From contig OZ024743.1 in NCBI GenBank assembly GCA_964016885.1, positions 311,426,001 through 311,490,000 of the forward strand: a DNA stretch of 64,000 nt. The letters are read 5' to 3'. The notes below the pieces were generated by a model, which saw nothing but the letters and a program-made list of their open reading frames with translations, was not told the origin of the DNA and did no database searches. Within the stretch, counting starts at the first letter, position 1. Each line of letters opens with the position of its first letter. Source of the stretch: Eledone cirrhosa. Its lineage: Eukaryota. Below, piece after piece: positions 1 through 64,000 of the stretch. The translations under genes were made by a program, and so were the position numbers.

Positions 1-3000
1 TAGAAGCACGCTGGGATTGTGTGGGAGTATCTGATAGGAGCGGGGGGTGCAAAAGCCTCAAGTACCTGATCAGCCAGTTTCAACTGTCTGACAGGTACCG
101 ACTAGATTTCCCTAATGCGCCAGTATGGACCTGGACCAATCGCATAGGGTCATCTAGATCGTACATAGATAGGATTTTCATTAGGAAAAGAGATAGAAAT
201 AGTGTAGGATGTCCACATTTTAAAACGGTTGCCTATTCAGATCACAAGCTTGTGATCTGTATGGTCGACCTAGATAAGACACGTAGGTTAGGACCTAGCT
301 ACTGGAAGCTAAACATGTCGTTTCCGGCACGTAAAGCTTACAGGGACCGGGTCAACAACTTAGTTAAGCAAAAGTTGACAGGGGGGGTTGTCAACAACAG
401 GTGGTGGGGGGCACTCAAAAGAGAGATTAGAGCAACCTCGATAGGATTTAGCAAAGAAGTAGCAATAGAGAAAAATAGAAAAGAGGAGGGGCTGATAGCT
501 AAGTTAGACGAGGCTATTTGTAGTGGCATTGCAACAGACGTGCTAGCGGCGAGAATGGCACTAGACCATTTCTTCAATGCGAAACACGAAGGTTGCATTG
601 TCAGAGCTAAGGCGCGTGCTCTGAGGAACGAGGGAACCAAAGCTGCCCGATGGGCTCGCTTTGCAGAGACGCAGCGTGGAAATAAAACCACAATTCGGTC
701 TTTGACGGATCGAGATGGACACGAACTGAGCGATTCCAAGCGGATGTGTGAGGCCTTTCGCCAGCACTTTGCTCGATTGTTCGGGAGGATGGGTGAGTCG
801 GAGACGGCGGCGGACTTCAGTCCCTACCTCGACGGCTTGCCACGCCTCTCGACGGCCGACGCTGAGCGCTGCGAAGAGCCGATAACATCAGCCGAAATTC
901 AGGACGCCCTTGTCGGCTGCTCGAGTCGCAAGTCACCCGGTTTGGATGGTCTGCCCTACGAGCTTTACGTAAATATGCCAGACTTGTTCTCCGATCTCCT
1001 CGAAGCGCTCTACTGCAACTGGCAGCAGAACGGGAGCATTCCCAGTTCTGTGAGCCGTGGCGTAGTGACGCTGATAAGGAAAGACGAGAACAAGAGGGAC
1101 ACACTAGATAATTTCAGGCCCATAACCCTGCTCAACACAGAGTTTAAGATTTTGGCCAAGGTGTTAGCGAAAAGGTTGGCGCTTGTCGTCAAAGATTTGG
1201 TTGGGGAGGCGCAAACTTGCGCAATCCCGACCAGGTCCATACACGACAACCTCCACCTCATGCGATACATCATAGAGAGGGTTGGGTGCAAACCTGGCTT
1301 CGGTGGGGCTCTGATCAATTTAGATCAATCGAAAGCATTCGATAGGGTCGACCATCGGTACTTGGAGGCTGTCCTCGAGGCGGCTGGCTTCGGCCCCGTC
1401 TTCAGAAGCTGGATCGCTGCAATGTACAGCGGCATCCGCTCGGTGGTCAAAGTTAATGGCCACCTCTCGGAACCGTTTCAGATCTCTCGATCGGTCCGTC
1501 AAGGGTGCCCTCTCTCCTCACTTCTGTACGTATTGACTCTTGAGCCTCTACTGCGGAAGCTGGAGTTGTTGCAGGGCATCCCGCTCGAACCGGGACGTAG
1601 AAAGGCTGCGTCCGCTTATGCGGACGACATCACCGTGATGGTGTCGGACACCTCGGAAATCGAGGTGATCCGCACCCATTTGGAGGAATATGAAAGGTTG
1701 ACGGGAGCAAAACTTAACCCGGAAAAGTCGGTGGGCTTGCAGCTCGGCACCTGGAGAGGCAAGTCCATGCCGTCCAACAGCGTCGTTGGGCGCTGGACAG
1801 ACGGACCGGTAAAGTTGCTCGGGGTTTGGTTCGGACCAGACCTCCAGGTGGATAAGAATTGGGACGAGGTGACGAGCAGGATAGCCAACCTCACCCAGAA
1901 ATGGGCTGAGAGAAAGCTATCACTGAAAGGGCGGGCGGAGGTGGCGAACGCGTACATCGCGTCCGTCATCTACTACCGCCTGACCGTCGTGCCTTGCCCC
2001 CGTCCACGCCTCGCCAATTTGGAACGGCTCCTTTTCAAATTTTTGTGGAGGGGACGGGTCCCGTTGGTGAGGCGGTCCATCTGCTGCCAGCACCCTCTTC
2101 GTGGAGGGCTGGGCATGCCGTGGCTAATGATGCGCAGACATGCGCTGAGGCTGCGACATCTCCAGATATTTTGCCTAAACGGTGAACAGGTGTGGTCGCC
2201 GTTTGTTAGACGGGCCTTTCCGCAGCTCATCTCTTTGACTGAGCTGCAGTCCTGGGTCAAGAAGAGACCGAGACTGGGCGACTGGCATCTGGAATGTTGC
2301 CAGGCGCTCACTGCACTCTGCAAGGTGGGCAATGCGGTCAGTGGAACTTCCACTCAAGATTTCTATAGAGGATTAGTGGAGGGCAAGTGCGATGACGTAC
2401 TAGGAGAGGCTCTGGGCGTCAACGAAGTAGAACTGACCAGTATGTTCCGGAGGACTTTCGAGCCGGGGACGATGGATAACTTCCAGAAATCCCTCGCTTG
2501 GCAGTGCTACCGGGGGGCGCTGCCGGTTCGGGATAAACTCTACAGGCACGGAAGTGCTGTCAGACGAACCTGCCCGAGATGCGCGCAGAGCGACGAAACC
2601 GTTCTGCACGCACTCGTCCAGTGTCCGTGCATTGCTGACTTGTGGGGTTATGTCGAACAGCTATTGTCGCGTGTAGAACGGATCCGGCTATCGTCCGAGT
2701 CCATAGTGAAGATTGACCCGCCGCCTTCTTTTGGTCAGGAAGGGCAGGCAATTTTCCTCTGCCTGGTGGCAGTAGCGAAAGAGGTTGCATGGTGGACCAG
2801 GTTGAAAGGACTGAAGACAGACACTTTTCTCTTCGGCCAATCCCTCATCAACTTCTTCAAGTTTCACTTGGAAAGGAAGGTGAGGGTGGAGAGAGAAGTG
2901 CTGCCCCCCAGTACATTTACTGAAAGGTGGGTGAATGTGGCGAGAATGGCCCGCGTGAGTGGGCCTACTCTGATCATGCGCCTGTAGGCTGGTGAATTCG

Positions 3001-3257
3001 AGAAGGAGAGGGGTGCCCTTCCCGGGTGCCCTAGGAGCGTCGGGTGGCTCAGGACTGGTGGGGTGCTTGAGTCAACCCTGGGTGGTGATCCCTCTTATTG
3101 GGGAACTTTCATTGTTGTATTTTTATTGTTATTTTGTTTTTTGTTATTTATACTTACTCGATCTCTATGTAAACCCCCACTGTCCCTGTCTATTGTGTTG
3201 TCCCCTATATGTCGGCCCTTGTGGCCAATAAATGAAATCATTATTATTATTATTATT
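1..3257 (+). mobile_element. Tx1/L1-clade non-LTR retrotransposon, array copy 1 (5' part outside window)
   Basis: Near-identical to the 3' part of copies 2-4; ends AATAAATGAAATC(ATT)6. Confidence 0.95.
3..2987 (+). CDS. ORF2 polyprotein (partial): endonuclease C-terminal half, reverse transcriptase, CCHC finger
   Basis: Motifs IDRIF, SDH, WKLN, PGLDG, FRPITLLN, DQSKAFDRVDH, VRQGCPLS, YADD, CPRC-x8-H-x4-C; frame open from the window edge. Confidence 0.95.
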   Translation, partial: EARWDCVGVSDRSGGCKSLKYLISQFQLSDRYRLDFPNAPVWTWTNRIGSSRSYIDRIFIRKRDRNSVGCPHFKTVAYSDHKLVICMVDLDKTRRLGPSYWKLNMSFPARKAYRDRVNNLVKQKLTGGVVNNRWWGALKREIRATSIGFSKEVAIEKNRKEEGLIAKLDEAICSGIATDVLAARMALDHFFNAKHEGCIVRAKARALRNEGTKAARWARFAETQRGNKTTIRSLTDRDGHELSDSKRMCEAFRQHFARLFGRMGESETAADFSPYLDGLPRLSTADAERCEEPITSAEIQDALVGCSSRKSPGLDGLPYELYVNMPDLFSDLLEALYCNWQQNGSIPSSVSRGVVTLIRKDENKRDTLDNFRPITLLNTEFKILAKVLAKRLALVVKDLVGEAQTCAIPTRSIHDNLHLMRYIIERVGCKPGFGGALINLDQSKAFDRVDHRYLEAVLEAAGFGPVFRSWIAAMYSGIRSVVKVNGHLSEPFQISRSVRQGCPLSSLLYVLTLEPLLRKLELLQGIPLEPGRRKAASAYADDITVMVSDTSEIEVIRTHLEEYERLTGAKLNPEKSVGLQLGTWRGKSMPSNSVVGRWTDGPVKLLGVWFGPDLQVDKNWDEVTSRIANLTQKWAERKLSLKGRAEVANAYIASVIYYRLTVVPCPRPRLANLERLLFKFLWRGRVPLVRRSICCQHPLRGGLGMPWLMMRRHALRLRHLQIFCLNGEQVWSPFVRRAFPQLISLTELQSWVKKRPRLGDWHLECCQALTALCKVGNAVSGTSTQDFYRGLVEGKCDDVLGEALGVNEVELTSMFRRTFEPGTMDNFQKSLAWQCYRGALPVRDKLYRHGSAVRRTCPRCAQSDETVLHALVQCPCIADLWGYVEQLLSRVERIRLSSESIVKIDPPPSFGQEGQAIFLCLVAVAKEVAWWTRLKGLKTDTFLFGQSLINFFKFHLERKVRVEREVLPPSTFTERWVNVARMARVSGPTLIMRL

Positions 3258-3466
3258 GACGAAAGTGGATGTACGTTTTTTGAAGCTCCGTGAGTAAGCA
3301 ATTTTTGAGGATTAATTGTAGAGAATTGTTTATTTTTTGTACCGCTGAAGCATTATAAGACATTAATTTGTATCCTGTGAAGGAATAACTCATAATATTT
3401 GGGCCTTTTGGCCCAAATATTTGAACTTTATTTTGAAAAAAATAATAATTTTTTTCTCAAAAAAAC

Positions 3467-5377
3467 ATGGCGGAGCCACGCCCCCTAGAGGCGGGTCTGC
3501 TGTCGTGCAACGGCGACTTGAGCGTTGAGAGGAGAGGTGAGGCGAGGAGCGCCACCAGCACGAATGTGAGCAGCGACAGTGCCAGCACCAACGGGCCGAG
3601 CGGCGCGGAAGGTGGTAACAGCGACAACACCAACACCAACAAGCCGAACAGCGCAGAAGGTGGTAATAGCGAGAGCACCAACAAAACGAACAGCACAGAG
3701 AGTAATAGTAGCGACAGCAGCAGCACCAACAAGGCCAACAGCACAGAAGGTAACCACGACACAGGGGAGAACAACAACAGCAATAGCAGCAGCAACACCA
3801 ACAAGAACAACAACAGTGACAACACCAACAAGAACACTTTCGCTGCTGTGGCAGCGGCTAAAAGGAGACCATGCTACAGCATCGACTTAACCAACAGAGA
3901 GGAAAAGTTGGCCCAGGCCTGGAAAATCATAAATCAAGAGCAGACCTGGGCAAACTTAACTGTCCCGGCAGAAGCCATTGAGGCAGTGGAAAAAAGAACG
4001 GTGCATTTCAGATGCATCTCAGTAGAGACAAAGAGGGCAGCGATAATCGCCCAAGCTGACATAGAAGCCGCACTGAAATACATCAGAGAGGACACAGACT
4101 TCATAGAGAGGGGCAGGCAATACGGCACCGTTTCGGTGCTGTTCAAGTCTGAAGCCCTCGCTGTGAAGCATTCAGTGACCCCTTGCAAAACCAGCAAGGT
4201 CATAATGTACCCCTCCCACATGGGAAAACGAATAGCACGTGTGCGCATTCCCAGGATTCCACCAGGACTTGATATGTGGTGGCTCCTGGGTTGCGTAATC
4301 GTGGAAGGAACGGATACAGTCCCGGTAGAGGCAACGAGAACTGCCAGGGACGACTGGTCCGGGGTTGATCTGGAGATACTGCTCCAAATCAGACCCGAAA
4401 ACGTGAAAGCAATCCCGGACCACATCCGCCTCCAAAACGGGAGGGTGTTGCATATAATGACTGAGGGCAAAAGGCCGCATTGTTTCCTTTGTGGGGAAAC
4501 GACACACTTGCGAGCCTTCTGCCCTCAACTGCCGAAAAGCGCAAGGGGTCGAAAGATTCCACTGCTGGCGACGCCGGGACAAGGACCACCAGCAACACCG
4601 TCAACAATGGAACCACCAAAATTGCACACCCAGGGGGGAAACGAGGAAAGCTCTCCCATTCCCCCTCCCCCCCAAAATACACACACGAACAAGAACATAA
4701 ACACTCACTCAGACACAAACACGCTCACAGCCACAGACCCCTCATCCTCCAGCAGTGAAGATGAGGGAAAACCAAAGTCCCCCAAAATACAAAAAACAAA
4801 ACACAAAAAAAAAAGAAATCCACAAAGCACAAACACCCCCACAAAACAAAATACACACACCACCCACACAAACATTTTCCCCACAGCATCACCAACACAA
4901 CCACCAAAATCCCCCAAACGCAAACAAGCTAAACAGACACAAGAACAAATAGACACACAAACATCAGAAACTACAGACACCCCACCCACAACAAACGCAG
5001 ACACAATAGAAACAACACTAACAAAGCTATCACCACCACAATCACACGAACAAATAAAACCCGAGCAACAAAACATTAAAAACTTCGTGCTTGCCAGAAG
5101 GGCCAACAAGGAATTGATGGCCCATGTAGCACGAAGCACAAACATCGAAAAAGACGGGGAAACATTTGAAGCGAGCACATTTCGCGTACCAGATAATTTG
5201 CTTCTGATGCGAATGTCGCTCGCTTCATACAAAGAAATTCGAAAGAGCTTTCCTCGGGATGTGGGAACCCCGAACGTAAAACCCACGTCAAGACTATTAA
5301 AGGGGTTCCCAAAAGAAACCCCACAAACCATGGAGGTCGAACCACCCGACCTTCACAAGACCCCGGAAGGTAAGTAA
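3467..5377 (+). CDS. ORF1 (gag-like nucleic-acid-binding protein), 636 aa
   Basis: Position upstream of ORF2; TFAAVAAA motif after N/S/T-rich N-terminus; zinc knuckle CFLCGETTHLRAFC (C-x2-C-x4-H-x4-C); low-complexity C-terminal linker. Confidence 0.92.
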   Translation: MAEPRPLEAGLLSCNGDLSVERRGEARSATSTNVSSDSASTNGPSGAEGGNSDNTNTNKPNSAEGGNSESTNKTNSTESNSSDSSSTNKANSTEGNHDTGENNNSNSSSNTNKNNNSDNTNKNTFAAVAAAKRRPCYSIDLTNREEKLAQAWKIINQEQTWANLTVPAEAIEAVEKRTVHFRCISVETKRAAIIAQADIEAALKYIREDTDFIERGRQYGTVSVLFKSEALAVKHSVTPCKTSKVIMYPSHMGKRIARVRIPRIPPGLDMWWLLGCVIVEGTDTVPVEATRTARDDWSGVDLEILLQIRPENVKAIPDHIRLQNGRVLHIMTEGKRPHCFLCGETTHLRAFCPQLPKSARGRKIPLLATPGQGPPATPSTMEPPKLHTQGGNEESSPIPPPPQNTHTNKNINTHSDTNTLTATDPSSSSSEDEGKPKSPKIQKTKHKKKRNPQSTNTPTKQNTHTTHTNIFPTASPTQPPKSPKRKQAKQTQEQIDTQTSETTDTPPTTNADTIETTLTKLSPPQSHEQIKPEQQNIKNFVLARRANKELMAHVARSTNIEKDGETFEASTFRVPDNLLLMRMSLASYKEIRKSFPRDVGTPNVKPTSRLLKGFPKETPQTMEVEPPDLHKTPEGK

Positions 5378-5406
5378 ACCTTTCCTCTCCCATTCATCCT
5401 GCCAGC

Positions 5407-8400
5407 ATGGCCATAAGAGTAGGAAGTTTAAATGTTCGTGGCCTGGGGTCGCCCTGGAAGCAAGGTCACTTGCTCAACGACCTCAGGTCACTAGGAATGG
5501 ATGTAATTGCCATCAGCGAGACCAGAATTTCCGACACACGCGCACTGGCGCCGATTTTCGACGATTATCAGATCTTTGCATCTGTTAGTCGGCCGGGAAT
5601 GGGAGGTGGAGTGGCTGTGCTGTTTAGGAAATGTCTGGATCTCGAGGTAAGGTCAATCTTCCGGGATCCTGACGGAAAGTTGGTGGTCCTGGACGTAAGC
5701 AATAGCGAAGGTGGTGCCTTTAGACTGGTGGCCGTCTACGCCCCTACTGGGGCCGGTCGGCCGGACTTCTTTAGGCGCCTGGAAAACTTTCTGCTTACGT
5801 CTCGCCCTTTACTGTTAATAGGGGATTGGAATGGCATCTTAGAAGCACGCTGGGATTGTGTGGGAGTATCTGATAGGAGCGGGGGGTGCAAAAGCCTCAA
5901 GTACCTGATCAGCCAGTTTCAACTGTCTGACAGGTACCGACTAGATTTCCCTAATGCGCCAGTATGGACCTGGACCAATCGCATAGGGTCATCTAGATCG
6001 TACATAGATAGGATTTTCATTAGGAAAAGAGATAGAAATAGTGTAGGATGTCCACATTTTAAAACGGTTGCCTATTCAGATCACAAGCTTGTGATCTGTA
6101 TGGTCGACCTAGATAAGACACGTAGGTTAGGACCTAGCTACTGGAAGCTAAACATGTCGTTTCCGGCACGTAAAGCTTACAGGGACCGGGTCAACAACTT
6201 AGTTAAGCAAAAGTTGACAGGGGGGGTTGTCAACAACAGGTGGTGGGGGGCACTCAAAAGAGAGATTAGAGCAACCTCGATAGGATTTAGCAAAGAAGTA
6301 GCAATAGAGAAAAATAGAAAAGAGGAGGGGCTGATAGCTAAGTTAGACGAGGCTATTTGTAGTGGCATTGCAACAGACGTGCTAGCGGCGAGAATGGCAC
6401 TAGACCATTTCTTCAATGCGAAACACGAAGGTTGCATTGTCAGAGCTAAGGCGCGTGCTCTGAGGAACGAGGGAACCAAAGCTGCCCGATGGGCTCGCTT
6501 TGCAGAGACGCAGCGTGGAAATAAAACCACAATTCGGTCTTTGACGGATCGAGATGGACACGAACTGAGCGATTCCAAGCGGATGTGTGAGGCCTTTCGC
6601 CAGCACTTTGCTCGATTGTTCGGGAGGATGGGTGAGTCGGAGACGGCGGCGGACTTCAGTCCCTACCTCGACGGCTTGCCACGCCTCTCGACGGCCGACG
6701 CTGAGCGCTGCGAAGAGCCGATAACATCAGCCGAAATTCAGGACGCCCTTGTCGGCTGCTCGAGTCGCAAGTCACCCGGTTTGGATGGTCTGCCCTACGA
6801 GCTTTACGTAAATATGCCAGACTTGTTCTCCGATCTCCTCGAAGCGCTCTACTGCAACTGGCAGCAGAACGGGAGCATTCCCAGTTCTGTGAGCCGTGGC
6901 GTAGTGACGCTGATAAGGAAAGACGAGAACAAGAGGGACACACTAGATAATTTCAGGCCCATAACCCTGCTCAACACAGAGTTTAAGATTTTGGCCAAGG
7001 TGTTAGCGAAAAGGTTGGCGCTTGTCGTCAAAGATTTGGTTGGGGAGGCGCAAACTTGCGCAATCCCGACCAGGTCCATACACGACAACCTCCACCTCAT
7101 GCGATACATCATAGAGAGGGTTGGGTGCAAACCTGGCTTCGGTGGGGCTCTGATCAATTTAGATCAATCGAAAGCATTCGATAGGGTCGACCATCGGTAC
7201 TTGGAGGCTGTCCTCGAGGCGGCTGGCTTCGGCCCCGTCTTCAGAAGCTGGATCGCTGCAATGTACAGCGGCATCCGCTCGGTGGTCAAAGTTAATGGCC
7301 ACTTCTCGGAACCGTTTCAGATCTCTCGATCGGTCCGTCAAGGGTGCCCTCTCTCCTCACTTCTGTACGTATTGACTCTTGAGCCTCTACTGCGGAAGCT
7401 GGAGTTGTTGCAGGGCATCCCGCTCGAACCGGGACGTAGAAAGGCTGCGTCCGCTTATGCGGACGACATCACCGTGATGGTGTCGGACACCTCGGAAATC
7501 GAGGTGATCCGCACCCATTTGGAGGAATATGAAAGGTTGACGGGAGCAAAACTTAACCCGGAAAAGTCGGTGGGCTTGCAGCTCGGCACCTGGAGAGGCA
7601 AGTCCATGCCGTCCAACAGCGTCGTTGGGCGCTGGACAGACGGACCGGTAAAGTTGCTCGGGGTTTGGTTCGGACCAGACCTCCAGGTGGATAAGAATTG
7701 GGACGAGGTGACGAGCAGGATAGCCAACCTCACCCAGAAATGGGCTGAGAGAAAGCTATCACTGAAAGGGCGGGCGGAGGTGGCGAACGCGTACATCGCG
7801 TCCGTCATCTACTACCGCCTGACCGTCGTGCCTTGCCCCCGTCCACGCCTCGCCAATTTGGAACGGCTCCTTTTCAAATCTTTGTGGAGGGGACGGGTCC
7901 CGTTGGTGAGGCGGTCCATCTGCTGCCAGCACCCTCTTCGTGGAGGGCTGGGCATGCCGTGGCTAATGATGCGCAGACATGCGCTGAGGCTGCGACATCT
8001 CCAGATATTTTGCCTAAACGGTGAACAGGTGTGGTCGCCGTTTGTTAGACGGGCCTTTCCGCAGCTCATCTCTTTGACTGAGCTGCAGTCCTGGGTCAAG
8101 AAGAGACCGAGACTGGGCGACTGGCATCTGGAATGTTGCCAGGCGCTCACTGCACTCTGCAAGGTGGGCAATGCGGTCAGTGGAACTTCCACTCAAGATT
8201 TCTATAGAGGATTAGTGGAGGGCAAGTGCGATGACGTACTAGGAGAGGCTCTGGGCGTCAACGAAGTAGAACTGACCAGTATGTTCCGGAGGACTTTCGA
8301 GCCGGGGACGATGGATAACTTCCAGAAATCCCTCGCTTGGCAGTGCTACCGGGGGGCGCTGCCGGTTCGGGATAAACTCTACAGGCACGGAAGTGCTGTC

Positions 8401-8826
8401 AGACGAACCTGCCCGAGATGCGCGCAGAGCGACGAAACCGTTCTGCACGCACTCGTCCAGTGTCCGTGCATTGCTGACTTGTGGGGTTATGTCGAACAGC
8501 TATTGTCGCGTGTAGAACGGATCCGGCTATCGTCCGAGTCCATAGTGAAGATTGACCCGCCGCCTTCTTTTGGTCAGGAAGGGCAGGCAATTTTCCTCTG
8601 CCTGGTGGCAGTAGCGAAAGAGGTTGCATGGTGGACCAGGTTGAAAGGACTGAAGACAGACACTTTTCTCTTCGGCCAATCCCTCATCAACTTCTTCAAG
8701 TTTCACTTGGAAAGGAAGGTGAGGGTGGAGAGAGAAGTGCTGCCCCCCAGTACATTTACTGAAAGGTGGGTGAATGTGGCGAGAATGGCCCGCGTGAGTG
8801 GGCCTACTCTGATCATGCGCCTGTAG
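5407..8826 (+). CDS. ORF2: APE endonuclease + reverse transcriptase + CCHC finger, 1139 aa
   Basis: SLNVRG, SET, YAP, IGDWN, IDRIF, SDH (APE); KAFDRVDH, RQGCPLS, YADD (RT); GGLG motif and C-terminal CCHC typical of the L1/Tx1 clade. Confidence 0.97.
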   Translation: MAIRVGSLNVRGLGSPWKQGHLLNDLRSLGMDVIAISETRISDTRALAPIFDDYQIFASVSRPGMGGGVAVLFRKCLDLEVRSIFRDPDGKLVVLDVSNSEGGAFRLVAVYAPTGAGRPDFFRRLENFLLTSRPLLLIGDWNGILEARWDCVGVSDRSGGCKSLKYLISQFQLSDRYRLDFPNAPVWTWTNRIGSSRSYIDRIFIRKRDRNSVGCPHFKTVAYSDHKLVICMVDLDKTRRLGPSYWKLNMSFPARKAYRDRVNNLVKQKLTGGVVNNRWWGALKREIRATSIGFSKEVAIEKNRKEEGLIAKLDEAICSGIATDVLAARMALDHFFNAKHEGCIVRAKARALRNEGTKAARWARFAETQRGNKTTIRSLTDRDGHELSDSKRMCEAFRQHFARLFGRMGESETAADFSPYLDGLPRLSTADAERCEEPITSAEIQDALVGCSSRKSPGLDGLPYELYVNMPDLFSDLLEALYCNWQQNGSIPSSVSRGVVTLIRKDENKRDTLDNFRPITLLNTEFKILAKVLAKRLALVVKDLVGEAQTCAIPTRSIHDNLHLMRYIIERVGCKPGFGGALINLDQSKAFDRVDHRYLEAVLEAAGFGPVFRSWIAAMYSGIRSVVKVNGHFSEPFQISRSVRQGCPLSSLLYVLTLEPLLRKLELLQGIPLEPGRRKAASAYADDITVMVSDTSEIEVIRTHLEEYERLTGAKLNPEKSVGLQLGTWRGKSMPSNSVVGRWTDGPVKLLGVWFGPDLQVDKNWDEVTSRIANLTQKWAERKLSLKGRAEVANAYIASVIYYRLTVVPCPRPRLANLERLLFKSLWRGRVPLVRRSICCQHPLRGGLGMPWLMMRRHALRLRHLQIFCLNGEQVWSPFVRRAFPQLISLTELQSWVKKRPRLGDWHLECCQALTALCKVGNAVSGTSTQDFYRGLVEGKCDDVLGEALGVNEVELTSMFRRTFEPGTMDNFQKSLAWQCYRGALPVRDKLYRHGSAVRRTCPRCAQSDETVLHALVQCPCIADLWGYVEQLLSRVERIRLSSESIVKIDPPPSFGQEGQAIFLCLVAVAKEVAWWTRLKGLKTDTFLFGQSLINFFKFHLERKVRVEREVLPPSTFTERWVNVARMARVSGPTLIMRL

Positions 8827-9306
8827 GCTGGTGAATTCGAGAAGGAGAGGGGTGCCCTTCCCGGGTGCCCTAGGAGCGTCGGGTGGCTCAGGACTGGTGG
8901 GGTGCTTGAGTCAACCCTGGGTGGTGATCCCTCTTATTGGGGAACTTTCATTGTTGTATTTTTATTGTTATTTTGTCTTTTTGTTATTTATACTTACTCG
9001 ATCTCTATGTAAACCCCCACTGTCCCTGTCTATTGTGTTGTCCCCTATATGTCGGCCCTTGTGGCCAATAAATGAAATCATTATTATTATTATTATTGAC
9101 GAAAGTGGATGTACGTTTTTTGAAGCTCCGTGAGTAAGCAATTTTTGAGGATTAATTGTAGAGAATTGTTTATTTTTTGTACCGCTGAAGCATTATAAGA
9201 CATTAATTTGTATCCTGTGAAGGAATAACTCATAATATTTGGGCCTTTTGGCCCAAATATTTGAACTTTATTTTGAAAAAAATAATAATTTTTTTCTCAA
9301 AAAAAC

Positions 9307-11217
9307 ATGGCGGAGCCACGCCCCCTAGAGGCGGGTCTGCTGTCGTGCAACGGCGACTTGAGCGTTGAGAGGAGAGGTGAGGCGAGGAGCGCCACCAGCA
9401 CGAATGTGAGCAGCGACAGTGCCAGCACCAACGGGCCGAGCGGCGCGGAAGGTGGTAACAGCGACAACACCAACACCAACAAGCCGAACAGCGCAGAAGG
9501 TGGTAATAGCGAGAGCACCAACAAAACGAACAGCACAGAGAGTAATAGTAGCGACAGCAGCAGCACCAACAAGGCCAACAGCACAGAAGGTAACCACGAC
9601 ACAGGGGAGAACAACAACAGCAATAGCAGCAGCAACACCAACAAGAACAACAACAGTGACAACACCAACAAGAACACTTTCGCTGCTGTGGCAGCGGCTA
9701 AAAGGAGACCATGCTACAGCATCGACTTAACCAACAGAGAGGAAAAGTTGGCCCAGGCCTGGAAAATCATAAATCAAGAGCAGACCTGGGCAAACTTAAC
9801 TGTCCCGGCAGAAGCCATTGAGGCAGTGGAAAAAAGAACGGTGCATTTCAGATGCATCTCAGTAGAGACAAAGAGGGCAGCGATAATCGCCCAAGCTGAC
9901 ATAGAAGCCGCACTGAAATACATCAGAGAGGACACAGACTTCATAGAGAGGGGCAGGCAATACGGCACCGTTTCGGTGCTGTTCAAGTCTGAAGCCCTCG
10001 CTGTGAAGCATTCAGTGACCCCTTGCAAAACCAGCAAGGTCATAATGTACCCCTCCCACATGGGAAAACGAATAGCACGTGTGCGCATTCCCAGGATTCC
10101 ACCAGGACTTGATATGTGGTGGCTCCTGGGTTGCGTAATCGTGGAAGGAACGGATACAGTCCCGGTAGAGGCAACGAGAACTGCCAGGGACGACTGGTCC
10201 GGGGTTGATCTGGAGATACTGCTCCAAATCAGACCCGAAAACGTGAAAGCAATCCCGGACCACATCCGCCTCCAAAACGGGAGGGTGTTGCATATAATGA
10301 CTGAGGGCAAAAGGCCGCATTGTTTCCTTTGTGGGGAAACGACACACTTGCGAGCCTTCTGCCCTCAACTGCCGAAAAGCGCAAGGGGTCGAAAGATTCC
10401 ACTGCTGGCGACGCCGGGACAAGGACCACCAGCAACACCGTCAACAATGGAACCACCAAAATTGCACACCCAGGGGGGAAACGAGGAAAGCTCTCCCATT
10501 CCCCCTCCCCCCCAAAATACACACACGAACAAGAACATAAACACTCACTCAGACACAAACACGCTCACAGCCACAGACCCCTCATCCTCCAGCAGTGAAG
10601 ATGAGGGAAAACCAAAGTCCCCCAAAATACAAAAAACAAAACACAAAAAAAAAAGAAATCCACAAAGCACAAACACCCCCACAAAACAAAATACACACAC
10701 CACCCACACAAACATTTTCCCCACAGCATCACCAACACAACCACCAAAATCCCCCAAACGCAAACAAGCTAAACAGACACAAGAACAAATAGACACACAA
10801 ACATCAGAAACTACAGACACCCCACCCACAACAAACGCAGACACAATAGAAACAACACTAACAAAGCTATCACCACCACAATCACACGAACAAATAAAAC
10901 CCGAGCAACAAAACATTAAAAACTTCGTGCTTGCCAGAAGGGCCAACAAGGAATTGATGGCCCATGTAGCACGTAGCACAAACATCGAAAAAGACGGGGA
11001 AACATTTGAAGCGAGCACATTTCGCGTACCAGATAATTTGCTTCTGATGCGAATGTCGCTCGCTTCATACAAAGAAATTCGAAAGAGCTTTCCTCGGGAT
11101 GTGGGAACCCCGAACGTAAAACCCACGTCAAGACTATTAAAGGGGTTCCCAAAAGAAACCCCACAAACCATGGAGGTCGAACCACCCGACCTTCACAAGA
11201 CCCCGGAAGGTAAGTAA
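9307..11217 (+). CDS. ORF1, copy 3
   Basis: Same protein as 3467..5377. Confidence 0.92.
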   Translation: MAEPRPLEAGLLSCNGDLSVERRGEARSATSTNVSSDSASTNGPSGAEGGNSDNTNTNKPNSAEGGNSESTNKTNSTESNSSDSSSTNKANSTEGNHDTGENNNSNSSSNTNKNNNSDNTNKNTFAAVAAAKRRPCYSIDLTNREEKLAQAWKIINQEQTWANLTVPAEAIEAVEKRTVHFRCISVETKRAAIIAQADIEAALKYIREDTDFIERGRQYGTVSVLFKSEALAVKHSVTPCKTSKVIMYPSHMGKRIARVRIPRIPPGLDMWWLLGCVIVEGTDTVPVEATRTARDDWSGVDLEILLQIRPENVKAIPDHIRLQNGRVLHIMTEGKRPHCFLCGETTHLRAFCPQLPKSARGRKIPLLATPGQGPPATPSTMEPPKLHTQGGNEESSPIPPPPQNTHTNKNINTHSDTNTLTATDPSSSSSEDEGKPKSPKIQKTKHKKKRNPQSTNTPTKQNTHTTHTNIFPTASPTQPPKSPKRKQAKQTQEQIDTQTSETTDTPPTTNADTIETTLTKLSPPQSHEQIKPEQQNIKNFVLARRANKELMAHVARSTNIEKDGETFEASTFRVPDNLLLMRMSLASYKEIRKSFPRDVGTPNVKPTSRLLKGFPKETPQTMEVEPPDLHKTPEGK

Positions 11218-11246
11218 ACCTTTCCTCTCCCATTCATCCTGCCAGC

Positions 11247-14200
11247 ATGGCCATAAGAGTAGGAAGTTTAAATGTTCGTGGCCTGGGGTCGCCCTGGAAG
11301 CAAGGTCACTTGCTCAACGACCTCAGGTCACTAGGAATGGATGTAATTGCCATCAGCGAGACCAGAATTTCCGACACACGCGCACTGGCGCCGATTTTCG
11401 ACGATTATCAGATCTTTGCATCTGTTAGTCGGCCGGGAATGGGAGGTGGAGTGGCTGTGCTGTTTAGGAAATGTCTGGATCTCGAGGTAAGGTCAATCTT
11501 CCGGGATCCTGACGGAAAGTTGGTGGTCCTGGACGTGAGCAATAGCGAAGGTGGTGCCTTTAGACTGGTGGCCGTCTACGCCCCTACTGGGGCCGGTCGG
11601 CCGGACTTCTTTAGGCGCCTGGAAAACTTTCTGCTTACGTCTCGCCCTTTACTGTTAATAGGGGATTGGAATGGCATCTTAGAAGCACGCTGGGATTGTG
11701 TGGGAGTATCTGATAGGAGCGGGGGGTGCAAAAGCCTCAAGTACCTGATCAGCCAGTTTCAACTGTCTGACAGGTACCGACTAGATTTCCCTAATGCGCC
11801 AGTATGGACCTGGACCAATCGCATAGGGTCATCTAGATCGTACATAGATAGGATTTTCATTAGGAAAAGAGATAGAAATAGTGTAGGATGTCCACATTTT
11901 AAAACGGTTGCCTATTCAGATCACAAGCTTGTGATCTGTATGGTCGACCTAGATAAGACACGTAGGTTAGGACCTAGCTACTGGAAGCTAAACATGTCGT
12001 TTCCGGCACGTAAAGCTTACAGGGACCGGGTCAACAACTTAGTTAAGCAAAAGTTGACAGGGGGGGTTGTCAACAACAGGTGGTGGGGGGCACTCAAAAG
12101 AGAGATTAGAGCAACCTCGATAGGATTTAGCAAAGAAGTAGCAATAGAGAAAAATAGAAAAGAGGAGGGGCTGATAGCTAAGTTAGACGAGGCTATTTGT
12201 AGTGGCATTGCAACAGACGTGCTAGCGGCGAGAATGGCACTAGACCATTTCTTCAATGCGAAACACGAAGGTTGCATTGTCAGAGCTAAGGCGCGTGCTC
12301 TGAGGAACGAGGGAACCAAAGCTGCCCGATGGGCTCGCTTTGCAGAGACGCAGCGTGGAAATAAAACCACAATTCGGTCTTTGACGGATCGAGATGGACA
12401 CGAACTGAGCGATTCCAAGCGGATGTGTGAGGCCTTTCGCCAGCACTTTGCTCGATTGTTCGGGAGGATGGGTGAGTCGGAGACGGCGGCGGACTTCAGT
12501 CCCTACCTCGACGGCTTGCCACGCCTCTCGACGGCCGACGCTGAGCGCTGCGAAGAGCCGATAACATCAGCCGAAATTCAGGACGCCCTTGTCGGCTGCT
12601 CGAGTCGCAAGTCACCCGGTTTGGATGGTCTGCCCTACGAGCTTTACGTAAATATGCCAGACTTGTTCTCCGATCTCCTCGAAGCGCTCTACTGCAACTG
12701 GCAGCAGAACGGGAGCATTCCCAGTTCTGTGAGCCGTGGCGTAGTGACGCTGATAAGGAAAGACGAGAACAAGAGGGACACACTAGATAATTTCAGGCCC
12801 ATAACCCTGCTCAACACAGAGTTTAAGATTTTGGCCAAGGTGTTAGCGAAAAGGTTGGCGCTTGTCGTCAAAGATTTGGTTGGGGAGGCGCAAACTTGCG
12901 CAATCCCGACCAGGTCCATACACGACAACCTCCACCTCATGCGATACATCATAGAGAGGGTTGGGTGCAAACCTGGCTTCGGTGGGGCTCTGATCAATTT
13001 AGATCAATCGAAAGCATTCGATAGGGTCGACCATCGGTACTTGGAGGCTGTCCTCGAGGCGGCTGGCTTCGGCCCCGTCTTCAGAAGCTGGATCGCTGCA
13101 ATGTACAGCGGCATCCGCTCGGTGGTCAAAGTTAATGGCCACTTCTCGGAACCGTTTCAGATCTCTCGATCGGTCCGTCAAGGGTGCCCTCTCTCCTCAC
13201 TTCTGTACGTATTGACTCTTGAGCCTCTACTGCGGAAGCTGGAGTTGTTGCAGGGCATCCCGCTCGAACCGGGACGTAGAAAGGCTGCGTCCGCTTATGC
13301 GGACGACATCACCGTGATGGTGTCGGACACCTCGGAAATCGAGGTGATCCGCACCCATTTGGAGGAATATGAAAGGTTGACGGGAGCAAAACTTAACCCG
13401 GAAAAGTCGGTGGGCTTGCAGCTCGGCACCTGGAGAGGCAAGTCCATGCCGTCCAACAGCGTCGTTGGGCGCTGGACAGACGGACCGGTAAAGTTGCTCG
13501 GGGTTTGGTTCGGACCAGACCTCCAGGTGGATAAGAATTGGGACGAGGTGACGAGCAGGATAGCCAACCTCACCCAGAAATGGGCTGAGAGAAAGCTATC
13601 ACTGAAAGGGCGGGCGGAGGTGGCGAACGCGTACATCGCGTCCGTCATCTACTACCGCCTGACCGTCGTGCCTTGCCCCCGTCCACGCCTCGCCAATTTG
13701 GAACGGCTCCTTTTCAAATCTTTGTGGAGGGGACGGGTCCCGTTGGTGAGGCGGTCCATCTGCTGCCAGCACCCTCTTCGTGGAGGGCTGGGCATGCCGT
13801 GGCTAATGATGCGCAGACATGCGCTGAGGCTGCGACATCTCCAGATATTTTGCCTAAACGGTGAACAGGTGTGGTCGCCGTTTGTTAGACGGGCCTTTCC
13901 GCAGCTCATCTCTTTGACTGAGCTGCAGTCCTGGGTCAAGAAGAGACCGAGACTGGGCGACTGGCATCTGGAATGTTGCCAGGCGCTCACTGCACTCTGC
14001 AAGGTGGGCAATGCGGTCAGTGGAACTTCCACTCAAGATTTCTATAGAGGATTAGTGGAGGGCAAGTGCGATGACGTACTAGGAGAGGCTCTGGGCGTCA
14101 ACGAAGTAGAACTGACCAGTATGTTCCGGAGGACTTTCGAGCCGGGGACGATGGATAACTTCCAGAAATCCCTCGCTTGGCAGTGCTACCGGGGGGCGCT

Positions 14201-14666
14201 GCCGGTTCGGGATAAACTCTACAGGCACGGAAGTGCTGTCAGACGAACCTGCCCGAGATGCGCGCAGAGCGACGAAACCGTTCTGCACGCACTCGTCCAG
14301 TGTCCGTGCATTGCTGACTTGTGGGGTTATGTCGAACAGCTATTGTCGCGTGTAGAACGGATCCGGCTATCGTCCGAGTCCATAGTGAAGATTGACCCGC
14401 CGCCTTCTTTTGGTCAGGAAGGGCAGGCAATTTTCCTCTGCCTGGTGGCAGTAGCGAAAGAGGTTGCATGGTGGACCAGGTTGAAAGGACTGAAGACAGA
14501 CACTTTTCTCTTCGGCCAATCCCTCATCAACTTCTTCAAGTTTCACTTGGAAAGGAAGGTGAGGGTGGAGAGAGAAGTGCTGCCCCCCAGTACATTTACT
14601 GAAAGGTGGGTGAATGTGGCGAGAATGGCCCGCGTGAGTGGGCCTACTCTGATCATGCGCCTGTAG
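11247..14666 (+). CDS. ORF2 (EN-RT), copy 3
   Basis: Intact 1139 aa, same motifs. Confidence 0.97.
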   Translation: MAIRVGSLNVRGLGSPWKQGHLLNDLRSLGMDVIAISETRISDTRALAPIFDDYQIFASVSRPGMGGGVAVLFRKCLDLEVRSIFRDPDGKLVVLDVSNSEGGAFRLVAVYAPTGAGRPDFFRRLENFLLTSRPLLLIGDWNGILEARWDCVGVSDRSGGCKSLKYLISQFQLSDRYRLDFPNAPVWTWTNRIGSSRSYIDRIFIRKRDRNSVGCPHFKTVAYSDHKLVICMVDLDKTRRLGPSYWKLNMSFPARKAYRDRVNNLVKQKLTGGVVNNRWWGALKREIRATSIGFSKEVAIEKNRKEEGLIAKLDEAICSGIATDVLAARMALDHFFNAKHEGCIVRAKARALRNEGTKAARWARFAETQRGNKTTIRSLTDRDGHELSDSKRMCEAFRQHFARLFGRMGESETAADFSPYLDGLPRLSTADAERCEEPITSAEIQDALVGCSSRKSPGLDGLPYELYVNMPDLFSDLLEALYCNWQQNGSIPSSVSRGVVTLIRKDENKRDTLDNFRPITLLNTEFKILAKVLAKRLALVVKDLVGEAQTCAIPTRSIHDNLHLMRYIIERVGCKPGFGGALINLDQSKAFDRVDHRYLEAVLEAAGFGPVFRSWIAAMYSGIRSVVKVNGHFSEPFQISRSVRQGCPLSSLLYVLTLEPLLRKLELLQGIPLEPGRRKAASAYADDITVMVSDTSEIEVIRTHLEEYERLTGAKLNPEKSVGLQLGTWRGKSMPSNSVVGRWTDGPVKLLGVWFGPDLQVDKNWDEVTSRIANLTQKWAERKLSLKGRAEVANAYIASVIYYRLTVVPCPRPRLANLERLLFKSLWRGRVPLVRRSICCQHPLRGGLGMPWLMMRRHALRLRHLQIFCLNGEQVWSPFVRRAFPQLISLTELQSWVKKRPRLGDWHLECCQALTALCKVGNAVSGTSTQDFYRGLVEGKCDDVLGEALGVNEVELTSMFRRTFEPGTMDNFQKSLAWQCYRGALPVRDKLYRHGSAVRRTCPRCAQSDETVLHALVQCPCIADLWGYVEQLLSRVERIRLSSESIVKIDPPPSFGQEGQAIFLCLVAVAKEVAWWTRLKGLKTDTFLFGQSLINFFKFHLERKVRVEREVLPPSTFTERWVNVARMARVSGPTLIMRL

Positions 14667-15146
14667 GCTGGTGAATTCGAGAAGGAGAGGGGTGCCCTTC
14701 CCGGGTGCCCTAGGAGCGTCGGGTGGCTCAGGACTGGTGGGGTGCTTGAGTCAACCCTGGGTGGTGATCCCTCTTATTGGGGAACTTTCATTGTTGTATT
14801 TTTATTGTTATTTTGTCTTTTTGTTATTTATACTTACTCGATCTCTATGTAAACCCCCACTGTCCCTGTCTATTGTGTTGTCCCCTATATGTCGGCCCTT
14901 GTGGCCAATAAATGAAATCATTATTATTATTATTATTGACGAAAGTGGATGTACGTTTTTTGAAGCTCCGTGAGTAAGCAATTTTTGAGGATTAATTGTA
15001 GAGAATTGTTTATTTTTTGTACCGCTGAAGCATTATAAGACATTAATTTGTATCCTGTGAAGGAATAACTCATAATATTTGGGCCTTTTGGCCCAAATAT
15101 TTGAACTTTATTTTGAAAAAAATAATAATTTTTTTCTCAAAAAAAC

Positions 15147-17057
15147 ATGGCGGAGCCACGCCCCCTAGAGGCGGGTCTGCTGTCGTGCAACGGCGACTTG
15201 AGCGTTGAGAGGAGAGGTGAGGCGAGGAGCGCCACCAGCACGAATGTGAGCAGCGACAGTGCCAGCACCAACGGGCCGAGCGGCGCGGAAGGTGGTAACA
15301 GCGACAACACCAACACCAACAAGCCGAACAGCGCAGAAGGTGGTAATAGCGAGAGCACCAACAAAACGAACAGCACAGAGAGTAATAGTAGCGACAGCAG
15401 CAGCACCAACAAGGCCAACAGCACAGAAGGTAACCACGACACAGGGGAGAACAACAACAGCAATAGCAGCAGCAACACCAACAAGAACAACAACAGTGAC
15501 AACACCAACAAGAACACTTTCGCTGCTGTGGCAGCGGCTAAAAGGAGACCATGCTACAGCATCGACTTAACCAACAGAGAGGAAAAGTTGGCCCAGGCCT
15601 GGAAAATCATAAATCAAGAGCAGACCTGGGCAAACTTAACTGTCCCGGCAGAAGCCATTGAGGCAGTGGAAAAAAGAACGGTGCATTTCAGATGCATCTC
15701 AGTAGAGACAAAGAGGGCAGCGATAATCGCCCAAGCTGACATAGAAGCCGCACTGAAATACATCAGAGAGGACACAGACTTCATAGAGAGGGGCAGGCAA
15801 TACGGCACCGTTTCGGTGCTGTTCAAGTCTGAAGCCCTCGCTGTGAAGCATTCAGTGACCCCTTGCAAAACCAGCAAGGTCATAATGTACCCCTCCCACA
15901 TGGGAAAACGAATAGCACGTGTGCGCATTCCCAGGATTCCACCAGGACTTGATATGTGGTGGCTCCTGGGTTGCGTAATCGTGGAAGGAACGGATACAGT
16001 CCCGGTAGAGGCAACGAGAACTGCCAGGGACGACTGGTCCGGGGTTGATCTGGAGATACTGCTCCAAATCAGACCCGAAAACGTGAAAGCAATCCCGGAC
16101 CACATCCGCCTCCAAAACGGGAGGGTGTTGCATATAATGACTGAGGGCAAAAGGCCGCATTGTTTCCTTTGTGGGGAAACGACACACTTGCGAGCCTTCT
16201 GCCCTCAACTGCCGAAAAGCGCAAGGGGTCGAAAGATTCCACTGCTGGCGACGCCGGGACAAGGACCACCAGCAACACCGTCAACAATGGAACCACCAAA
16301 ATTGCACACCCAGGGGGGAAACGAGGAAAGCTCTCCCATTCCCCCTCCCCCCCAAAATACACACACGAACAAGAACATAAACACTCACTCAGACACAAAC
16401 ACGCTCACAGCCACAGACCCCTCATCCTCCAGCAGTGAAGATGAGGGAAAACCAAAGTCCCCCAAAATACAAAAAACAAAACACAAAAAAAAAAGAAATC
16501 CACAAAGCACAAACACCCCCACAAAACAAAATACACACACCACCCACACAAACATTTTCCCCACAGCATCACCAACACAACCACCAAAATCCCCCAAACG
16601 CAAACAAGCTAAACAGACACAAGAACAAATAGACACACAAACATCAGAAACTACAGACACCCCACCCACAACAAACGCAGACACAATAGAAACAACACTA
16701 ACAAAGCTATCACCACCACAATCACACGAACAAATAAAACCCGAGCAACAAAACATTAAAAACTTCGTGCTTGCCAGAAGGGCCAACAAGGAATTGATGG
16801 CCCATGTAGCACGAAGCACAAACATCGAAAAAGACGGGGAAACATTTGAAGCGAGCACATTTCGCGTACCAGATAATTTGCTTCTGATGCGAATGTCGCT
16901 CGCTTCATACAAAGAAATTCGAAAGAGCTTTCCTCGGGATGTGGGAACCCCGAACGTAAAACCCACGTCAAGACTATTAAAGGGGTTCCCAAAAGAAACC
17001 CCACAAACCATGGAGGTCGAACCACCCGACCTTCACAAGACCCCGGAAGGTAAGTAA
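15147..17057 (+). CDS. ORF1, copy 4
   Basis: Same protein as copies 2 and 3. Confidence 0.92.
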   Translation: MAEPRPLEAGLLSCNGDLSVERRGEARSATSTNVSSDSASTNGPSGAEGGNSDNTNTNKPNSAEGGNSESTNKTNSTESNSSDSSSTNKANSTEGNHDTGENNNSNSSSNTNKNNNSDNTNKNTFAAVAAAKRRPCYSIDLTNREEKLAQAWKIINQEQTWANLTVPAEAIEAVEKRTVHFRCISVETKRAAIIAQADIEAALKYIREDTDFIERGRQYGTVSVLFKSEALAVKHSVTPCKTSKVIMYPSHMGKRIARVRIPRIPPGLDMWWLLGCVIVEGTDTVPVEATRTARDDWSGVDLEILLQIRPENVKAIPDHIRLQNGRVLHIMTEGKRPHCFLCGETTHLRAFCPQLPKSARGRKIPLLATPGQGPPATPSTMEPPKLHTQGGNEESSPIPPPPQNTHTNKNINTHSDTNTLTATDPSSSSSEDEGKPKSPKIQKTKHKKKRNPQSTNTPTKQNTHTTHTNIFPTASPTQPPKSPKRKQAKQTQEQIDTQTSETTDTPPTTNADTIETTLTKLSPPQSHEQIKPEQQNIKNFVLARRANKELMAHVARSTNIEKDGETFEASTFRVPDNLLLMRMSLASYKEIRKSFPRDVGTPNVKPTSRLLKGFPKETPQTMEVEPPDLHKTPEGK

Positions 17058-17086
17058 ACCTTTCCTCTCCCATTCATCCTGCCAGC

Positions 17087-20000
17087 ATGGCCATAAGAGT
17101 AGGAAGTTTAAATGTTCGTGGCCTGGGGTCGCCCTGGAAGCAAGGTCACTTGCTCAACGACCTCAGGTCACTAGGAATGGATGTAATTGCCATCAGCGAG
17201 ACCAGAATTTCCGACACACGCGCACTGGCGCCGATTTTCGACGATTATCAGATCTTTGCATCTGTTAGTCGGCCGGGAATGGGAGGTGGAGTGGCTGTGC
17301 TGTTTAGGAAATGTCTGGATCTCGAGGTAAGGTCAATCTTCCGGGATCCTGACGGAAAGTTGGTGGTCCTGGACGTGAGCAATAGCGAAGGTGGTGCCTT
17401 TAGACTGGTGGCCGTCTACGCCCCTACTGGGGCCGGTCGGCCGGACTTCTTTAGGCGCCTGGAAAACTTTCTGCTTACGTCTCGCCCTTTACTGTTAATA
17501 GGGGATTGGAATGGCATCTTAGAAGCACGCTGGGATTGTGTGGGAGTATCTGATAGGAGCGGGGGGTGCAAAAGCCTCAAGTACCTGATCAGCCAGTTTC
17601 AACTGTCTGACAGGTACCGACTAGATTTCCCTAATGCGCCAGTATGGACCTGGACCAATCGCATAGGGTCATCTAGATCGTACATAGATAGGATTTTCAT
17701 TAGGAAAAGAGATAGAAATAGTGTAGGATGTCCACATTTTAAAACGGTTGCCTATTCAGATCACAAGCTTGTGATCTGTATGGTCGACCTAGATAAGACA
17801 CGTAGGTTAGGACCTAGCTACTGGAAGCTAAACATGTCGTTTCCGGCACGTAAAGCTTACAGGGACCGGGTCAACAACTTAGTTAAGCAAAAGTTGACAG
17901 GGGGGGTTGTCAACAACAGGTGGTGGGGGGCACTCAAAAGAGAGATTAGAGCAACCTCGATAGGATTTAGCAAAGAAGTAGCAATAGAGAAAAATAGAAA
18001 GGAGGAGGGGCTGATAGCTAAGTTAGACGAGGCTATTTGTAGTGGCATTGCAACAGACGTGCTAGCGGCGAGAATGGCACTAGACCATTTCTTCAATGCG
18101 AAACACGAAGGTTGCATTGTCAGAGCTAAGGCGCGTGCTCTGAGGAACGAGGGAACCAAAGCTGCCCGATGGGCTCGCTTTGCAGAGACGCAGCGTGGAA
18201 ATAAAACCACAATTCGGTCTTTGACGGATCGAGATGGACACGAACTGAGCGATTCCAAGCGGATGTGTGAGGCCTTTCGCCAGCACTTTGCTCGATTGTT
18301 CGGGAGGATGGGTGAGTCGGAGACGGCGGCGGACTTCAGTCCCTACCTCGACGGCTTGCCACGCCTCTCGACGGCCGACGCTAAGCGCTGCGAAGAGCCG
18401 ATAACATCAGCCGAAATTCAGGACGCCCTTGTCGGCTGCTCGAGTCGCAAGTCACCCGGTTTGGATGGTCTGCCCTACGAGCTTTACGTAAATATGCCAG
18501 ACTTGTTCTCCGATCTCCTCGAAGCGCTCTACTGCAACTGGCAGCAGAACGGGAGCATTCCCAGTTCTGTGAGCCGTGGCGTAGTGACGCTGATAAGGAA
18601 AGACGAGAACAAGAGGGACACACTAGATAATTTCAGGCCCATAACCCTGCTCAACACAGAGTTTAAGATTTTGGCCAAGGTGTTAGCGAAAAGGTTGGCG
18701 CTTGTCGTCAAAGATTTGGTTGGGGAGGCGCAAACTTGCGCAATCCCGACCAGGTCCATACACGACAACCTCCACCTCATGCGATACATCATAGAGAGGG
18801 TTGGGTGCAAACCTGGCTTCGGTGGGGCTCTGATCAATTTAGATCAATCGAAAGCATTCGATAGGGTCGACCATCGGTACTTGGAGGCTGTCCTCGAGGC
18901 GGCTGGCTTCGGCCCCGTCTTCAGAAGCTGGATCGCTGCAATGTACAGCGGCATCCGCTCGGTGGTCAAAGTTAATGGCCACCTCTCGGAACCGTTTCAG
19001 ATCTCTCGATCGGTCCGTCAAGGGTGCCCTCTCTCCTCACTTCTGTACGTATTGACTCTTGAGCCTCTACTGCGGAAGCTGGAGTTGTTGCAGGGCATCC
19101 CGCTCGAACCGGGACGTAGAAAGGCTGCGTCCGCTTATGCGGACGACATCACCGTGATGGTGTCGGACACCTCGGAAATCGAGGTGATCCGCACCCATTT
19201 GGAGGAATATGAAAGGTTGACGGGAGCAAAACTTAACCCGGAAAAGTCGGTGGGCTTGCAGCTCGGCACCTGGAGAGGCAAGTCCATGCCGTCCAACAGC
19301 GTCGTTGGGCGCTGGACAGACGGACCGGTAAAGTTGCTCGGGGTTTGGTTCGGACCAGACCTCCAGGTGGATAAGAATTGGGACGAGGTGACGAGCAGGA
19401 TAGCCAACCTCACCCAGAAATGGGCTGAGAGAAAGCTATCACTGAAAGGGCGGGCGGAGGTGGCGAACGCGTACATCGCGTCCGTCATCTACTACCGCCT
19501 GACCGTCGTGCCTTGCCCCCGTCCACGCCTCGCCAATTTGGAACGGCTCCTTTTCAAATTTTTGTGGAGGGGACGGGTCCCGTTGGTGAGGCGGTCCATC
19601 TGCTGCCAGCACCCTCTTCGTGGAGGGCTGGGCATGCCGTGGCTAATGATGCGCAGACATGCGCTGAGGCTGCGACATCTCCAGATATTTTGCCTAAACG
19701 GTGAACAGGTGTGGTCGCCGTTTGTTAGACGGGCCTTTCCGCAGCTCATCTCTTTGACTGAGCTGCAGTCCTGGGTCAAGAAGAGACCGAGACTGGGCGA
19801 CTGGCATCTGGAATGTTGCCAGGCGCTCACTGCACTCTGCAAGGTGGGCAATGCGGTCAGTGGAACTTCCACTCAAGATTTCTATAGAGGATTAGTGGAG
19901 GGCAAGTGCGATGACGTACTAGGAGAGGCTCTGGGCGTCAACGAAGTAGAACTGACCAGTATGTTCCGGAGGACTTTCGAGCCGGGGACGATGGATAACT

Positions 20001-20506
20001 TCCAGAAATCCCTCGCTTGGCAGTGCTACCGGGGGGCGCTGCCGGTTCGGGATAAACTCTACAGGCACGGAAGTGCTGTCAGACGAACCTGCCCGAGATG
20101 CGCGCAGAGCGACGAAACCGTTCTGCACGCACTCGTCCAGTGTCCGTGCATTGCTGACTTGTGGGGTTATGTCGAACAGCTATTGTCGCGTGTAGAACGG
20201 ATCCGGCTATCGTCCGAGTCCATAGTGAAGATTGACCCGCCGCCTTCTTTTGGTCAGGAAGGGCAGGCAATTTTCCTCTGCCTGGTGGCAGTAGCGAAAG
20301 AGGTTGCATGGTGGACCAGGTTGAAAGGACTGAAGACAGACACTTTTCTCTTCGGCCAATCCCTCATCAACTTCTTCAAGTTTCACTTGGAAAGGAAGGT
20401 GAGGGTGGAGAGAGAAGTGCTGCCCCCCAGTACATTTACTGAAAGGTGGGTGAATGTGGCGAGAATGGCCCGCGTGAGTGGGCCTACTCTGATCATGCGC
20501 CTGTAG
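17087..20506 (+). CDS. ORF2 (EN-RT), copy 4
   Basis: Intact 1139 aa; private E-to-K change (DAKRC). Confidence 0.97.
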   Translation: MAIRVGSLNVRGLGSPWKQGHLLNDLRSLGMDVIAISETRISDTRALAPIFDDYQIFASVSRPGMGGGVAVLFRKCLDLEVRSIFRDPDGKLVVLDVSNSEGGAFRLVAVYAPTGAGRPDFFRRLENFLLTSRPLLLIGDWNGILEARWDCVGVSDRSGGCKSLKYLISQFQLSDRYRLDFPNAPVWTWTNRIGSSRSYIDRIFIRKRDRNSVGCPHFKTVAYSDHKLVICMVDLDKTRRLGPSYWKLNMSFPARKAYRDRVNNLVKQKLTGGVVNNRWWGALKREIRATSIGFSKEVAIEKNRKEEGLIAKLDEAICSGIATDVLAARMALDHFFNAKHEGCIVRAKARALRNEGTKAARWARFAETQRGNKTTIRSLTDRDGHELSDSKRMCEAFRQHFARLFGRMGESETAADFSPYLDGLPRLSTADAKRCEEPITSAEIQDALVGCSSRKSPGLDGLPYELYVNMPDLFSDLLEALYCNWQQNGSIPSSVSRGVVTLIRKDENKRDTLDNFRPITLLNTEFKILAKVLAKRLALVVKDLVGEAQTCAIPTRSIHDNLHLMRYIIERVGCKPGFGGALINLDQSKAFDRVDHRYLEAVLEAAGFGPVFRSWIAAMYSGIRSVVKVNGHLSEPFQISRSVRQGCPLSSLLYVLTLEPLLRKLELLQGIPLEPGRRKAASAYADDITVMVSDTSEIEVIRTHLEEYERLTGAKLNPEKSVGLQLGTWRGKSMPSNSVVGRWTDGPVKLLGVWFGPDLQVDKNWDEVTSRIANLTQKWAERKLSLKGRAEVANAYIASVIYYRLTVVPCPRPRLANLERLLFKFLWRGRVPLVRRSICCQHPLRGGLGMPWLMMRRHALRLRHLQIFCLNGEQVWSPFVRRAFPQLISLTELQSWVKKRPRLGDWHLECCQALTALCKVGNAVSGTSTQDFYRGLVEGKCDDVLGEALGVNEVELTSMFRRTFEPGTMDNFQKSLAWQCYRGALPVRDKLYRHGSAVRRTCPRCAQSDETVLHALVQCPCIADLWGYVEQLLSRVERIRLSSESIVKIDPPPSFGQEGQAIFLCLVAVAKEVAWWTRLKGLKTDTFLFGQSLINFFKFHLERKVRVEREVLPPSTFTERWVNVARMARVSGPTLIMRL

Positions 20507-21486
20507 GCTGGTGAATTCGAGAAGGAGAGGGGTGCCCTTCCCGGGTGCCCTAGGAGCGTCGGGTGGCTCAGGACTGGTGGGGTGCTTGAGTCAACCCTGG
20601 GTGGTGATCCCTCTTATTGGGGAACTTTCATTGTTGTATTTTTATTGTTATTTTGTTTTTTTGTTATTTATACTTACTCGATCTCTATGTAAACCCCCAC
20701 TGTCCCTGTCTATTGTGTTGTCCCCTATATGTCGGCCCTTGTGGCCAATAAATGAAATCATTATTATTATTATTATTATTATTGTTATTGTTATTAATGT
20801 ATGTGTGTGTGTATATGTGTGTGTGTATGTGTATGTATGTGTGTATGTATATATGTATGTATGTATATATATATATATATATATATATTTCTTTTCTTTT
20901 TTTATTTATTTATTTATTATTATTATTTTTTTTTTTTTTTTCTTCTTGTGCAATGGCCATACTCGATAACGAGGGGGCAGCCATCATGTACGTATATATT
21001 ATGTATATACATATATGATGTGTGTGTATGGAAAGGAAGAAGCATTACGGTGATATGAATGTTTGGTTTTTTAAAATGATAGATTGGTTGTTTTATAAAA
21101 GGTTAGTTCTGTAGGGAGCTATGTAGATTTATAGGCAGAATGATGGATGAAGAATGAAAGGGACAGCATTAAAGATTGGTTATTATGTAAGAATTAAGGA
21201 TATTTACATGAAAGATCTTAGCGTTGCGATGCTGGACGACGGTATTGATCGATATAGCTAGATGGATACGTGTGGAGTTAACTATGTATTTATATATTAA
21301 TCAATCATCCTAGAACAAAACGTATCACAGATTTAAATATGAAATCAAATTATATTGATTACCAGCCCTTGATGTTCGATGAAATAATCACCAATTATAA
21401 TATTGGGGTCGATTTAAAAGCAAACATCCGAGCTCTAAATGTGCACAGCTGTATATCAAGGTAGGAGTTGATTGCTGTTGTTGCAT

Positions 21487-21666
21487 TGGCAGTATCGGTA
21501 GAGGGTCGGACGCCATGCTTTGACGCATAGAGTTACGGCCCTTGCCATTCTGAGTTCAAATCCCGCCGAGGTTAACTTTGCCTTTCATCCTTACGGGGTC
21601 GATAAAATAAAGTACCAGTAATACACTGGGCAATTGCTGGCCTTGTGCCAAAAGTAGAAACAATTA
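21487..21666 (+). mobile_element. tRNA-derived SINE, family A
   Basis: A box TGGCAGTATCGG, B box GAGTTCAAATCCC, body CCTTTCATCCTTACGGGGTCGATAAAATAAAGTACCAG, tail GGCCTTGTGCC..AGAAACAATT; many copies in window. Confidence 0.85.
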
Positions 21667-21849
21667 ATTTTTCTTTCCTGTCAGTAATTCGAATTGCCAG
21701 AATTATTTGATGCGCTGAACTATGACAAATAGTATTATTAAAGTTCGCTCCCTTACATCTTCAGATCTCGCTAGAGTTAAAGCTGTCTTTCAGTCTTCTG
21801 TGGAATCTATAGAATAAATACTAGTAATATTCTTTTTTTCTTTTAATGA

Positions 21850-22137
21850 TTTCAGTCATTAGGCTGCGATCATACAGAGGCATCATCTTGAAAGTTTTAA
21901 CCGACCATATCGACCATAATAATTTTTTTCCTAATCTTTTATGTCAAATCATTAAGTTATGGGGCATAAACATTAGCACACACGCAGTTTCCGCCCACCA
22001 AATTTCATGCAAAAAGCATTAGTCAACCCGAGTCTGTAGTAGAAGACACTTGCCCAAAGTGACGCAAAGCAAGACTAAACATGACGACACGTTGCTACGA
22101 ATTGATCTCCTTAACCACACAGCTATGCTTGTGCCTA
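21850..22137 (-). mobile_element. Decayed SINE of a second (CORE-like) family
   Basis: GAAGACACTTGCCCAA motif and CTTAACCACACAGC head on minus strand; related pieces near 35327-35420, 41670-41790, 52190-52320 and 54165-54270. Confidence 0.55.
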
Positions 22138-22692
22138 ATGATCAATTAAATTTAATATATCATTTCCATACAAAAAAAACAAAAACAGTTTAAGTCTCTG
22201 TTATCATATTTCTAATAAAAGACTCTGCTATTGGTTTTGAAGTAATTTTGAAAGTAATTACGAATTTGGAGAGATTTAGTTATATAACCACATTTCCCAT
22301 TATAATGCTGGTGTTTGAAAAATAGCTTAATAAAGATTCTTTTATAAAATTATGATGGAAGATTATTAGATAAATATAAACACACCAAAATAAAAAGTCT
22401 TGTATCATAACACCATGACCAGTTTCACACAGTTTGTTGCCAAAGGGTTAACTGTTAACGTTTACATAACCTGTCAATACACCTGTCAGTACACCATGAT
22501 CATGAACCATTTTGTTAAATCAGCAAAACTTGTGTCTATCACTTTTATTCTAGATTTCATGCCTAAATATATTAAGTTGATTACAAACGCGGAAATAAGT
22601 GAAATAATGAAAGTAATGACACTTGAAATATTTTAATTTTATAACTGTTTACAGTGGTGGTGGGGGCTGGGGCTGTATTTACAACTCACTGT

Positions 22693-22890
22693 TTAAGGGT
22701 TAGTTCGCCTCGTGGTCCCGCTGGACAGAATGGAAAGGGCATTGTACCGGAGGATGGAACAACCACTCCAGTTTGCCTCGATAGCAGTGAGTAGGGATGT
22801 GGTCCGGGGTCCAAGAACGGCGGGAGTCTCCACTGTCACAGGCTTGAGCAGAGACCTATACGAGAGCGACCGATTTCTCATATTACGAAG
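22693..22890 (-). pseudogene. CRE-clade (RLE) retrotransposon 3' fragment
   Basis: Translates VETPAVLGPRTTSLLTAI..NALSILS, homologous to the C-terminus of 33452..34666. Confidence 0.75.
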
Positions 22891-23173
22891 CGTCTCTGCT
22901 GTTGGTTTCTGACTGCCACATATGTTGATTTATCTCCCATGTATTGAAGTGATCCCCTATATTGAGGCAAGCCTATATCCTTAATGTATCGCCAGATTTC
23001 TCATTAATTCGGTGTTTTCTTTCTTTTAGCTTAGCATCCTGTCGGGATTTAACACAGAACAACTAAAAACAGATTTGTTAATTCAAACGTTTATATTATC
23101 TTTACTAATTGAGTGATCGTTGTAAAAAGTTGTAACGTTAGTGTAAATACTTTGATATGATAGTCATAGTAAG

Positions 23174-23385
23174 GGCGGTGGAATGGCAGCTTCGGTAGGG
23201 CATTGGGTAACATAATTTGTGGCATGTAGTTATGGCCCTTTACATTTTGAGTTCAAATCCCGTCGAGATTAACCTTGCTTTTCATCACTCAGGAATCGAT
23301 AAAATAAAATACCGATAATGCACTGGGGTCAATTTAGTCAACTTTCCCTTTCCCTTCAAATTGCTGGCTTTATGCCAAAAAATAT
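23174..23385 (+). mobile_element. SINE family A, diverged copy
   Basis: GGCGGTGGAATGGCAG head, GAGTTCAAATCCC B box, TTGCTGGCTTTATGCC tail. Confidence 0.75.
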
Positions 23386-24239
23386 AAATAAATACGATAT
23401 TGTTAGTACTGCTGTGTAGTTTTATTAAGAATATCTTGCTAATGTGCCTTCATGTGTTAATATCTCCTTGTCTTCTTATCAATTGATTACTATTCAGCAC
23501 ACTTTCGACTGTTGTGTATACATTTTACAAAGGATTTTGCAAGAACATTCTAACAATATGTTGTTCATATTACATGTAGCTATAATCAGTACATAACTGT
23601 AAATTCTTATATATTTATCTTTGAAATATCGTTTCTACATTGTATTTAACACCATGTTATCTCATAATTAGTATTGTGGAGATACTTTAACACAACTGTT
23701 TGTATGGATTGTCACATCTAAAGTTGTTATACCCTTGGGTGCATTATGTATATTGTTGCAGTTTCCTGTTCCACACTTACAAAACTCATGCCCTTCACTG
23801 TGAGAATTAATACAACTGCTGATCAAAAGCAAACTACTCTGCTTCTTATTTGTTATGTATGTATGTATATAATTATTCATATATGTATGTATATATAAAT
23901 ATTCATATATGTATGTATATATGTATTTATATATGTATGTATATATGTATATATGTATGTATATGATGAGATGTATATGGAGAGATGACCTCTTAGCCTT
24001 TGTCAAGGCAGAATTCTAGGAGAAGGAAAACTCTGATATAACACCTGCAACTCTGATGGTATCCAATGATGTTGACTTGTTCTTCTTTTTGGTAAATATC
24101 ATCTTGGTTAAGAGAGTGGGACTGGCTTTGTGCAGTGCCTTTGCTCACTATAAAAGCTTCACGGCACAGGCATTGCTTTATATCTGGAGATCTCTCTGCA
24201 CTTGTCATCACATGGTACCATGGGTCCAGCACTATGTGT

Positions 24240-24390
24240 CAATAATTGTCACAAGTGTAGTGTTTGTACCAGAGTTTTCAAGTCGCTGGCTGGACTTAAA
24301 AGTCACACTCGTTCAGCGCATCGGTAGGGGTTCTCCTACATGGATATAAAGTAGTGGCCGTACTCGAAAACGAGTTGGCAGCCACCATAT
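24240..24390 (+). pseudogene. RTE-like LINE 3' end (C2H2 finger + 3'UTR hairpin)
   Basis: Translates CSVCTRVFKSLAGLKSHTRSAHR*, matching the last finger of the RTE at 58902; followed by CTCG-AAAA-CGAG hairpin. Confidence 0.7.
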
Positions 24391-24429
24391 ATGTATGTAT
24401 ATATGTATGTAATCTGAGTTTTTCGAATA

Positions 24430-24615
24430 TTAATAATTGTTTCTACTTTTGGCACAAGGCCAGCAATTATCCCAGTGTATTACTGGCGCTCTATTTTATC
24501 GACCCCGTAAGGATGAAAGGCAAAGTTAACCTCGGCGGGATTTGAACTCAGACCATAAAGGGCTGTAACTCTTTGCTGCAAAGCATGGCGTCAGACCCTC
24601 TACCGATACCGCCAA
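24430..24615 (-). mobile_element. SINE family A
   Basis: Reverse complement of the 21487 copy. Confidence 0.85.
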
Positions 24616-24838
24616 TTAATAATAATATTCGATTCGTTTGCAATTATGCAATTATGCAAACAACATCTTTTATATATGTATGTATGGATTTCCTCTCTTT
24701 ACGTTGCTTCACTCTTCGTATCTGTTTACATTTTTTCTCTCACTCTCCACCCCCCCTTTTTTTATCCCAATAATTTATTGATATATATTCATCCTTATCG
24801 AGCCCTCTTTGGATTTTAGTCTTCAAATTTATTATTAT

Positions 24839-24886
<48 letters not shown>

Positions 24887-24893
<7 letters not shown>

Positions 24894-25374
24894 TTAAAAC
24901 AATGAAATAAAAATTCAAGTCATTAGGAAAATACTTCACTGCTTTACGATCGTTTCTAGGTGATAATAATACATGGTACCCATATTTCGTTATCGATCTA
25001 TGTAAGGTTAGTTACAAAATATCAGACAAGGAGAATATTTACCTACTTGTATATCATCAGCTGTTGTCAAAAGCTTTTGACAACAGCTGATGATATACAA
25101 GTAGGTAAATATTCTCCTTGTCTGATATTTTGTAACTAACCTTACATAGATCGATAACGAAATATGGGTACCATGTATTATTATCACCTAGAAACGATCG
25201 TAAAGCAGTGAAGTATTTTCCTAATGACTTGAATTTTTATTTCATTGTTTTAACTTATATCATGACTCAGTTTTTTTTGTTTTCCGGGATTTATTTTAAC
25301 CTACAACATTATCAACATATGGATTACATTGAGTTCTTCATGCAGACTAGACCCCATAGCTAACTGTGGATAAT

Positions 25375-25380
<6 letters not shown>
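24887..25380. mobile_element. Fold-back element in (TA)n: spacerless ~374-bp palindrome + 120-bp extension (Penelope-like)
   Basis: 24887-25073 is the reverse complement of 25074-25260, centred on AAG/CTT; flanked by (TA)n on both sides. Confidence 0.7.
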
Positions 25381-25411
<31 letters not shown>

Positions 25412-25550
25412 TTAGGTTTGTTGGTTCGCCACTGGATAGAATTGGTCATTCCGTATGGTCAATCTCGATGTAATATTATGGAGAGTACTCAACGTAATGC
25501 ATCTCAACCGTCTTCGTTTGTGTAGTTGGTGGTGCGAGTACGGAGTTAAT

Positions 25551-25788
25551 TATTATAATAAAATAACAGGAGGCCGAACTTGTGTAAATTCTTGAAAGGT
25601 TTATTATACTATGATCATTTCAATGACCGGGTTCCGTATGAATTTTATCTGTTATATTCCTTTCTTATATTTCGAATACATGATGATATCACCGGATTCA
25701 TACGGAACCCGGTCATTGAAATGATCATAGCATAATAAACCTTTCAATGATTGACACAAGTCCAGCTTCCTGTCGTTTTATTATAATA
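25551..25788. repeat. Imperfect inverted repeat, ~93-bp arms, ~52-bp spacer
   Basis: 25551-25643 pairs with 25696-25788; degenerate hammerhead-like core ATGATGA..GGAACCCGGTC. Confidence 0.8.
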
Positions 25789-25805
25789 TATATATATAGA
25801 GAGAG

Positions 25806-26164
25806 AGAGAATTAGTATATTTACCAACATATGCGTACAGATGTACACTAATGCTAGCAAATACATAAGTTATGTCATAGTACCTAAGTGGTTCTATGCA
25901 GGGGGATGCAGAACAATTATATGAAAGACGTAAATTAAGAAAATTTTAAAAATTAAAAATTAACTTACTTACTAAAATTTTCACTCCAACTAATTAGTTT
26001 CTGTAATGGGATAAATATAGTTACGCAATGTAACTATCGAGAATTCATTATAATTGTTCTGCATCCCCCTGCATAGAACCACCTAGGTACTATGACATAA
26101 CTTATGTATTTGCTAGCATTAGTGTACATCTGTACGCATATGTTGGTAAATATACTAATTCTCT
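25806..26164. repeat. Inverted repeat, ~116-bp arms; same family as 50745-51147
   Basis: 25806-25921 pairs with 26049-26164; spacer and arms both match the 50745-51147 element. Confidence 0.85.
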
Positions 26165-26220
26165 ATATTTATCTCCAAATTATCTATTTGTTGAGCAAAC
26201 TTGCCAAATCCACTGCTTTG

Positions 26221-27015
26221 TTCAACTCTGACAAAGGAACGTTGTACTATTTTCAAGCTTATTAGCTATCGTCAGCAACGTATACCTTCCTGCCAGATTG
26301 TTGAATGCATAAGGTAAGTATATACGTTCAACAATCTGGCAGGAAGGTATACGTTGCTGACGATAGCTAATAAGCTTGAAACTAATACAGCGTTCCTTTG
26401 TCAGTGTTGAACAAATGAGCAACGATGGTTGCTAGACACTACGGCTTAATACGGGATGTTTGTTTACAAACACACCGAGCACTATAATAAATGTTCGGTG
26501 AATCCATACGTACATATATATATGTGTGCATGTATGTATATATATACATACTACTGGACGTCTGTATACATATATGTATGTAAGTGTACATATTTATATT
26601 TATTAACAGCCGTACTAAGAGTGGGAAATGAAATTTCGTTTCGTTTTTTCCGTTTATCGTTTTCGGTGCACCCGGCCGATTAACCCACTCGATATGCAAA
26701 TTGGCTACTCAGCCGTTAATATGCATAAGGTAAGTATATACGTTCAACAATCTGGCAGGAAGGTATACGTTGCTGACGATAGCTAATAAGCTTGAAACTA
26801 GTACAGCGTTCCTTTGTCAGTGTTGAACAAACTAGCAACGATGGTTGCTAGACACTACGGCTTAATACGGGATGTTTGTTTACAAACACACCGAGCATTA
26901 TAATAAATGTTCGGTGAATCCATACGTACATATATATATGTGTGCATGTATGTATATATATATACATACTACTGTACGTCTGTATACATATATGTATGTA
27001 CGTGTACATACTTAT
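26221..27015. mobile_element. Penelope-like pseudo-LTR array: one inverted partial copy + two direct copies (period 416 bp)
   Basis: 26221-26305 inverted; direct repeats start ATGCATAAGG at 26305 and 26721; each carries a hammerhead motif. Confidence 0.8.
26767..26809 (+). ncRNA. Minimal type I hammerhead ribozyme motif
   Basis: Helix I ACGTTG/CAGCGT, core CTGACGA, helix II AGCT-AATA-AGCT, GAAA, palindromic ACTAGT helix III, GUA triplet; sister copies 26351-26393 (+) and 26239-26281 (-). Confidence 0.8.
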
Positions 27016-27030
27016 ATTTATATATATATA

Positions 27031-27101
<71 letters not shown>

Positions 27102-27152
27102 TTATTTATATATATATTTATTTATATATTTATATATATATATTTATATATT

Positions 27153-27184
<32 letters not shown>

Positions 27185-27370
27185 TATATATTTATATATA
27201 TATATATTTATATATATATTTATATATATATATATTTATATATATATTTATATATATTTATATATATATATTTATATATATATATATTTATATATTTATA
27301 TATATTTATATATTTATATATATTTATATATTTATATATATATTTATATAATATATATATATTTATATAA
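27015..27370. repeat. (TA)n/TATATT microsatellite
   Basis: Direct reading. Confidence 0.95.
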
Positions 27371-27770
27371 TATATAAGATCAAAAGATGGTTAAAGGAGT
27401 TCCATGTATTTTATTATGCGCATTTCAAAAACAAACATCATCATGCAATAATATTTGTTTTCATCAGATAAAACAGGAGAACATGATATGAAGGCTAAAA
27501 AACACTTCTGGATAGTGCAGTTTTAAATCAACATATCCACAAGTGTTTTTTAGCCTTCATATCATGTTCTCCTGTTTTATCTGATGAAAACACAAATATT
27601 ATTGCATGATGATGTTTGTTTTTGAAATGCGCATAATGAAATACATGGAACTACTTCAACCATCTTTTGATCTTATATATTATGTATACTCCAGTCCTAC
27701 AAACTGTAGAGTGCTTCTTATCCGATATCTGCATTGCTTTATTGTACTACAATAAAACTCACCTCCTACA
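27370..27770. mobile_element. Fold-back Penelope-like element with hammerhead, copy 1
   Basis: ~150-bp arms 27370-27680, 90-bp extension with AATAAA, (TA)n both sides; hammerhead at 27573-27643. Confidence 0.8.
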
Positions 27771-27778
27771 TATATATT

Positions 27779-27811
<33 letters not shown>

Positions 27812-27993
27812 ATATATTTATATATTTATATATATATATATGCAAAAGTTCTATTTAAAATTGTTGGGATACAACAAGTAAATAATTTTATAACTGATAT
27901 AAAGCACTCGACAAGTATTTGGAGTAGATATACGATATATGTATAATGAAATAAATATGGTTTTATAAATATAGTTTCCATTTATTAATATCG

Positions 27994-28024
<31 letters not shown>

Positions 28025-28033
28025 ATATATTTA

Positions 28034-28440
28034 ATATATAAGATCAAAAGATGGTTAAAAGAGTTCCATGTATTTTATTATGCGCATTTCAAAAACAAAT
28101 ATCATCATGCAATAACATTTGTGTTTTCATCAGATAAAATAGGAAGACATGATATGAAGGTTAAAATACACTTGTGAATAGTGCAGGTTTTAAATCAACT
28201 GCACTATTCACAAGTGTATTTTAACCTTCATATAATGTCTTCCTATTTTATCTGATGAAAACACAAATGTTATTGCATGATGATATTTGTTTTTGAAATG
28301 CGCATAATAAAATACATGGAACACTTTAACCATCTTTTGATCTTATATATTATGTATACTGCAGTCCTACAAACTGTAGAGTGCTTCTTATCCGATATCT
28401 GCATTGCTTTATTGTACTACAATAAAACTCACCTCCTACA
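28034..28440. mobile_element. Fold-back Penelope-like element with hammerhead, copy 2
   Basis: Same architecture and sequence family as 27370-27770. Confidence 0.8.
28244..28314 (+). ncRNA. Type I hammerhead ribozyme motif
   Basis: Helix I TATTTTAT/ATAAAATA, CTGATGA (28252-58), long helix II, GAAA (28295-98), palindromic ATGCGCAT helix III, AUA triplet. Confidence 0.75.
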
Positions 28441-28817
28441 TATATATATATTTATATATTTAGATATTTATATATATATTTATATATATATATATATTTA
28501 TATATTTATACATTCATATATATATATATATATATTTATTTATATATTCATATATATATATATATATTTATTTATATATTCATATATATATATATATATA
28601 TATATATAGATATATACATATATATATATATATATATATTTATATATTCATATATATATATATATATATATATAGTATATATATTTATTTATATATTCAT
28701 ATATATATATATATATTTATTTATATATTCATATATATATTCATATATATATATATATATATATATTTATTTTATATATTCATATATATATATAATATTT
28801 ATATATATATTTATATA

Positions 28818-28865
<48 letters not shown>

Positions 28866-28916
28866 TTATTTATATATTCATATATATATATATATATATA
28901 TATATTTATTTATATA

Positions 28917-28965
<49 letters not shown>

Positions 28966-29003
28966 TTATATATTCATATATATATTATATATTTATTTAT
29001 ATA

Positions 29004-29047
<44 letters not shown>

Positions 29048-29110
29048 GTATATGTGTGTGTGTGTGTGTATGTAAGTATGTATGTATGTATGTATGTATG
29101 TATGTATGTA

Positions 29111-29160
<50 letters not shown>

Positions 29161-29170
29161 TGTGTGTATG
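28441..29170. repeat. (TA)n, (TATG)n and (TG)n microsatellites
   Basis: Direct reading. Confidence 0.95.
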
Positions 29171-29521
29171 CATTTTCTATCTTTCTCTTAATTTACAGTT
29201 TGTTTTTCATCGGCGCCCTTTTTTTAATTTAGGCAGAGGGTCGACAATTTGGGGAAGGGAAAGTCGGTTGTACCCAACCAGTAGTCGACCAGTACATTAT
29301 TTTATCGTCGTCGGAAGAATGAAAGTTAAAATTTGACATCAGTGTGATTTGAGTTGAGAACGTAAATGTGTGTGTGTTCGCGTCAGGCAATATGTGTGTG
29401 TGTCTGCGTGTGTATACACATAATTGTATCGGATTCCAGCTGCTAATCACTTCACTATGTCGGCCGTCACAAACACTCATAGCCGGCATGGGCTAGGGTT
29501 TGGATTCTGTCGATCGATTGG

Positions 29522-29721
29522 NNNNNNNNNNNNNNNNNNNNNNNNNNNNNNNNNNNNNNNNNNNNNNNNNNNNNNNNNNNNNNNNNNNNNNNNNNNNNNN
29601 NNNNNNNNNNNNNNNNNNNNNNNNNNNNNNNNNNNNNNNNNNNNNNNNNNNNNNNNNNNNNNNNNNNNNNNNNNNNNNNNNNNNNNNNNNNNNNNNNNNN
29701 NNNNNNNNNNNNNNNNNNNNN
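29522..29721. other. Assembly gap (200 N)
   Basis: Run of N. Confidence 1.
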
Positions 29722-32381
<2,660 letters not shown>

Positions 32382-32397
32382 GAAATGGCTGGGAAAG

Positions 32398-32972
32398 CGA
32401 AGGAAGGAGGGAAGGAAAGCAAAGGGGAAGAAAAGAGACACAGTAACAAAATAGCGAGAAAAAAACACAAATCGATCAACGTGCGAGCAACTATAGGTAG
32501 GAAATCAAAGACCACTCGATAATAGAGTTCGAGACCGAGTAATCGAGAGAAACAAGAAAACACGTCCGATCGCCGCAGTTGTAAGTGAGAAGAGAATTGC
32601 TAAATTGTCAGACGAGGGGTTGGAAGTGAGAGGGAGAAAGGGAGAGGAAGAAAGTGGGGTAAGAGTAGATAGGGAGAAAGGGAGGGGAAGAAAGAGGGGT
32701 GAGACTAGAAAGTGGTGAAATAGGAAGGTAGAAGGGGAGAGAAGAATGGTCACAGCGAAAAACATGATGAAATATATGGAGAATAGAAATGGCTGTGTAG
32801 TCGCTATTTAAGGTAACTTAAAATGCAGTGGGAATACAAAGAAAGAAAGAACAGGGGGAGGGGGAGTTTTTCTCATCAGTTGTCTACTGGGGGTCTAGGA
32901 TATTTCTACGCTTTAAAGACACGATACCACTTCACCCCAAGGTATCAATAACTGAATAAGTTATTCTGAAAA
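32398..32972. repeat. Purine-rich ~575-bp repeat unit, intact copy
   Basis: CGAAGGAAGGAGGGAAGGAAAGCAA recurs at 32973; the rest of the unit recurs at 34811-35147 after the CRE insertion. Confidence 0.8.
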
Positions 32973-32997
32973 CGAAGGAAGGAGGGAAGGAAAGCAA

Positions 32998-34810
32998 TGG
33001 CCTACCTGTCAAATGGAGCCCCGAGCATGCTCCTTGCTGATGATACGGTCATACCTTCGGCTACTGGGGTCCAACAGGACGACCCTTTGGGACCCCTCCT
33101 GTTTTCCCTTGGTATTGACCACATCGCCCGGAGTATCACGGCCCCTCTAAACGTTTGGTATCTGGGTGATGCTACGTACGGACGGTCTGCCATGACCTTC
33201 AATCAGTGGTTCCTGCCCTGGAGGGAATCGGCCTCCAGGTCAACTCGGCCAAGTCGGATGTGGTTAACGTCAGCCTCGATGCTGCGAGCTTTGCAGTCTC
33301 CGTCTTGAACGTGCGGTCCATTCTCCGCTAGGTTCAGGTAACCCCCAAAGAGGATGTCCTCATCCTCGGGTCACCGATCCTCCCGCCGGCCATCCGCTCC
33401 ACCATCAGGTCCAGGCTTCAACAGCTGCAGACTCTCACGAGCCGACTGGGCTTGAGTGACGGCCACCCAGCTCTCTTTCTGCTGAGGAACTGCTTCGCCA
33501 TGCCGAAGCTCCTCTATACACTCCGCAGCGCTCCATGCTACACCCATACATCTCTCCTCGCTGACCTCGAAACGTGTATCCGAACAGCAGCCGAGGGGAT
33601 ATGCAACGTCAAGTTTGACGACATAGGGTGGCAACAGGCCACTTTACCTGTCAGGTATGGCGGCCTTGGCCTCCGGTCCCCGATCTCACTAGCTTTGCCG
33701 GCGTATCTTTCGTCGGTAACCTCGTGCCGCGTCCTCGTCAGCAGGGTTCTTCAAAACACAACGGAACCCTCTGTGTTCAGAGAACGTGAGGCCGCCTGTG
33801 AGACGTGGGACCGGCTGGAACTTACCCCAGTAGACCTCCCTCCTCCTTCTCCCCCTGTTGATGTCAAGTCCCCCCAATGCAGTTGGGATGCCATCCAGTG
33901 CAACCTGGCCTCAGACAGGCTCACGCGCCAGCTCGACCAACACCGCCTTGCTTGTTTTCGTGCGGCCTCCAAACCCCTCAGTGGTGCCTGGCTCCATGCC
34001 CTGCCCTCCTTCTTTACTGGCACGCAGCTAGACAACCATAGCCTGCGCATCGGCGTTTCCCTGAGGCTCGGCCTCCGGATCTGCCAGCCACACCAATGTC
34101 GCTGCGGTTCCATCGTGGACTCTTTCGGCCTCCACCCGCTTTCCTGTCGCCACAGTGCCGGCGGCATTCCACGCCATGCTGACCTCAACGAGGTCATTAA
34201 GCATGGCTTGTACGCTGCAGGCTTCCCTTCTCAGCTCGAGCTGGTGGGGCTGGATCGAGCGGACGGCAAAAGGGTAGATGGCATGACCATCTTCCCGTTC
34301 CCCGGTGGAAAACCCCTCGTCAGGGATGCCACTTGCACCGACACTTTCTGCATCCGCAACCTGGTGCAGTCTGCGACTGACCCAGGTTCTGCTGCACGTC
34401 AGGCTGAGGGGGCCAAACTCCTCAAATACCGGTCGCTCTCCGACAGGTTTGCAGTCGTACCTCTGGCAGTGGAGACTTCTGGTGTCCTCGGCCCCAAGGC
34501 TACCTCCTTACTCACCACCATAGGCGCTGAGCTGGCCAGCCGCAGGTGTGATCCCCGCGAGTTGGAGTGGCTTTTCCAGCGCCTCTCTCTTGCCGTCCTC
34601 CGGGGAAACGCCTTCTCCATTCTGTCCGCTGGGGCTGCGGGTGGGCCCCATCGCGTACCGTTGTAGTTGTTGTATACAAATATTAACTCATCAATCCCAT
34701 TGTCCTAAGTTTACTGACTTTAAATGTTGCACTTTAGCCACACAATCTTCACCGTTAAATACTGTAAGATATTGGTGTAATAAATATTTCAGAAATTAAA
34801 AAAAAAAAAA
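32998..34810 (+). mobile_element. 5'-truncated CRE-clade non-LTR retrotransposon (RT remnant + restriction-like endonuclease)
   Basis: GVQQDDPLGPLLF and WYLGD (decayed RT); CRCG..HPLSC, RHADLN, DGKRVDG, DATCTDT, LSLAVLRGNA (RLE domain) in 33452..34666; AATAAA at 34779 and A13 tail. Confidence 0.85.
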
Positions 34811-35147
34811 GAGAGAAACAGTAACAAAACAGCGAAAAAAAACACAAACCGAGCAATGTGCGAGCAACTATAGGTAGGAAATCTAAGACCACTCGATAAT
34901 AGAACTTAAGTTCGAGACCGAGTAATCGAGAGAAAAGACACACGTCCGATCGCCGCAGTTGTAAGTGAGAAGAGAACTGCTAAATGGTCAGACGAGGGGG
35001 TTGAAAGTGAGAGGGAGAAAGTGAGAGGAGGAAAGAGGGGTAAGAGTAGAAAGTGGCGAAATAGGAAGGTAGAAGGGGAGAGAAGAATGGTCACAGCGAA
35101 AAACATTATGAAATATATGGAGAATAGAAATGGCTGTGTAGTTGCTA

Positions 35148-35241
35148 ACCTTGGCGGGATTTGAACTCAACGTAAAGGGACGTCACTCTGTGCCCTAAAG
35201 CATTTTGGCCGGCGCTCTACCGATATTGCCAATCCACCGCC
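35148..35241 (-). mobile_element. SINE family A, head only
   Basis: GGGATTTGAACTC and TGCCAATCCACCGCC. Confidence 0.75.
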
Positions 35242-36362
35242 ACTCGTCTATATATAATAAATGTATAACGTTGTGTTTAAGTAATACGTCTTTAATTTAC
35301 AACTATTCTATAAGAGTGAACAGAGGCATGGCTGCTGAGTTAAGACGTTTACTTCGCCTTGTGTGACATCTTGGACAAATGTCTTTACCATCACCTTCGT
35401 TTAACCGAAGATTTGTGGAGTAGAATGAATTGTAGCTGTAATTCAAAACGCTCAGCCATATAACATATCGTGTCAGGCTGATTCTGATTGAAAATCATGT
35501 AAATTGTACACACGTTAATTGTCTGTGGAATACTCAACCACTCATACGTTTATTCATGAAAGTTCATCGGCGAAACCGGCGGCGGATACACCAGTCTTTA
35601 CAAATGCTTTCTACCTCTATACGTACTAGTTCAATTTTGCCTTTTATCCCTGCGGCGTTTAATATATAAACTACCACTCACGAACTGTGACTCAATAATC
35701 AAGGAGTCTTCAATGATACCTAATCAAGGAACGAGGCCAGCAATTTGGTGGAAGGAGAAATTCGATTAAATTGACCCCAGTATTTGACTGATTCATTATT
35801 TTATCAACCCCGGGAAAATGAAAGGCAAAGGTGACCTCGGCATGATTTGAACTCAGAACGTAAAGAGCTGGAACAAATCAATTGGAGACTGTTGGTTCTG
35901 ACAGGACCCACTGGAAGGACTGTTTGAGGACTCTGTCCCAACGATCTTCCCGGGAGTACTGGACGAAGAATAAAAAGAAGAAGAAGACGATATGAGTGGA
36001 CAAAGGCATGACTGGGTGATCAAGAAGTTTGCCTTTCTATCACACCGCAATCAATTTCATCTTTTATCATTCCGGCATCTATAACATATAGTACCAATCA
36101 AGTATTTAGGTTTATTTAATCGATTAATCTCTCCTTCTAAATTTCTGACGTTGTACTTAAGTTAAAAACGATAATGTGGTATGTTAAATGCTATAGATAG
36201 CACAACCGATAGTACACAGGGTAAAATACATTGCTTTGTATATAAGTATGTTTCTTAATATTGTATTCTAAAACTTCTGTCAAATTTGTCATTCACCAAA
36301 CCGGGGTTAATAAATTAGATAACAGTCACGTAACGAACTCTATGCCAAAATGTTAGCGATCT

Positions 36363-36606
36363 GTTAACCATTTCATAGCTATATTTTAAAATGAAATATT
36401 CCAGTTGATCTTGAAGAAAATAAAGAATTTAAAGTGATTTAGAAAAATATTTCGCTTTTGATTAATTATAGTTGTATATAATTAAATAAAGGTTTTCACA
36501 TAAAGTTATGATGAATTGCTTTTAATTTGAATATGAACATTTCATACTGATGCTTTTGTCTTATAGAACCAGAGGCAGTTTTGGGTGGGCTGATATCAAA
36601 AGGTTA
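36363..36606. mobile_element. Old piggyBac-type MITE
   Basis: TTAA-CCATTT ... AAAAGG-TTAA ends; related internal sequence and AAAGGGTTA ends at ~22230-22451 and ~54385-54611. Confidence 0.5.
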
Positions 36607-37064
36607 AGTTTGATAATTATTGTTTTGATCTATAAACAATCAGAGATACTTACATCGTATTTAGTTTAGAAAATAACATAAAAATACTTGTTTGTGTTAT
36701 ATTATTACATAATGCAACAGTGTTTTAAGGCTATGTTTAGGAAGGTTTAACCTTCCTGACTCCATACGTTTCAAGCTCATTATGGGGTCCTTTATGAAGC
36801 AATGTTTTGCGACCGGGCGTCCCACCTGGTGCCAACTTTTTTAGTGACTCACGTGACACTCAGGAATACGGTGTACCTACTCTAAGCCGAATACACATAA
36901 CAATTATAACTATATAATAATATAACATAATAGACAAAGAAAACTGATATTTTGTTATTTAGATTAGTTTAGTTTAAATCACTTCCTCAAATTTTATGGT
37001 TTCGACCCTGTTAAAAATCGTTATTCCCCGGTAATGAGCCGCGGTCGATCGAGCGAATCGATCG

Positions 37065-37295
37065 ACAAGATCCCAGACCTCATTCGCTTACCGAGTGGGG
37101 TGTAACTCGTCAAATCGGATAATATTTCCATTGGTCTTTCTATTGCTTGATACTGTCTACTGGTCGCAATTCCTGATAAAAGGAGCAACGTGGAATAACG
37201 TGTGTTGCACAAGGACATAACGCGTCACTCGGTCTGGGAATCGAACTCGCAACCTCACATTTGCAAATCCAATTATCTAACCACTAATCCACGGA
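37065..37295 (-). mobile_element. tRNA-derived SINE family with CTTGAGCAAGACAC-type domain
   Basis: GGAATCGAACTC B box and CAAGGACATAAC; homologous to 41005-41195 and 47420-47640 (-); related heads at ~39260, 40350, 43645, 47140, 51925. Confidence 0.7.
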
Positions 37296-37904
37296 CTAAA
37301 TACATAGTAACAATTAGTTTTGATTCTGAGTTCAAATGCCACATATTTAGGGGACTTGACCAATAAATTTACTGCTAGTCATGTAGTACGTTTGATTCAA
37401 TAACCTTCACCACTAAAGTGTAGCTTATATGTACTTGTTTTCGAAAAATCTTTCTTTCCATTAAAAGACTGCTCAAATATACAATTTTGCATATTGTGTT
37501 AAATATAAAACAATAGTCTTATTAATATAAGACCAGTGTTTTAAACAGTGTTTTGTTTCGAATAAAATTAGGAAATTACTTATGTATTGAACATTCTATT
37601 ACAATAAATTAACAATAATTTTCTCAGAAATTTGAGGGAAAAGTATAATCGAGTAAATAGACCTCAGTTCTTGTGTGGTAGCTTATTTCATATCGACTCT
37701 GGAAGGAAGTAAAGAAAGATTCACTATAACTAGATTCGAACTTGTACGTAAAGATCCGGAATACGTTCTTATGAAATTATAGATCCTACGTCGATTTTGA
37801 CGATGAGCATCCAGCTGGTCATCACCCGAATCTCCGAATCATGAATTAACGTGTAAATTGGTTGAGTATTGCACTGATACGTTTAAAGTTAAAGGTAAAG
37901 ATGG

Positions 37905-38235
37905 GTATGGTATGGTATGGTATGGTCCCGTAACACATGATGGTGTCGTAGGGACGACGTAGTGACATACAGCGTTTCTTGGACATTTTAAGCCCGATGG
38001 AACTCATCCCTCTCCCGGTCTGAACACAGTAAATTTCTTCCAGAGAAAGACTGGGAGTAAGAGAGAGAAAATGAAAAGGGGACATACAGAAAGAATTGAC
38101 TCCAGTACTGGACTGGTACTTTTTTATCGACCTCGAAAGAATGAAAGGCAAAGTTGAACTAAGAGAGCAGAGAACCGGAACGAATATCGTAGATCATCCT
38201 ATCCGACGTTCTAACGACTCTGCCCATTCGGCGCC
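37905..38235 (-). mobile_element. SINE with family-A head and alternative 3' module ending in (CCATA)n
   Basis: Shares the GTACCAG/GTCGATAAA body; tail module also at ~46030-46310, ~53090-53360 (-) and ~54825-55015 (+). Confidence 0.6.
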
Positions 38236-38329
38236 TATAAAGGTAAGCTAAACCCGAGTAAATTTGATCTGTTTGGAACTAAATAGCATAAGGCATTTTA
38301 TTCGACTTTAACGATTCTGATAAAAAAAA

Positions 38330-38507
38330 ATAATTGTTTCTACTTTTGGCACAAGGTCAGCAATTATCCAGTACATTACTGGTACTTTATTTTATCGACC
38401 CCGTAAGGATGAAAGGCAAGTTAACCTCGACGGGATTTGAACTCAGACCGTAAAGGGACGTAACTATGGTGGAAAGCATGGCGTCCGACTCTCTACCGAT
38501 ACTGCCA
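38330..38507 (-). mobile_element. SINE family A
   Basis: Full match to the family consensus. Confidence 0.85.
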
Positions 38508-39720
38508 AAAATAATGATTATTTTTTATTTCATACAATTGCACAAAGTCTCATATTGTGGGAGAAATTATAAAATGATTGGGTCGTCAAGTATGAAATTT
38601 CTAGAAAAAACAAATATCTACAAATTTTATACTTGACGACCCAATAATTGAACAGTTCCCAGTATTCAACTTAGGGAAAATAATAGGTAAAATCAAAACC
38701 TGTAGGATTTCAACGCAGAGCAATTACAGTTTGATTTGTAGTGTCTATTAAATTATGTTTACGATTTACAAAAGAAACAGATCAATTACATACAACAGAG
38801 AATGCTGGTGTGGCCTTCCAGAAAGTGTTTAGGCAAGCCAAAATACTCACACTTACAGCATAGCACAGATGATGGTGAGACTGAGGCGTTGGGATAGCTA
38901 AGCACCCTCCCGAGTATCACCTGATGTTTTAGTAAAGCGAACCGCCAACAATGCAAAAATTTTGTTTTAACTGCCTAGGTCTCCGAATGTTTCGAATACA
39001 TCGGGCTGGAAGATATAGTTTAATAGCACACCTCCCTTCCTCGGTCATGACTTAGTTTGGTTTACACATCGAAAGTTCCACCCCAAGATACGAACCAAAG
39101 CAAGGTATATTGTGGAAGGCCAACAGTAGCATATACATGCCAATCTCTTTCTCCAGACCACCGATGTTGTCCAAGGGAAACGCAATGGCCAAATACAGTT
39201 TGGTACCAGTATCGTCGCAACTCATTTTGTCTAGCTATATGGACTGGAACAGGAGGAAATAAAGTGTCTTTCTCAAGGACACTACGGACTGTCCGATCCA
39301 GTCTGGTAGTCAGGTTCACAACTTTTTGATCGTGAACGCACCACTCTAACCACTAGGCCATGACATTTCAGTAGTTTATTCCGTTCAAAAACAGATTCAA
39401 TCACACCCTGCTTCATCACAGAACACAAGAAAAAGATATATGGTGTAAGATAATTATGAATTACAGTTCTATTGATTTTGTCGTTTTATTATTTTCTCAT
39501 CTATCTATAAAGGCGAACAACATGCTTAGCGACATAGAGTTACGGCCCTTTACGTTCTGAGTTCAAATCCCACCCAGGTTATAGTTGCTTTTCATCCTTA
39601 CGATGTCGATAAATTTCGTTGTCAAAATAAATCAAGCGAGGAAATCGTTATTATTATGCTGTCTCCTTCCTCAGAAGTTTCACCTTGTGCCTATACTAAA
39701 CGTTATAAATAAAAGTAATA

Positions 39721-39940
39721 GGGCGGTCGGTTGGCAGTATCGGTAGAGTGTCGGGCAACATGCTTTGTGGCATTGAGTTTCAGCGCTTTACGTTCAGAGT
39801 TCAAATCTCGCTGAGGTTAGCTTTGCCTTTCATCCTTACGATGTCGATAAAATAGAGTACCTGTAACGCACTGGGTTGATTTAATCGACTTTCCCCGACC
39901 CAAAATTGTTGACCTTATGCCTATACTAGAAACCATTATA
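39721..39940 (+). mobile_element. SINE family A (longer variant); a second decayed copy precedes it at ~39520-39705
   Basis: A/B boxes and tail CCTTATGCCTATACTAGAAACCATTAT. Confidence 0.8.
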
Positions 39941-40908
39941 AATGAAAATAATAAAATACACCTGGTGGCAATAACCAATATACACAAGACAATACATTTA
40001 CAGTGTGGTTTGAACGTTTCGATTCATTCCGGATTTCTGCGTCTCATTATTTCAACGTCGATAAATAAAGTACCAATCCAGTACTGCAGTTGATTCTCTC
40101 CTCTCTATCTCTTGCTCTCTGTCTATCTATCTATCTATCTATGTATCTATCTCAACAACAAAAAATTATACCTATAGTGGAATGGAGAATGGACTCTACA
40201 AGATTTTATTCAAATATACCCCAAATACACCGAATGTTATGACATCATCACTACGACTCTATTAGTAGTTCGGTGACCATCAATGAATTAGTGGGATTAT
40301 ATATACAAACAGCAGGCACAACATTCAATAGAAAAATTAACGTGGGACTAGTGACAAGTGTTAACGATCATAATGTAGTGGGTTCGACTCCTGGACTGGG
40401 TTATTTGATATGTTCTTGAGCAAAACGCTTTATATCACTTTGTTCCAGTATACTCAAATAAAAATGAGTACCAGCAATAGCTGGGGGTTTAACCCTGCGA
40501 TGAACAGGCATCCTGTCTGGGGGAGGATCGTGTACTCTAAGTTGTTTAACGCCATGGAAACCAGGATAAGCACCGGCCTGGTGAACCTATGGGCAAGAGA
40601 GAAACTTTAAACATATATCTGCGCCACAGTTTCACAGACGTAGCTGTCTCAATGTACTTGTTACTAAAACGCTTGAGGAAAATAGTGAACAGCACACGTT
40701 ACCATTTTCACGACCTTTATAGGACAGGGATTTTGTACGTCTATCAGAAATCATTCGCAATACTTGGGAAACATATCAACCTATCGTTTGTTTTTCTGTA
40801 TATGTCTGCTCATTTTTTTACGTTAAAAAAAAGTGTCAATGTATTTATTTGTACTGCGGGTATATGTTTGTAATGGGGCGATTACACGTGTATATAAACA
40901 AACACACT

Positions 40909-40916
<8 letters not shown>

Positions 40917-40997
<81 letters not shown>
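40917..40997. repeat. (CA)n microsatellite
   Basis: Direct reading. Confidence 0.97.
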
Positions 40998-40999
<2 letters not shown>

Positions 41000-41192
41000 C
41001 TTTCGTTAAATCGGATCGAGGAAACAATGTTTCCCTTGGTTTTTCCAATTGCTAATACTATCTATCGGTCACCACTCCAGGTAGAAGAAACAACGTGTCT
41101 TGCTCAAGGACATAACGCATCGCCGGGTCCAGGAATCGAACTCACAACCTCACGATTGCGAATCCAATTCTCTTTCCACTCAGCCACGTGCC

Positions 41193-41240
<48 letters not shown>

Positions 41241-41840
41241 GTAATAATAATAAATTTGACGACTAAAATCCAAAGAGGGCTCGATAAGGATAAATATATA
41301 TCAAATATATAAGAACCCTAGAGCAAATATTTATTAAAATAACAGATTAAAGTTTAAGCAAAGAATCGTTCAGGGTGAAAGCAGCGATTCTTTGCTTAAA
41401 CTTTAATCTGTTATTTTAATAAATATATATATATATAAAAAAATATATATATATATTGTTATTGTTATTATTACTATTATCAGTATTGACACTATTTATG
41501 CCCTACAGAAATAAATCTTTTCTATGTAAAAGTTAGTTGAATAATGGTTAATATAAATATATAATTTCTACTAATATATATATTAAAAACATAAGAAAAA
41601 TGAATTCACAAAATTATCGTAAAATAGGTGGAATGTAATGGTGACGTCTCCATCATAATTTTACGACGAAGATATGATTGTGAGGTTAAGGAGTTCACCT
41701 CGCAGTCACACTGATCTGCATTTAGCCCAACTGTGTGGTATCTTGGGTTGACGTGAAATTTGGTTGATGGAGACTGCTGAAACCAGTCATGAGTATATAT
41801 ATATATATATATTCATTTTATTAAGCTAAATATTGAGTCT

Positions 41841-41884
41841 TGTTACTCTGGAGTTTCGCCTGTTTATCACAGGATCATCAGACA
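41841..41884 (-). ncRNA. Hammerhead ribozyme motif
   Basis: Minus strand TGT-CTGATGA-T-CCTG(TGATAAA)CAGG-C-GAAA-CTCCAGAG-TA-ACA; helix I only 3 bp. Confidence 0.6.
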
Positions 41885-42103
41885 TATATTTCTGGGAGTG
41901 ATATGTGTGTATGTGAGTTTCTATGTTTACGTTTGTGTTTCTTTCTGTCCCGTATCTTAGCGGTAAAATAATTACTAGAGTCCATATGATCAACTAAAAT
42001 CAAAGCAGTAGCCAAATATTCAAATAGTGCCGCAATCTTATATATATATATATATATATATGGAGGGGGAGTGTATATATGTGTAATTTATGTGTGCGTA
42101 TGT

Positions 42104-42150
<47 letters not shown>

Positions 42151-43134
42151 TGGGGAGTGTATATGTGTGTAATTTATGTGTGTATGTATTATAAATATAT
42201 ATATATTTATGTATATATATATATTTCACAGAACTGCGTCGTGATCGTTATATATTATATATCGATCTCTTTTGATATATATATATTATATATTCATCTA
42301 GAGAGAGAGATTCATCTATATATATATATATATATCAGTATCTACTTATAAATATATAGGGTAACATTTGTATACAAAAAGTGTTCTTCTTGGAAAAAAT
42401 ATTCTTACCGTTCCATAACGCCTGATATTTGTGTTATTATTTTTTTCTTTAAAAAAAAACGAGGAAGCGCTCCTTTGTTGTTTCGATGTGAGAACGGCAC
42501 CAAATGTGCTGAACAGATGTTCGTTGGTTTCAAGATTTCATTTCACTGGTTTAAAAGGCTTCTAGTAGCTGACTGATATTTGTGTTCAATGACCACAACG
42601 ACGATATGATATGTTGTTCTCCTCTGACCACGTCATCAAGGCCATTCCTGGCTGACCACTAACTGTTGACTAGTGGACGGGGAAGGTAAAAGGGGAGCAA
42701 AAGTTATTGTTGACAATTGCTCTTCTTTGTATACAATGTTGAAATGGGTGTGTTCAGGACTTGATGGGGCGGAGAAGAGCACATCCTTAGCAAATAACCA
42801 TAGTTTCTCATCTTTTCATCCTTTGTTGTTCTGTTTCTTTTTTTTTTTTAAGTATTCTAACAACAACAACAAAATATCGAAAACCAAACAAAATAAACAA
42901 AATAAAACATTATTCTATAAATAGCTAAATAAAAGCAATTTTTTTTTAAATCAAAACAACTAATTTTATTTTATTCAATTTTATGTTTACAAACAGAAAG
43001 AGAGGAAGAAAGAAAGACAAAATAAATAAAGGAGAGGGAGAAACTGCCTTGTTTCGACAGAACAAAATGGATACAAATTAAGAGAAGAAAAACAGATATT
43101 TTACCTCATCTATTTGAGTATATTAATCCATAGA

Positions 43135-43597
43135 AGTGTTTGTATGTGTGGGTGTGTGTGAGTTTGTATACTGAGTGTTTGTATATGTGTAAATGTGTGA
43201 CCCTGCATATGTGTATGAGTGTTTGTATATGTATATGTGTGAGTGTTTGTATATGTGTAAGTGTGTGTGAGTGTTTGTATATGTATAAGTGTGAGAGTGT
43301 TCTCGTGTGTGTAAATGTGTGAGTGTTTGTATGTGAGTGTTTGTATATGCATAAATGTGCGAGTGTTTATATATATATATACAAGGGCGGTGCCCCAGCA
43401 TGACCTCAGCCGGATGGTTGGAACAAGTAAAAGAAGTAAAAGAGTAAATATATAAATGTGTGTGTGTTTGTATATGTGTAAGTGTGTGTGAGTGTTTGTG
43501 TATGTGTAAATGTAAGTGTTTATATATGCATAATTATTTGTGTGTGTTTGTATGTGTGTAGGTGTGAGTGAGTGTTTGTATATGTGTAAGTGTGTGA
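43135..43597. repeat. Degenerate GAGTGTTTGTATATGTGT minisatellite
   Basis: Recurrent ~20-28 bp units. Confidence 0.8.
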
Positions 43598-45289
43598 AGA
43601 ATGGTATAACTTAATGTTTATGTTATATTTTGTATGTGAAGATGCGAGGTGGCTTAATGGTTATGATGTTCACTGAAAGGTTGTAAATTCGATTCAAGGC
43701 GGCGCGTTATGTCCTTGAGCAAGGCTTTTTATTTCACGTTGTTTCTACTCAGCAAAAATAAGTTGAACCTCTAATTTAGTGGGTTGTCCTTGTCACAATG
43801 TGTCACGATAAATCTCCCTGAAAACTATATTCAATGCACAAATGTTTGTAGAATGCTCTACCACTTTTCTATGTCCATAACAGTTTCAGTTTACACAGCT
43901 GTTTATACAAAACAAAGCACAATATTAACGGGAACAAAAAAAAAAGGAATTAAAAAGAAGAAATAAATAGACGAATCAAGCAGCGAAAGAAAGGGAGAGG
44001 GTAAGGAATAGACTTTACACCCCAGTCTAAGGAGTGCCTCAGCCGTGACTCACAGACAAAATGTCAAAGGCATAACTGCGGAGAATGGCCAGAGACATAC
44101 GCTGCAACAGCCAACCCACCCCACGGCGCTCCCTCCTCAAGCGGGTAGAAGAATACAAGATAGAGAAAGAAATGGAAAAAACGAAAAAAATAAGGAGGGG
44201 GTAGAAATGGGGTGGGGAACTCTACACCCTTGGCTGGATGGTAAATTTCACTTGCACCTTACTTTCACATTAACATGTGTGTTGGTGTAAATGTATGTGT
44301 GTTTGTATATTTGTCTATATGTATGTGTGTGTGAAGATGGCATAAGTTTGTATTCGTATTGTTGGTGTTACACATGTTAGCGCTGATATTTTTGTTGTTG
44401 ACTGTTTTATTTTTGTTTTTGCTATTTTTTTTATCGTATTCTTGCCTGATCTAAGGGCAGTGAATTGACAGTAATCGGTAGAGCGTCGGACATCATGTTT
44501 TGCGGTATATAGTTACATCCTGGATTTTTATTTTTTTAGATAATATATCAGATTATCTAAAGATTCTATTCAGGAACGATGAAAGTGTTGTTAAACATAT
44601 TTTACTAATTTATATTGACCATAAGTATTTTTCACAGAAGCATCTTCTTTTGTGGTCAGCTGATACATCTGATCGTCCACTCTGGGGAAGAAAATATCAG
44701 ACTGGCTGCGACCTCTTTGAAAGTATTTGATGGCATATAAGACTTCAATTAAGTAGAGAATATCAAATTGCCTTCTTGAGGCTATCAGCTATATCATTAC
44801 ATTTACTAAACTACACTTTACTGTAACAGTTACACCATTACAATATTATACCGTAATTAGTGAAGGTACTTGGTTTAGTGGTTAGGTGTACGGTCCATGT
44901 TCGTAAAGGCGCAAGTTCGAGTTATAGTGGTATTATGTTATTAAATGTGTTGATAGAAATGTGGATGGTAACGATTATAGTAGTAGTATAGGAGTAGTAG
45001 TAGTAGTAGTTTCATCTGATGATTACTAATTACAATGCGCTTCTGTAAAAAGGAATATCAAATCCTTCTTCTGAGAAGATCAGTATATATAAAAGAAATT
45101 ACTTAAATGAATAGCCAAACATTCACATATACAATCTGTTCACAAATTAGCTTCATCTTCTTCCTTCTATGTATAAAATAACCTTAGAGGAGTGAATCCC
45201 CAGTTCCGAACACAGAAGAGCCGAACTCCCACTGTCATCACCTCCATCTCTCTCACCCTCTATTATGAGCAAATGGAATCCCACGTGCT

Positions 45290-45825
45290 GGCCGCCCTAC
45301 GGCCCCGGCGGACAGAATGGAGAAGGCGTTTCCCCGGAGGATGGTAAAGGAGATGCGCTGGAAGAGCTATTCCATCTCGCGAGGCTCAAACCTGCGGCTG
45401 GCCAGCTTAGCGCCTATGGTGGTATGTAGGGAGGTAGCCTTAGGGCCAAGCACACAAGAAGTCTCCACTGCTAGGGGCCTGACTGCAAACCTGTCGGAGA
45501 ACGATCGATGCTTGGAGAGTTTACCCCTCCTCAGCCCGAAGTGCAGCAGGCCTTGGGTTAGTCGCCGACTGCACCAGGTTGACGCTGGAGAATGTGTCGC
45601 TGCACGTGGCATCCCAGACGAGGGGTTTACCACCGCGGAACGGGAAGATGGTCATACCGTCTGGCCTTTTGCCATCCCGTCGGTCCAGCCCCACCGGCTC
45701 GAGCTGAGAAGGGAAGCCTGCAGCATCCAAGCCATGCTTTATGACCTCGTTGAGGGCAGCATGGCGTGGAAGGCGACCGGCACTGTAGCGACAGGAAAGC
45801 GGGTGGAGGCCGAAAGTGTCCCCTA
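45290..45825 (-). pseudogene. CRE-clade RLE retrotransposon 3' fragment
   Basis: GFPSQLEPVGLDRRDGKRPDGMTIFPFRGGKPLVWDATCSDT, homologous to the 33452 ORF. Confidence 0.85.
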
Positions 45826-46336
45826 AAACGAAAACTTCAACTTCGCATATAAAATCAAAATTATAAGCTTTCGACTGTTTTGATAATTATAAAGAGGCTA
45901 ATAGACGTCGTAAACGTCGTCGACGCAAAGATGCAAGGTTTGCCAAAACATTCTATTAGGTCAAAAATAGGTTTATACGAATATAGTCATTTTAGAACAC
46001 ATAGATACGTTACTACTTATCTCATAACTCCCGAGGGAGTGGTAGGGGCACCGGATTAACATACGGCATTTCCAGGGCATTTTTAAACCTGGTGGAGCCC
46101 AATCACATATCCATGTCTAAATACATCAGATTTCTTCCAGAGAAAGAAAGAGAGTGAGAGAATGGAAGTGAGAATTAAATATAGAAGAAGAATCGACACC
46201 AGTATTTGACTGGTATTTTTTTTATCAACCTTCAATGGATGAAAGACAAAGTCGACCTCTATGTGATTTGAACACAGAAGAGAGCAGAGAGGTGAAACAA
46301 ATACCGCATAACATTTTAACCTTCATAGATACATTA

Positions 46337-46517
46337 GGCAGTATCGGTAGAGGGTTGGACGCCATGCTTTCTAGCATAGTTACCTCTCTTTACAGTCTGA
46401 GTTCAAATCCCGCCGAGGTTAACTTTGCCTTTCATCCTTACGGGGGTCGATAAAATAAAGTACCAGTAATGTACTGGGTAATTGCTGGCCTTGTGCCTAA
46501 AATAGAAACAATTATAT
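46337..46517 (+). mobile_element. SINE family A
   Basis: Full match to the family consensus. Confidence 0.85.
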
Positions 46518-48092
46518 TGAAATACACATTATCGACCCCCAAGAAACGCCACTTGTGATAATACATTTTTGTTAAAACAATATATATCCGGTTGTAATAC
46601 GTGGACTGAACTTTGCGATTATCCAAAGTACATATATGCTACTGTTCTAAGTTGAAACACTCTGGAAGTAGTATTTGACATTTGATAATCTGTATTCTAC
46701 AGAAACTTTACAACTAATATAATCGAGTAGACTGTATCATCTCCTCTCTCTCATGACATAAACAAAACTGTAGTGAATGAGCACACACATACGCATTCAT
46801 ACGTGTGTGTGTGTGTGCGCGCGCGCCACCATTATCGGTTGTGTAAACAGATTTATGAAACGAGATATAAAGTCTTGAAATGAAGTTAGATGAACCATGA
46901 GACACATAATTTATGGTATTTTAACAGGAACAATATCATATATTGTGATGAAATACGATATATGTCGGGTCTCCGTCTGTTCCCACGATGACTGTTCAAG
47001 TTGTTCGTTGGAACAACCTGCATGTGAAATTAACGTGCAAGCGACACATATACTCTTAACGCGTGTACCCTTAGTGTAGTTCTCTTGGCGGTTCAGTATG
47101 ACACAGTGTGTGACATGGCTAGCTCTTTGAATTATACGTCCAACTCATTTTGCCAGCTGTGTGGACTGGGCCTAGATAAAATATAGTGTTTTGCTTAAGG
47201 ACATAACGTGTCGAGGCAAATCGAACTGACGCTCTTAAGATTGTGAGCCGAACTTCCTAACATCTATACCACGCCCCTTCACTAAAATACAGTATAGTAT
47301 TTTAATGAAGTAACTTCGAGTAAAATGTAGTTTAGTGTATTGTAATAATATAGCTGAAGCGCCCAAAGCGGCAGCATACTCTGCAATTCCAATATTTAGA
47401 GGGAAAAAAAGAATCCATCAATAAGATCCCAGACCTCATTCGGTTCCCGAGTTGGTTAGAACTCATCAAATCGGACCAAGGAAACAATTTTTCCATTGGT
47501 CTGTCCAATTGCTGACACTATCAACTGGTTGCAATTCGTGACTGAAAGATCATCGTGAAATAAAGTGTCTTGCTAAAGGACATAACGGATCACCCGGTCA
47601 AGGAATGGAACTCACAACCTTATGACTGCGAATCCCACACTCAATATTTCAGTATGGGACAGTGTAGAAAAAAAAGCAATTATCCCTTATTTTGATCTGA
47701 AAATGTTTACACACACATACCAACAACATACTACATGTTAGGCAAAGAAGAGTCGTTAGAACGTAGGATGAAATATCTATTTCAGCTCCAAGTTTGTATC
47801 CTTCCGAGGTTTACTTTGTCTTTCATCTTTTCGGAGTCGATAAAGGAAGTATTTATCCTTGGTCGGTAATTTAGAGGAATTGTTAGAGTCGTACGGGATA
47901 TTTTGTGTTAGGCTCTCGTTGTTCTGAGTTCAAATCCCACCACCTGTCACCAAAAAAGGGGTGACATTTCTGCTAAGGGTGGCGACCGGTTGATAGAATA
48001 TCCCATCTTCAGCAGGCTAACCTCACGTGGGAACTAATTGGCCTAAACAAAAGCGATGAACATTTTCAGATACCAACTGTAATATGCTCATG

Positions 48093-48623
<531 letters not shown>

Positions 48624-48644
48624 TTTTACGTCATTATTATTTTG

Positions 48645-49031
48645 GGCAGTATCGGTAGAGAGTCGGACGCCATGCTTTCCAGCATAGTTACGTCCCTTTA
48701 CAGTCTGAGTTCAAATCCCGCCGAGGTTTACTTTGCCTGTCATCCTTACGGGGTCGATAAAATAAAGTACCAGTAATGCACTGGGTAATTGCTGGCCTTG
48801 TGTCTAAAGTAGAAACAATTATTATTTTATGACTGAACGGCGGTGGATTGGCAGTATCGGTCGAGGGTCGGACGCCATGCTATGACGCATAGAGTTACTG
48901 CCCTTGCCATTCTGAGTTCAAATCCCGCCGAAGTTAACTTTGCCTTTCATCCTTACGGGGTCGATAAAATAAAGTACCAGTAATACACTGGGTAATTAGC
49001 TGGCCTTGTGCCTAAAGTAGAAACAATTATT
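48645..49031 (+). mobile_element. Two tandem SINE family A copies (48645-48826, 48838-49031)
   Basis: Both have A/B boxes and the GGCCTTGTG..AGAAACAATTATT tail. Confidence 0.88.
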
Positions 49032-49699
49032 TGATGACTGAAAACGTCATCAATTGATGTGCATTTTTATACCCTTAGCGTCGATGAACGAAGTAACATG
49101 TTATTTAGAGCCAGATTTATAAATTTACGGGGTATGTAAGCTGTCTTATATAATCTCTGTATACATGTTTGGGTTTAACGCCACCTAGCAGACATGCTGG
49201 GGTACCTGGTGGATTTAATGACTTGGGCACTTTGTGTTATTTCCTTTTCTGTTTTGTATAGATTGTTTACCCACGTGCTGTCCGGATTGCTGCTGCTTTT
49301 ACCAGGAATTGTTTTTGACGTGTTCATGACTGGATTGTGGGTGGAGACTTTGGTTATATAAAATCTGGAGCTGAAACTTGAACACATTGTGCTATACGAT
49401 CTGGGATCTTAAACATATGGGTTTTTTTTATGTATATATCCAGCATGTAATTCTTGTTACTAGATGTGATGTTATGTTTGAGCGATAGTATAAATCCAAC
49501 TATTTTTTACTTTTGAACGATCTACATATGTTGTATAATTTAGACTGATTGGTTATCTAATGACAATCCTATTTCTATATAACCCCTAGACAATCGGGAC
49601 ATATGTAGCCGATTGGTCTAGCCTATACGGTTAATATACATGTGTAGTAACTCTTTGCCAGTTGGTCTTACAGTAACTGAAGTAATATTGTGGGGCTAT

Positions 49700-49860
49700 T
49701 GTTACAGCTCTATCTTATAGTAACCCCGCTTTGCTTGTGTATAGCTTGCTTTATATCTGGTGCCTGTCTATATACTTGTTATACTCAGCTCTATCCTGTA
49801 ATAACCCCACTTCGCTTGTGTATGGCTTGCATTTATGTGTTGCCTGTCTATATGCTTGTG
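49700..49860. repeat. Diverged 81-bp tandem duplication
   Basis: CAGCTCTATC at 49705 and 49786 with continuing similarity. Confidence 0.75.
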
Positions 49861-50689
49861 GAACACCCATGGGCTACGTAATTCAAGTACCTACTAGTAT
49901 ACCTTGTACATGTATACCATGGCGAGGATTTTAATTACTGTGGTCTTTCTGGATGTACCTTAAGAACATATTAGTGCTTATATAACTATAAGTTACTGAG
50001 ATCCTATTAACTTGTTTTATAGGGACCAGCGCTTAAATTCTTCTGGCTTTTTTATGTGCCTAAAACTCTTTCTTTTTTCCTTTTTTCACTTCTTTCTTTA
50101 CCTTTTTATTTACTTTTTATCTCTTTATATTATCTTGTTCATAACATTTTCGTATCTGTTTCAGTGGTCTAATGGTAGGTATTAGAGACGATGGAGATCC
50201 CGGTCTTGGGTTCAATCTCATCGAGAGGGACATGTAATATTTTTCAGTTTTTATTTTACATCCCATAGAATAAAACTGAAAAGGTGTACCGGGAACCCTA
50301 CTCTCGACCAGGATCGAACTTCAGACCAGGATCACCACCGGCTATGATTCCTCCAACTAGGCCGCCGAGACAGCTACAAAGGTATAATGAAAATTAATAA
50401 TTATAAGCCTACTTTCAAAATCAAAGTTAAAAAGTTGTGGTGTTGTTCATGGCTTTCATGGAGCTATTAGTCATATTTAGTGTTGACTTGTCAATCTTCT
50501 GGCTCTTTGGTAACAACCTTATTATTCCTATGTGTGTTTAACTGTTGAATTAATTGAATTTGATTGTTTTAACAAACAAATTATATATATATATACATAC
50601 CCATATACACGCACTCCCATATATATACCCTAAGTATTGAGTACTCTGCTGCGTTATGGTCCATCTGGTTCCTTACCACAACTCCTCCG

Positions 50690-50744
<55 letters not shown>

Positions 50745-50753
<9 letters not shown>

Positions 50754-51147
50754 GACGTAAAATAAGAAAATTATAAAAATTAACTTACTTACTAAAATTT
50801 CACTCCAACTAATTAGTCTCTGAAAGGGAATAAACATGGTTTCCGAATGGAACAACATGGAGAATACCTTTCGTCATCAGGAAGTCAATTCTCCATGTTG
50901 TTCCATTCGAAAGGTATTCTCCATGTTGTTCCATTCGGAAACCATGTTTATTCCCTTTCAGAAACTAATTAGTTGGAGTGAAATTTTAGTAAGTAAGTTA
51001 ATTTTTATAATTTTCTTATTTTACGTCTTTCATATAATTTTTCTGCATCCCCTTGCATTGAACCACAAAGTTACTAAGACAAAACCTATATATTTGCTAG
51101 CATAGGTATGCATCTGTATATATATGTTGGTAGATATACTAATTCTT
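50745..51147. mobile_element. Fold-back Penelope-like element in (TA)n
   Basis: Arms 50745-50873 and 50908-51036, 110-bp extension, (TA)n both sides; minus strand has CTGATGA-CGAAAGG..CCATTCG-GAAAC. Confidence 0.75.
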
Positions 51148-51154
51148 TATATAT

Positions 51155-51227
<73 letters not shown>

Positions 51228-54200
51228 AGTGAGTGAGTGTGAAAGACCAAAGGTCATTATTGAAAGTCTCTGGATTTCGCAAAATACATATTTATTATTG
51301 GAGAAGGTAAGATACTTTTCCGCAAAAATTTGATTGCACTGTTTTGTTTACACTTATGTGTTTTTAAAAAATGTTATTTATTCATTATAAAAATTAAATG
51401 ATAGCATTCTATATGTAGGTGCCCCTCCCCGTCATCTCCTGGCAACCAATAATTTAGACCCAGTCTGCCACTGCTTATGATGGTTCATGTCCTGTTGTAA
51501 GCAGAAGCAGCGATTGGAAGACTGCATGTTACATGAAACAACCTATTGAATTACTTTTAATCTATAAATATAACCTCTTCAAAAACAATTAATCACAGCA
51601 ATAACAACGACTGCCATAATAGTAACAAGGTAGTAAACTCCGCTCGTGACATTACCTTAACAATAGCTACATTACAATGTTCAAATTCTGGCAAGGATTT
51701 TTACTAACCACAATAGCGATAAAATTCTGTGTAAAGGTTAGCAATATTTTAACTTCCTCTTTAAAACATAATAGTATCTAGACTCGAGTCACATTTTTAT
51801 GTTACGCTAGAAGGAACAGTAAAATAAACAAATTGAATGTTATAATAAACTGTAGTAAAGAGACATCCACTTAAACCATGAACATCCTGGAATCATTATA
51901 AATAGTATTAAGAAACAGACAGTTCCTCTCGCATGGTTTAATGGTTAGGATGCTTGTCATACGATCGTAATGTTGTCAGTTTGATTCCTGGACAAGCTGC
52001 TACGTTATATTCTTGAACAAAACACTATTTCACGTGGCTCCAGTACTTTCAGCTGAGAGTGAATGCCAGTAGTAGATGGGAAGCTAATCCTGCGATGAAC
52101 CGATGCCCTTTCCAGGAAGAGTCTTGTATTCTCAGTAGTTTAATTCCAAGGAAACCAGGGTTAAGCACTAGCCTGATGAGCCTTCGGTTTAGAACAGCCT
52201 CGCAACCACGAAGTGTCAGATTCAGTCGAACTGCGTGGCACATTAGACAATTGTCTTCTACTGTAGCCTCATGTTGACCAATGAGTTGTGAGTGAAATAT
52301 GGTAGACGGAAACTACACATATCACTAGTATGACCAATCTGTTTCTGAAGAGTAGGGACAATGAAGGCCCCGAAATGTTAATACCCTCATGGATTTAGGA
52401 ACATTATTCTTCCAAACTAAGCATAAAAAACAATTAAGGAAATATGAAAAATCTTTAGGAAAAATGATCAAACTGGGGTACAATCATGTTTTCATTATAA
52501 CATGTTTGAAAGAAAAGCTGCCATCTGCTTATACAAATATGTGTGCATGCATGTATGTCTATGTTTACTATGTTGTAATATAACCACTAAGATTCCCACC
52601 TTTGTGAACTCTATTTCCTCTCATAGACACTCATAGAACCATTGGTGAATAGTATTAATTCTACAGACTGGCAATTACTTGGTAAACTGTCCTTGTATAA
52701 GAAACCATAAAAAACTCAAAGAACACAAGCTGCTCTTCTGTGTTGAAATTTGAAATTGTTGAATTAAACTAATTAGTAAAAATAGTTATAACAATATTAG
52801 ATACTATAAATACACATTTGGTAGAGGAAAATAGTTGTTCTCTTCTGTCTGGTTGGCTTCTTTTTATTTCACTGTTATTTTGTTCATAAGTAACACTTTC
52901 TATCCATTTTATCATATTTATCATATTGTTAGTATGAGACAGTCAATATGGACAAAACGCCAACTGTTCGTGTCCTGTTACCAGCTTTCTATAGAATTTC
53001 TATCCAAGATACATAACTCTTGGTCACTTTAAACAAAAATATTCAACTAAAAACCGTTACAGTATTCAAGTTTATACTCCAATGAACCATGAACTCCTGG
53101 TGAAGTCCTGGGGATAACGTTGTGTTATACAGCGTGTTTTCAGCATTTAAACTTGGTAAAACCTATCCCTCTCCAAGTCTGAACATAATCAATTTCTTAC
53201 AGAAAAAGTTAAAGAGGGTGTGAGATAGGGATATGGAAGAGGAATATACCCTAGTACAAGAATCAACCAAGAAATGAAAAAAAGTTAGTATCGGTGGGAT
53301 TTGAACTCAAAGCACTGGAATGAATATTACAAAGACTTTTAACCACTGCCAATTTGCCGTCTTATCTTTATCCTGAAGAACTGAAAGTCAAATGATTTCG
53401 GTCAGTGTCCATGCAAGACTAAGTCTCTGGTTTTGATTTACAAAATGATTAAAATCATTTAGTCCTACGGAACACATCAGAAACAGACATTTACAAAATG
53501 ATCGATAATACCTGAGACGTAAAGAATTTCTCGACAGCCACGAATCTTTGTACATTTTGACGTGTGAATTTCGATATTACTTCAACTCATTTTCCCCTCT
53601 TCGTGATTCTTGAAAATTTGGCATACATTTTTTTTTTTTTTTCATGTAATTGTAAGCTGCGCTGCTACTTTTTTAACAATATAATGATTAAATTTCCTGT
53701 TTTGGAGTTGTTTCCATTGTGCTAATAATCAATTAATATTTGCTTTTACAAATATATTACACCAATTCATTAGTTCTCGGCACTATGTAATTTTCTCTTT
53801 CATCAATGTCTTCAAACTGTCATATCAATTTTCTTTCTTTCCCACATTTTCTGTAATTAAATGTTCTGAATTTTCTTGTGTTCATGCCTATAGTGGTTTC
53901 TGAATTCTTCATTTAAACCTGATAGCTGTTATCACGAAAGCTAAATGTTTTGTGATGGTTTTTTAGTTGTTTTCTTTAGTCCTTGCTGAATTCATGATGT
54001 TTTTAATCGAAAACATCTGAAAACCTATATATGAATGTGCAAGTAATTCTCCAACCTTTTAAATAATTAAGAAATCGCTGCTAAACAAAACAATAAAGCA
54101 GAAGGTTAAACAAGTATTATGGATGATTCAATGTGTACTGTCATTGTATAAATGTTGGTTTGTGGACGCAGCGAGGTCAACTGGTTAAGAAGTTTTCCCT

Positions 54201-55029
54201 GCAACCATAAGGTCTCTGGTTTGGTCCCACTGTGTGACATCTTGTTCAAAGTCGACTCAACACAATGCTCTGGTTTTATTCATGTGTCTATTAATCTTTA
54301 AAACAAGAACTAATGCAAACTTTAAAACTAAACAAGCCAAATGCATTCCCATAACAATAGAAAAATATAACAGAATCCCCCACTTGAGGGTTTCGATTCA
54401 TTTTGAAAATAACTGAAAATGTTGAGACATTTAGTAAAAAGAAAAGTGTACAATGTTCTGTCTTAAGCTAGCGTTTCGAACAAAACTTAACAAAATAACT
54501 TTTTCATAAAGTCATAAGGCTTTAATTTAGATATGAACGCACAAGAAATTGTGTATCATACAGCCATGGGCGTTATCTGGCCGGTTGCCTGATTAGAGTC
54601 AAAAGGGTTACACGAAAACTTAATGAGTTTTATTTTTTATTTCCTTTCGTAATTGGTTTCAATGGTATCGATCTATTGCGAAAACTTGTTATACGAAAGT
54701 TGTACCGCATACATAAATAATAATTCACTACAATAAGTTGTTGAAAAATCGTGTAGAATTTGCAGAGAAGTAAAACACAAGGTCAACTAAATTGATATGT
54801 ACACCTTTAAAACAAGACTGCCGTCTAGTTCTGTGGTCGATAATTCTTTATATGTCTTTCTCACTTCTTTCTATTACTTTCTATCCTTCTCCGGAAGAAA
54901 TCTGCTGTGTTCAGATGGACTCCACCAGGTTTCAAAATATTCCCCAAGAAATGCCGTATGTCTATATGGTGTCCCTATGACTCCATCAGGAATTGCGAAT
55001 CTATACCATACTATATTGGTTGTCTGAAG

Positions 55030-55625
55030 TATCTCCACGTGGGTCTGTCGTTCATTGCCGTTGTCAAGTCCTGGATTTCAATACCAGAATCTCTGGAGTT
55101 GACATCGGAATAAGAGAGCTTGGAAACCACAAGCAGCCACTAATAATAGGGGGGTCCCCCCCTATTATTAGTGGCTGCTTGTGGTTTCCAAAGCACGAAT
55201 GGGCACACATCCTCAGAGATGGCACGATGGCAATGGCTAGCAAATCTTACTCTCCTTTTGCTTACAACGACAGATATGAGTGGGAGGCCGGTACATGTTT
55301 CTTTCAAAGTCAGATGTTGCCAGCTTATGTTCTGAATGCGTCGAAGTAGGCGAGGGTAGGTGCCATCAATGCCCTTTTGTTGTTTGAATGTTTCACTGCC
55401 ATATAGTAAGATTGGTTGAATTGTTACTTGGAAGAGTCTGATTTTGGTGCGGCTAGAAAGATTTGAGCGCCAAATTCGATCCATCTTGTTGCAAGCTGAC
55501 CATGCTTGGGCTTTTGTGGTGGCAAAATCCTTCCCAGAGTCCATGATCTAGGACCCAAGATACTTAAAATCCTCGACTTGTTTGATATTTCTGCCGCTGG
55601 TTGCTTTGATGTTGCCTGTTTGATA
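55030..55625 (-). pseudogene. RTE-type LINE RT C-terminal fragment
   Basis: KQVEDFKYLGS, AWSACNKMDRIW, TKIRLF..PILLYGSET, RFASHC; stops and frameshifts. Confidence 0.8.
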
Positions 55626-55720
55626 TGAGTTAGTGATTAGGTGCGTTACTGCAGTGCATTTATTTCTTGTAGTATATGTTATATACAGTCGGCAGGATAT
55701 GATACGTGTGGTTTGTAGTA

Positions 55721-55904
55721 CGAGGGTGGGCTGAATAGTTCAAAGGCTGAATATGAAGGAGTGAAATCTTGCATGCATTAATTTCAACTCTTCTTATTAA
55801 TAACTGCATTGTTTCTTTCCAGAGACTATGTTGAAAAATAAACTTCAGCTGATCATTCCATAAGAGTGTCTGGGTTAGTCTATGAACCTTTCAGCCGACC
55901 CTCG
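55721..55904. mobile_element. Tc1/mariner-type MITE
   Basis: ~30-bp TIRs CGAGGGTGGGCTGAATAGTTCA / TGAACCTTTCAGCCGACCCTCG, TA duplicated at 55719-20 and 55905-06. Confidence 0.85.
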
Positions 55905-56485
55905 TATATGATATGTGTGGTTTCCAGTATATATGTGTGGTTTGTAGTATATATGTGTGGTTTGTAGAATATGATATGTGTGGTTTGTAGTATATGTGTG
56001 GTTTGTAGAATATGATATGTGGTTTCCAGTATATATGTGTGGTTTGTAGTATATATGTGTGGTTTGTAGAAATGATATGTGTGGTTTGTAGTATATGTGT
56101 GGTTTGTAGAATATGATATGTGGTTTCCAGTATATATGTGTGGTTTGTAGTATATATGTGTGGTTTGTAGAATATGATATGTGTGGTTTATAGTATATGT
56201 GTGGTTTGTAGAATATGATATGTGGTTTCCAGTATATATGTGTGGTTTGTAGTATATATGTGTGGTTTGTAGAATATGATATGTGTGGTTTGTAGTATAT
56301 GTGTGGTTTGTAGAATATGATATGTGGTTTCCAGTATATATGTGTGCTTTGTAGTATATATGTGTGGTTTGTAGAATATGATATGTGTGGTTTGTACTAT
56401 ATGTGTGGTTTGTAGAATATGATATGTGGTTTCCAGTATATATGTGTGGTTTGTAGTATATATGTGTGGTTTGTAGTATATTATA
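55905..56485. repeat. Minisatellite with ~102-bp higher-order repeat of five GTGGTTT(G/C)(T/C)AG monomers
   Basis: Variant TTTCCAG recurs at 55921, 56023, 56124, 56226, 56328, 56430. Confidence 0.9.
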
Positions 56486-57062
56486 TGTTTATTGTGTATG
56501 ATAGAAGTGTGGTTTGTGTATTTCTACTGAGTATTCTATCTATTGTATTGCTACGCGAACGACATATGGTGTGACTAGTCTGATGGTGATAAATGCCTTT
56601 GTATTGTTTCAGTTACAAATTCCAGCTCGTGACGTTCTGAGTTCAAATCCACCGAGGTCAGTTTGTCGTTCATCTTTCAGGGGTGGGGCGACAAAATAAA
56701 GTACCAGACAAATACAGGGGTCTATATAATTAACTTCCCCCTCCATAATTATGGCCTTGTGCCTAAATTAGAAACCATATTAAAAGTTCAGTTCAGGATT
56801 ATATTGACACAGTCTTGATTCAAAGGATAACAATTTCTTTCCTTTTACGACCTTGCCACCAGGAAGGTGGCCGGTCAAAAATGTACTCAAAATTAAGAGA
56901 AAGAGAAACATACATACATACATGCATACATACACACACACACATACACACATACAGACATACATTATATGTTGATGGCTGCCCCCTCGTTATCGAGTAT
57001 GGCCATTGCACGAAAAAAACATAATAACGACAATAATAATAACAACAATAATAATAATAATA

Positions 57063-57195
57063 ATAATTGTTTCTACTATTGGCACAAGGCCAGCAATTAT
57101 CCCAGTGCATTACTGGTACTTTATTTTATCGACCCCGTAAGGATGAAAGGCAAAGTTAACCTTGGCGGGATGTGAAGTCAGACCATAAAGGGGCG

Positions 57196-57197
<2 letters not shown>
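57063..57197 (-). mobile_element. SINE family A (5'-truncated) with long (ATT)n tail
   Basis: Reverse complement of family body and tail; (AAT)n at 57030-57066. Confidence 0.85.
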
Positions 57198-57288
<91 letters not shown>

Positions 57289-57504
57289 CATTGGTTGTGT
57301 ATACATATGGTTATCCTTTTAATATCCAATTGAGTTCTTATACACGTGGTTAATACCTAACAGGTTTAAATGACCAGCGTGTATATTGTTTTATTTTTGG
57401 GGACAGCGTGTATTTTATCGTTGGGAGGACTGCTGGATTTTCTAATCTACCAGTCTCTTAGCGCTGAGGGAGACCATAATTCTTATATCGATATTATTTG
57501 GGCA

Positions 57505-57628
57505 TCCACTGATGAGTTTATAAGAGCCCGCTTGTGTATAAAACTATGGATTATATACAAGTTTCTACATAACCTGGAAATTATTTATCCCAAATTGTAG
57601 AAATCTTATAACGAAACGGCCGTCTGGG
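57505..57628 (+). ncRNA. Hammerhead ribozyme motif with branched helix II
   Basis: Helix I TCCA/TGGG, CTGATGA (57509-15), helix II GTTTATAAGA/TCTTATAAC, GAAA (57613-16), palindromic ACGGCCGT, GUC triplet; lies between (TA)n tracts. Confidence 0.8.
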
Positions 57629-57827
57629 AGGAAAGAGATTTTTATTTAATAATGTCTCATATAAAATAGTACAACCATCTATCCACGAAATACTGATTAG
57701 TTAGCACCCCAAACACTAAATTGGGATAATACTTAGGTATATCCTAATGTTTGTTGAATGAGATGGAGTTGGTCGGAGTATCGCTTAAGTCTTTCTCTGT
57801 TTATGTATTGTATTGTATATATATATA

Positions 57828-58870
57828 TACTAGCAGTGTATCCCGGCGTTGCGCGGGTAAGTACATTGGTAATAGCACCTCCAATGAGAAATGTTTATTT
57901 GTGAGTGCCTGTTAAAAACTCACGAAAATATACCAACTGGAAACTTGTTTTATTTGGAGAAAATTTAGAAGTTGAAAGTACAGTTTAGCAGTCTACGTGC
58001 ATTCTTCATGTTGAGCCCCCTCTTTTCATACTCCTTTGTTTTGGCCTTTTGGAGTAAATGTGAAAGAGAAATTCACAGGTTAAGTTGGCAGAATGTTCCA
58101 GTGTCATAGCAGTAAGGCGTAGCCTACTTACCTCAAAAGTTCATTCGCACTCTTTCCACTAAGTTACTCTTTCTCTCTATCCCTCTCGGCGCAGTCCCTT
58201 GCGAATTCCTCGCATAGGCCTGGTGTAGATTTGCAACCGTTCCATCTGCCCGATGTACATGTCCGCTTTGTACGGCTTTTGGAGGAATGAGTGACCAGCA
58301 GTACGTTGTTCGGTATTATTACGAAAAGGTGTAGCAGAGAATCCCGCGTGAACTAACAGCTCGGCAGGAAACTGCTTACCTCGAACATTCATTTGCCATC
58401 GTTCTTGTCAATACTCCGTTTAGTTGGTATTTGTTGGTCTACAGTTAGATGAATGGCGCACAAAGGGTTAATATTTATTGGCAAGAAGTGCAACTGGGCT
58501 GGCTTGTCTCGCTTATATTATATATTAAAATAACAGGAAGACGATACTTTGGCTCGTGAAGACGTTCCCTGGCAATGAACGGAAAATAGCGAACATAATA
58601 CGTCATCAATGTTTGTCAGAATGGCGTAATGCAGACAGCCAGGCATACAGACAGATATTATAAATGCGCGACGGAGATGGATAACCGGTGCCTAACAGCC
58701 CTTTATCAACAGAAAATTGAAAAATAAAAGCTGCAGATAATATCATTAGACCGCAAGGAATATATAAATGCAAGTTTGAAGTCAATCGGAGTAGAAATGT
58801 GGATTTGTATAGACTTTGCAAAAATGAGGGGACACACACAGACAACTACATTTTTATTTTTATATACATA
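57828..58870 (+). mobile_element. Non-autonomous Helitron/Helentron-like element
   Basis: 5' TACTAGCAG..CCCGGCGTTGCGCGGG hairpin; 3' CAAGTTTGAAGTCAATCGG..CAGACA..TTTTATATA, resembling DINE-1/HINE-type ends (pattern recall). Confidence 0.55.
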
Positions 58871-58901
58871 TACACATACACATACACACACACGATAACA
58901 A

Positions 58902-61900
58902 TTAACAGTGCTGCGATCGAATGTGGCTTTTTAGCCCAGCCAATGATCTAAAATGTCTTGCACAGAGTTGGCACCCAAAACATTCACTGGGAGTAGCCGG
59001 CAGTGGTTGGAGTTCATGTACTTTTGCATGTCGTTTGAGCCCTCCTGCTGATTTACATTCTCTACCACAAGCTTGGCAGGCATTATGAGTAGCATCTGCA
59101 ACAGCAGCCTGGTAGTCAACCACTGGTCTCACTTTATGACTGTGAAGATGACTTTTGAGTCCAGCTTTGCTGAGGTGGAGTCTCGCACAGACATTGCATG
59201 TCAACGCCATAGTAGGACCTTCATTGTCTGGAAATGCAACAATAATGTCCTTCCACACATCTCTCTTTACTTTCTCGTATGCGATTCGAGATGCCTCAAA
59301 GGCAACTTTCACCTCATATACAGTCTTTCTCCATTTATTACGATCAGTAGCAACATTTTCCCATGTATCATCAGAGATGTTAGCGTCTTCAAAGAGGCTT
59401 TCAACGAATCCTTATACCTGTTTTCGTTTATGTGGAGGTCGTTTTCCTTTAACTAGCTCTCCGTAAAAGAGTTGCTTTGGTATTCTAGAATCCTTCATCC
59501 TGGCAAGGTGACCACTCCAACTGAGTCTTTGCTTAAGCACAAGAGCTTCTATACTGTCACACAGAGAGCTTTCCAAAATCTCGACATCACATGACGTCCC
59601 TCCAGTGAACGCCATGGATCCGTCTGAGACACATCTGATGGAAACGCTCCAATTGTTTAAGGTGGTGTCAATATGTTACCCAGGTCTCGCAGGCATAAAG
59701 AAAAGAAGAGAGTACATGGAACCTTGTACACCTTTACCTTTGTCTTCTTGCATATGTCTCGCCGACCCCAAAGTCGCCTTTCTAGCTTTCCGAAAGCATC
59801 ACTTGGTTTCCTAATCCTGAGTGGAATTTCATTATCAAGGTTGCTGTATCGATTGACAGTGCTTCCCAGGTAGACAAACTGATCAACCACTCCAAGTCGT
59901 TTACCATACACATAGATATTTGGCTCATTGTACTGCTTACCAGGGGCAGGTTGGTACATGACGACGGTTTTCTTGAGACTGACAGTCAATCCAAGGGCAG
60001 TGCAAGCATCAGAAAATGCATTTAAAATGTGCTGCATATCACTCTCTGTGTGCGCTACAAGATCGCAATTATCTGCATACAAGAGGTCTCTTATGATTGA
60101 TGTAAATACTTTTGTTATTGCAGCAAAGCGCCTGATGTTAAATATGCTGCCTGAGGTTCGATATTGGATGTAAACACCATGCTCGCAATTCCTGAATGCA
60201 ATATAGAAAACCATTGCAAAGTATATGGCGAACAGGATCGGTACTGGAATATCCCCCTGTTTCACTCCATTTTTTACTGAGCTAGGCTCCGACATGTTAC
60301 CTCTGAAATTAACCCAAGCCTTCATATCGTCATGGAAAGTCTTAACCAAAGCAAGGAACTTATCAGGGCAACACAGTTTCTGGAGAACCTTCCACAATGC
60401 ATTTCTGTTAACAGTCTCGAAAGCTTTTGTCAGATCGACAAAAACCTGATACAGATCCAAACCTTGTTTCATGCACTTCTCCTGGAGATGTCTAGATGAG
60501 AAGATCATATCAGTAGTGCCGCGTCCAGCACAAAAACCAGATTGGCTTTCAGGAAGAACACAATCTGCAATGTGTGTCAGCAGAACGATCCAGAAGCACC
60601 CTACATACAATTTTTCCTACGACAGAAAGCAATGATATACCTCAATAGTTTCCACAATCATTCTTGTTACCCTTTCCCTTGTACAAGACCACCATTACTG
60701 CATCTCTCCAGTCCTCAGGTACGGAATCACTATCCTGCCAAACAAAGAGTGAAGATGTCACAGAAGTCTCTCACACCATATTGTAAGAGCTCTGCATGTA
60801 TGCCATCCATACCTGGAGAACTTCCACTGTTCCACTTCGAGATAGCTACTGCAACCTCCACAAGCGTCGGTGGTCCTGCGAGAGCTACTTTCACGGGATT
60901 TTCAGGAATGAGATTGAGGAAATCTTCATTGACGACAGACGACTAATTCAAAAGTTCATCAAAGTGCTCTCGCCACCTTCGTAGAATTCCTTGTGAGTCA
61001 CGAAGAGGTTCCTTGCCATCCTTGCTGCGAAGTGGTGTCACCAGAGAAGAAGACGGTCCATAAACTTCACGCAAGAGACTGTACAACAGCTTTGTGTTAT
61101 TGGAATCTGATGCAGCTTGTATCTCATCAGCCTTCTCACTCCACAACTTATCCTTCATCTGAGAAAGACTCCGCCTAACACGTGATTTCACATCCCTGAG
61201 TTCCTTATGCAACATATTCTTCTCCTGTGGTTTTGCTGTCAAGTAGCGTGACAGAGCACGCCTCTTATCAGCCAACAAGTCATCTATATGTTCATCATTC
61301 TCATTAAACCAGTCTTGATGTTTTCTCTGCACCAATCCCAGAACACGCCTGTCTACATCATAAACCGACTTTTTAAGGGTCGGCCAATCGTCACCAAGAT
61401 CTGCAACATGCATCTCTTCTCGCAATGTCCTCTTCACAATTTTATCTCTAAGACGAGCAGCATTCAATCTTCTGGGCAGGGTAACACCAGGAGCCCGGAT
61501 TTTACATTTAGCGATTAGTTTCACTTTTGCGCGTACCAGGCGGTGGTCTGTCCAGCACTCAGCTCCACGAAGTCTGCGCATCACGTCTGTCACGCATCCT
61601 GACAAGGACGTAATCCAAAAGATGCCATTCCTTAGATGCAGGATGCATCCATGTGGTCTAAAATTTGTTCTTTTGCTGGAACATGGTGTTCGTAACACAC
61701 AGATCCAGCTCTTCACACATCTGCAGCAGGAGCATACCATTGTTGTTACACTTTCCCACCCCATGCCTTCCGATTACATTCCATGCGTTAAAATCCCTAC
61801 CCACTCTAGCATTAAAGTCACCAAGCACGATGACCTTACCTGCCTGAGGGATATTTCTTAAAACACCTTTCAAGTCATGGTAAAAAGACACTTTTTCTTC

Positions 61901-62300
61901 ATCGACAGAATTCATAGTTGGAGCATACACACTCATCAGGGTCGCATATCTTCCTTTGTCCACTGGGAATTCTTCTAATAGAGCAGTCTTAACAGCAAAT
62001 GCTACCCCAGCCTCTCTTCTGATTCCTTCATCTCTTCCTTTCCAGAAGAATGTATATTCTCCACAAAATTCTATTAGATGACCATCTCCAGCTAACCTCG
62101 TCTCAGATAAAGCTACGATGTCAAGATCGTAACGTCGAAGCTCCTTTGCAACAAGAACGGTCCTTCGTTCAGGACGTTACAAGGAATCCCTGTCAAGCAG
62201 CGTACATACGTTCCAGCAGCCAATATTAAATGCTTTGTTTGGCTCTATTACAGTGGCACGATGACGAGCGGCCCCAGGCTGTGATACCCTGGGGCACTTG
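58902..62300 (-). pseudogene. Decayed near-full-length RTE-clade LINE (APE-RT-C2H2)
   Basis: IGCWNV, SVYAPT, LGDFNA, WTDH (APE); PESQSGF, FVDLTKAF, GVKQG, YADN, FVYLGS (RT); three C-terminal C2H2 fingers; many frameshifts. Confidence 0.9.
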
Positions 62301-62389
62301 CCCTTATTACCAATTATCTCTTTTGTTCCAGAACCCTTATTGCCAATTATCTCTTTTATATTGTTTTGGAACATCATTGAATTGGGGAA

Positions 62390-62424
<35 letters not shown>

Positions 62425-64000
62425 TTTCATTTATTGGCCACAAGGGCCGACATATATGGGACAATACAAAAGACTAGGACAGTGGGGTTTTACAAAAAAA
62501 TCGAGTAAACAATATGAATCACAATAACAAAGTAACAAGAAAATTACAAGAAAAAATTCCCCAATAGGGGGATGACCACCTGGGGTTCGCTCAGGTACCC
62601 CACCAATCCTGAACGACATGACGCTTCGAGAGCACCCAGGAAGGGCACCTCCTCTCCTCCTCAAATTTACCTACCTACAGCCGCATGACCAGAGTAGGCC
62701 CACTCACACGGGCCATTCTCGCCACATTCACCCACCTTTCAGCAAATGTACTGGGGGGCAGCACTTCTCTCTCCACCCTCACCTTCCTTTCCAAGTGAAA
62801 CTTGAAAAAGTTGATGAGCGATTGGCCGAAGAGAAAAGTGTCTGTCTTCAGTCCTTTCAACCTCGTCCACCATACAACTTCTTTCGCTACTGCCACCAGA
62901 CAGAGGAAAATTGCCTGCCCTTCCTGGCCAAAAGAAGGCGGCGGATCGATCTTCACTATGGACTCGGCCGATAGCCGGATCCGTTCTACACGCGACAACA
63001 GCTGTTCAACATAACTCCACAAGTCAGTAATGCACGGACACTGGACAAGTGCGTGCAGAACGGTTTCGTCGCTCTGCGCGCATCTCGGGCAGGTCCGTCT
63101 GACAGCACTTCCGTGCCTGTAGAGTTTATCTCGAACCGGCAGTGCCCCCGGTAGCACTGCTAAACGAGGGATTTTTGGAAATTATCCATCGTCCCCGGCT
63201 CGAAAGTCCTCCGGTACAGACTGGTTAGTTTGACTTCGTTCACTCCCAGAGCCTCTCCGAGTGCGTCGTTGCACTTGCCCACCACTAATCCTATATAGAA
63301 CTCGAGAGTGGAAGTTCCACTGACCGCATTTCCCGCCTGGTAGAGGGCAGTGAGTGCTTGGCAACATTCCAGATGCCAGTCACCCAGTCTCGGTCTCTTT
63401 TTGACATAGGACTGCAGCTCAGTCAAAGAAACGAGCTGCGGAAAGGCCCGTCTGACAAACGGCGACTACACCTGTTCACCGTTTAGGTAGAATATCTGGA
63501 GATGCCGCAGCCTCAGCGCGTGCCTGCGCATCATTAGCCACGGCATGCCCAGCCCTCCACATAGAGGGTGCTGGCAGCAGATGGGCCGTCTCACCAGCGG
63601 AACCTGACCCCTCCACAAGAATTTGAAGAGGAGCCGCTCCAAGATGGCGACACGCGAACGGGGGCAAGGGACGACGGTCAGACGGTAGTAGATGACGGAC
63701 GCGATGTACACGTTCGCCACCTCCGCCCGACCTTTCAGTGATTTCTGGGTGAGACTGGCTACCCTGCCCGTCACGTCGTCCTAATTATTATCCACCTGGA
63801 GGTCTGGCCCGAACCAAACCCCTGGCAACTTTACCGGTCCGTCCGTCCAGCGCCTAACGACGCTGTTGGACGGCATGGACTTGCCTCTCCAGGTGCCGAG
63901 TCGCAAGCCTACCGACTTTTCCGGGTTAAGTTTTGCTCCCGTCAACCTTTCATATTCCTCCAATAAGTTGCCGACCACTTCGATTTCTGAGGTGTCCGAC
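62390..64000 (-). mobile_element. Decayed fifth copy of the Tx1-like element (3' part; continues beyond window)
   Basis: Fragments homologous to the ORF2 C-terminus with stops and deletions; same 3'UTR and (ATT)11 tail. Confidence 0.95.

What the first reader, a model, noticed from the sequence alone, without database searches (positions are those of the whole stretch)
3210..3257. Tx1 element and the dominant SINE share a 3' stem-loop and (ATT)n tail
Seen: LINE end GGCC-CTTGT-GGCC-AATAAATGAAATC(ATT)n; SINE family A end TGGC-CTTGT-GCCA-ATAGTAGAAACA(ATT)n (minus strand at ~57030-57092; similar at 21638, 46486, 49001). Both have the loop CTTGT on a GC stem with the same spacing to GAAA and an ATT tail. 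Known: shared 3' stem-loops define stringent LINE-SINE pairs (L2, CR1, RTE), whereas mammalian L1 recognises poly(A). Inference: this may be a stringent-type Tx1 LINE mobilising a major tRNA-SINE, whose ATT tails in turn seed new LINE target sites.
Basis: partly seen in the sequence, partly recalled or inferred. Interest (0 to 1): 0.75.

Follow-up and report, generated by a model that had tools for sequence, protein, structure and literature searches.

The report
LINE and SINE share hairpin-ATT tail
A young jumping gene (LINE) that sits in head-to-tail arrays and lands in ATT repeats ends in a tiny hairpin plus an ATT tail, and a very abundant short repeat (SINE) carries a similar tail and makes the same kind of insertion scars, so the SINE is likely copied by LINEs of this group; this is a new example of a known kind of partnership.

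Summary
Window 3214-3257 is the 3' end of an intact L1/Tx1-type LINE, GGCC-CTTGT-GGCC-AATAAATGAAATC-(ATT)6. It recurs every 5840 bp in a head-to-tail array.

An abundant SINE (about 210 hits per Mb) ends TGGC-CTTGT-GCC[A/T]-AAAGTA-GAAACA-ATTATT. The tail similarity is modest but above background: z about 4, and higher than about 670 other ATT-preceding sequences.

Independent support:
- A sister LINE family keeps the hairpin through two double compensatory changes (AACC/GGTT).
- All 30 full-length LINE 5' ends examined abut (ATT)n.
- SINE duplications of 8-20 bp start at ATTATT directly after the tail. Truncated LINE copies make the same kind.
- SINEs sit just behind LINE tails about 24 times more often than expected.
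- Three LINE/SINE chimaeric copies exist.

Against: no LINE family carries the exact SINE tail, and no SINE subfamily carries the LINE stem. The SINE copies are older than these LINE copies, and the hairpin is not thermodynamically exceptional. Tx1 placement and the tRNA origin of the SINE head were not confirmed.

Verdict: a likely LINE-SINE partnership in an ATT-targeting LINE group, which is a new member of a known kind. Recognition through the hairpin is inferred.

The parts
1..3257 (+). LINE family A, copy 1 of the array (5' part cut by the window start); ORF2 to 2987, 3' UTR 2988-3239
3214..3226 (+). 3' hairpin GGCC-CTTGT-GGCC (4-bp stem, 5-nt loop)
   Evidence: in the MFE fold; covariation across families
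3227..3239 (+). A-rich spacer AATAAATGAAATC
3240..3257 (+). (ATT)6 tail, which is also the junction to the next LINE copy
3258..9097 (+). Full-length LINE copy 2: 5' UTR 3258-3466, ORF1 3467-5377 (636 aa, one CCHC knuckle), ORF2 5407-8826 (1139 aa; endonuclease + RT + zf-RVT), 3' UTR and tail to 9097
9098..14937 (+). Full-length LINE copy 3, both ORFs intact; 2 mismatches to copy 2 in 5840 nt
14938..20783 (+). Full-length LINE copy 4, both ORFs intact; ends in (ATT)8 followed by degenerate GTT/ATT units
3401..3414 (+). 5' UTR hairpin GGGCC-TTTT-GGCCC followed by AAATATTTGAAC; resembles the 3' module
   Evidence: homologous GGGC-CTTGT-GCCC in the 5' UTR of another LINE family
62390..64000 (-). 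3' part of a LINE copy of subfamily A2 (different upstream 3' UTR, identical last 26 nt, long ATT tail)
21482..21669 (+). SINE copy; tail hairpin TGGC-CTTGT-GCCA at 21638-21650
24426..24616 (-). SINE copy flanked by ATT repeats on both sides
38323..38508 (-). SINE copy
46337..46515 (+). SINE copy
48645..49036 (+). Two SINE copies head to tail; the second is inserted at the tail of the first
57030..57200 (-).

Best explanation
Window 3214-3257 is the 3' end of an intact, young, L1-like LINE that ends in a 4-bp hairpin with a CUUGU loop, an A-rich spacer and an (ATT)n tail and that lies in ATT repeats, and the abundant SINE, which carries a similar tail, is likely copied in trans by LINEs of this group.

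Shown:
- The anatomy of the LINE and the SINE.
- The array of near-identical LINE copies.
- The ATT context of all full-length LINE copies examined.
- The SINE's target-site duplications, which start at ATTATT.
- The covariation in the hairpin stem.
- The nesting of SINEs in LINE tails, and the chimaeric copies.

Inferred mechanism. The endonuclease nicks the bottom strand after AATAAT (top strand C|ATTATT). The freed 3' end pairs with the AUU repeats at the end of the RNA. The reverse transcriptase, held on the RNA by the hairpin and spacer, starts there. SINE RNA would offer the same hairpin, spacer and AUU end and would be taken instead. Every new copy brings a new ATT tail, which would be the next landing site. 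That would explain the LINE arrays, the SINE dimers and the SINEs found behind LINE tails.
For: LINE identity and youth.
- ORF2 has Exo_endo_phos, RVT_1 and zf-RVT domains.
- The best solved relative is human LINE-1 ORF2p (E 6e-56).
- Three complete copies in the window have both ORFs open and differ by 2-6 of 5840 nt.
- The genome holds 1168 exact copies of the 31-nt tail and 316 exact 5' ends, in arrays of up to 10 units.

Target.
- 30 of 30 full-length 5' ends examined are preceded by (ATT)2-17, and 29 of 30 by four or more units.

The hairpin is under selection.
- Sister family B (ORF2 75% identical; 3672 exact tails) has AACC-CTTGT-GGTT. Four of its five substitutions in the last 32 nt are the two compensatory pairs.
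- Over 11 family-level tails, 84% of cells pair and 3 of 4 pairs change on both sides. The covariation score is 0.364 against 0.186 +/- 0.064 in shuffles (4 of 500 as high), and slid controls reach 0.209 at most.

SINE tail.
- It has the same loop, the same closing C:G pair, GAAA at the spacing of family B, and ATT.
- Its alignment score is above shuffles and above about 670 empirical controls.

Same insertion signature.
- In 431 kb of random genome, 13 of 29 full-length SINEs have an exact duplication of 8-20 bp that starts within 2 nt of GAAACA, against a null mean of 1.8.
- In all sequence held, 36 of 110 do, and 30 of those 36 begin ATTATT. The base before the duplication is C in 20 of 36 and G in none.
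- Truncated LINE A/B copies show the same type, for example ATTATTAGTAGTAGTAT, ATTATAGAAATGCAGA and ATTATTAATAAGAAG.

Nesting.
- 7 of 50 LINE tails have a SINE starting within 40 nt, against 0.29 expected.
- SINE-SINE tandems occur.

Chimaeric copies.
- Two LINE 3' UTRs switch to the SINE-type 3' arm and spacer at the shared CCTTGTG. In each, 12 of the 13 nt after the search pattern match the SINE.
- One SINE body is joined to the last 62 nt of the LINE A2 UTR plus an ATT tail, with no SINE remainder behind it.

Precedent.
- Kojima 2015 (PMC4494074; abstract and sections 15-16 read) infers mobilisation of SINEU by Tx1-Mar from shared target preference.
Against: - No LINE family with the exact SINE tail was found. 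LINE-UTR contexts with the SINE-type stem gave 32 hits, mostly point mutants of family A, and a tighter pattern gave 3.
- A genome-wide scan for the SINE-short tail outside SINE context gave 1903 hits. The first 100 listed, and 25 of the 30 loci fetched, are SINE variants; the other 5 are truncated SINEs or a duplicated locus. The same held for the long tail.
- No SINE subfamily carries the LINE-type stem (17 hits).
- Identity between the LINE A tail and the SINE tail is modest, and family B scores within the empirical background.
- SINE copies are 84-95% identical to one another, while LINE A copies are nearly identical. Family A as the driver of most SINE copies is therefore unlikely; an older relative is needed.
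- The hairpin is only 4 bp. Fold energies are not better than shuffles (z -0.4 to +0.2), and the MFE fold of the SINE copy uses another pairing.
- Full-length LINEs lie in long (ATT)n, whereas most SINEs lie at short ATTATT sites.
- The duplication count for truncated LINEs (9 of 37) is only just above its null (mean 5, maximum 8), because ATT-only matches inflate the null.
- Only 0.43 Mb of random genome plus LINE flanks was surveyed for other LINE families.
Confidence: 0.65

Rival explanations
1. Tail-only ('relaxed') copying. LINEs of this group copy the SINE, but only the terminal AUU repeats and their pairing with an ATT target matter. The hairpin is kept for another reason, such as RNA 3'-end formation or stability, ORF1p packaging, or a role shared with the similar 5' UTR hairpin.
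For: - The duplications start exactly at ATTATT, so tail-target pairing is clearly used.
- The SINE stem sequence differs from every LINE stem.
- The hairpin is thermodynamically unremarkable.
- A hairpin of the same type sits in LINE 5' UTRs, which a pure 3'-end recognition role does not explain.
Against: - The loop CTTGT, the closing C:G pair and GAAA are invariant across 11 LINE and SINE tail types, while the stem covaries.
- The SINE kept the module over several subfamilies.
Confidence: 0.25
2. A different LINE drives the SINE. This would be an ATT-tailed LINE of another clade that was not sampled here, and the likeness to this LINE group would be convergent or a relic.
For: - No exact tail match exists within the group.
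- There is an age gap between the SINE copies and LINE A/B.
- The survey of LINE families was partial.
Against: - Of 714 sequences preceding (ATT)>=2 in the random sample, only SINE copies and LINEs of this group resemble the tail.
- The other LINE seen at ATT microsatellites lies on the opposite strand, ends in (AAT)n and scores -8.
- The scans outside SINE context found no recurrent LINE context.
- The chimaeric copies join the SINE to this LINE group specifically.
Confidence: 0.12
3. There is no functional link. Two unrelated repeats happen to end in a short GC hairpin and ATT repeats in a genome rich in AT microsatellites.
Against: - The score exceeds all non-SINE controls.
- The duplication type is the same.
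- Nesting is enriched 24-fold.
- Chimaeric copies exist.
Confidence: 0.05

Closest known systems
Stringent LINE-SINE pairs of the L2 clade (eel UnaL2/UnaSINE1, zebrafish ZfL2; PMC4176376, abstract seen in the search listing only; the eel details are recalled)
   Same: The SINE's 3' end resembles the LINE's 3' end. There is a small stem-loop just upstream of short terminal repeats, and the repeats are used to start reverse transcription.
   Different: The LINE here is L1-like, not L2. The stem is only 4 bp. The tail repeat is ATT and doubles as the genomic target. Nothing has been tested experimentally here.
Monocot L1 lineage (LINE1-1_ZM) with maize and sorghum SINEs (Ohshima 2012 PMC3472496, abstract in listing; review PMC3747384, passages read)
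   Same: An L1-clade LINE lineage has a conserved, structured 3' end that partner SINEs also carry. This is an L1-type LINE that does not rely on poly(A) alone.
   Different: Animal host, ATT tail rather than poly(A), microsatellite targeting and head-to-tail arrays.
Tx1-Mar LINEs and SINEU in crocodilians (Kojima 2015, PMC4494074; abstract and sections 15-16 read)
   Same: An L1/Tx1-type, target-specific LINE is inferred to mobilise a SINE because both share a target preference.
   Different: There the target is a Mariner transposon, and the elements share snRNA-derived 5' heads. Here the shared part is the 3' hairpin and tail, and the target is ATT repeats.
Microsatellite-specific Tx1 families: Kibi (TC)n, Koshi (TTC)n, crocodilian (TTCC)n/(TTTC)n families (as cited in PMC4494074, introduction and section 15)
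   Same: APE-type LINEs that insert into a microsatellite matching their own tail repeat and build arrays.
   Different: The repeat unit here is ATT. Short ATTATT sites are also used. A high-copy partner SINE is attached. Clade membership was not tested here.

Membership tests
LINE-SINE pair with shared 3' tail (stringent type) | The SINE 3' end is homologous to the LINE 3' end, above background | tested here: met
   z about 4 against shuffles for LINE A. LINE A scores above about 670 empirical controls. There are 17 invariant columns out of 34 across 11 tail types. The identity itself is modest.
LINE-SINE pair with shared 3' tail (stringent type) | Same terminal repeat on LINE and SINE | tested here: met
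   (ATT)n on both
LINE-SINE pair with shared 3' tail (stringent type) | A conserved stem-loop supported by compensatory changes | tested here: met
   A GGCC/GGCC, B AACC/GGTT, SINE TGGC/GCCA. 3 of 4 pairs change on both sides, and 4 of 500 shuffles score as high. The folding energy is not exceptional.
LINE-SINE pair with shared 3' tail (stringent type) | Same target-site and duplication signature | tested here: met
   SINE: 13 of 29 against a null of 1.8, and 30 of 36 duplications begin ATTATT. LINE: individual 12-17-bp duplications that begin ATTATT, although the LINE count is only just above its null.
LINE-SINE pair with shared 3' tail (stringent type) | Trans-mobilisation that depends on the stem-loop | not testable with these tools
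   Needs a retrotransposition assay with loop, stem and compensatory mutants
Tx1 clade of L1-like LINEs | APE endonuclease + RT + C-terminal zinc motif; L1-like ORF2 | tested here: met
   Pfam Exo_endo_phos, RVT_1 and zf-RVT. The best PDB match is human LINE-1 ORF2p, E 6e-56. These features do not separate Tx1 from L1.
Tx1 clade of L1-like LINEs | Placement inside Tx1 in an RT phylogeny with named reference elements | not tested
   None of the 91 homologues carries a transposon-family name; the few names given are generic or unrelated. The clusters looked up have no names and the atlas clusters have no taxa. No reference sequences were at hand.
Tx1 clade of L1-like LINEs | Target-specific insertion | tested here: met
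   30 of 30 full-length 5' ends lie behind (ATT)n. Truncated copies also use short ATTATT sites.
tRNA-derived SINE | Head recognisable as a tRNA | tested here: not met
   ARAGORN finds no tRNA in 21000-62000. Rfam finds nothing in 48600-49100 at E up to 1. Box-A-like TGGCAGTATCGG and box-B-like GAGTTCAAATCC are seen by eye against a recalled consensus only.
tRNA-derived SINE | Short, non-coding, high-copy, flanked by target-site duplications | tested here: met
   About 190 bp long. 91 hits in 431 kb. 7480 exact copies of a 45-nt tail stretch. Duplications.

The most novel reading that the evidence does not exclude
The 4-bp CUUGU hairpin, a 10-11-nt A-rich spacer and AUU repeats are the whole recognition-and-priming module of an L1-type LINE group. 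The same hairpin in the 5' UTR lets the LINE protein hold both RNA ends. Because every copy deposits its own landing site, LINEs and their SINE build self-extending arrays, so one retrotransposon group both makes and targets a microsatellite.
Probability: 0.3. Interest if true: 0.6.

Novelty: new member of a known kind. Interest (0 to 1): 0.45.

Why it matters
It would add an animal example of an L1-type LINE that chooses its RNA by a structured tail rather than by poly(A). The recognition element would be unusually small and easy to mutate. The pair also has a clean genomic read-out, because duplications start at ATTATT. The system is large: several thousand young LINE copies and several hundred thousand SINE copies. 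That makes it a practical case for studying template choice, tail-target pairing, and how retrotransposons create and reuse microsatellites.

Tried and rejected
- LINE family with the exact SINE tail: not found (scans outside SINE context 56/57 and 86/87). The recurrent extra context proved to be another SINE-like family with the same head and tail but a different middle.
- SINE subfamily with the LINE-type stem: 17 sporadic hits only.
- An older LINE lineage around locus L051 (ORF2 54-60% identical to family A, many stops). The DNA search found no closer relatives than 70-77% identity, and only 40 of 3885 candidates were scored. Whether L051 is an old lineage or a chimaera stays open.
- An apparent second non-autonomous family with GGGC-CTTGT-GCCC turned out to be the 5' UTR of another LINE family.
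- Folding energy as evidence for the hairpin: z between -0.4 and +0.2, so it was dropped.
- tRNA origin of the SINE head: ARAGORN and Rfam found nothing.
- Naming the clade or the host from homologues: no transposon-family names and no taxa.
- Cross-species test of the hairpin: a metagenome scan with a 39%-identical homologue returned no confirmed locus. The genome has no relatives in the genome collection (header).
- Literature:
  - Three motifs from the SINE and one from the LINE hairpin gave one unrelated paper.
  - Tx1 + ATT + microsatellite + retrotransposon + tandem gave 0 papers. On those two searches, an ATT-targeting Tx1/L1 with a partner SINE was not found in print. Subscription papers and Repbase are not covered.
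- Earlier notes of this scan report the same hairpin elsewhere in this genome and in another genome. They were used as leads only.

Full report
What is at the coordinates

Window 3210-3257 is the end of a LINE. The sequence reads GGCC-CTTGT-GGCC (3214-3226), then AATAAATGAAATC (3227-3239), then (ATT)6 (3240-3257). The next LINE copy starts at 3258. The same 26-mer recurs at 9054, 14894 and 20734, so the window opens with a head-to-tail array of period 5840 bp. A fifth copy lies on the minus strand at 62423-62448. Its 3' UTR differs further upstream, but its last 26 nt are identical.

The three complete copies each have an open ORF1 (636 aa, one CCHC knuckle) and an open ORF2 (1139 aa from ATG). 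They differ by only 2-6 of 5840 nt. ORF2 has endonuclease, reverse-transcriptase and zf-RVT domains. Its best solved relative is human LINE-1 ORF2p (E 6e-56). This makes it an L1-like LINE. Whether it belongs to the Tx1 branch could not be tested, because no homologue carries a transposon-family name.

The SINE

A repeat of about 190 bp occurs at 21482, 24616(-), 38508(-), 46337, 48645, 48836 and 57200(-). An older, longer subfamily is also present. Its commonest tails are listed here:
- short form: TGGC-CTTGT-GCC[A/T]-AAAGTA-GAAACA
- long form: ...GCCT-AAATYA or ATATAA-GAAACC

In 431 kb of randomly chosen genome plus the non-LINE part of the window there are 91 hits, about 210 per Mb. A 45-nt stretch of the tail has 7480 exact copies. 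ARAGORN and Rfam do not recognise a tRNA in the head. The A-box-like and B-box-like motifs were seen by eye only.

Is the likeness more than chance?

The one correction concerns spacing. From the loop end to GAAA there are 11 nt in this LINE family and 10 nt in the SINE. Sister LINE families B and E have 10 nt.

An end-anchored alignment of the last 33 nt of the SINE to LINE A scores 8, against -4.4 +/- 3.0 for shuffles. Among 714 sequences that precede (ATT)>=2 in the random sample, every non-SINE sequence scores 5 or less. LINE A scores 8-9. An unrelated LINE end found at ATT microsatellites scores -8. The similarity is therefore real but modest, and family B alone would not stand out.

The LINE group and its hairpin

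Searching the genome showed that family A is one of several related families:
- Family B has the tail AACC-CTTGT-GGTT-AATAAAGAAATC-(ATT)n. It has 3672 exact tails, arrays of about 6.05 kb, ORF2 75% identical and ORF1 35% identical to A.
- Other types are A3 (GGCC/GGCT), E (AGCC/GGCC), and one with GAAATT.

Between A and B, four of the five substitutions in the last 32 nt are the two compensatory pairs GG/CC to AA/TT.

I aligned 11 tail types, 7 from LINEs and 4 from SINEs. The loop, the closing C:G pair and GAAA are invariant. 84% of stem cells pair, and 3 of 4 pairs change on both sides. Only 4 of 500 shuffles reach the covariation score, and slid controls fall well below it. Folding energies are no better than shuffles, and the SINE copy's minimum-energy fold uses another pairing. 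The case for the hairpin therefore rests on covariation, not on stability.

Target and insertion signature

All 30 full-length family-A 5' ends examined are directly preceded by (ATT)2-17. Of these:
- 12 lie behind another LINE tail of this group;
- 2-3 lie behind a SINE tail;
- the rest lie in plain microsatellite or other sequence.

Truncated LINE copies show duplications of 12-17 bp that begin ATTATT and run into unique sequence. Their overall count, 9 of 37, is only just above a null inflated by ATT-only matches.

The SINE signal is clear. In the unbiased sample, 13 of 29 full-length copies have an exact duplication of 8-20 bp starting within 2 nt of GAAACA, against a null mean of 1.8 and a maximum of 6. 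Over all sequence held, 36 of 110 do. Of those 36, 30 begin ATTATT, and the preceding base is C in 20 and never G.

The ATT 'tail' of most SINE copies is thus part of the duplicated target. This fits priming by pairing between AUU repeats on the RNA and a nicked AAT end on the DNA; that mechanism is inferred.

Nesting and chimaeric copies

Seven of 50 LINE tails are followed within 40 nt by a same-strand SINE, against 0.29 expected. SINE-SINE tandems are common. This includes 48645-49036 in the window.

Three chimaeric copies were seen:
- Two LINE 3' UTRs (L051, L068) change to the SINE-type 3' arm and spacer at the shared CCTTGTG. Twelve of the 13 nt after the searched pattern match the SINE.
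- One SINE body is joined to the last 62 nt of the LINE A2 UTR and an ATT tail, with no SINE remainder downstream.

These fit template switching between the two RNAs on one reverse transcriptase. DNA recombination is not excluded, and the sample is only three.

What speaks against it

- No LINE family with the exact SINE tail was found.
- No SINE subfamily has the LINE-type stem.
- SINE copies are 84-95% alike, while LINE A copies are nearly identical. An older member of the group, rather than family A itself, would have made most SINE copies.
- Full-length LINEs lie in long ATT runs, whereas most SINEs lie at short ATTATT sites.

Comparison with what is known

LINE-SINE pairs that share a 3' tail are a textbook kind. 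Three precedents are close:
- A structured 3' end in an L1 lineage shared with SINEs is described for monocots (PMC3472496, abstract in listing; PMC3747384, passages read).
- A Tx1 group is inferred to mobilise a SINE from shared target preference (PMC4494074; abstract and sections 15-16 read).
- Microsatellite-specific Tx1 families are cited in that same paper.

The present case combines these traits with an ATT repeat and a very small hairpin. Two literature searches found no ATT-targeting example. Earlier notes of this scan report the same hairpin in another part of this genome and in another genome. I confirmed the 5' UTR hairpin they mention but did not test the other genome.

Verdict

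This is a likely LINE-SINE partnership, a new member of a known kind, and of moderate interest.

Noticed in passing
window 3401-3426; also 5' UTRs in L008, L036, L044, L085, L147, L164: The LINE 5' UTR holds a hairpin (family A: GGGCC-TTTT-GGCCC followed by AAATATTTGAAC; another family: GGGC-CTTGT/CTTGA-GCCC followed by AAAATTTAAAC). It resembles the 3' hairpin-plus-spacer module. Its function is unknown.
   Followed up: partly
window 3240-3257, 9080-9097, 14920-14937: All three internal junctions of the array have exactly (ATT)6, and the units differ by 2-6 nt. This array probably grew at least partly by duplication of units rather than only by separate insertions. Other arrays in the genome have variable spacing.
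   Followed up: no
L001 1-1400 (+ strand); the same end in L018, L028, L029, L031, L032, L041, L046, L049: A different LINE (RT-like ORF) often lies on the opposite strand next to the same ATT microsatellites. It ends ...CAATGACTGAGATTCAAGGAATAA followed by (AAT)n-type repeats. It has no CTTGT hairpin and does not resemble the SINE tail.
   Followed up: partly
window 20940-20990 and 56985-57030; L012, L022: A repeat containing GTGCAATGGCCATACTCGATAACGAGGGGGCAGCCATCA follows T-rich or ATT-type runs in several places. Read on the other strand, it would be a retroposon end with an A-rich tail.
   Followed up: no
window 28440-29053 and 29722-32312: Very long (TA)n tracts, the larger about 2.6 kb. 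They explain the stop-free 'ORFs' in all six frames there.
   Followed up: yes
L258 (G000 C1:195.8 Mb) and about 9 similar rows: Another SINE-like family has the same head and the same hairpin/ATT tail but a different, longer middle part.
   Followed up: partly
L005, L009, L010, L039, L050: Some LINE tails pass after one or two ATT units into (CTT)n or (ACT)n runs. Related trinucleotide repeats may also be used as targets, or may arise from the tails.
   Followed up: no

What the first reader, a model, noticed from the sequence alone, without database searches (positions are those of the whole stretch)
57505..57628. Second expanded hammerhead: helix II opens into a two-hairpin junction
Seen: perfect core, palindromic CGGCCG and GUC site; helix II GTTTATAAGA/TCTTATAAC encloses hairpins CTTGTGTATAA/TTATATACAAG and TTTCTACA/TGTAGAAA. 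Sequence is unrelated to the 48191 motif yet has the same design and (TA)n context. Inference: a recurrent class of branched-helix-II hammerheads, where the extra domain may bind RT or form tertiary contacts.
Basis: partly seen in the sequence, partly recalled or inferred. Interest (0 to 1): 0.75.

Follow-up and report, generated by a model that had tools for sequence, protein, structure and literature searches.

The report
Hammerhead ribozyme with conserved branched arm
This is a hammerhead-type RNA motif, predicted to cut itself, carried by thousands of copies of a small non-coding jumping repeat in an animal genome; its second arm is a 97-base, two-hairpin branch that related repeat lineages keep through matching base changes, an unusual build of a known ribozyme whose cutting is untested.

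Summary
Window 57505-57628 (+) has a complete type I hammerhead core, a 4-bp helix I, the palindrome CGGCCG as helix III and a GUC site. Helix II is 97 nt: a 9-bp stem with one bulged U, opening into two hairpins.

It is not chance: the descriptor hits the window 7 times, against a mean of 0.04 in 100 shuffles. Rfam scores it 17.4 bits, below the cut-off of 34.

It sits in a 5'-truncated copy of a 764-nt non-coding repeat. The repeat has a fixed 3' end at (TA)n, ragged 5' ends and partial tandems, which are the habits of Penelope-like elements.

I found at least six diverged lineages of this repeat. A 23-mer of the hammerhead's 3' half matches 4,253 places in the genome. Across 13 sequences, 12 of 32 pairs change on both sides and stay paired (0 of 500 shuffles), including pairs in both extra hairpins. 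The branched arm is therefore a maintained structure.

Other families in this genome also have helix II of 50-91 nt.

Cleavage, dimer use and any role of the branch in binding protein are inferred. Earlier notes of this scan report similar long-armed hammerheads on other DNA. Verdict: a new variant of a known kind.

The parts
57198..57275 (.). (TA)n microsatellite upstream of the element copy (target-type sequence)
   Evidence: Tandem Repeats Finder
57280..57810 (+). 5'-truncated copy of the 764-nt non-coding repeat (lineage A1), roughly unit positions 180-764. The 5' border is blurred by TA/TG repeats. The sharp 3' end ...GTTTATGTATTG is followed by a (TA)n remnant.
   Evidence: BLAST to a tandem-defined reference unit; alignment of 30 loci
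57500..57503 (+). GGGC, invariant in lineages A1-A4 and complementary to the GCCC linker. Candidate tertiary pairing, or an alternative pairing. Untested.
   Evidence: pairs with GCCC in the dimer MFE
57505..57508 (+). helix I, 5' strand (UCCA)
   Evidence: the pair U-A changes to C-G in lineages A4/A5
57509..57515 (+). catalytic core strand CUGAUGA (C3-A9)
   Evidence: only N7 varies among lineages (U, C or A)
57516..57525 (+). helix II closing stem, 5' strand (G10.1 UU[U]AUAAGA, one bulged U)
   Evidence: the bulged U is absent in lineages A2-A5; 3 pairs have compensatory changes
57526..57530 (+). junction linker GCCCG. GCCC is present in all 13 aligned sequences.
57531..57561 (+). hairpin A (11-bp stem, 9-nt loop)
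   Evidence: 6 of 11 pairs change on both sides across lineages
57562..57603 (+). hairpin B (8-bp stem, 26-nt loop with conserved UAA..UGG..CCCAA and an inner UGG/CCA pairing)
   Evidence: 1 compensatory pair (U-A to C-G); the outermost pair is not kept
57604..57612 (+). helix II closing stem, 3' strand (UCUUAUAA C11.1)
57613..57616 (+). core strand GAAA (G12-A15.1)
57617..57622 (+). helix III reduced to the palindrome CGGCCG. It cannot fold back on itself. With A15.1 and U16.1 it is predicted to pair with a second copy as 8 bp.
   Evidence: cofold; changes to CGAUCG and CAAUUG keep the palindrome
57623..57624 (+). U16.1 and C17; predicted cleavage after 57624
   Evidence: position 17 is C, A or U among lineages and never G
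57625..57628 (+). helix I, 3' strand (UGGG)
57625..57810 (+). 186-nt tail from the predicted cut to the fixed 3' end. Together with the hammerhead it is the best-conserved part of the unit.
   Evidence: 57% of tail positions are invariant in A1/A3/A4, against 34% in the rest of the unit
57743..57766 (+). 24-nt tail motif, identical in the reference copies of lineages A1 and A3 and nearly invariant in A4. The window copy differs at one base.
48195..48291 (+). second hammerhead with a 78-nt branched helix II (family B), in a 5'-truncated copy of another (TA)n-inserted repeat at about 48157-48445

Best explanation
The stretch is a type I hammerhead ribozyme motif of the Penelope-like-element kind whose helix II is a conserved three-way junction, and it likely self-cleaves after C57624 when two copies pair through the palindromic helix III.

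**Shown**
- The core, the three helices and the two extra hairpins are in the sequence.
- The motif lies 186 nt upstream of the fixed 3' end of a 764-nt non-coding repeat. That repeat inserts at (TA)n, is mostly 5'-truncated and forms partial tandems.
- At least six diverged lineages of the repeat keep the same architecture through compensatory substitutions, in helices I and II and in hairpins A and B; the helix III palindrome is kept through paired changes in A1-A3.
- The hammerhead plus tail is the best-conserved module of the unit.

**Inferred**
- The repeat is a non-autonomous passenger of Penelope-like elements, which are very abundant in this genome.
- Transcripts of tandem or partial-tandem copies, or two RNAs together, would form the dimeric active fold and cut.
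- The branch, especially hairpin B with its conserved loop and the GCCC linker, most likely serves as a folding scaffold or protein-recognition module of the hammerhead-plus-tail 3' module. The mobilising reverse transcriptase would read this module when it starts copying at the end of the tail. The published Anolis element is a precedent: its hammerhead cuts only with the element's protein present.
For: **Sequence and chance:** (7 motifs in the window; mean 0.04 in 100 shuffles).

**Fold:** the helix II domain has MFE equal to centroid, z about -4.5. In a cofold of two copies the intermolecular ACGGCCGU helix forms, at -73.1 against 2 x -29.6 kcal/mol.

**Element anatomy**
- Sharp 3' end plus (TA)n and ragged 5' ends.
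- All 8 copies that reach unit position 1 are preceded by a 3'-end piece of another unit.
- Tandem pairs are seen about 720-770 nt apart.

**Copy number**
- First-look candidates: 1,603 for the hammerhead and 2,294 for the tail.
- Exact hits: 334 for a tail 32-mer, 0 in the control.
- Exact hits: 4,253 for a degenerate 23-mer of the hammerhead's 3' half, 0 in the control.

**Lineages**

| Lineage | Helix III | Cut site | Other |
|---|---|---|---|
| A1 | CGGCCG | GUC | window copy |
| A2 | CGAUCG | GUA | bulged U lost |
| A3 | CAAUUG | GUU | 31 of the 40 listed hits (the query's own place among them) 100% identical over 161 nt; unit 998 nt; 66% identical to A1 over most of the unit |
| A4 | ACG[AGACGUC]CGU in 30 of 30 | GUC | A-U at 10.1/11.1 |
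| A5/A6 | further variants | | |

**Covariation**
- Four lineages, 8 sequences: 8 of 32 pairs change on both sides, 0 of 500 shuffles reach this, slid controls give 0-1.
- 13 sequences: 12 of 32 pairs, 0 of 500 shuffles, slid controls give 0-2. By helix: helix I 2, helix II stem 3, hairpin A 6, hairpin B 1.
- RNAalifold predicts helix I, the helix II stem and both hairpins on the same alignments; helix III appears only in the 10-sequence run.

**Helix III within A1:** 6 of the 7 copies with G-to-A at the palindrome centre also carry the matching C-to-T.

**Module conservation:** positions invariant in A1, A3 and A4 are 62% in the hammerhead, 57% in the tail and 34% in the rest of the unit.

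**PLE context**
- GIY-YIG (PF01541) gives 10,595 first-look candidates in the genome.
- (TA)n is a published preferred target of Naiad and Neptune PLEs (PMC8557442, passages).
- Minimal palindromic helix III and a short helix I are published PLE hammerhead traits (PMC4209133, passages).
- In the Anolis element PAc, reverse transcription starts inside the RNA about 90 nt 3' of the hammerhead cut, and the hammerhead cuts only with the protein present (PMC11167929, main text).
Against:
- Rfam's Hammerhead_1 model scores 17.4 bits, below its cut-off of 34.
- The hammerhead-compatible monomer fold (-23.4 kcal/mol) is less stable than the MFE (-29.6), in which part of the core is paired.
- Most genomic copies are solo, so a second hammerhead in cis is usually absent.
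- The 5' ends of copies show no sharp pile-up at the predicted cut. Of 99 copies, 2 start exactly at +1 and 13 within -5 to +10, but an equal cluster of 15 lies at unit positions 323-343.
- No autonomous element with this hammerhead or tail was found. None of the 22 sampled PLE loci matches. Three PLE ORF fragments next to A-lineage copies have no such motif behind them.
- The covariation alignments were fitted to a model built on the proposed structure, and rest on about six lineages of one genome.
- In lineage A3 the model alignment misplaces A9. The true 10.1/11.1 there is U.U, not A-U.
- GGGC and GCCC never vary, so their pairing is unsupported by covariation.
- In PAc the hammerhead was not needed for insertion in vitro (PMC11167929).
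Confidence: 0.7

Rival explanations
1. The branch is a tolerated passenger. Helix II only needs a stable closing stem, so any self-folding insert can sit there, and the two hairpins have no role of their own in cleavage or mobilisation.
For: - Helix II lengths in this genome form a continuum: 12, 13, 14, 20, 26-36, 50-52, 61, 78-83, 91 and 97 nt.
- Some long arms are unbranched (L043, L257).
- Hairpin A of lineage A3 is almost wholly rewritten.
- One A3-like copy (L346) lacks most of hairpin A.
- From my own knowledge, not checked here: engineered hammerheads accept aptamers on stem II.
Against: - The domain stays at 95-97 nt in A1-A4 although their units differ in length (707-998 nt) and are only 59-68% identical.
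- Both hairpins are kept by compensatory changes.
- The hairpin B loop and the GCCC linker are conserved in sequence, which a mere spacer would not need.
Confidence: 0.25
2. The branch is a switch. GGGC upstream of helix I can pair with the GCCC linker and trap the core in an inactive fold, so that cleavage happens only in dimers or when a protein remodels the RNA.
For: - In the dimer MFE the 5' GGGC pairs with GCCC and the helix II closing stem is lost.
- The active monomer fold is 6 kcal/mol above the MFE.
- GGGC and GCCC are invariant in A1-A4.
- The Anolis PLE hammerhead needs protein to cut (PMC11167929).
Against: - No covariation exists for this pairing.
- It is only 4 bp.
- Family C shows no such complement, and family B only 3 bp, by my reading of the sequences.
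- The same two tetramers could equally form a stabilising tertiary contact in the active fold.
Confidence: 0.1
3. The motif is a dead relic. It was a hammerhead once but no longer cuts, and is carried along only because the repeat amplifies.
For: - Published minimal PLE hammerheads cut poorly in vitro (PMC4209133).
- The hammerhead was dispensable for PAc insertion in vitro (PMC11167929).
- Naiad PLEs are reported to thrive without canonical hammerheads (PMC8557442).
Against: - In lineages whose units are only 59-68% identical, the core letters are unchanged except the free position N7.
- Position 17 is only ever C, A or U.
- Helices I and II change by compensating pairs, and the helix III palindrome is rewritten twice without being lost.
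Confidence: 0.05

Closest known systems
Minimal type I hammerheads of metazoan Penelope-like elements (Cervera and de la Pena 2014, PMC4209133; passages read)
   Same: - Type I topology.
- Short open helix I (4-5 bp).
- Helix III reduced to a palindrome, so that two copies must pair.
- G10.1-C11.1 in A1 and A2.
- Very many genomic copies, with tandem or partial-tandem setting.
   Different: - The published helix II is a simple hairpin of 6-8 bp with an unpaired base between positions 9 and 10.1. Here it is a 9-bp stem opening into a 78-nt two-hairpin junction, and A1 has no unpaired base at 9/10.1.
- No coding PLE carrying this motif was found.
Metazoan non-LTR retrozymes (Cervera and de la Pena 2020, PMC7229834, passages; Li, Clavereau and Pollet 2026 preprint 10.64898/2026.07.22.740005, abstract and passages)
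   Same: Non-coding repeats with a type I hammerhead that are proposed to be mobilised by PLEs. Monomers, dimers and multimers coexist.
   Different: - Units here are 707-998 nt, not 150-450.
- Most copies are solo and 5'-truncated at (TA)n rather than long tandem arrays.
- The hammerhead is of the minimal-helix-III kind, not the canonical kind with loop 1-loop 2 contacts.
- Circular RNA was not tested.
Hammerhead of the Anolis Poseidon element PAc (Frangieh et al. 2024, PMC11167929, main text read)
   Same: The hammerhead lies a short way 5' of the internal site where reverse transcription starts, which is the fixed 3' end of inserted copies. That hammerhead cuts only in the presence of the element's protein, which is the precedent for a protein-assisted role of extra RNA structure.
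   Different: - PAc has a compact stem II and overlaps the ORF start.
- The distance from cut to reverse-transcription start is about 90 nt there and 186 nt here.
- The target is AT-rich DNA there and (TA)n here.
'HHR_core' and 'HHR_half_core' cases in Naiad PLEs (Craig et al. 2021, PMC8557442, methods passage)
   Same: Hammerhead core halves were found too far apart (35-50 nt) to fit stem/loop descriptors, in elements that prefer (TA)n.
   Different: Those cases were not shown to fold as hammerheads. Here the halves are 97 nt apart and the intervening fold is supported by covariation. A link of this repeat to Naiads is not shown, and the supplementary file that lists those cases was not seen.
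Structural variants catalogued by Perreault et al. 2011 (PMC3088659, passages)
   Same: Natural hammerheads with variable stem lengths, U10.1-U11.1 starts (as in lineage A3) and pseudoknots that bridge stems I and II.
   Different: The passages I read describe no branched stem II. The variants emphasised there have short stem II, down to 1-2 bp.

Membership tests
Hammerhead ribozyme, type I | Conserved core: CUGANGA, GAAA, and U16.1-H17 with H not G | tested here: met
   Across lineages only N7 (U, C or A) and H17 (C, A or U) vary.
Hammerhead ribozyme, type I | Three helices around the core, supported by covariation, with helix I open | tested here: met
   Compensatory changes in helix I (2 pairs) and the helix II stem (3 pairs). 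The helix III palindrome is kept through CGGCCG, CGAUCG and CAAUUG.
Hammerhead ribozyme, type I | Reaches the gathering score of Rfam RF00163 | tested here: not met
   17.4 bits against 34, E 0.37; nothing at gathering level. The 97-nt insert in helix II is the evident cause, since the match spans the full model 1-45.
Hammerhead ribozyme, type I | Site-specific self-cleavage giving 2',3'-cyclic phosphate and 5'-OH ends | not testable with these tools
   No biochemical data. The 5' ends of genomic copies are only weakly enriched near the site.
Minimal hammerhead of Penelope-like elements (min-HHR) | Helix III absent or a small palindrome, so that the active form is a dimer | tested here: met
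   CGGCCG with A15.1/U16.1 gives an 8-nt palindrome, and the intermolecular helix forms in the cofold. Lineages A4/A5 depart from this with ACG[loop]CGU.
Minimal hammerhead of Penelope-like elements (min-HHR) | Helix II is a simple hairpin of about 6-8 bp with an unpaired base between positions 9 and 10.1 | tested here: not met
   Here it is a 9-bp stem plus a three-way junction of 97 nt. A1 has no unpaired base at 9/10.1.
Minimal hammerhead of Penelope-like elements (min-HHR) | Lies in the pseudo-LTR of an element that encodes RT and GIY-YIG endonuclease | tested here: inconclusive
   Partial tandems and upstream 3'-end pieces are present, but no coding partner with this motif was found. Three of the 10 long-ORF PLE loci sampled carry a compact 12-nt-helix-II hammerhead (L046, L047, L051); in L046 it lies about 390 nt 3' of the ORF end.
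Metazoan non-LTR retrozyme | Short (150-450 bp) tandem repeats, each with a canonical type I hammerhead | tested here: not met
   Units are 764, 998 and 707 nt. Among the 100 listed places of a tail 32-mer there are only 4 tandem pairs. The hammerhead is of the minimal-helix-III kind.
Metazoan non-LTR retrozyme | Expressed as circular RNA after self-cleavage and ligation | not testable with these tools
Copies longer than one unit fit a circular or a tandem template equally.
Non-autonomous Penelope-like element | Fixed 3' end, 5' truncation, tail or pseudo-LTR pieces, and insertion into microsatellites | tested here: met
   (TA)n flanks the window copy and most sampled copies.

The most novel reading that the evidence does not exclude
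Stem II of this hammerhead is a natural sensor domain. The conserved three-way junction (hairpin B loop and GCCC linker) is the docking site of the mobilising Penelope-like reverse transcriptase, which folds the ribozyme and switches on dimeric cleavage.

Such expanded-arm hammerheads make up about a third of the hammerheads in this genome. They are invisible to Rfam and to the usual stem/loop descriptors, so published counts of hammerheads in Penelope-like elements, including reports that some clades lack them, would be underestimates.
Probability: 0.2. Interest if true: 0.75.

Novelty: new variant of a known kind. Interest (0 to 1): 0.55.

Why it matters
Hammerheads in Penelope-like elements and retrozymes are known, but their job is still open, and they are usually found with descriptors that expect a short stem II hairpin.

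This case shows three things:
- A hammerhead can carry a roughly 80-nt branched domain in stem II for a long evolutionary time, maintained by compensatory changes.
- Such forms are common in at least one animal genome. In an arbitrary sample 4 of 13 motifs had helix II of 50 nt or more, and one superfamily alone has more than 4,000 copies.
- Rfam's curated threshold misses them.

The superfamily offers a concrete system for testing protein-assisted or dimer-dependent hammerhead cleavage. It includes a lineage with 30 further identical copies, probably still active. Its hammerhead-plus-tail module could be what the reverse transcriptase recognises.

Tried and rejected
1. **RNA evidence.** I did not pursue it by another route.

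2. **5'-end pile-up as a proxy for in vivo cleavage.**
   - In 99 position-sorted copies, 13 start at unit positions 574-589 and 2 start exactly at 579. Another 15 start at 323-343.
   - Among copies longer than one unit, 3 of 12 in the position-sorted sample and 3 of 6 in the BLAST-top sample start at 574-587.
   - This is suggestive only, and I do not use it as proof.

3. **Covariation inside lineage A1.** With 109 copies there is none in helix II, because the family is too young. Only the centre of helix III covaries.

4. **Homology between families A and B.** BLAST finds none. A 20-nt resemblance around the linker that I saw by eye was dropped as unsupported.

5. **Search for further helix III variants.** The pattern with helix III C-YNNR-G and the same 3' strand gave 0 hits.

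6. **The autonomous partner.**
   - The 22 PLE loci show no similarity to families A or B.
   - Three of the 10 long-ORF PLE loci carry only a compact hammerhead.
   - ORF fragments next to A-lineage copies were extended (L353-L355). They have no A-type motif by my model and no hammerhead hit in Rfam at E up to 1.
   - Only one of the three ORFs hits a Pfam family, GIY-YIG.

7. **Literature.** Five searches and passages of eight papers gave no description of a branched helix II in an animal or PLE hammerhead. Lunse et al. 2017 is not held. Arkhipova et al. 2017 did not appear in the listings. No supplementary file was opened, so figures S1-S6 of Cervera 2014 and file S1 of Craig 2021 may hold related cases.

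Full report
**1. The observation**

- UCCA (57505-57508) pairs with UGGG (57625-57628) as helix I.
- CUGAUGA (57509-57515) and GAAA (57613-57616) are the two core strands.
- CGGCCG (57617-57622) stands where helix III should be.
- U57623-C57624 gives a GUC site, with the predicted cut after 57624.
- Between the core strands lie 97 nt.
- This stem is followed by the linker GCCCG, hairpin A (57531-57561, 11 bp) and hairpin B (57562-57603, 8 bp with a 26-nt loop).

The 97-nt domain folded alone gives exactly this three-way junction. MFE and centroid are identical at -23.1 kcal/mol, about 4.5 sd below shuffles. The whole 146 nt is not remarkable, with z -0.95.

A descriptor I wrote asks for the core, a closing stem, a palindromic helix III, U-H and helix I. 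It hits the window 7 times. In 100 dinucleotide-preserving shuffles the mean is 0.04 hits, and none has a long helix II.

Rfam finds nothing at its curated thresholds. In permissive mode Hammerhead_1 covers 57504-57630 over the full model but scores 17.4 bits against a cut-off of 34.

**2. What carries it**

The 146-nt stretch has 1,603 first-look candidates in the window's own 3.0-Gb genome, and the 40 scored are 99-100% identical.

Alignment of 30 loci shows a sharp 3' end (...GTTTATGTATTG) abutting (TA)n and ragged 5' ends. Two loci with head-to-tail copies define a 764-nt unit without an ORF. In unit coordinates the hammerhead starts at position 463, the cut follows 578, and a 186-nt tail runs to the 3' end.

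The window copy is truncated at about unit position 180.

An exact 32-mer of the tail occurs 334 times, with 0 for the reversed control. I took all 100 listed places, which are sorted by position and not by score. They gave 99 distinct copies:
- Their 5' ends are scattered.
- All 8 copies that reach unit position 1 are preceded by a piece of another unit's 3' end.
- Four tandem pairs lie about 720-770 nt apart.

A fixed 3' end, 5' truncation, partial tandems and microsatellite targets are the published habits of Penelope-like elements (PLEs). For Naiad and Neptune clades (TA)n is the stated preferred target (PMC8557442, passages). GIY-YIG domains give 10,595 first-look candidates in this genome.

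I therefore read the repeat as a non-autonomous PLE passenger. This is inferred, because no coding element with this hammerhead or tail was found.

**3. Is the branched arm a maintained structure?**

Within lineage A1 the 109 distinct copies are too alike to tell. There is no covariation in helix II. The only two-sided change is at the centre of helix III: CGGCCG becomes CGAUCG, with six of seven G-to-A changes accompanied by the matching C-to-U.

Diverged relatives decided the question.

- **A2.** At least 40 copies, 95-97% alike. It has lost the bulged U, turns two A-U pairs into G-U, carries CGAUCG, and has a GUA site.
- **A3.** I met it by chance in an arbitrary 400-kb sample.
  - It has 1,350 candidates. 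Of the 40 listed hits, 31 (the query's own place among them) are 100% identical over 161 nt. Its unit is 998 nt.
  - It aligns with A1 over most of the unit at only 66% identity.
  - Its hammerhead still has the same 97-nt helix II, a U.U start, a U-A where A1 has A-U, the GCCC linker, a hairpin A of almost wholly different sequence, a nearly unchanged hairpin B, helix III CAAUUG, and a GUU site.
- **A4.** 1,292 candidates and a unit of 707 nt. It has A-U at 10.1/11.1, a G-C for an A-U in the stem, a C-G for a U-A in hairpin B and in helix I, and a helix III grown to ACG[AGACGUC]CGU in 30 of 30 copies.
- **A5 and A6.** A degenerate 23-mer of the hammerhead's 3' half has 4,253 exact hits, with 0 in the control, and revealed these two further types.

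Covariation counts, on alignments made with a covariance model built on A1:

| Alignment | Pairs changed on both sides | Shuffles reaching this | Slid controls |
|---|---|---|---|
| 8 sequences | 8 of 32 | 0 of 500 | 0-1 |
| 10 sequences | 9 of 32 | 0 of 500 | 0-1 |
| 13 sequences | 12 of 32 | 0 of 500 | 0-2 |

In the 13-sequence alignment the two-sided changes fall in helix I (2), the helix II stem (3), hairpin A (6) and hairpin B (1).

RNAalifold, run on the same alignments, predicts helix I, the helix II stem and both hairpins on its own; helix III comes out only on the 10-sequence alignment.

Caveats:
- The alignments lean towards the model's structure.
- The lineages number about six and come from one genome.
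- The model misplaces A9 of lineage A3.
- The outermost pair of hairpin B and the loop-closing pair of hairpin A are not kept.

With those limits, the stem, both hairpins and helix I are supported by compensatory change, and the helix III palindrome is kept through paired changes in A1-A3. The core never changes except at N7 and at position 17, which is C, A or U and never G.

**4. What else is conserved**

In a three-way alignment of the A1, A3 and A4 units, invariant positions make up 62% of the hammerhead domain, 57% of the tail and 34% of the rest of the unit. A 24-nt tail motif (window 57743-57766) is identical in the A1 and A3 reference copies.

Inside the branch, GCCC of the linker is present in all 13 aligned sequences. 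The hairpin B loop keeps UAA..UGG..CCCAA. GGGC, one base upstream of helix I, is invariant in A1-A4 and complementary to GCCC.

This could be a tertiary pairing that holds helices I and II side by side, as pseudoknots do in other hammerheads (PMC3088659, passages). It could equally be an inhibitory alternative fold, since it forms in the dimer MFE. Nothing varies there, so neither reading is tested.

**5. How it most likely works**

*Shown.* A hammerhead core with helix III reduced to a palindrome cannot close helix III by itself. Two copies are predicted to form an 8-bp intermolecular helix, at -73.1 against 2 x -29.6 kcal/mol.

*From the literature.*
- Minimal PLE hammerheads are thought to act as dimers and cut poorly alone (PMC4209133).
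- In the one PLE studied biochemically, reverse transcription starts inside the RNA about 90 nt 3' of the hammerhead cut.
- In that element the hammerhead cuts only when the element's protein is present, and it is not needed for insertion in vitro (PMC11167929).

*Inferred.*
- The hammerhead plus 186-nt tail is the 3' module that the mobilising enzyme recognises.
- Copying starts at the end of the tail. The A/U-rich start of the next unit (AAUAUAUA) makes the junction with (TA)n ambiguous.
- The branch, mainly hairpin B and the linker, serves as a scaffold or protein-docking site that helps the core fold.

Copies longer than one unit fit either a tandem transcript or a circular template. Some of their 5' ends lie at the predicted cut:
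- 3 of 12 in the position-sorted sample.
- 3 of 6 in the BLAST-top sample.
- 13 of all 99 copies lie within -5 to +10, and 2 lie exactly at +1.

An equal cluster at unit positions 323-343 (15 of 99) shows that the background is not uniform. This is a hint and not proof of cleavage in vivo.

**6. Is it a recurrent class?**

Yes, in this genome.
- Family C has two diverged members with helix III CAAUUG and helix II of 82 and 79 nt. They show pair-preserving differences in helix I and in the closing stem.
- Other motifs have helix II of 50-52, 61 and 91 nt.
- In the arbitrary 400-kb sample there were 13 motifs, with helix II of 12, 12, 14, 14, 27, 30, 31, 33, 35, 50, 79, 82 and 97 nt. As a rough extrapolation this is tens of thousands per genome.
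- Not all long arms are branched.
- The three sampled long-ORF PLE loci that carry a hammerhead have the compact 12-nt helix II.

**7. Comparison and novelty**

The motif works like, and is most likely derived from, the minimal PLE hammerhead. It fails two membership tests of that family. Helix II is not a short hairpin with a 9/10.1 bulge, and a coding PLE host is not shown. It also misses Rfam's threshold.

It is not a typical metazoan retrozyme, given its unit length, its mostly solo copies and its minimal helix III.

I found no description of a branched helix II in animal or PLE hammerheads in five full-text searches or in the passages I read. Two key papers and all supplements were not seen.

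Craig et al. 2021 mention core halves 35-50 nt apart in some Naiads that fit no descriptor. These may be the same phenomenon.

Earlier notes of this scan report long-armed PLE-type hammerheads in this genome and in others, one with a 97-base arm. They agree with my reading, but I did not use them as evidence.

**Verdict:** a real, maintained hammerhead. It is a new structural variant of a known kind, and its activity and the role of the branch are untested.

Noticed in passing
window 1-20506: Three head-to-tail copies (period 5840 nt) of a LINE-type element. Its ORFs are 642 and 1150 aa, the second with endonuclease/exonuclease/phosphatase, RVT_1 and zf-RVT domains.
   Followed up: partly
window 26773-26803 (+), 27415-27467 (-), 27581-27635 (+), 28079-28133 (-), 28252-28306 (+): Five more PLE-type hammerhead motifs. 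The last four form two head-to-head inverted pairs between (TA)n blocks, with helix III UGCGCA, a 34-36-nt helix II and a non-canonical A/U start of stem II.
   Followed up: partly
window 50750-51035: A long inverted repeat between two (TA)n blocks. On the minus strand it carries a hammerhead-like core with GAGA in place of GAAA. It is related to a family with a 50-52-nt helix II and helix III CUAAUUAG seen in L056, L096 and L250.
   Followed up: partly
window 29722-32312: A 2.6-kb (TA)n tract. The window also holds 200 N.
   Followed up: no
family A1 copies, unit positions 323-343 (loci L083-L182): A second cluster of 5' ends (15 of 99 copies), as strong as the one near the predicted hammerhead cut. 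It is unexplained. A structure that stalls the reverse transcriptase, or a second processing site, are possibilities.
   Followed up: no
L314:1513-1653 and 29 other A4 copies; L344, L349, L350, L351 (A5): In lineages A4 and A5 helix III has grown from a bare palindrome to ACG[loop]CGU (loop AGACGUC or AGU). This would let helix III close within one molecule, so these lineages may no longer need a dimer.
   Followed up: partly
L249:8132-8269 and hits: Lineage A3 has 30 further copies identical to the query over 161 nt, on many chromosomes. This suggests very recent or ongoing amplification.
   Followed up: partly
window 58900-63200 (-): A decayed LINE with APE, RVT_1, zf-RVT and C2H2 finger pieces, just 3' of the element that carries the finding. 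It is on the opposite strand and unrelated to it.
   Followed up: partly
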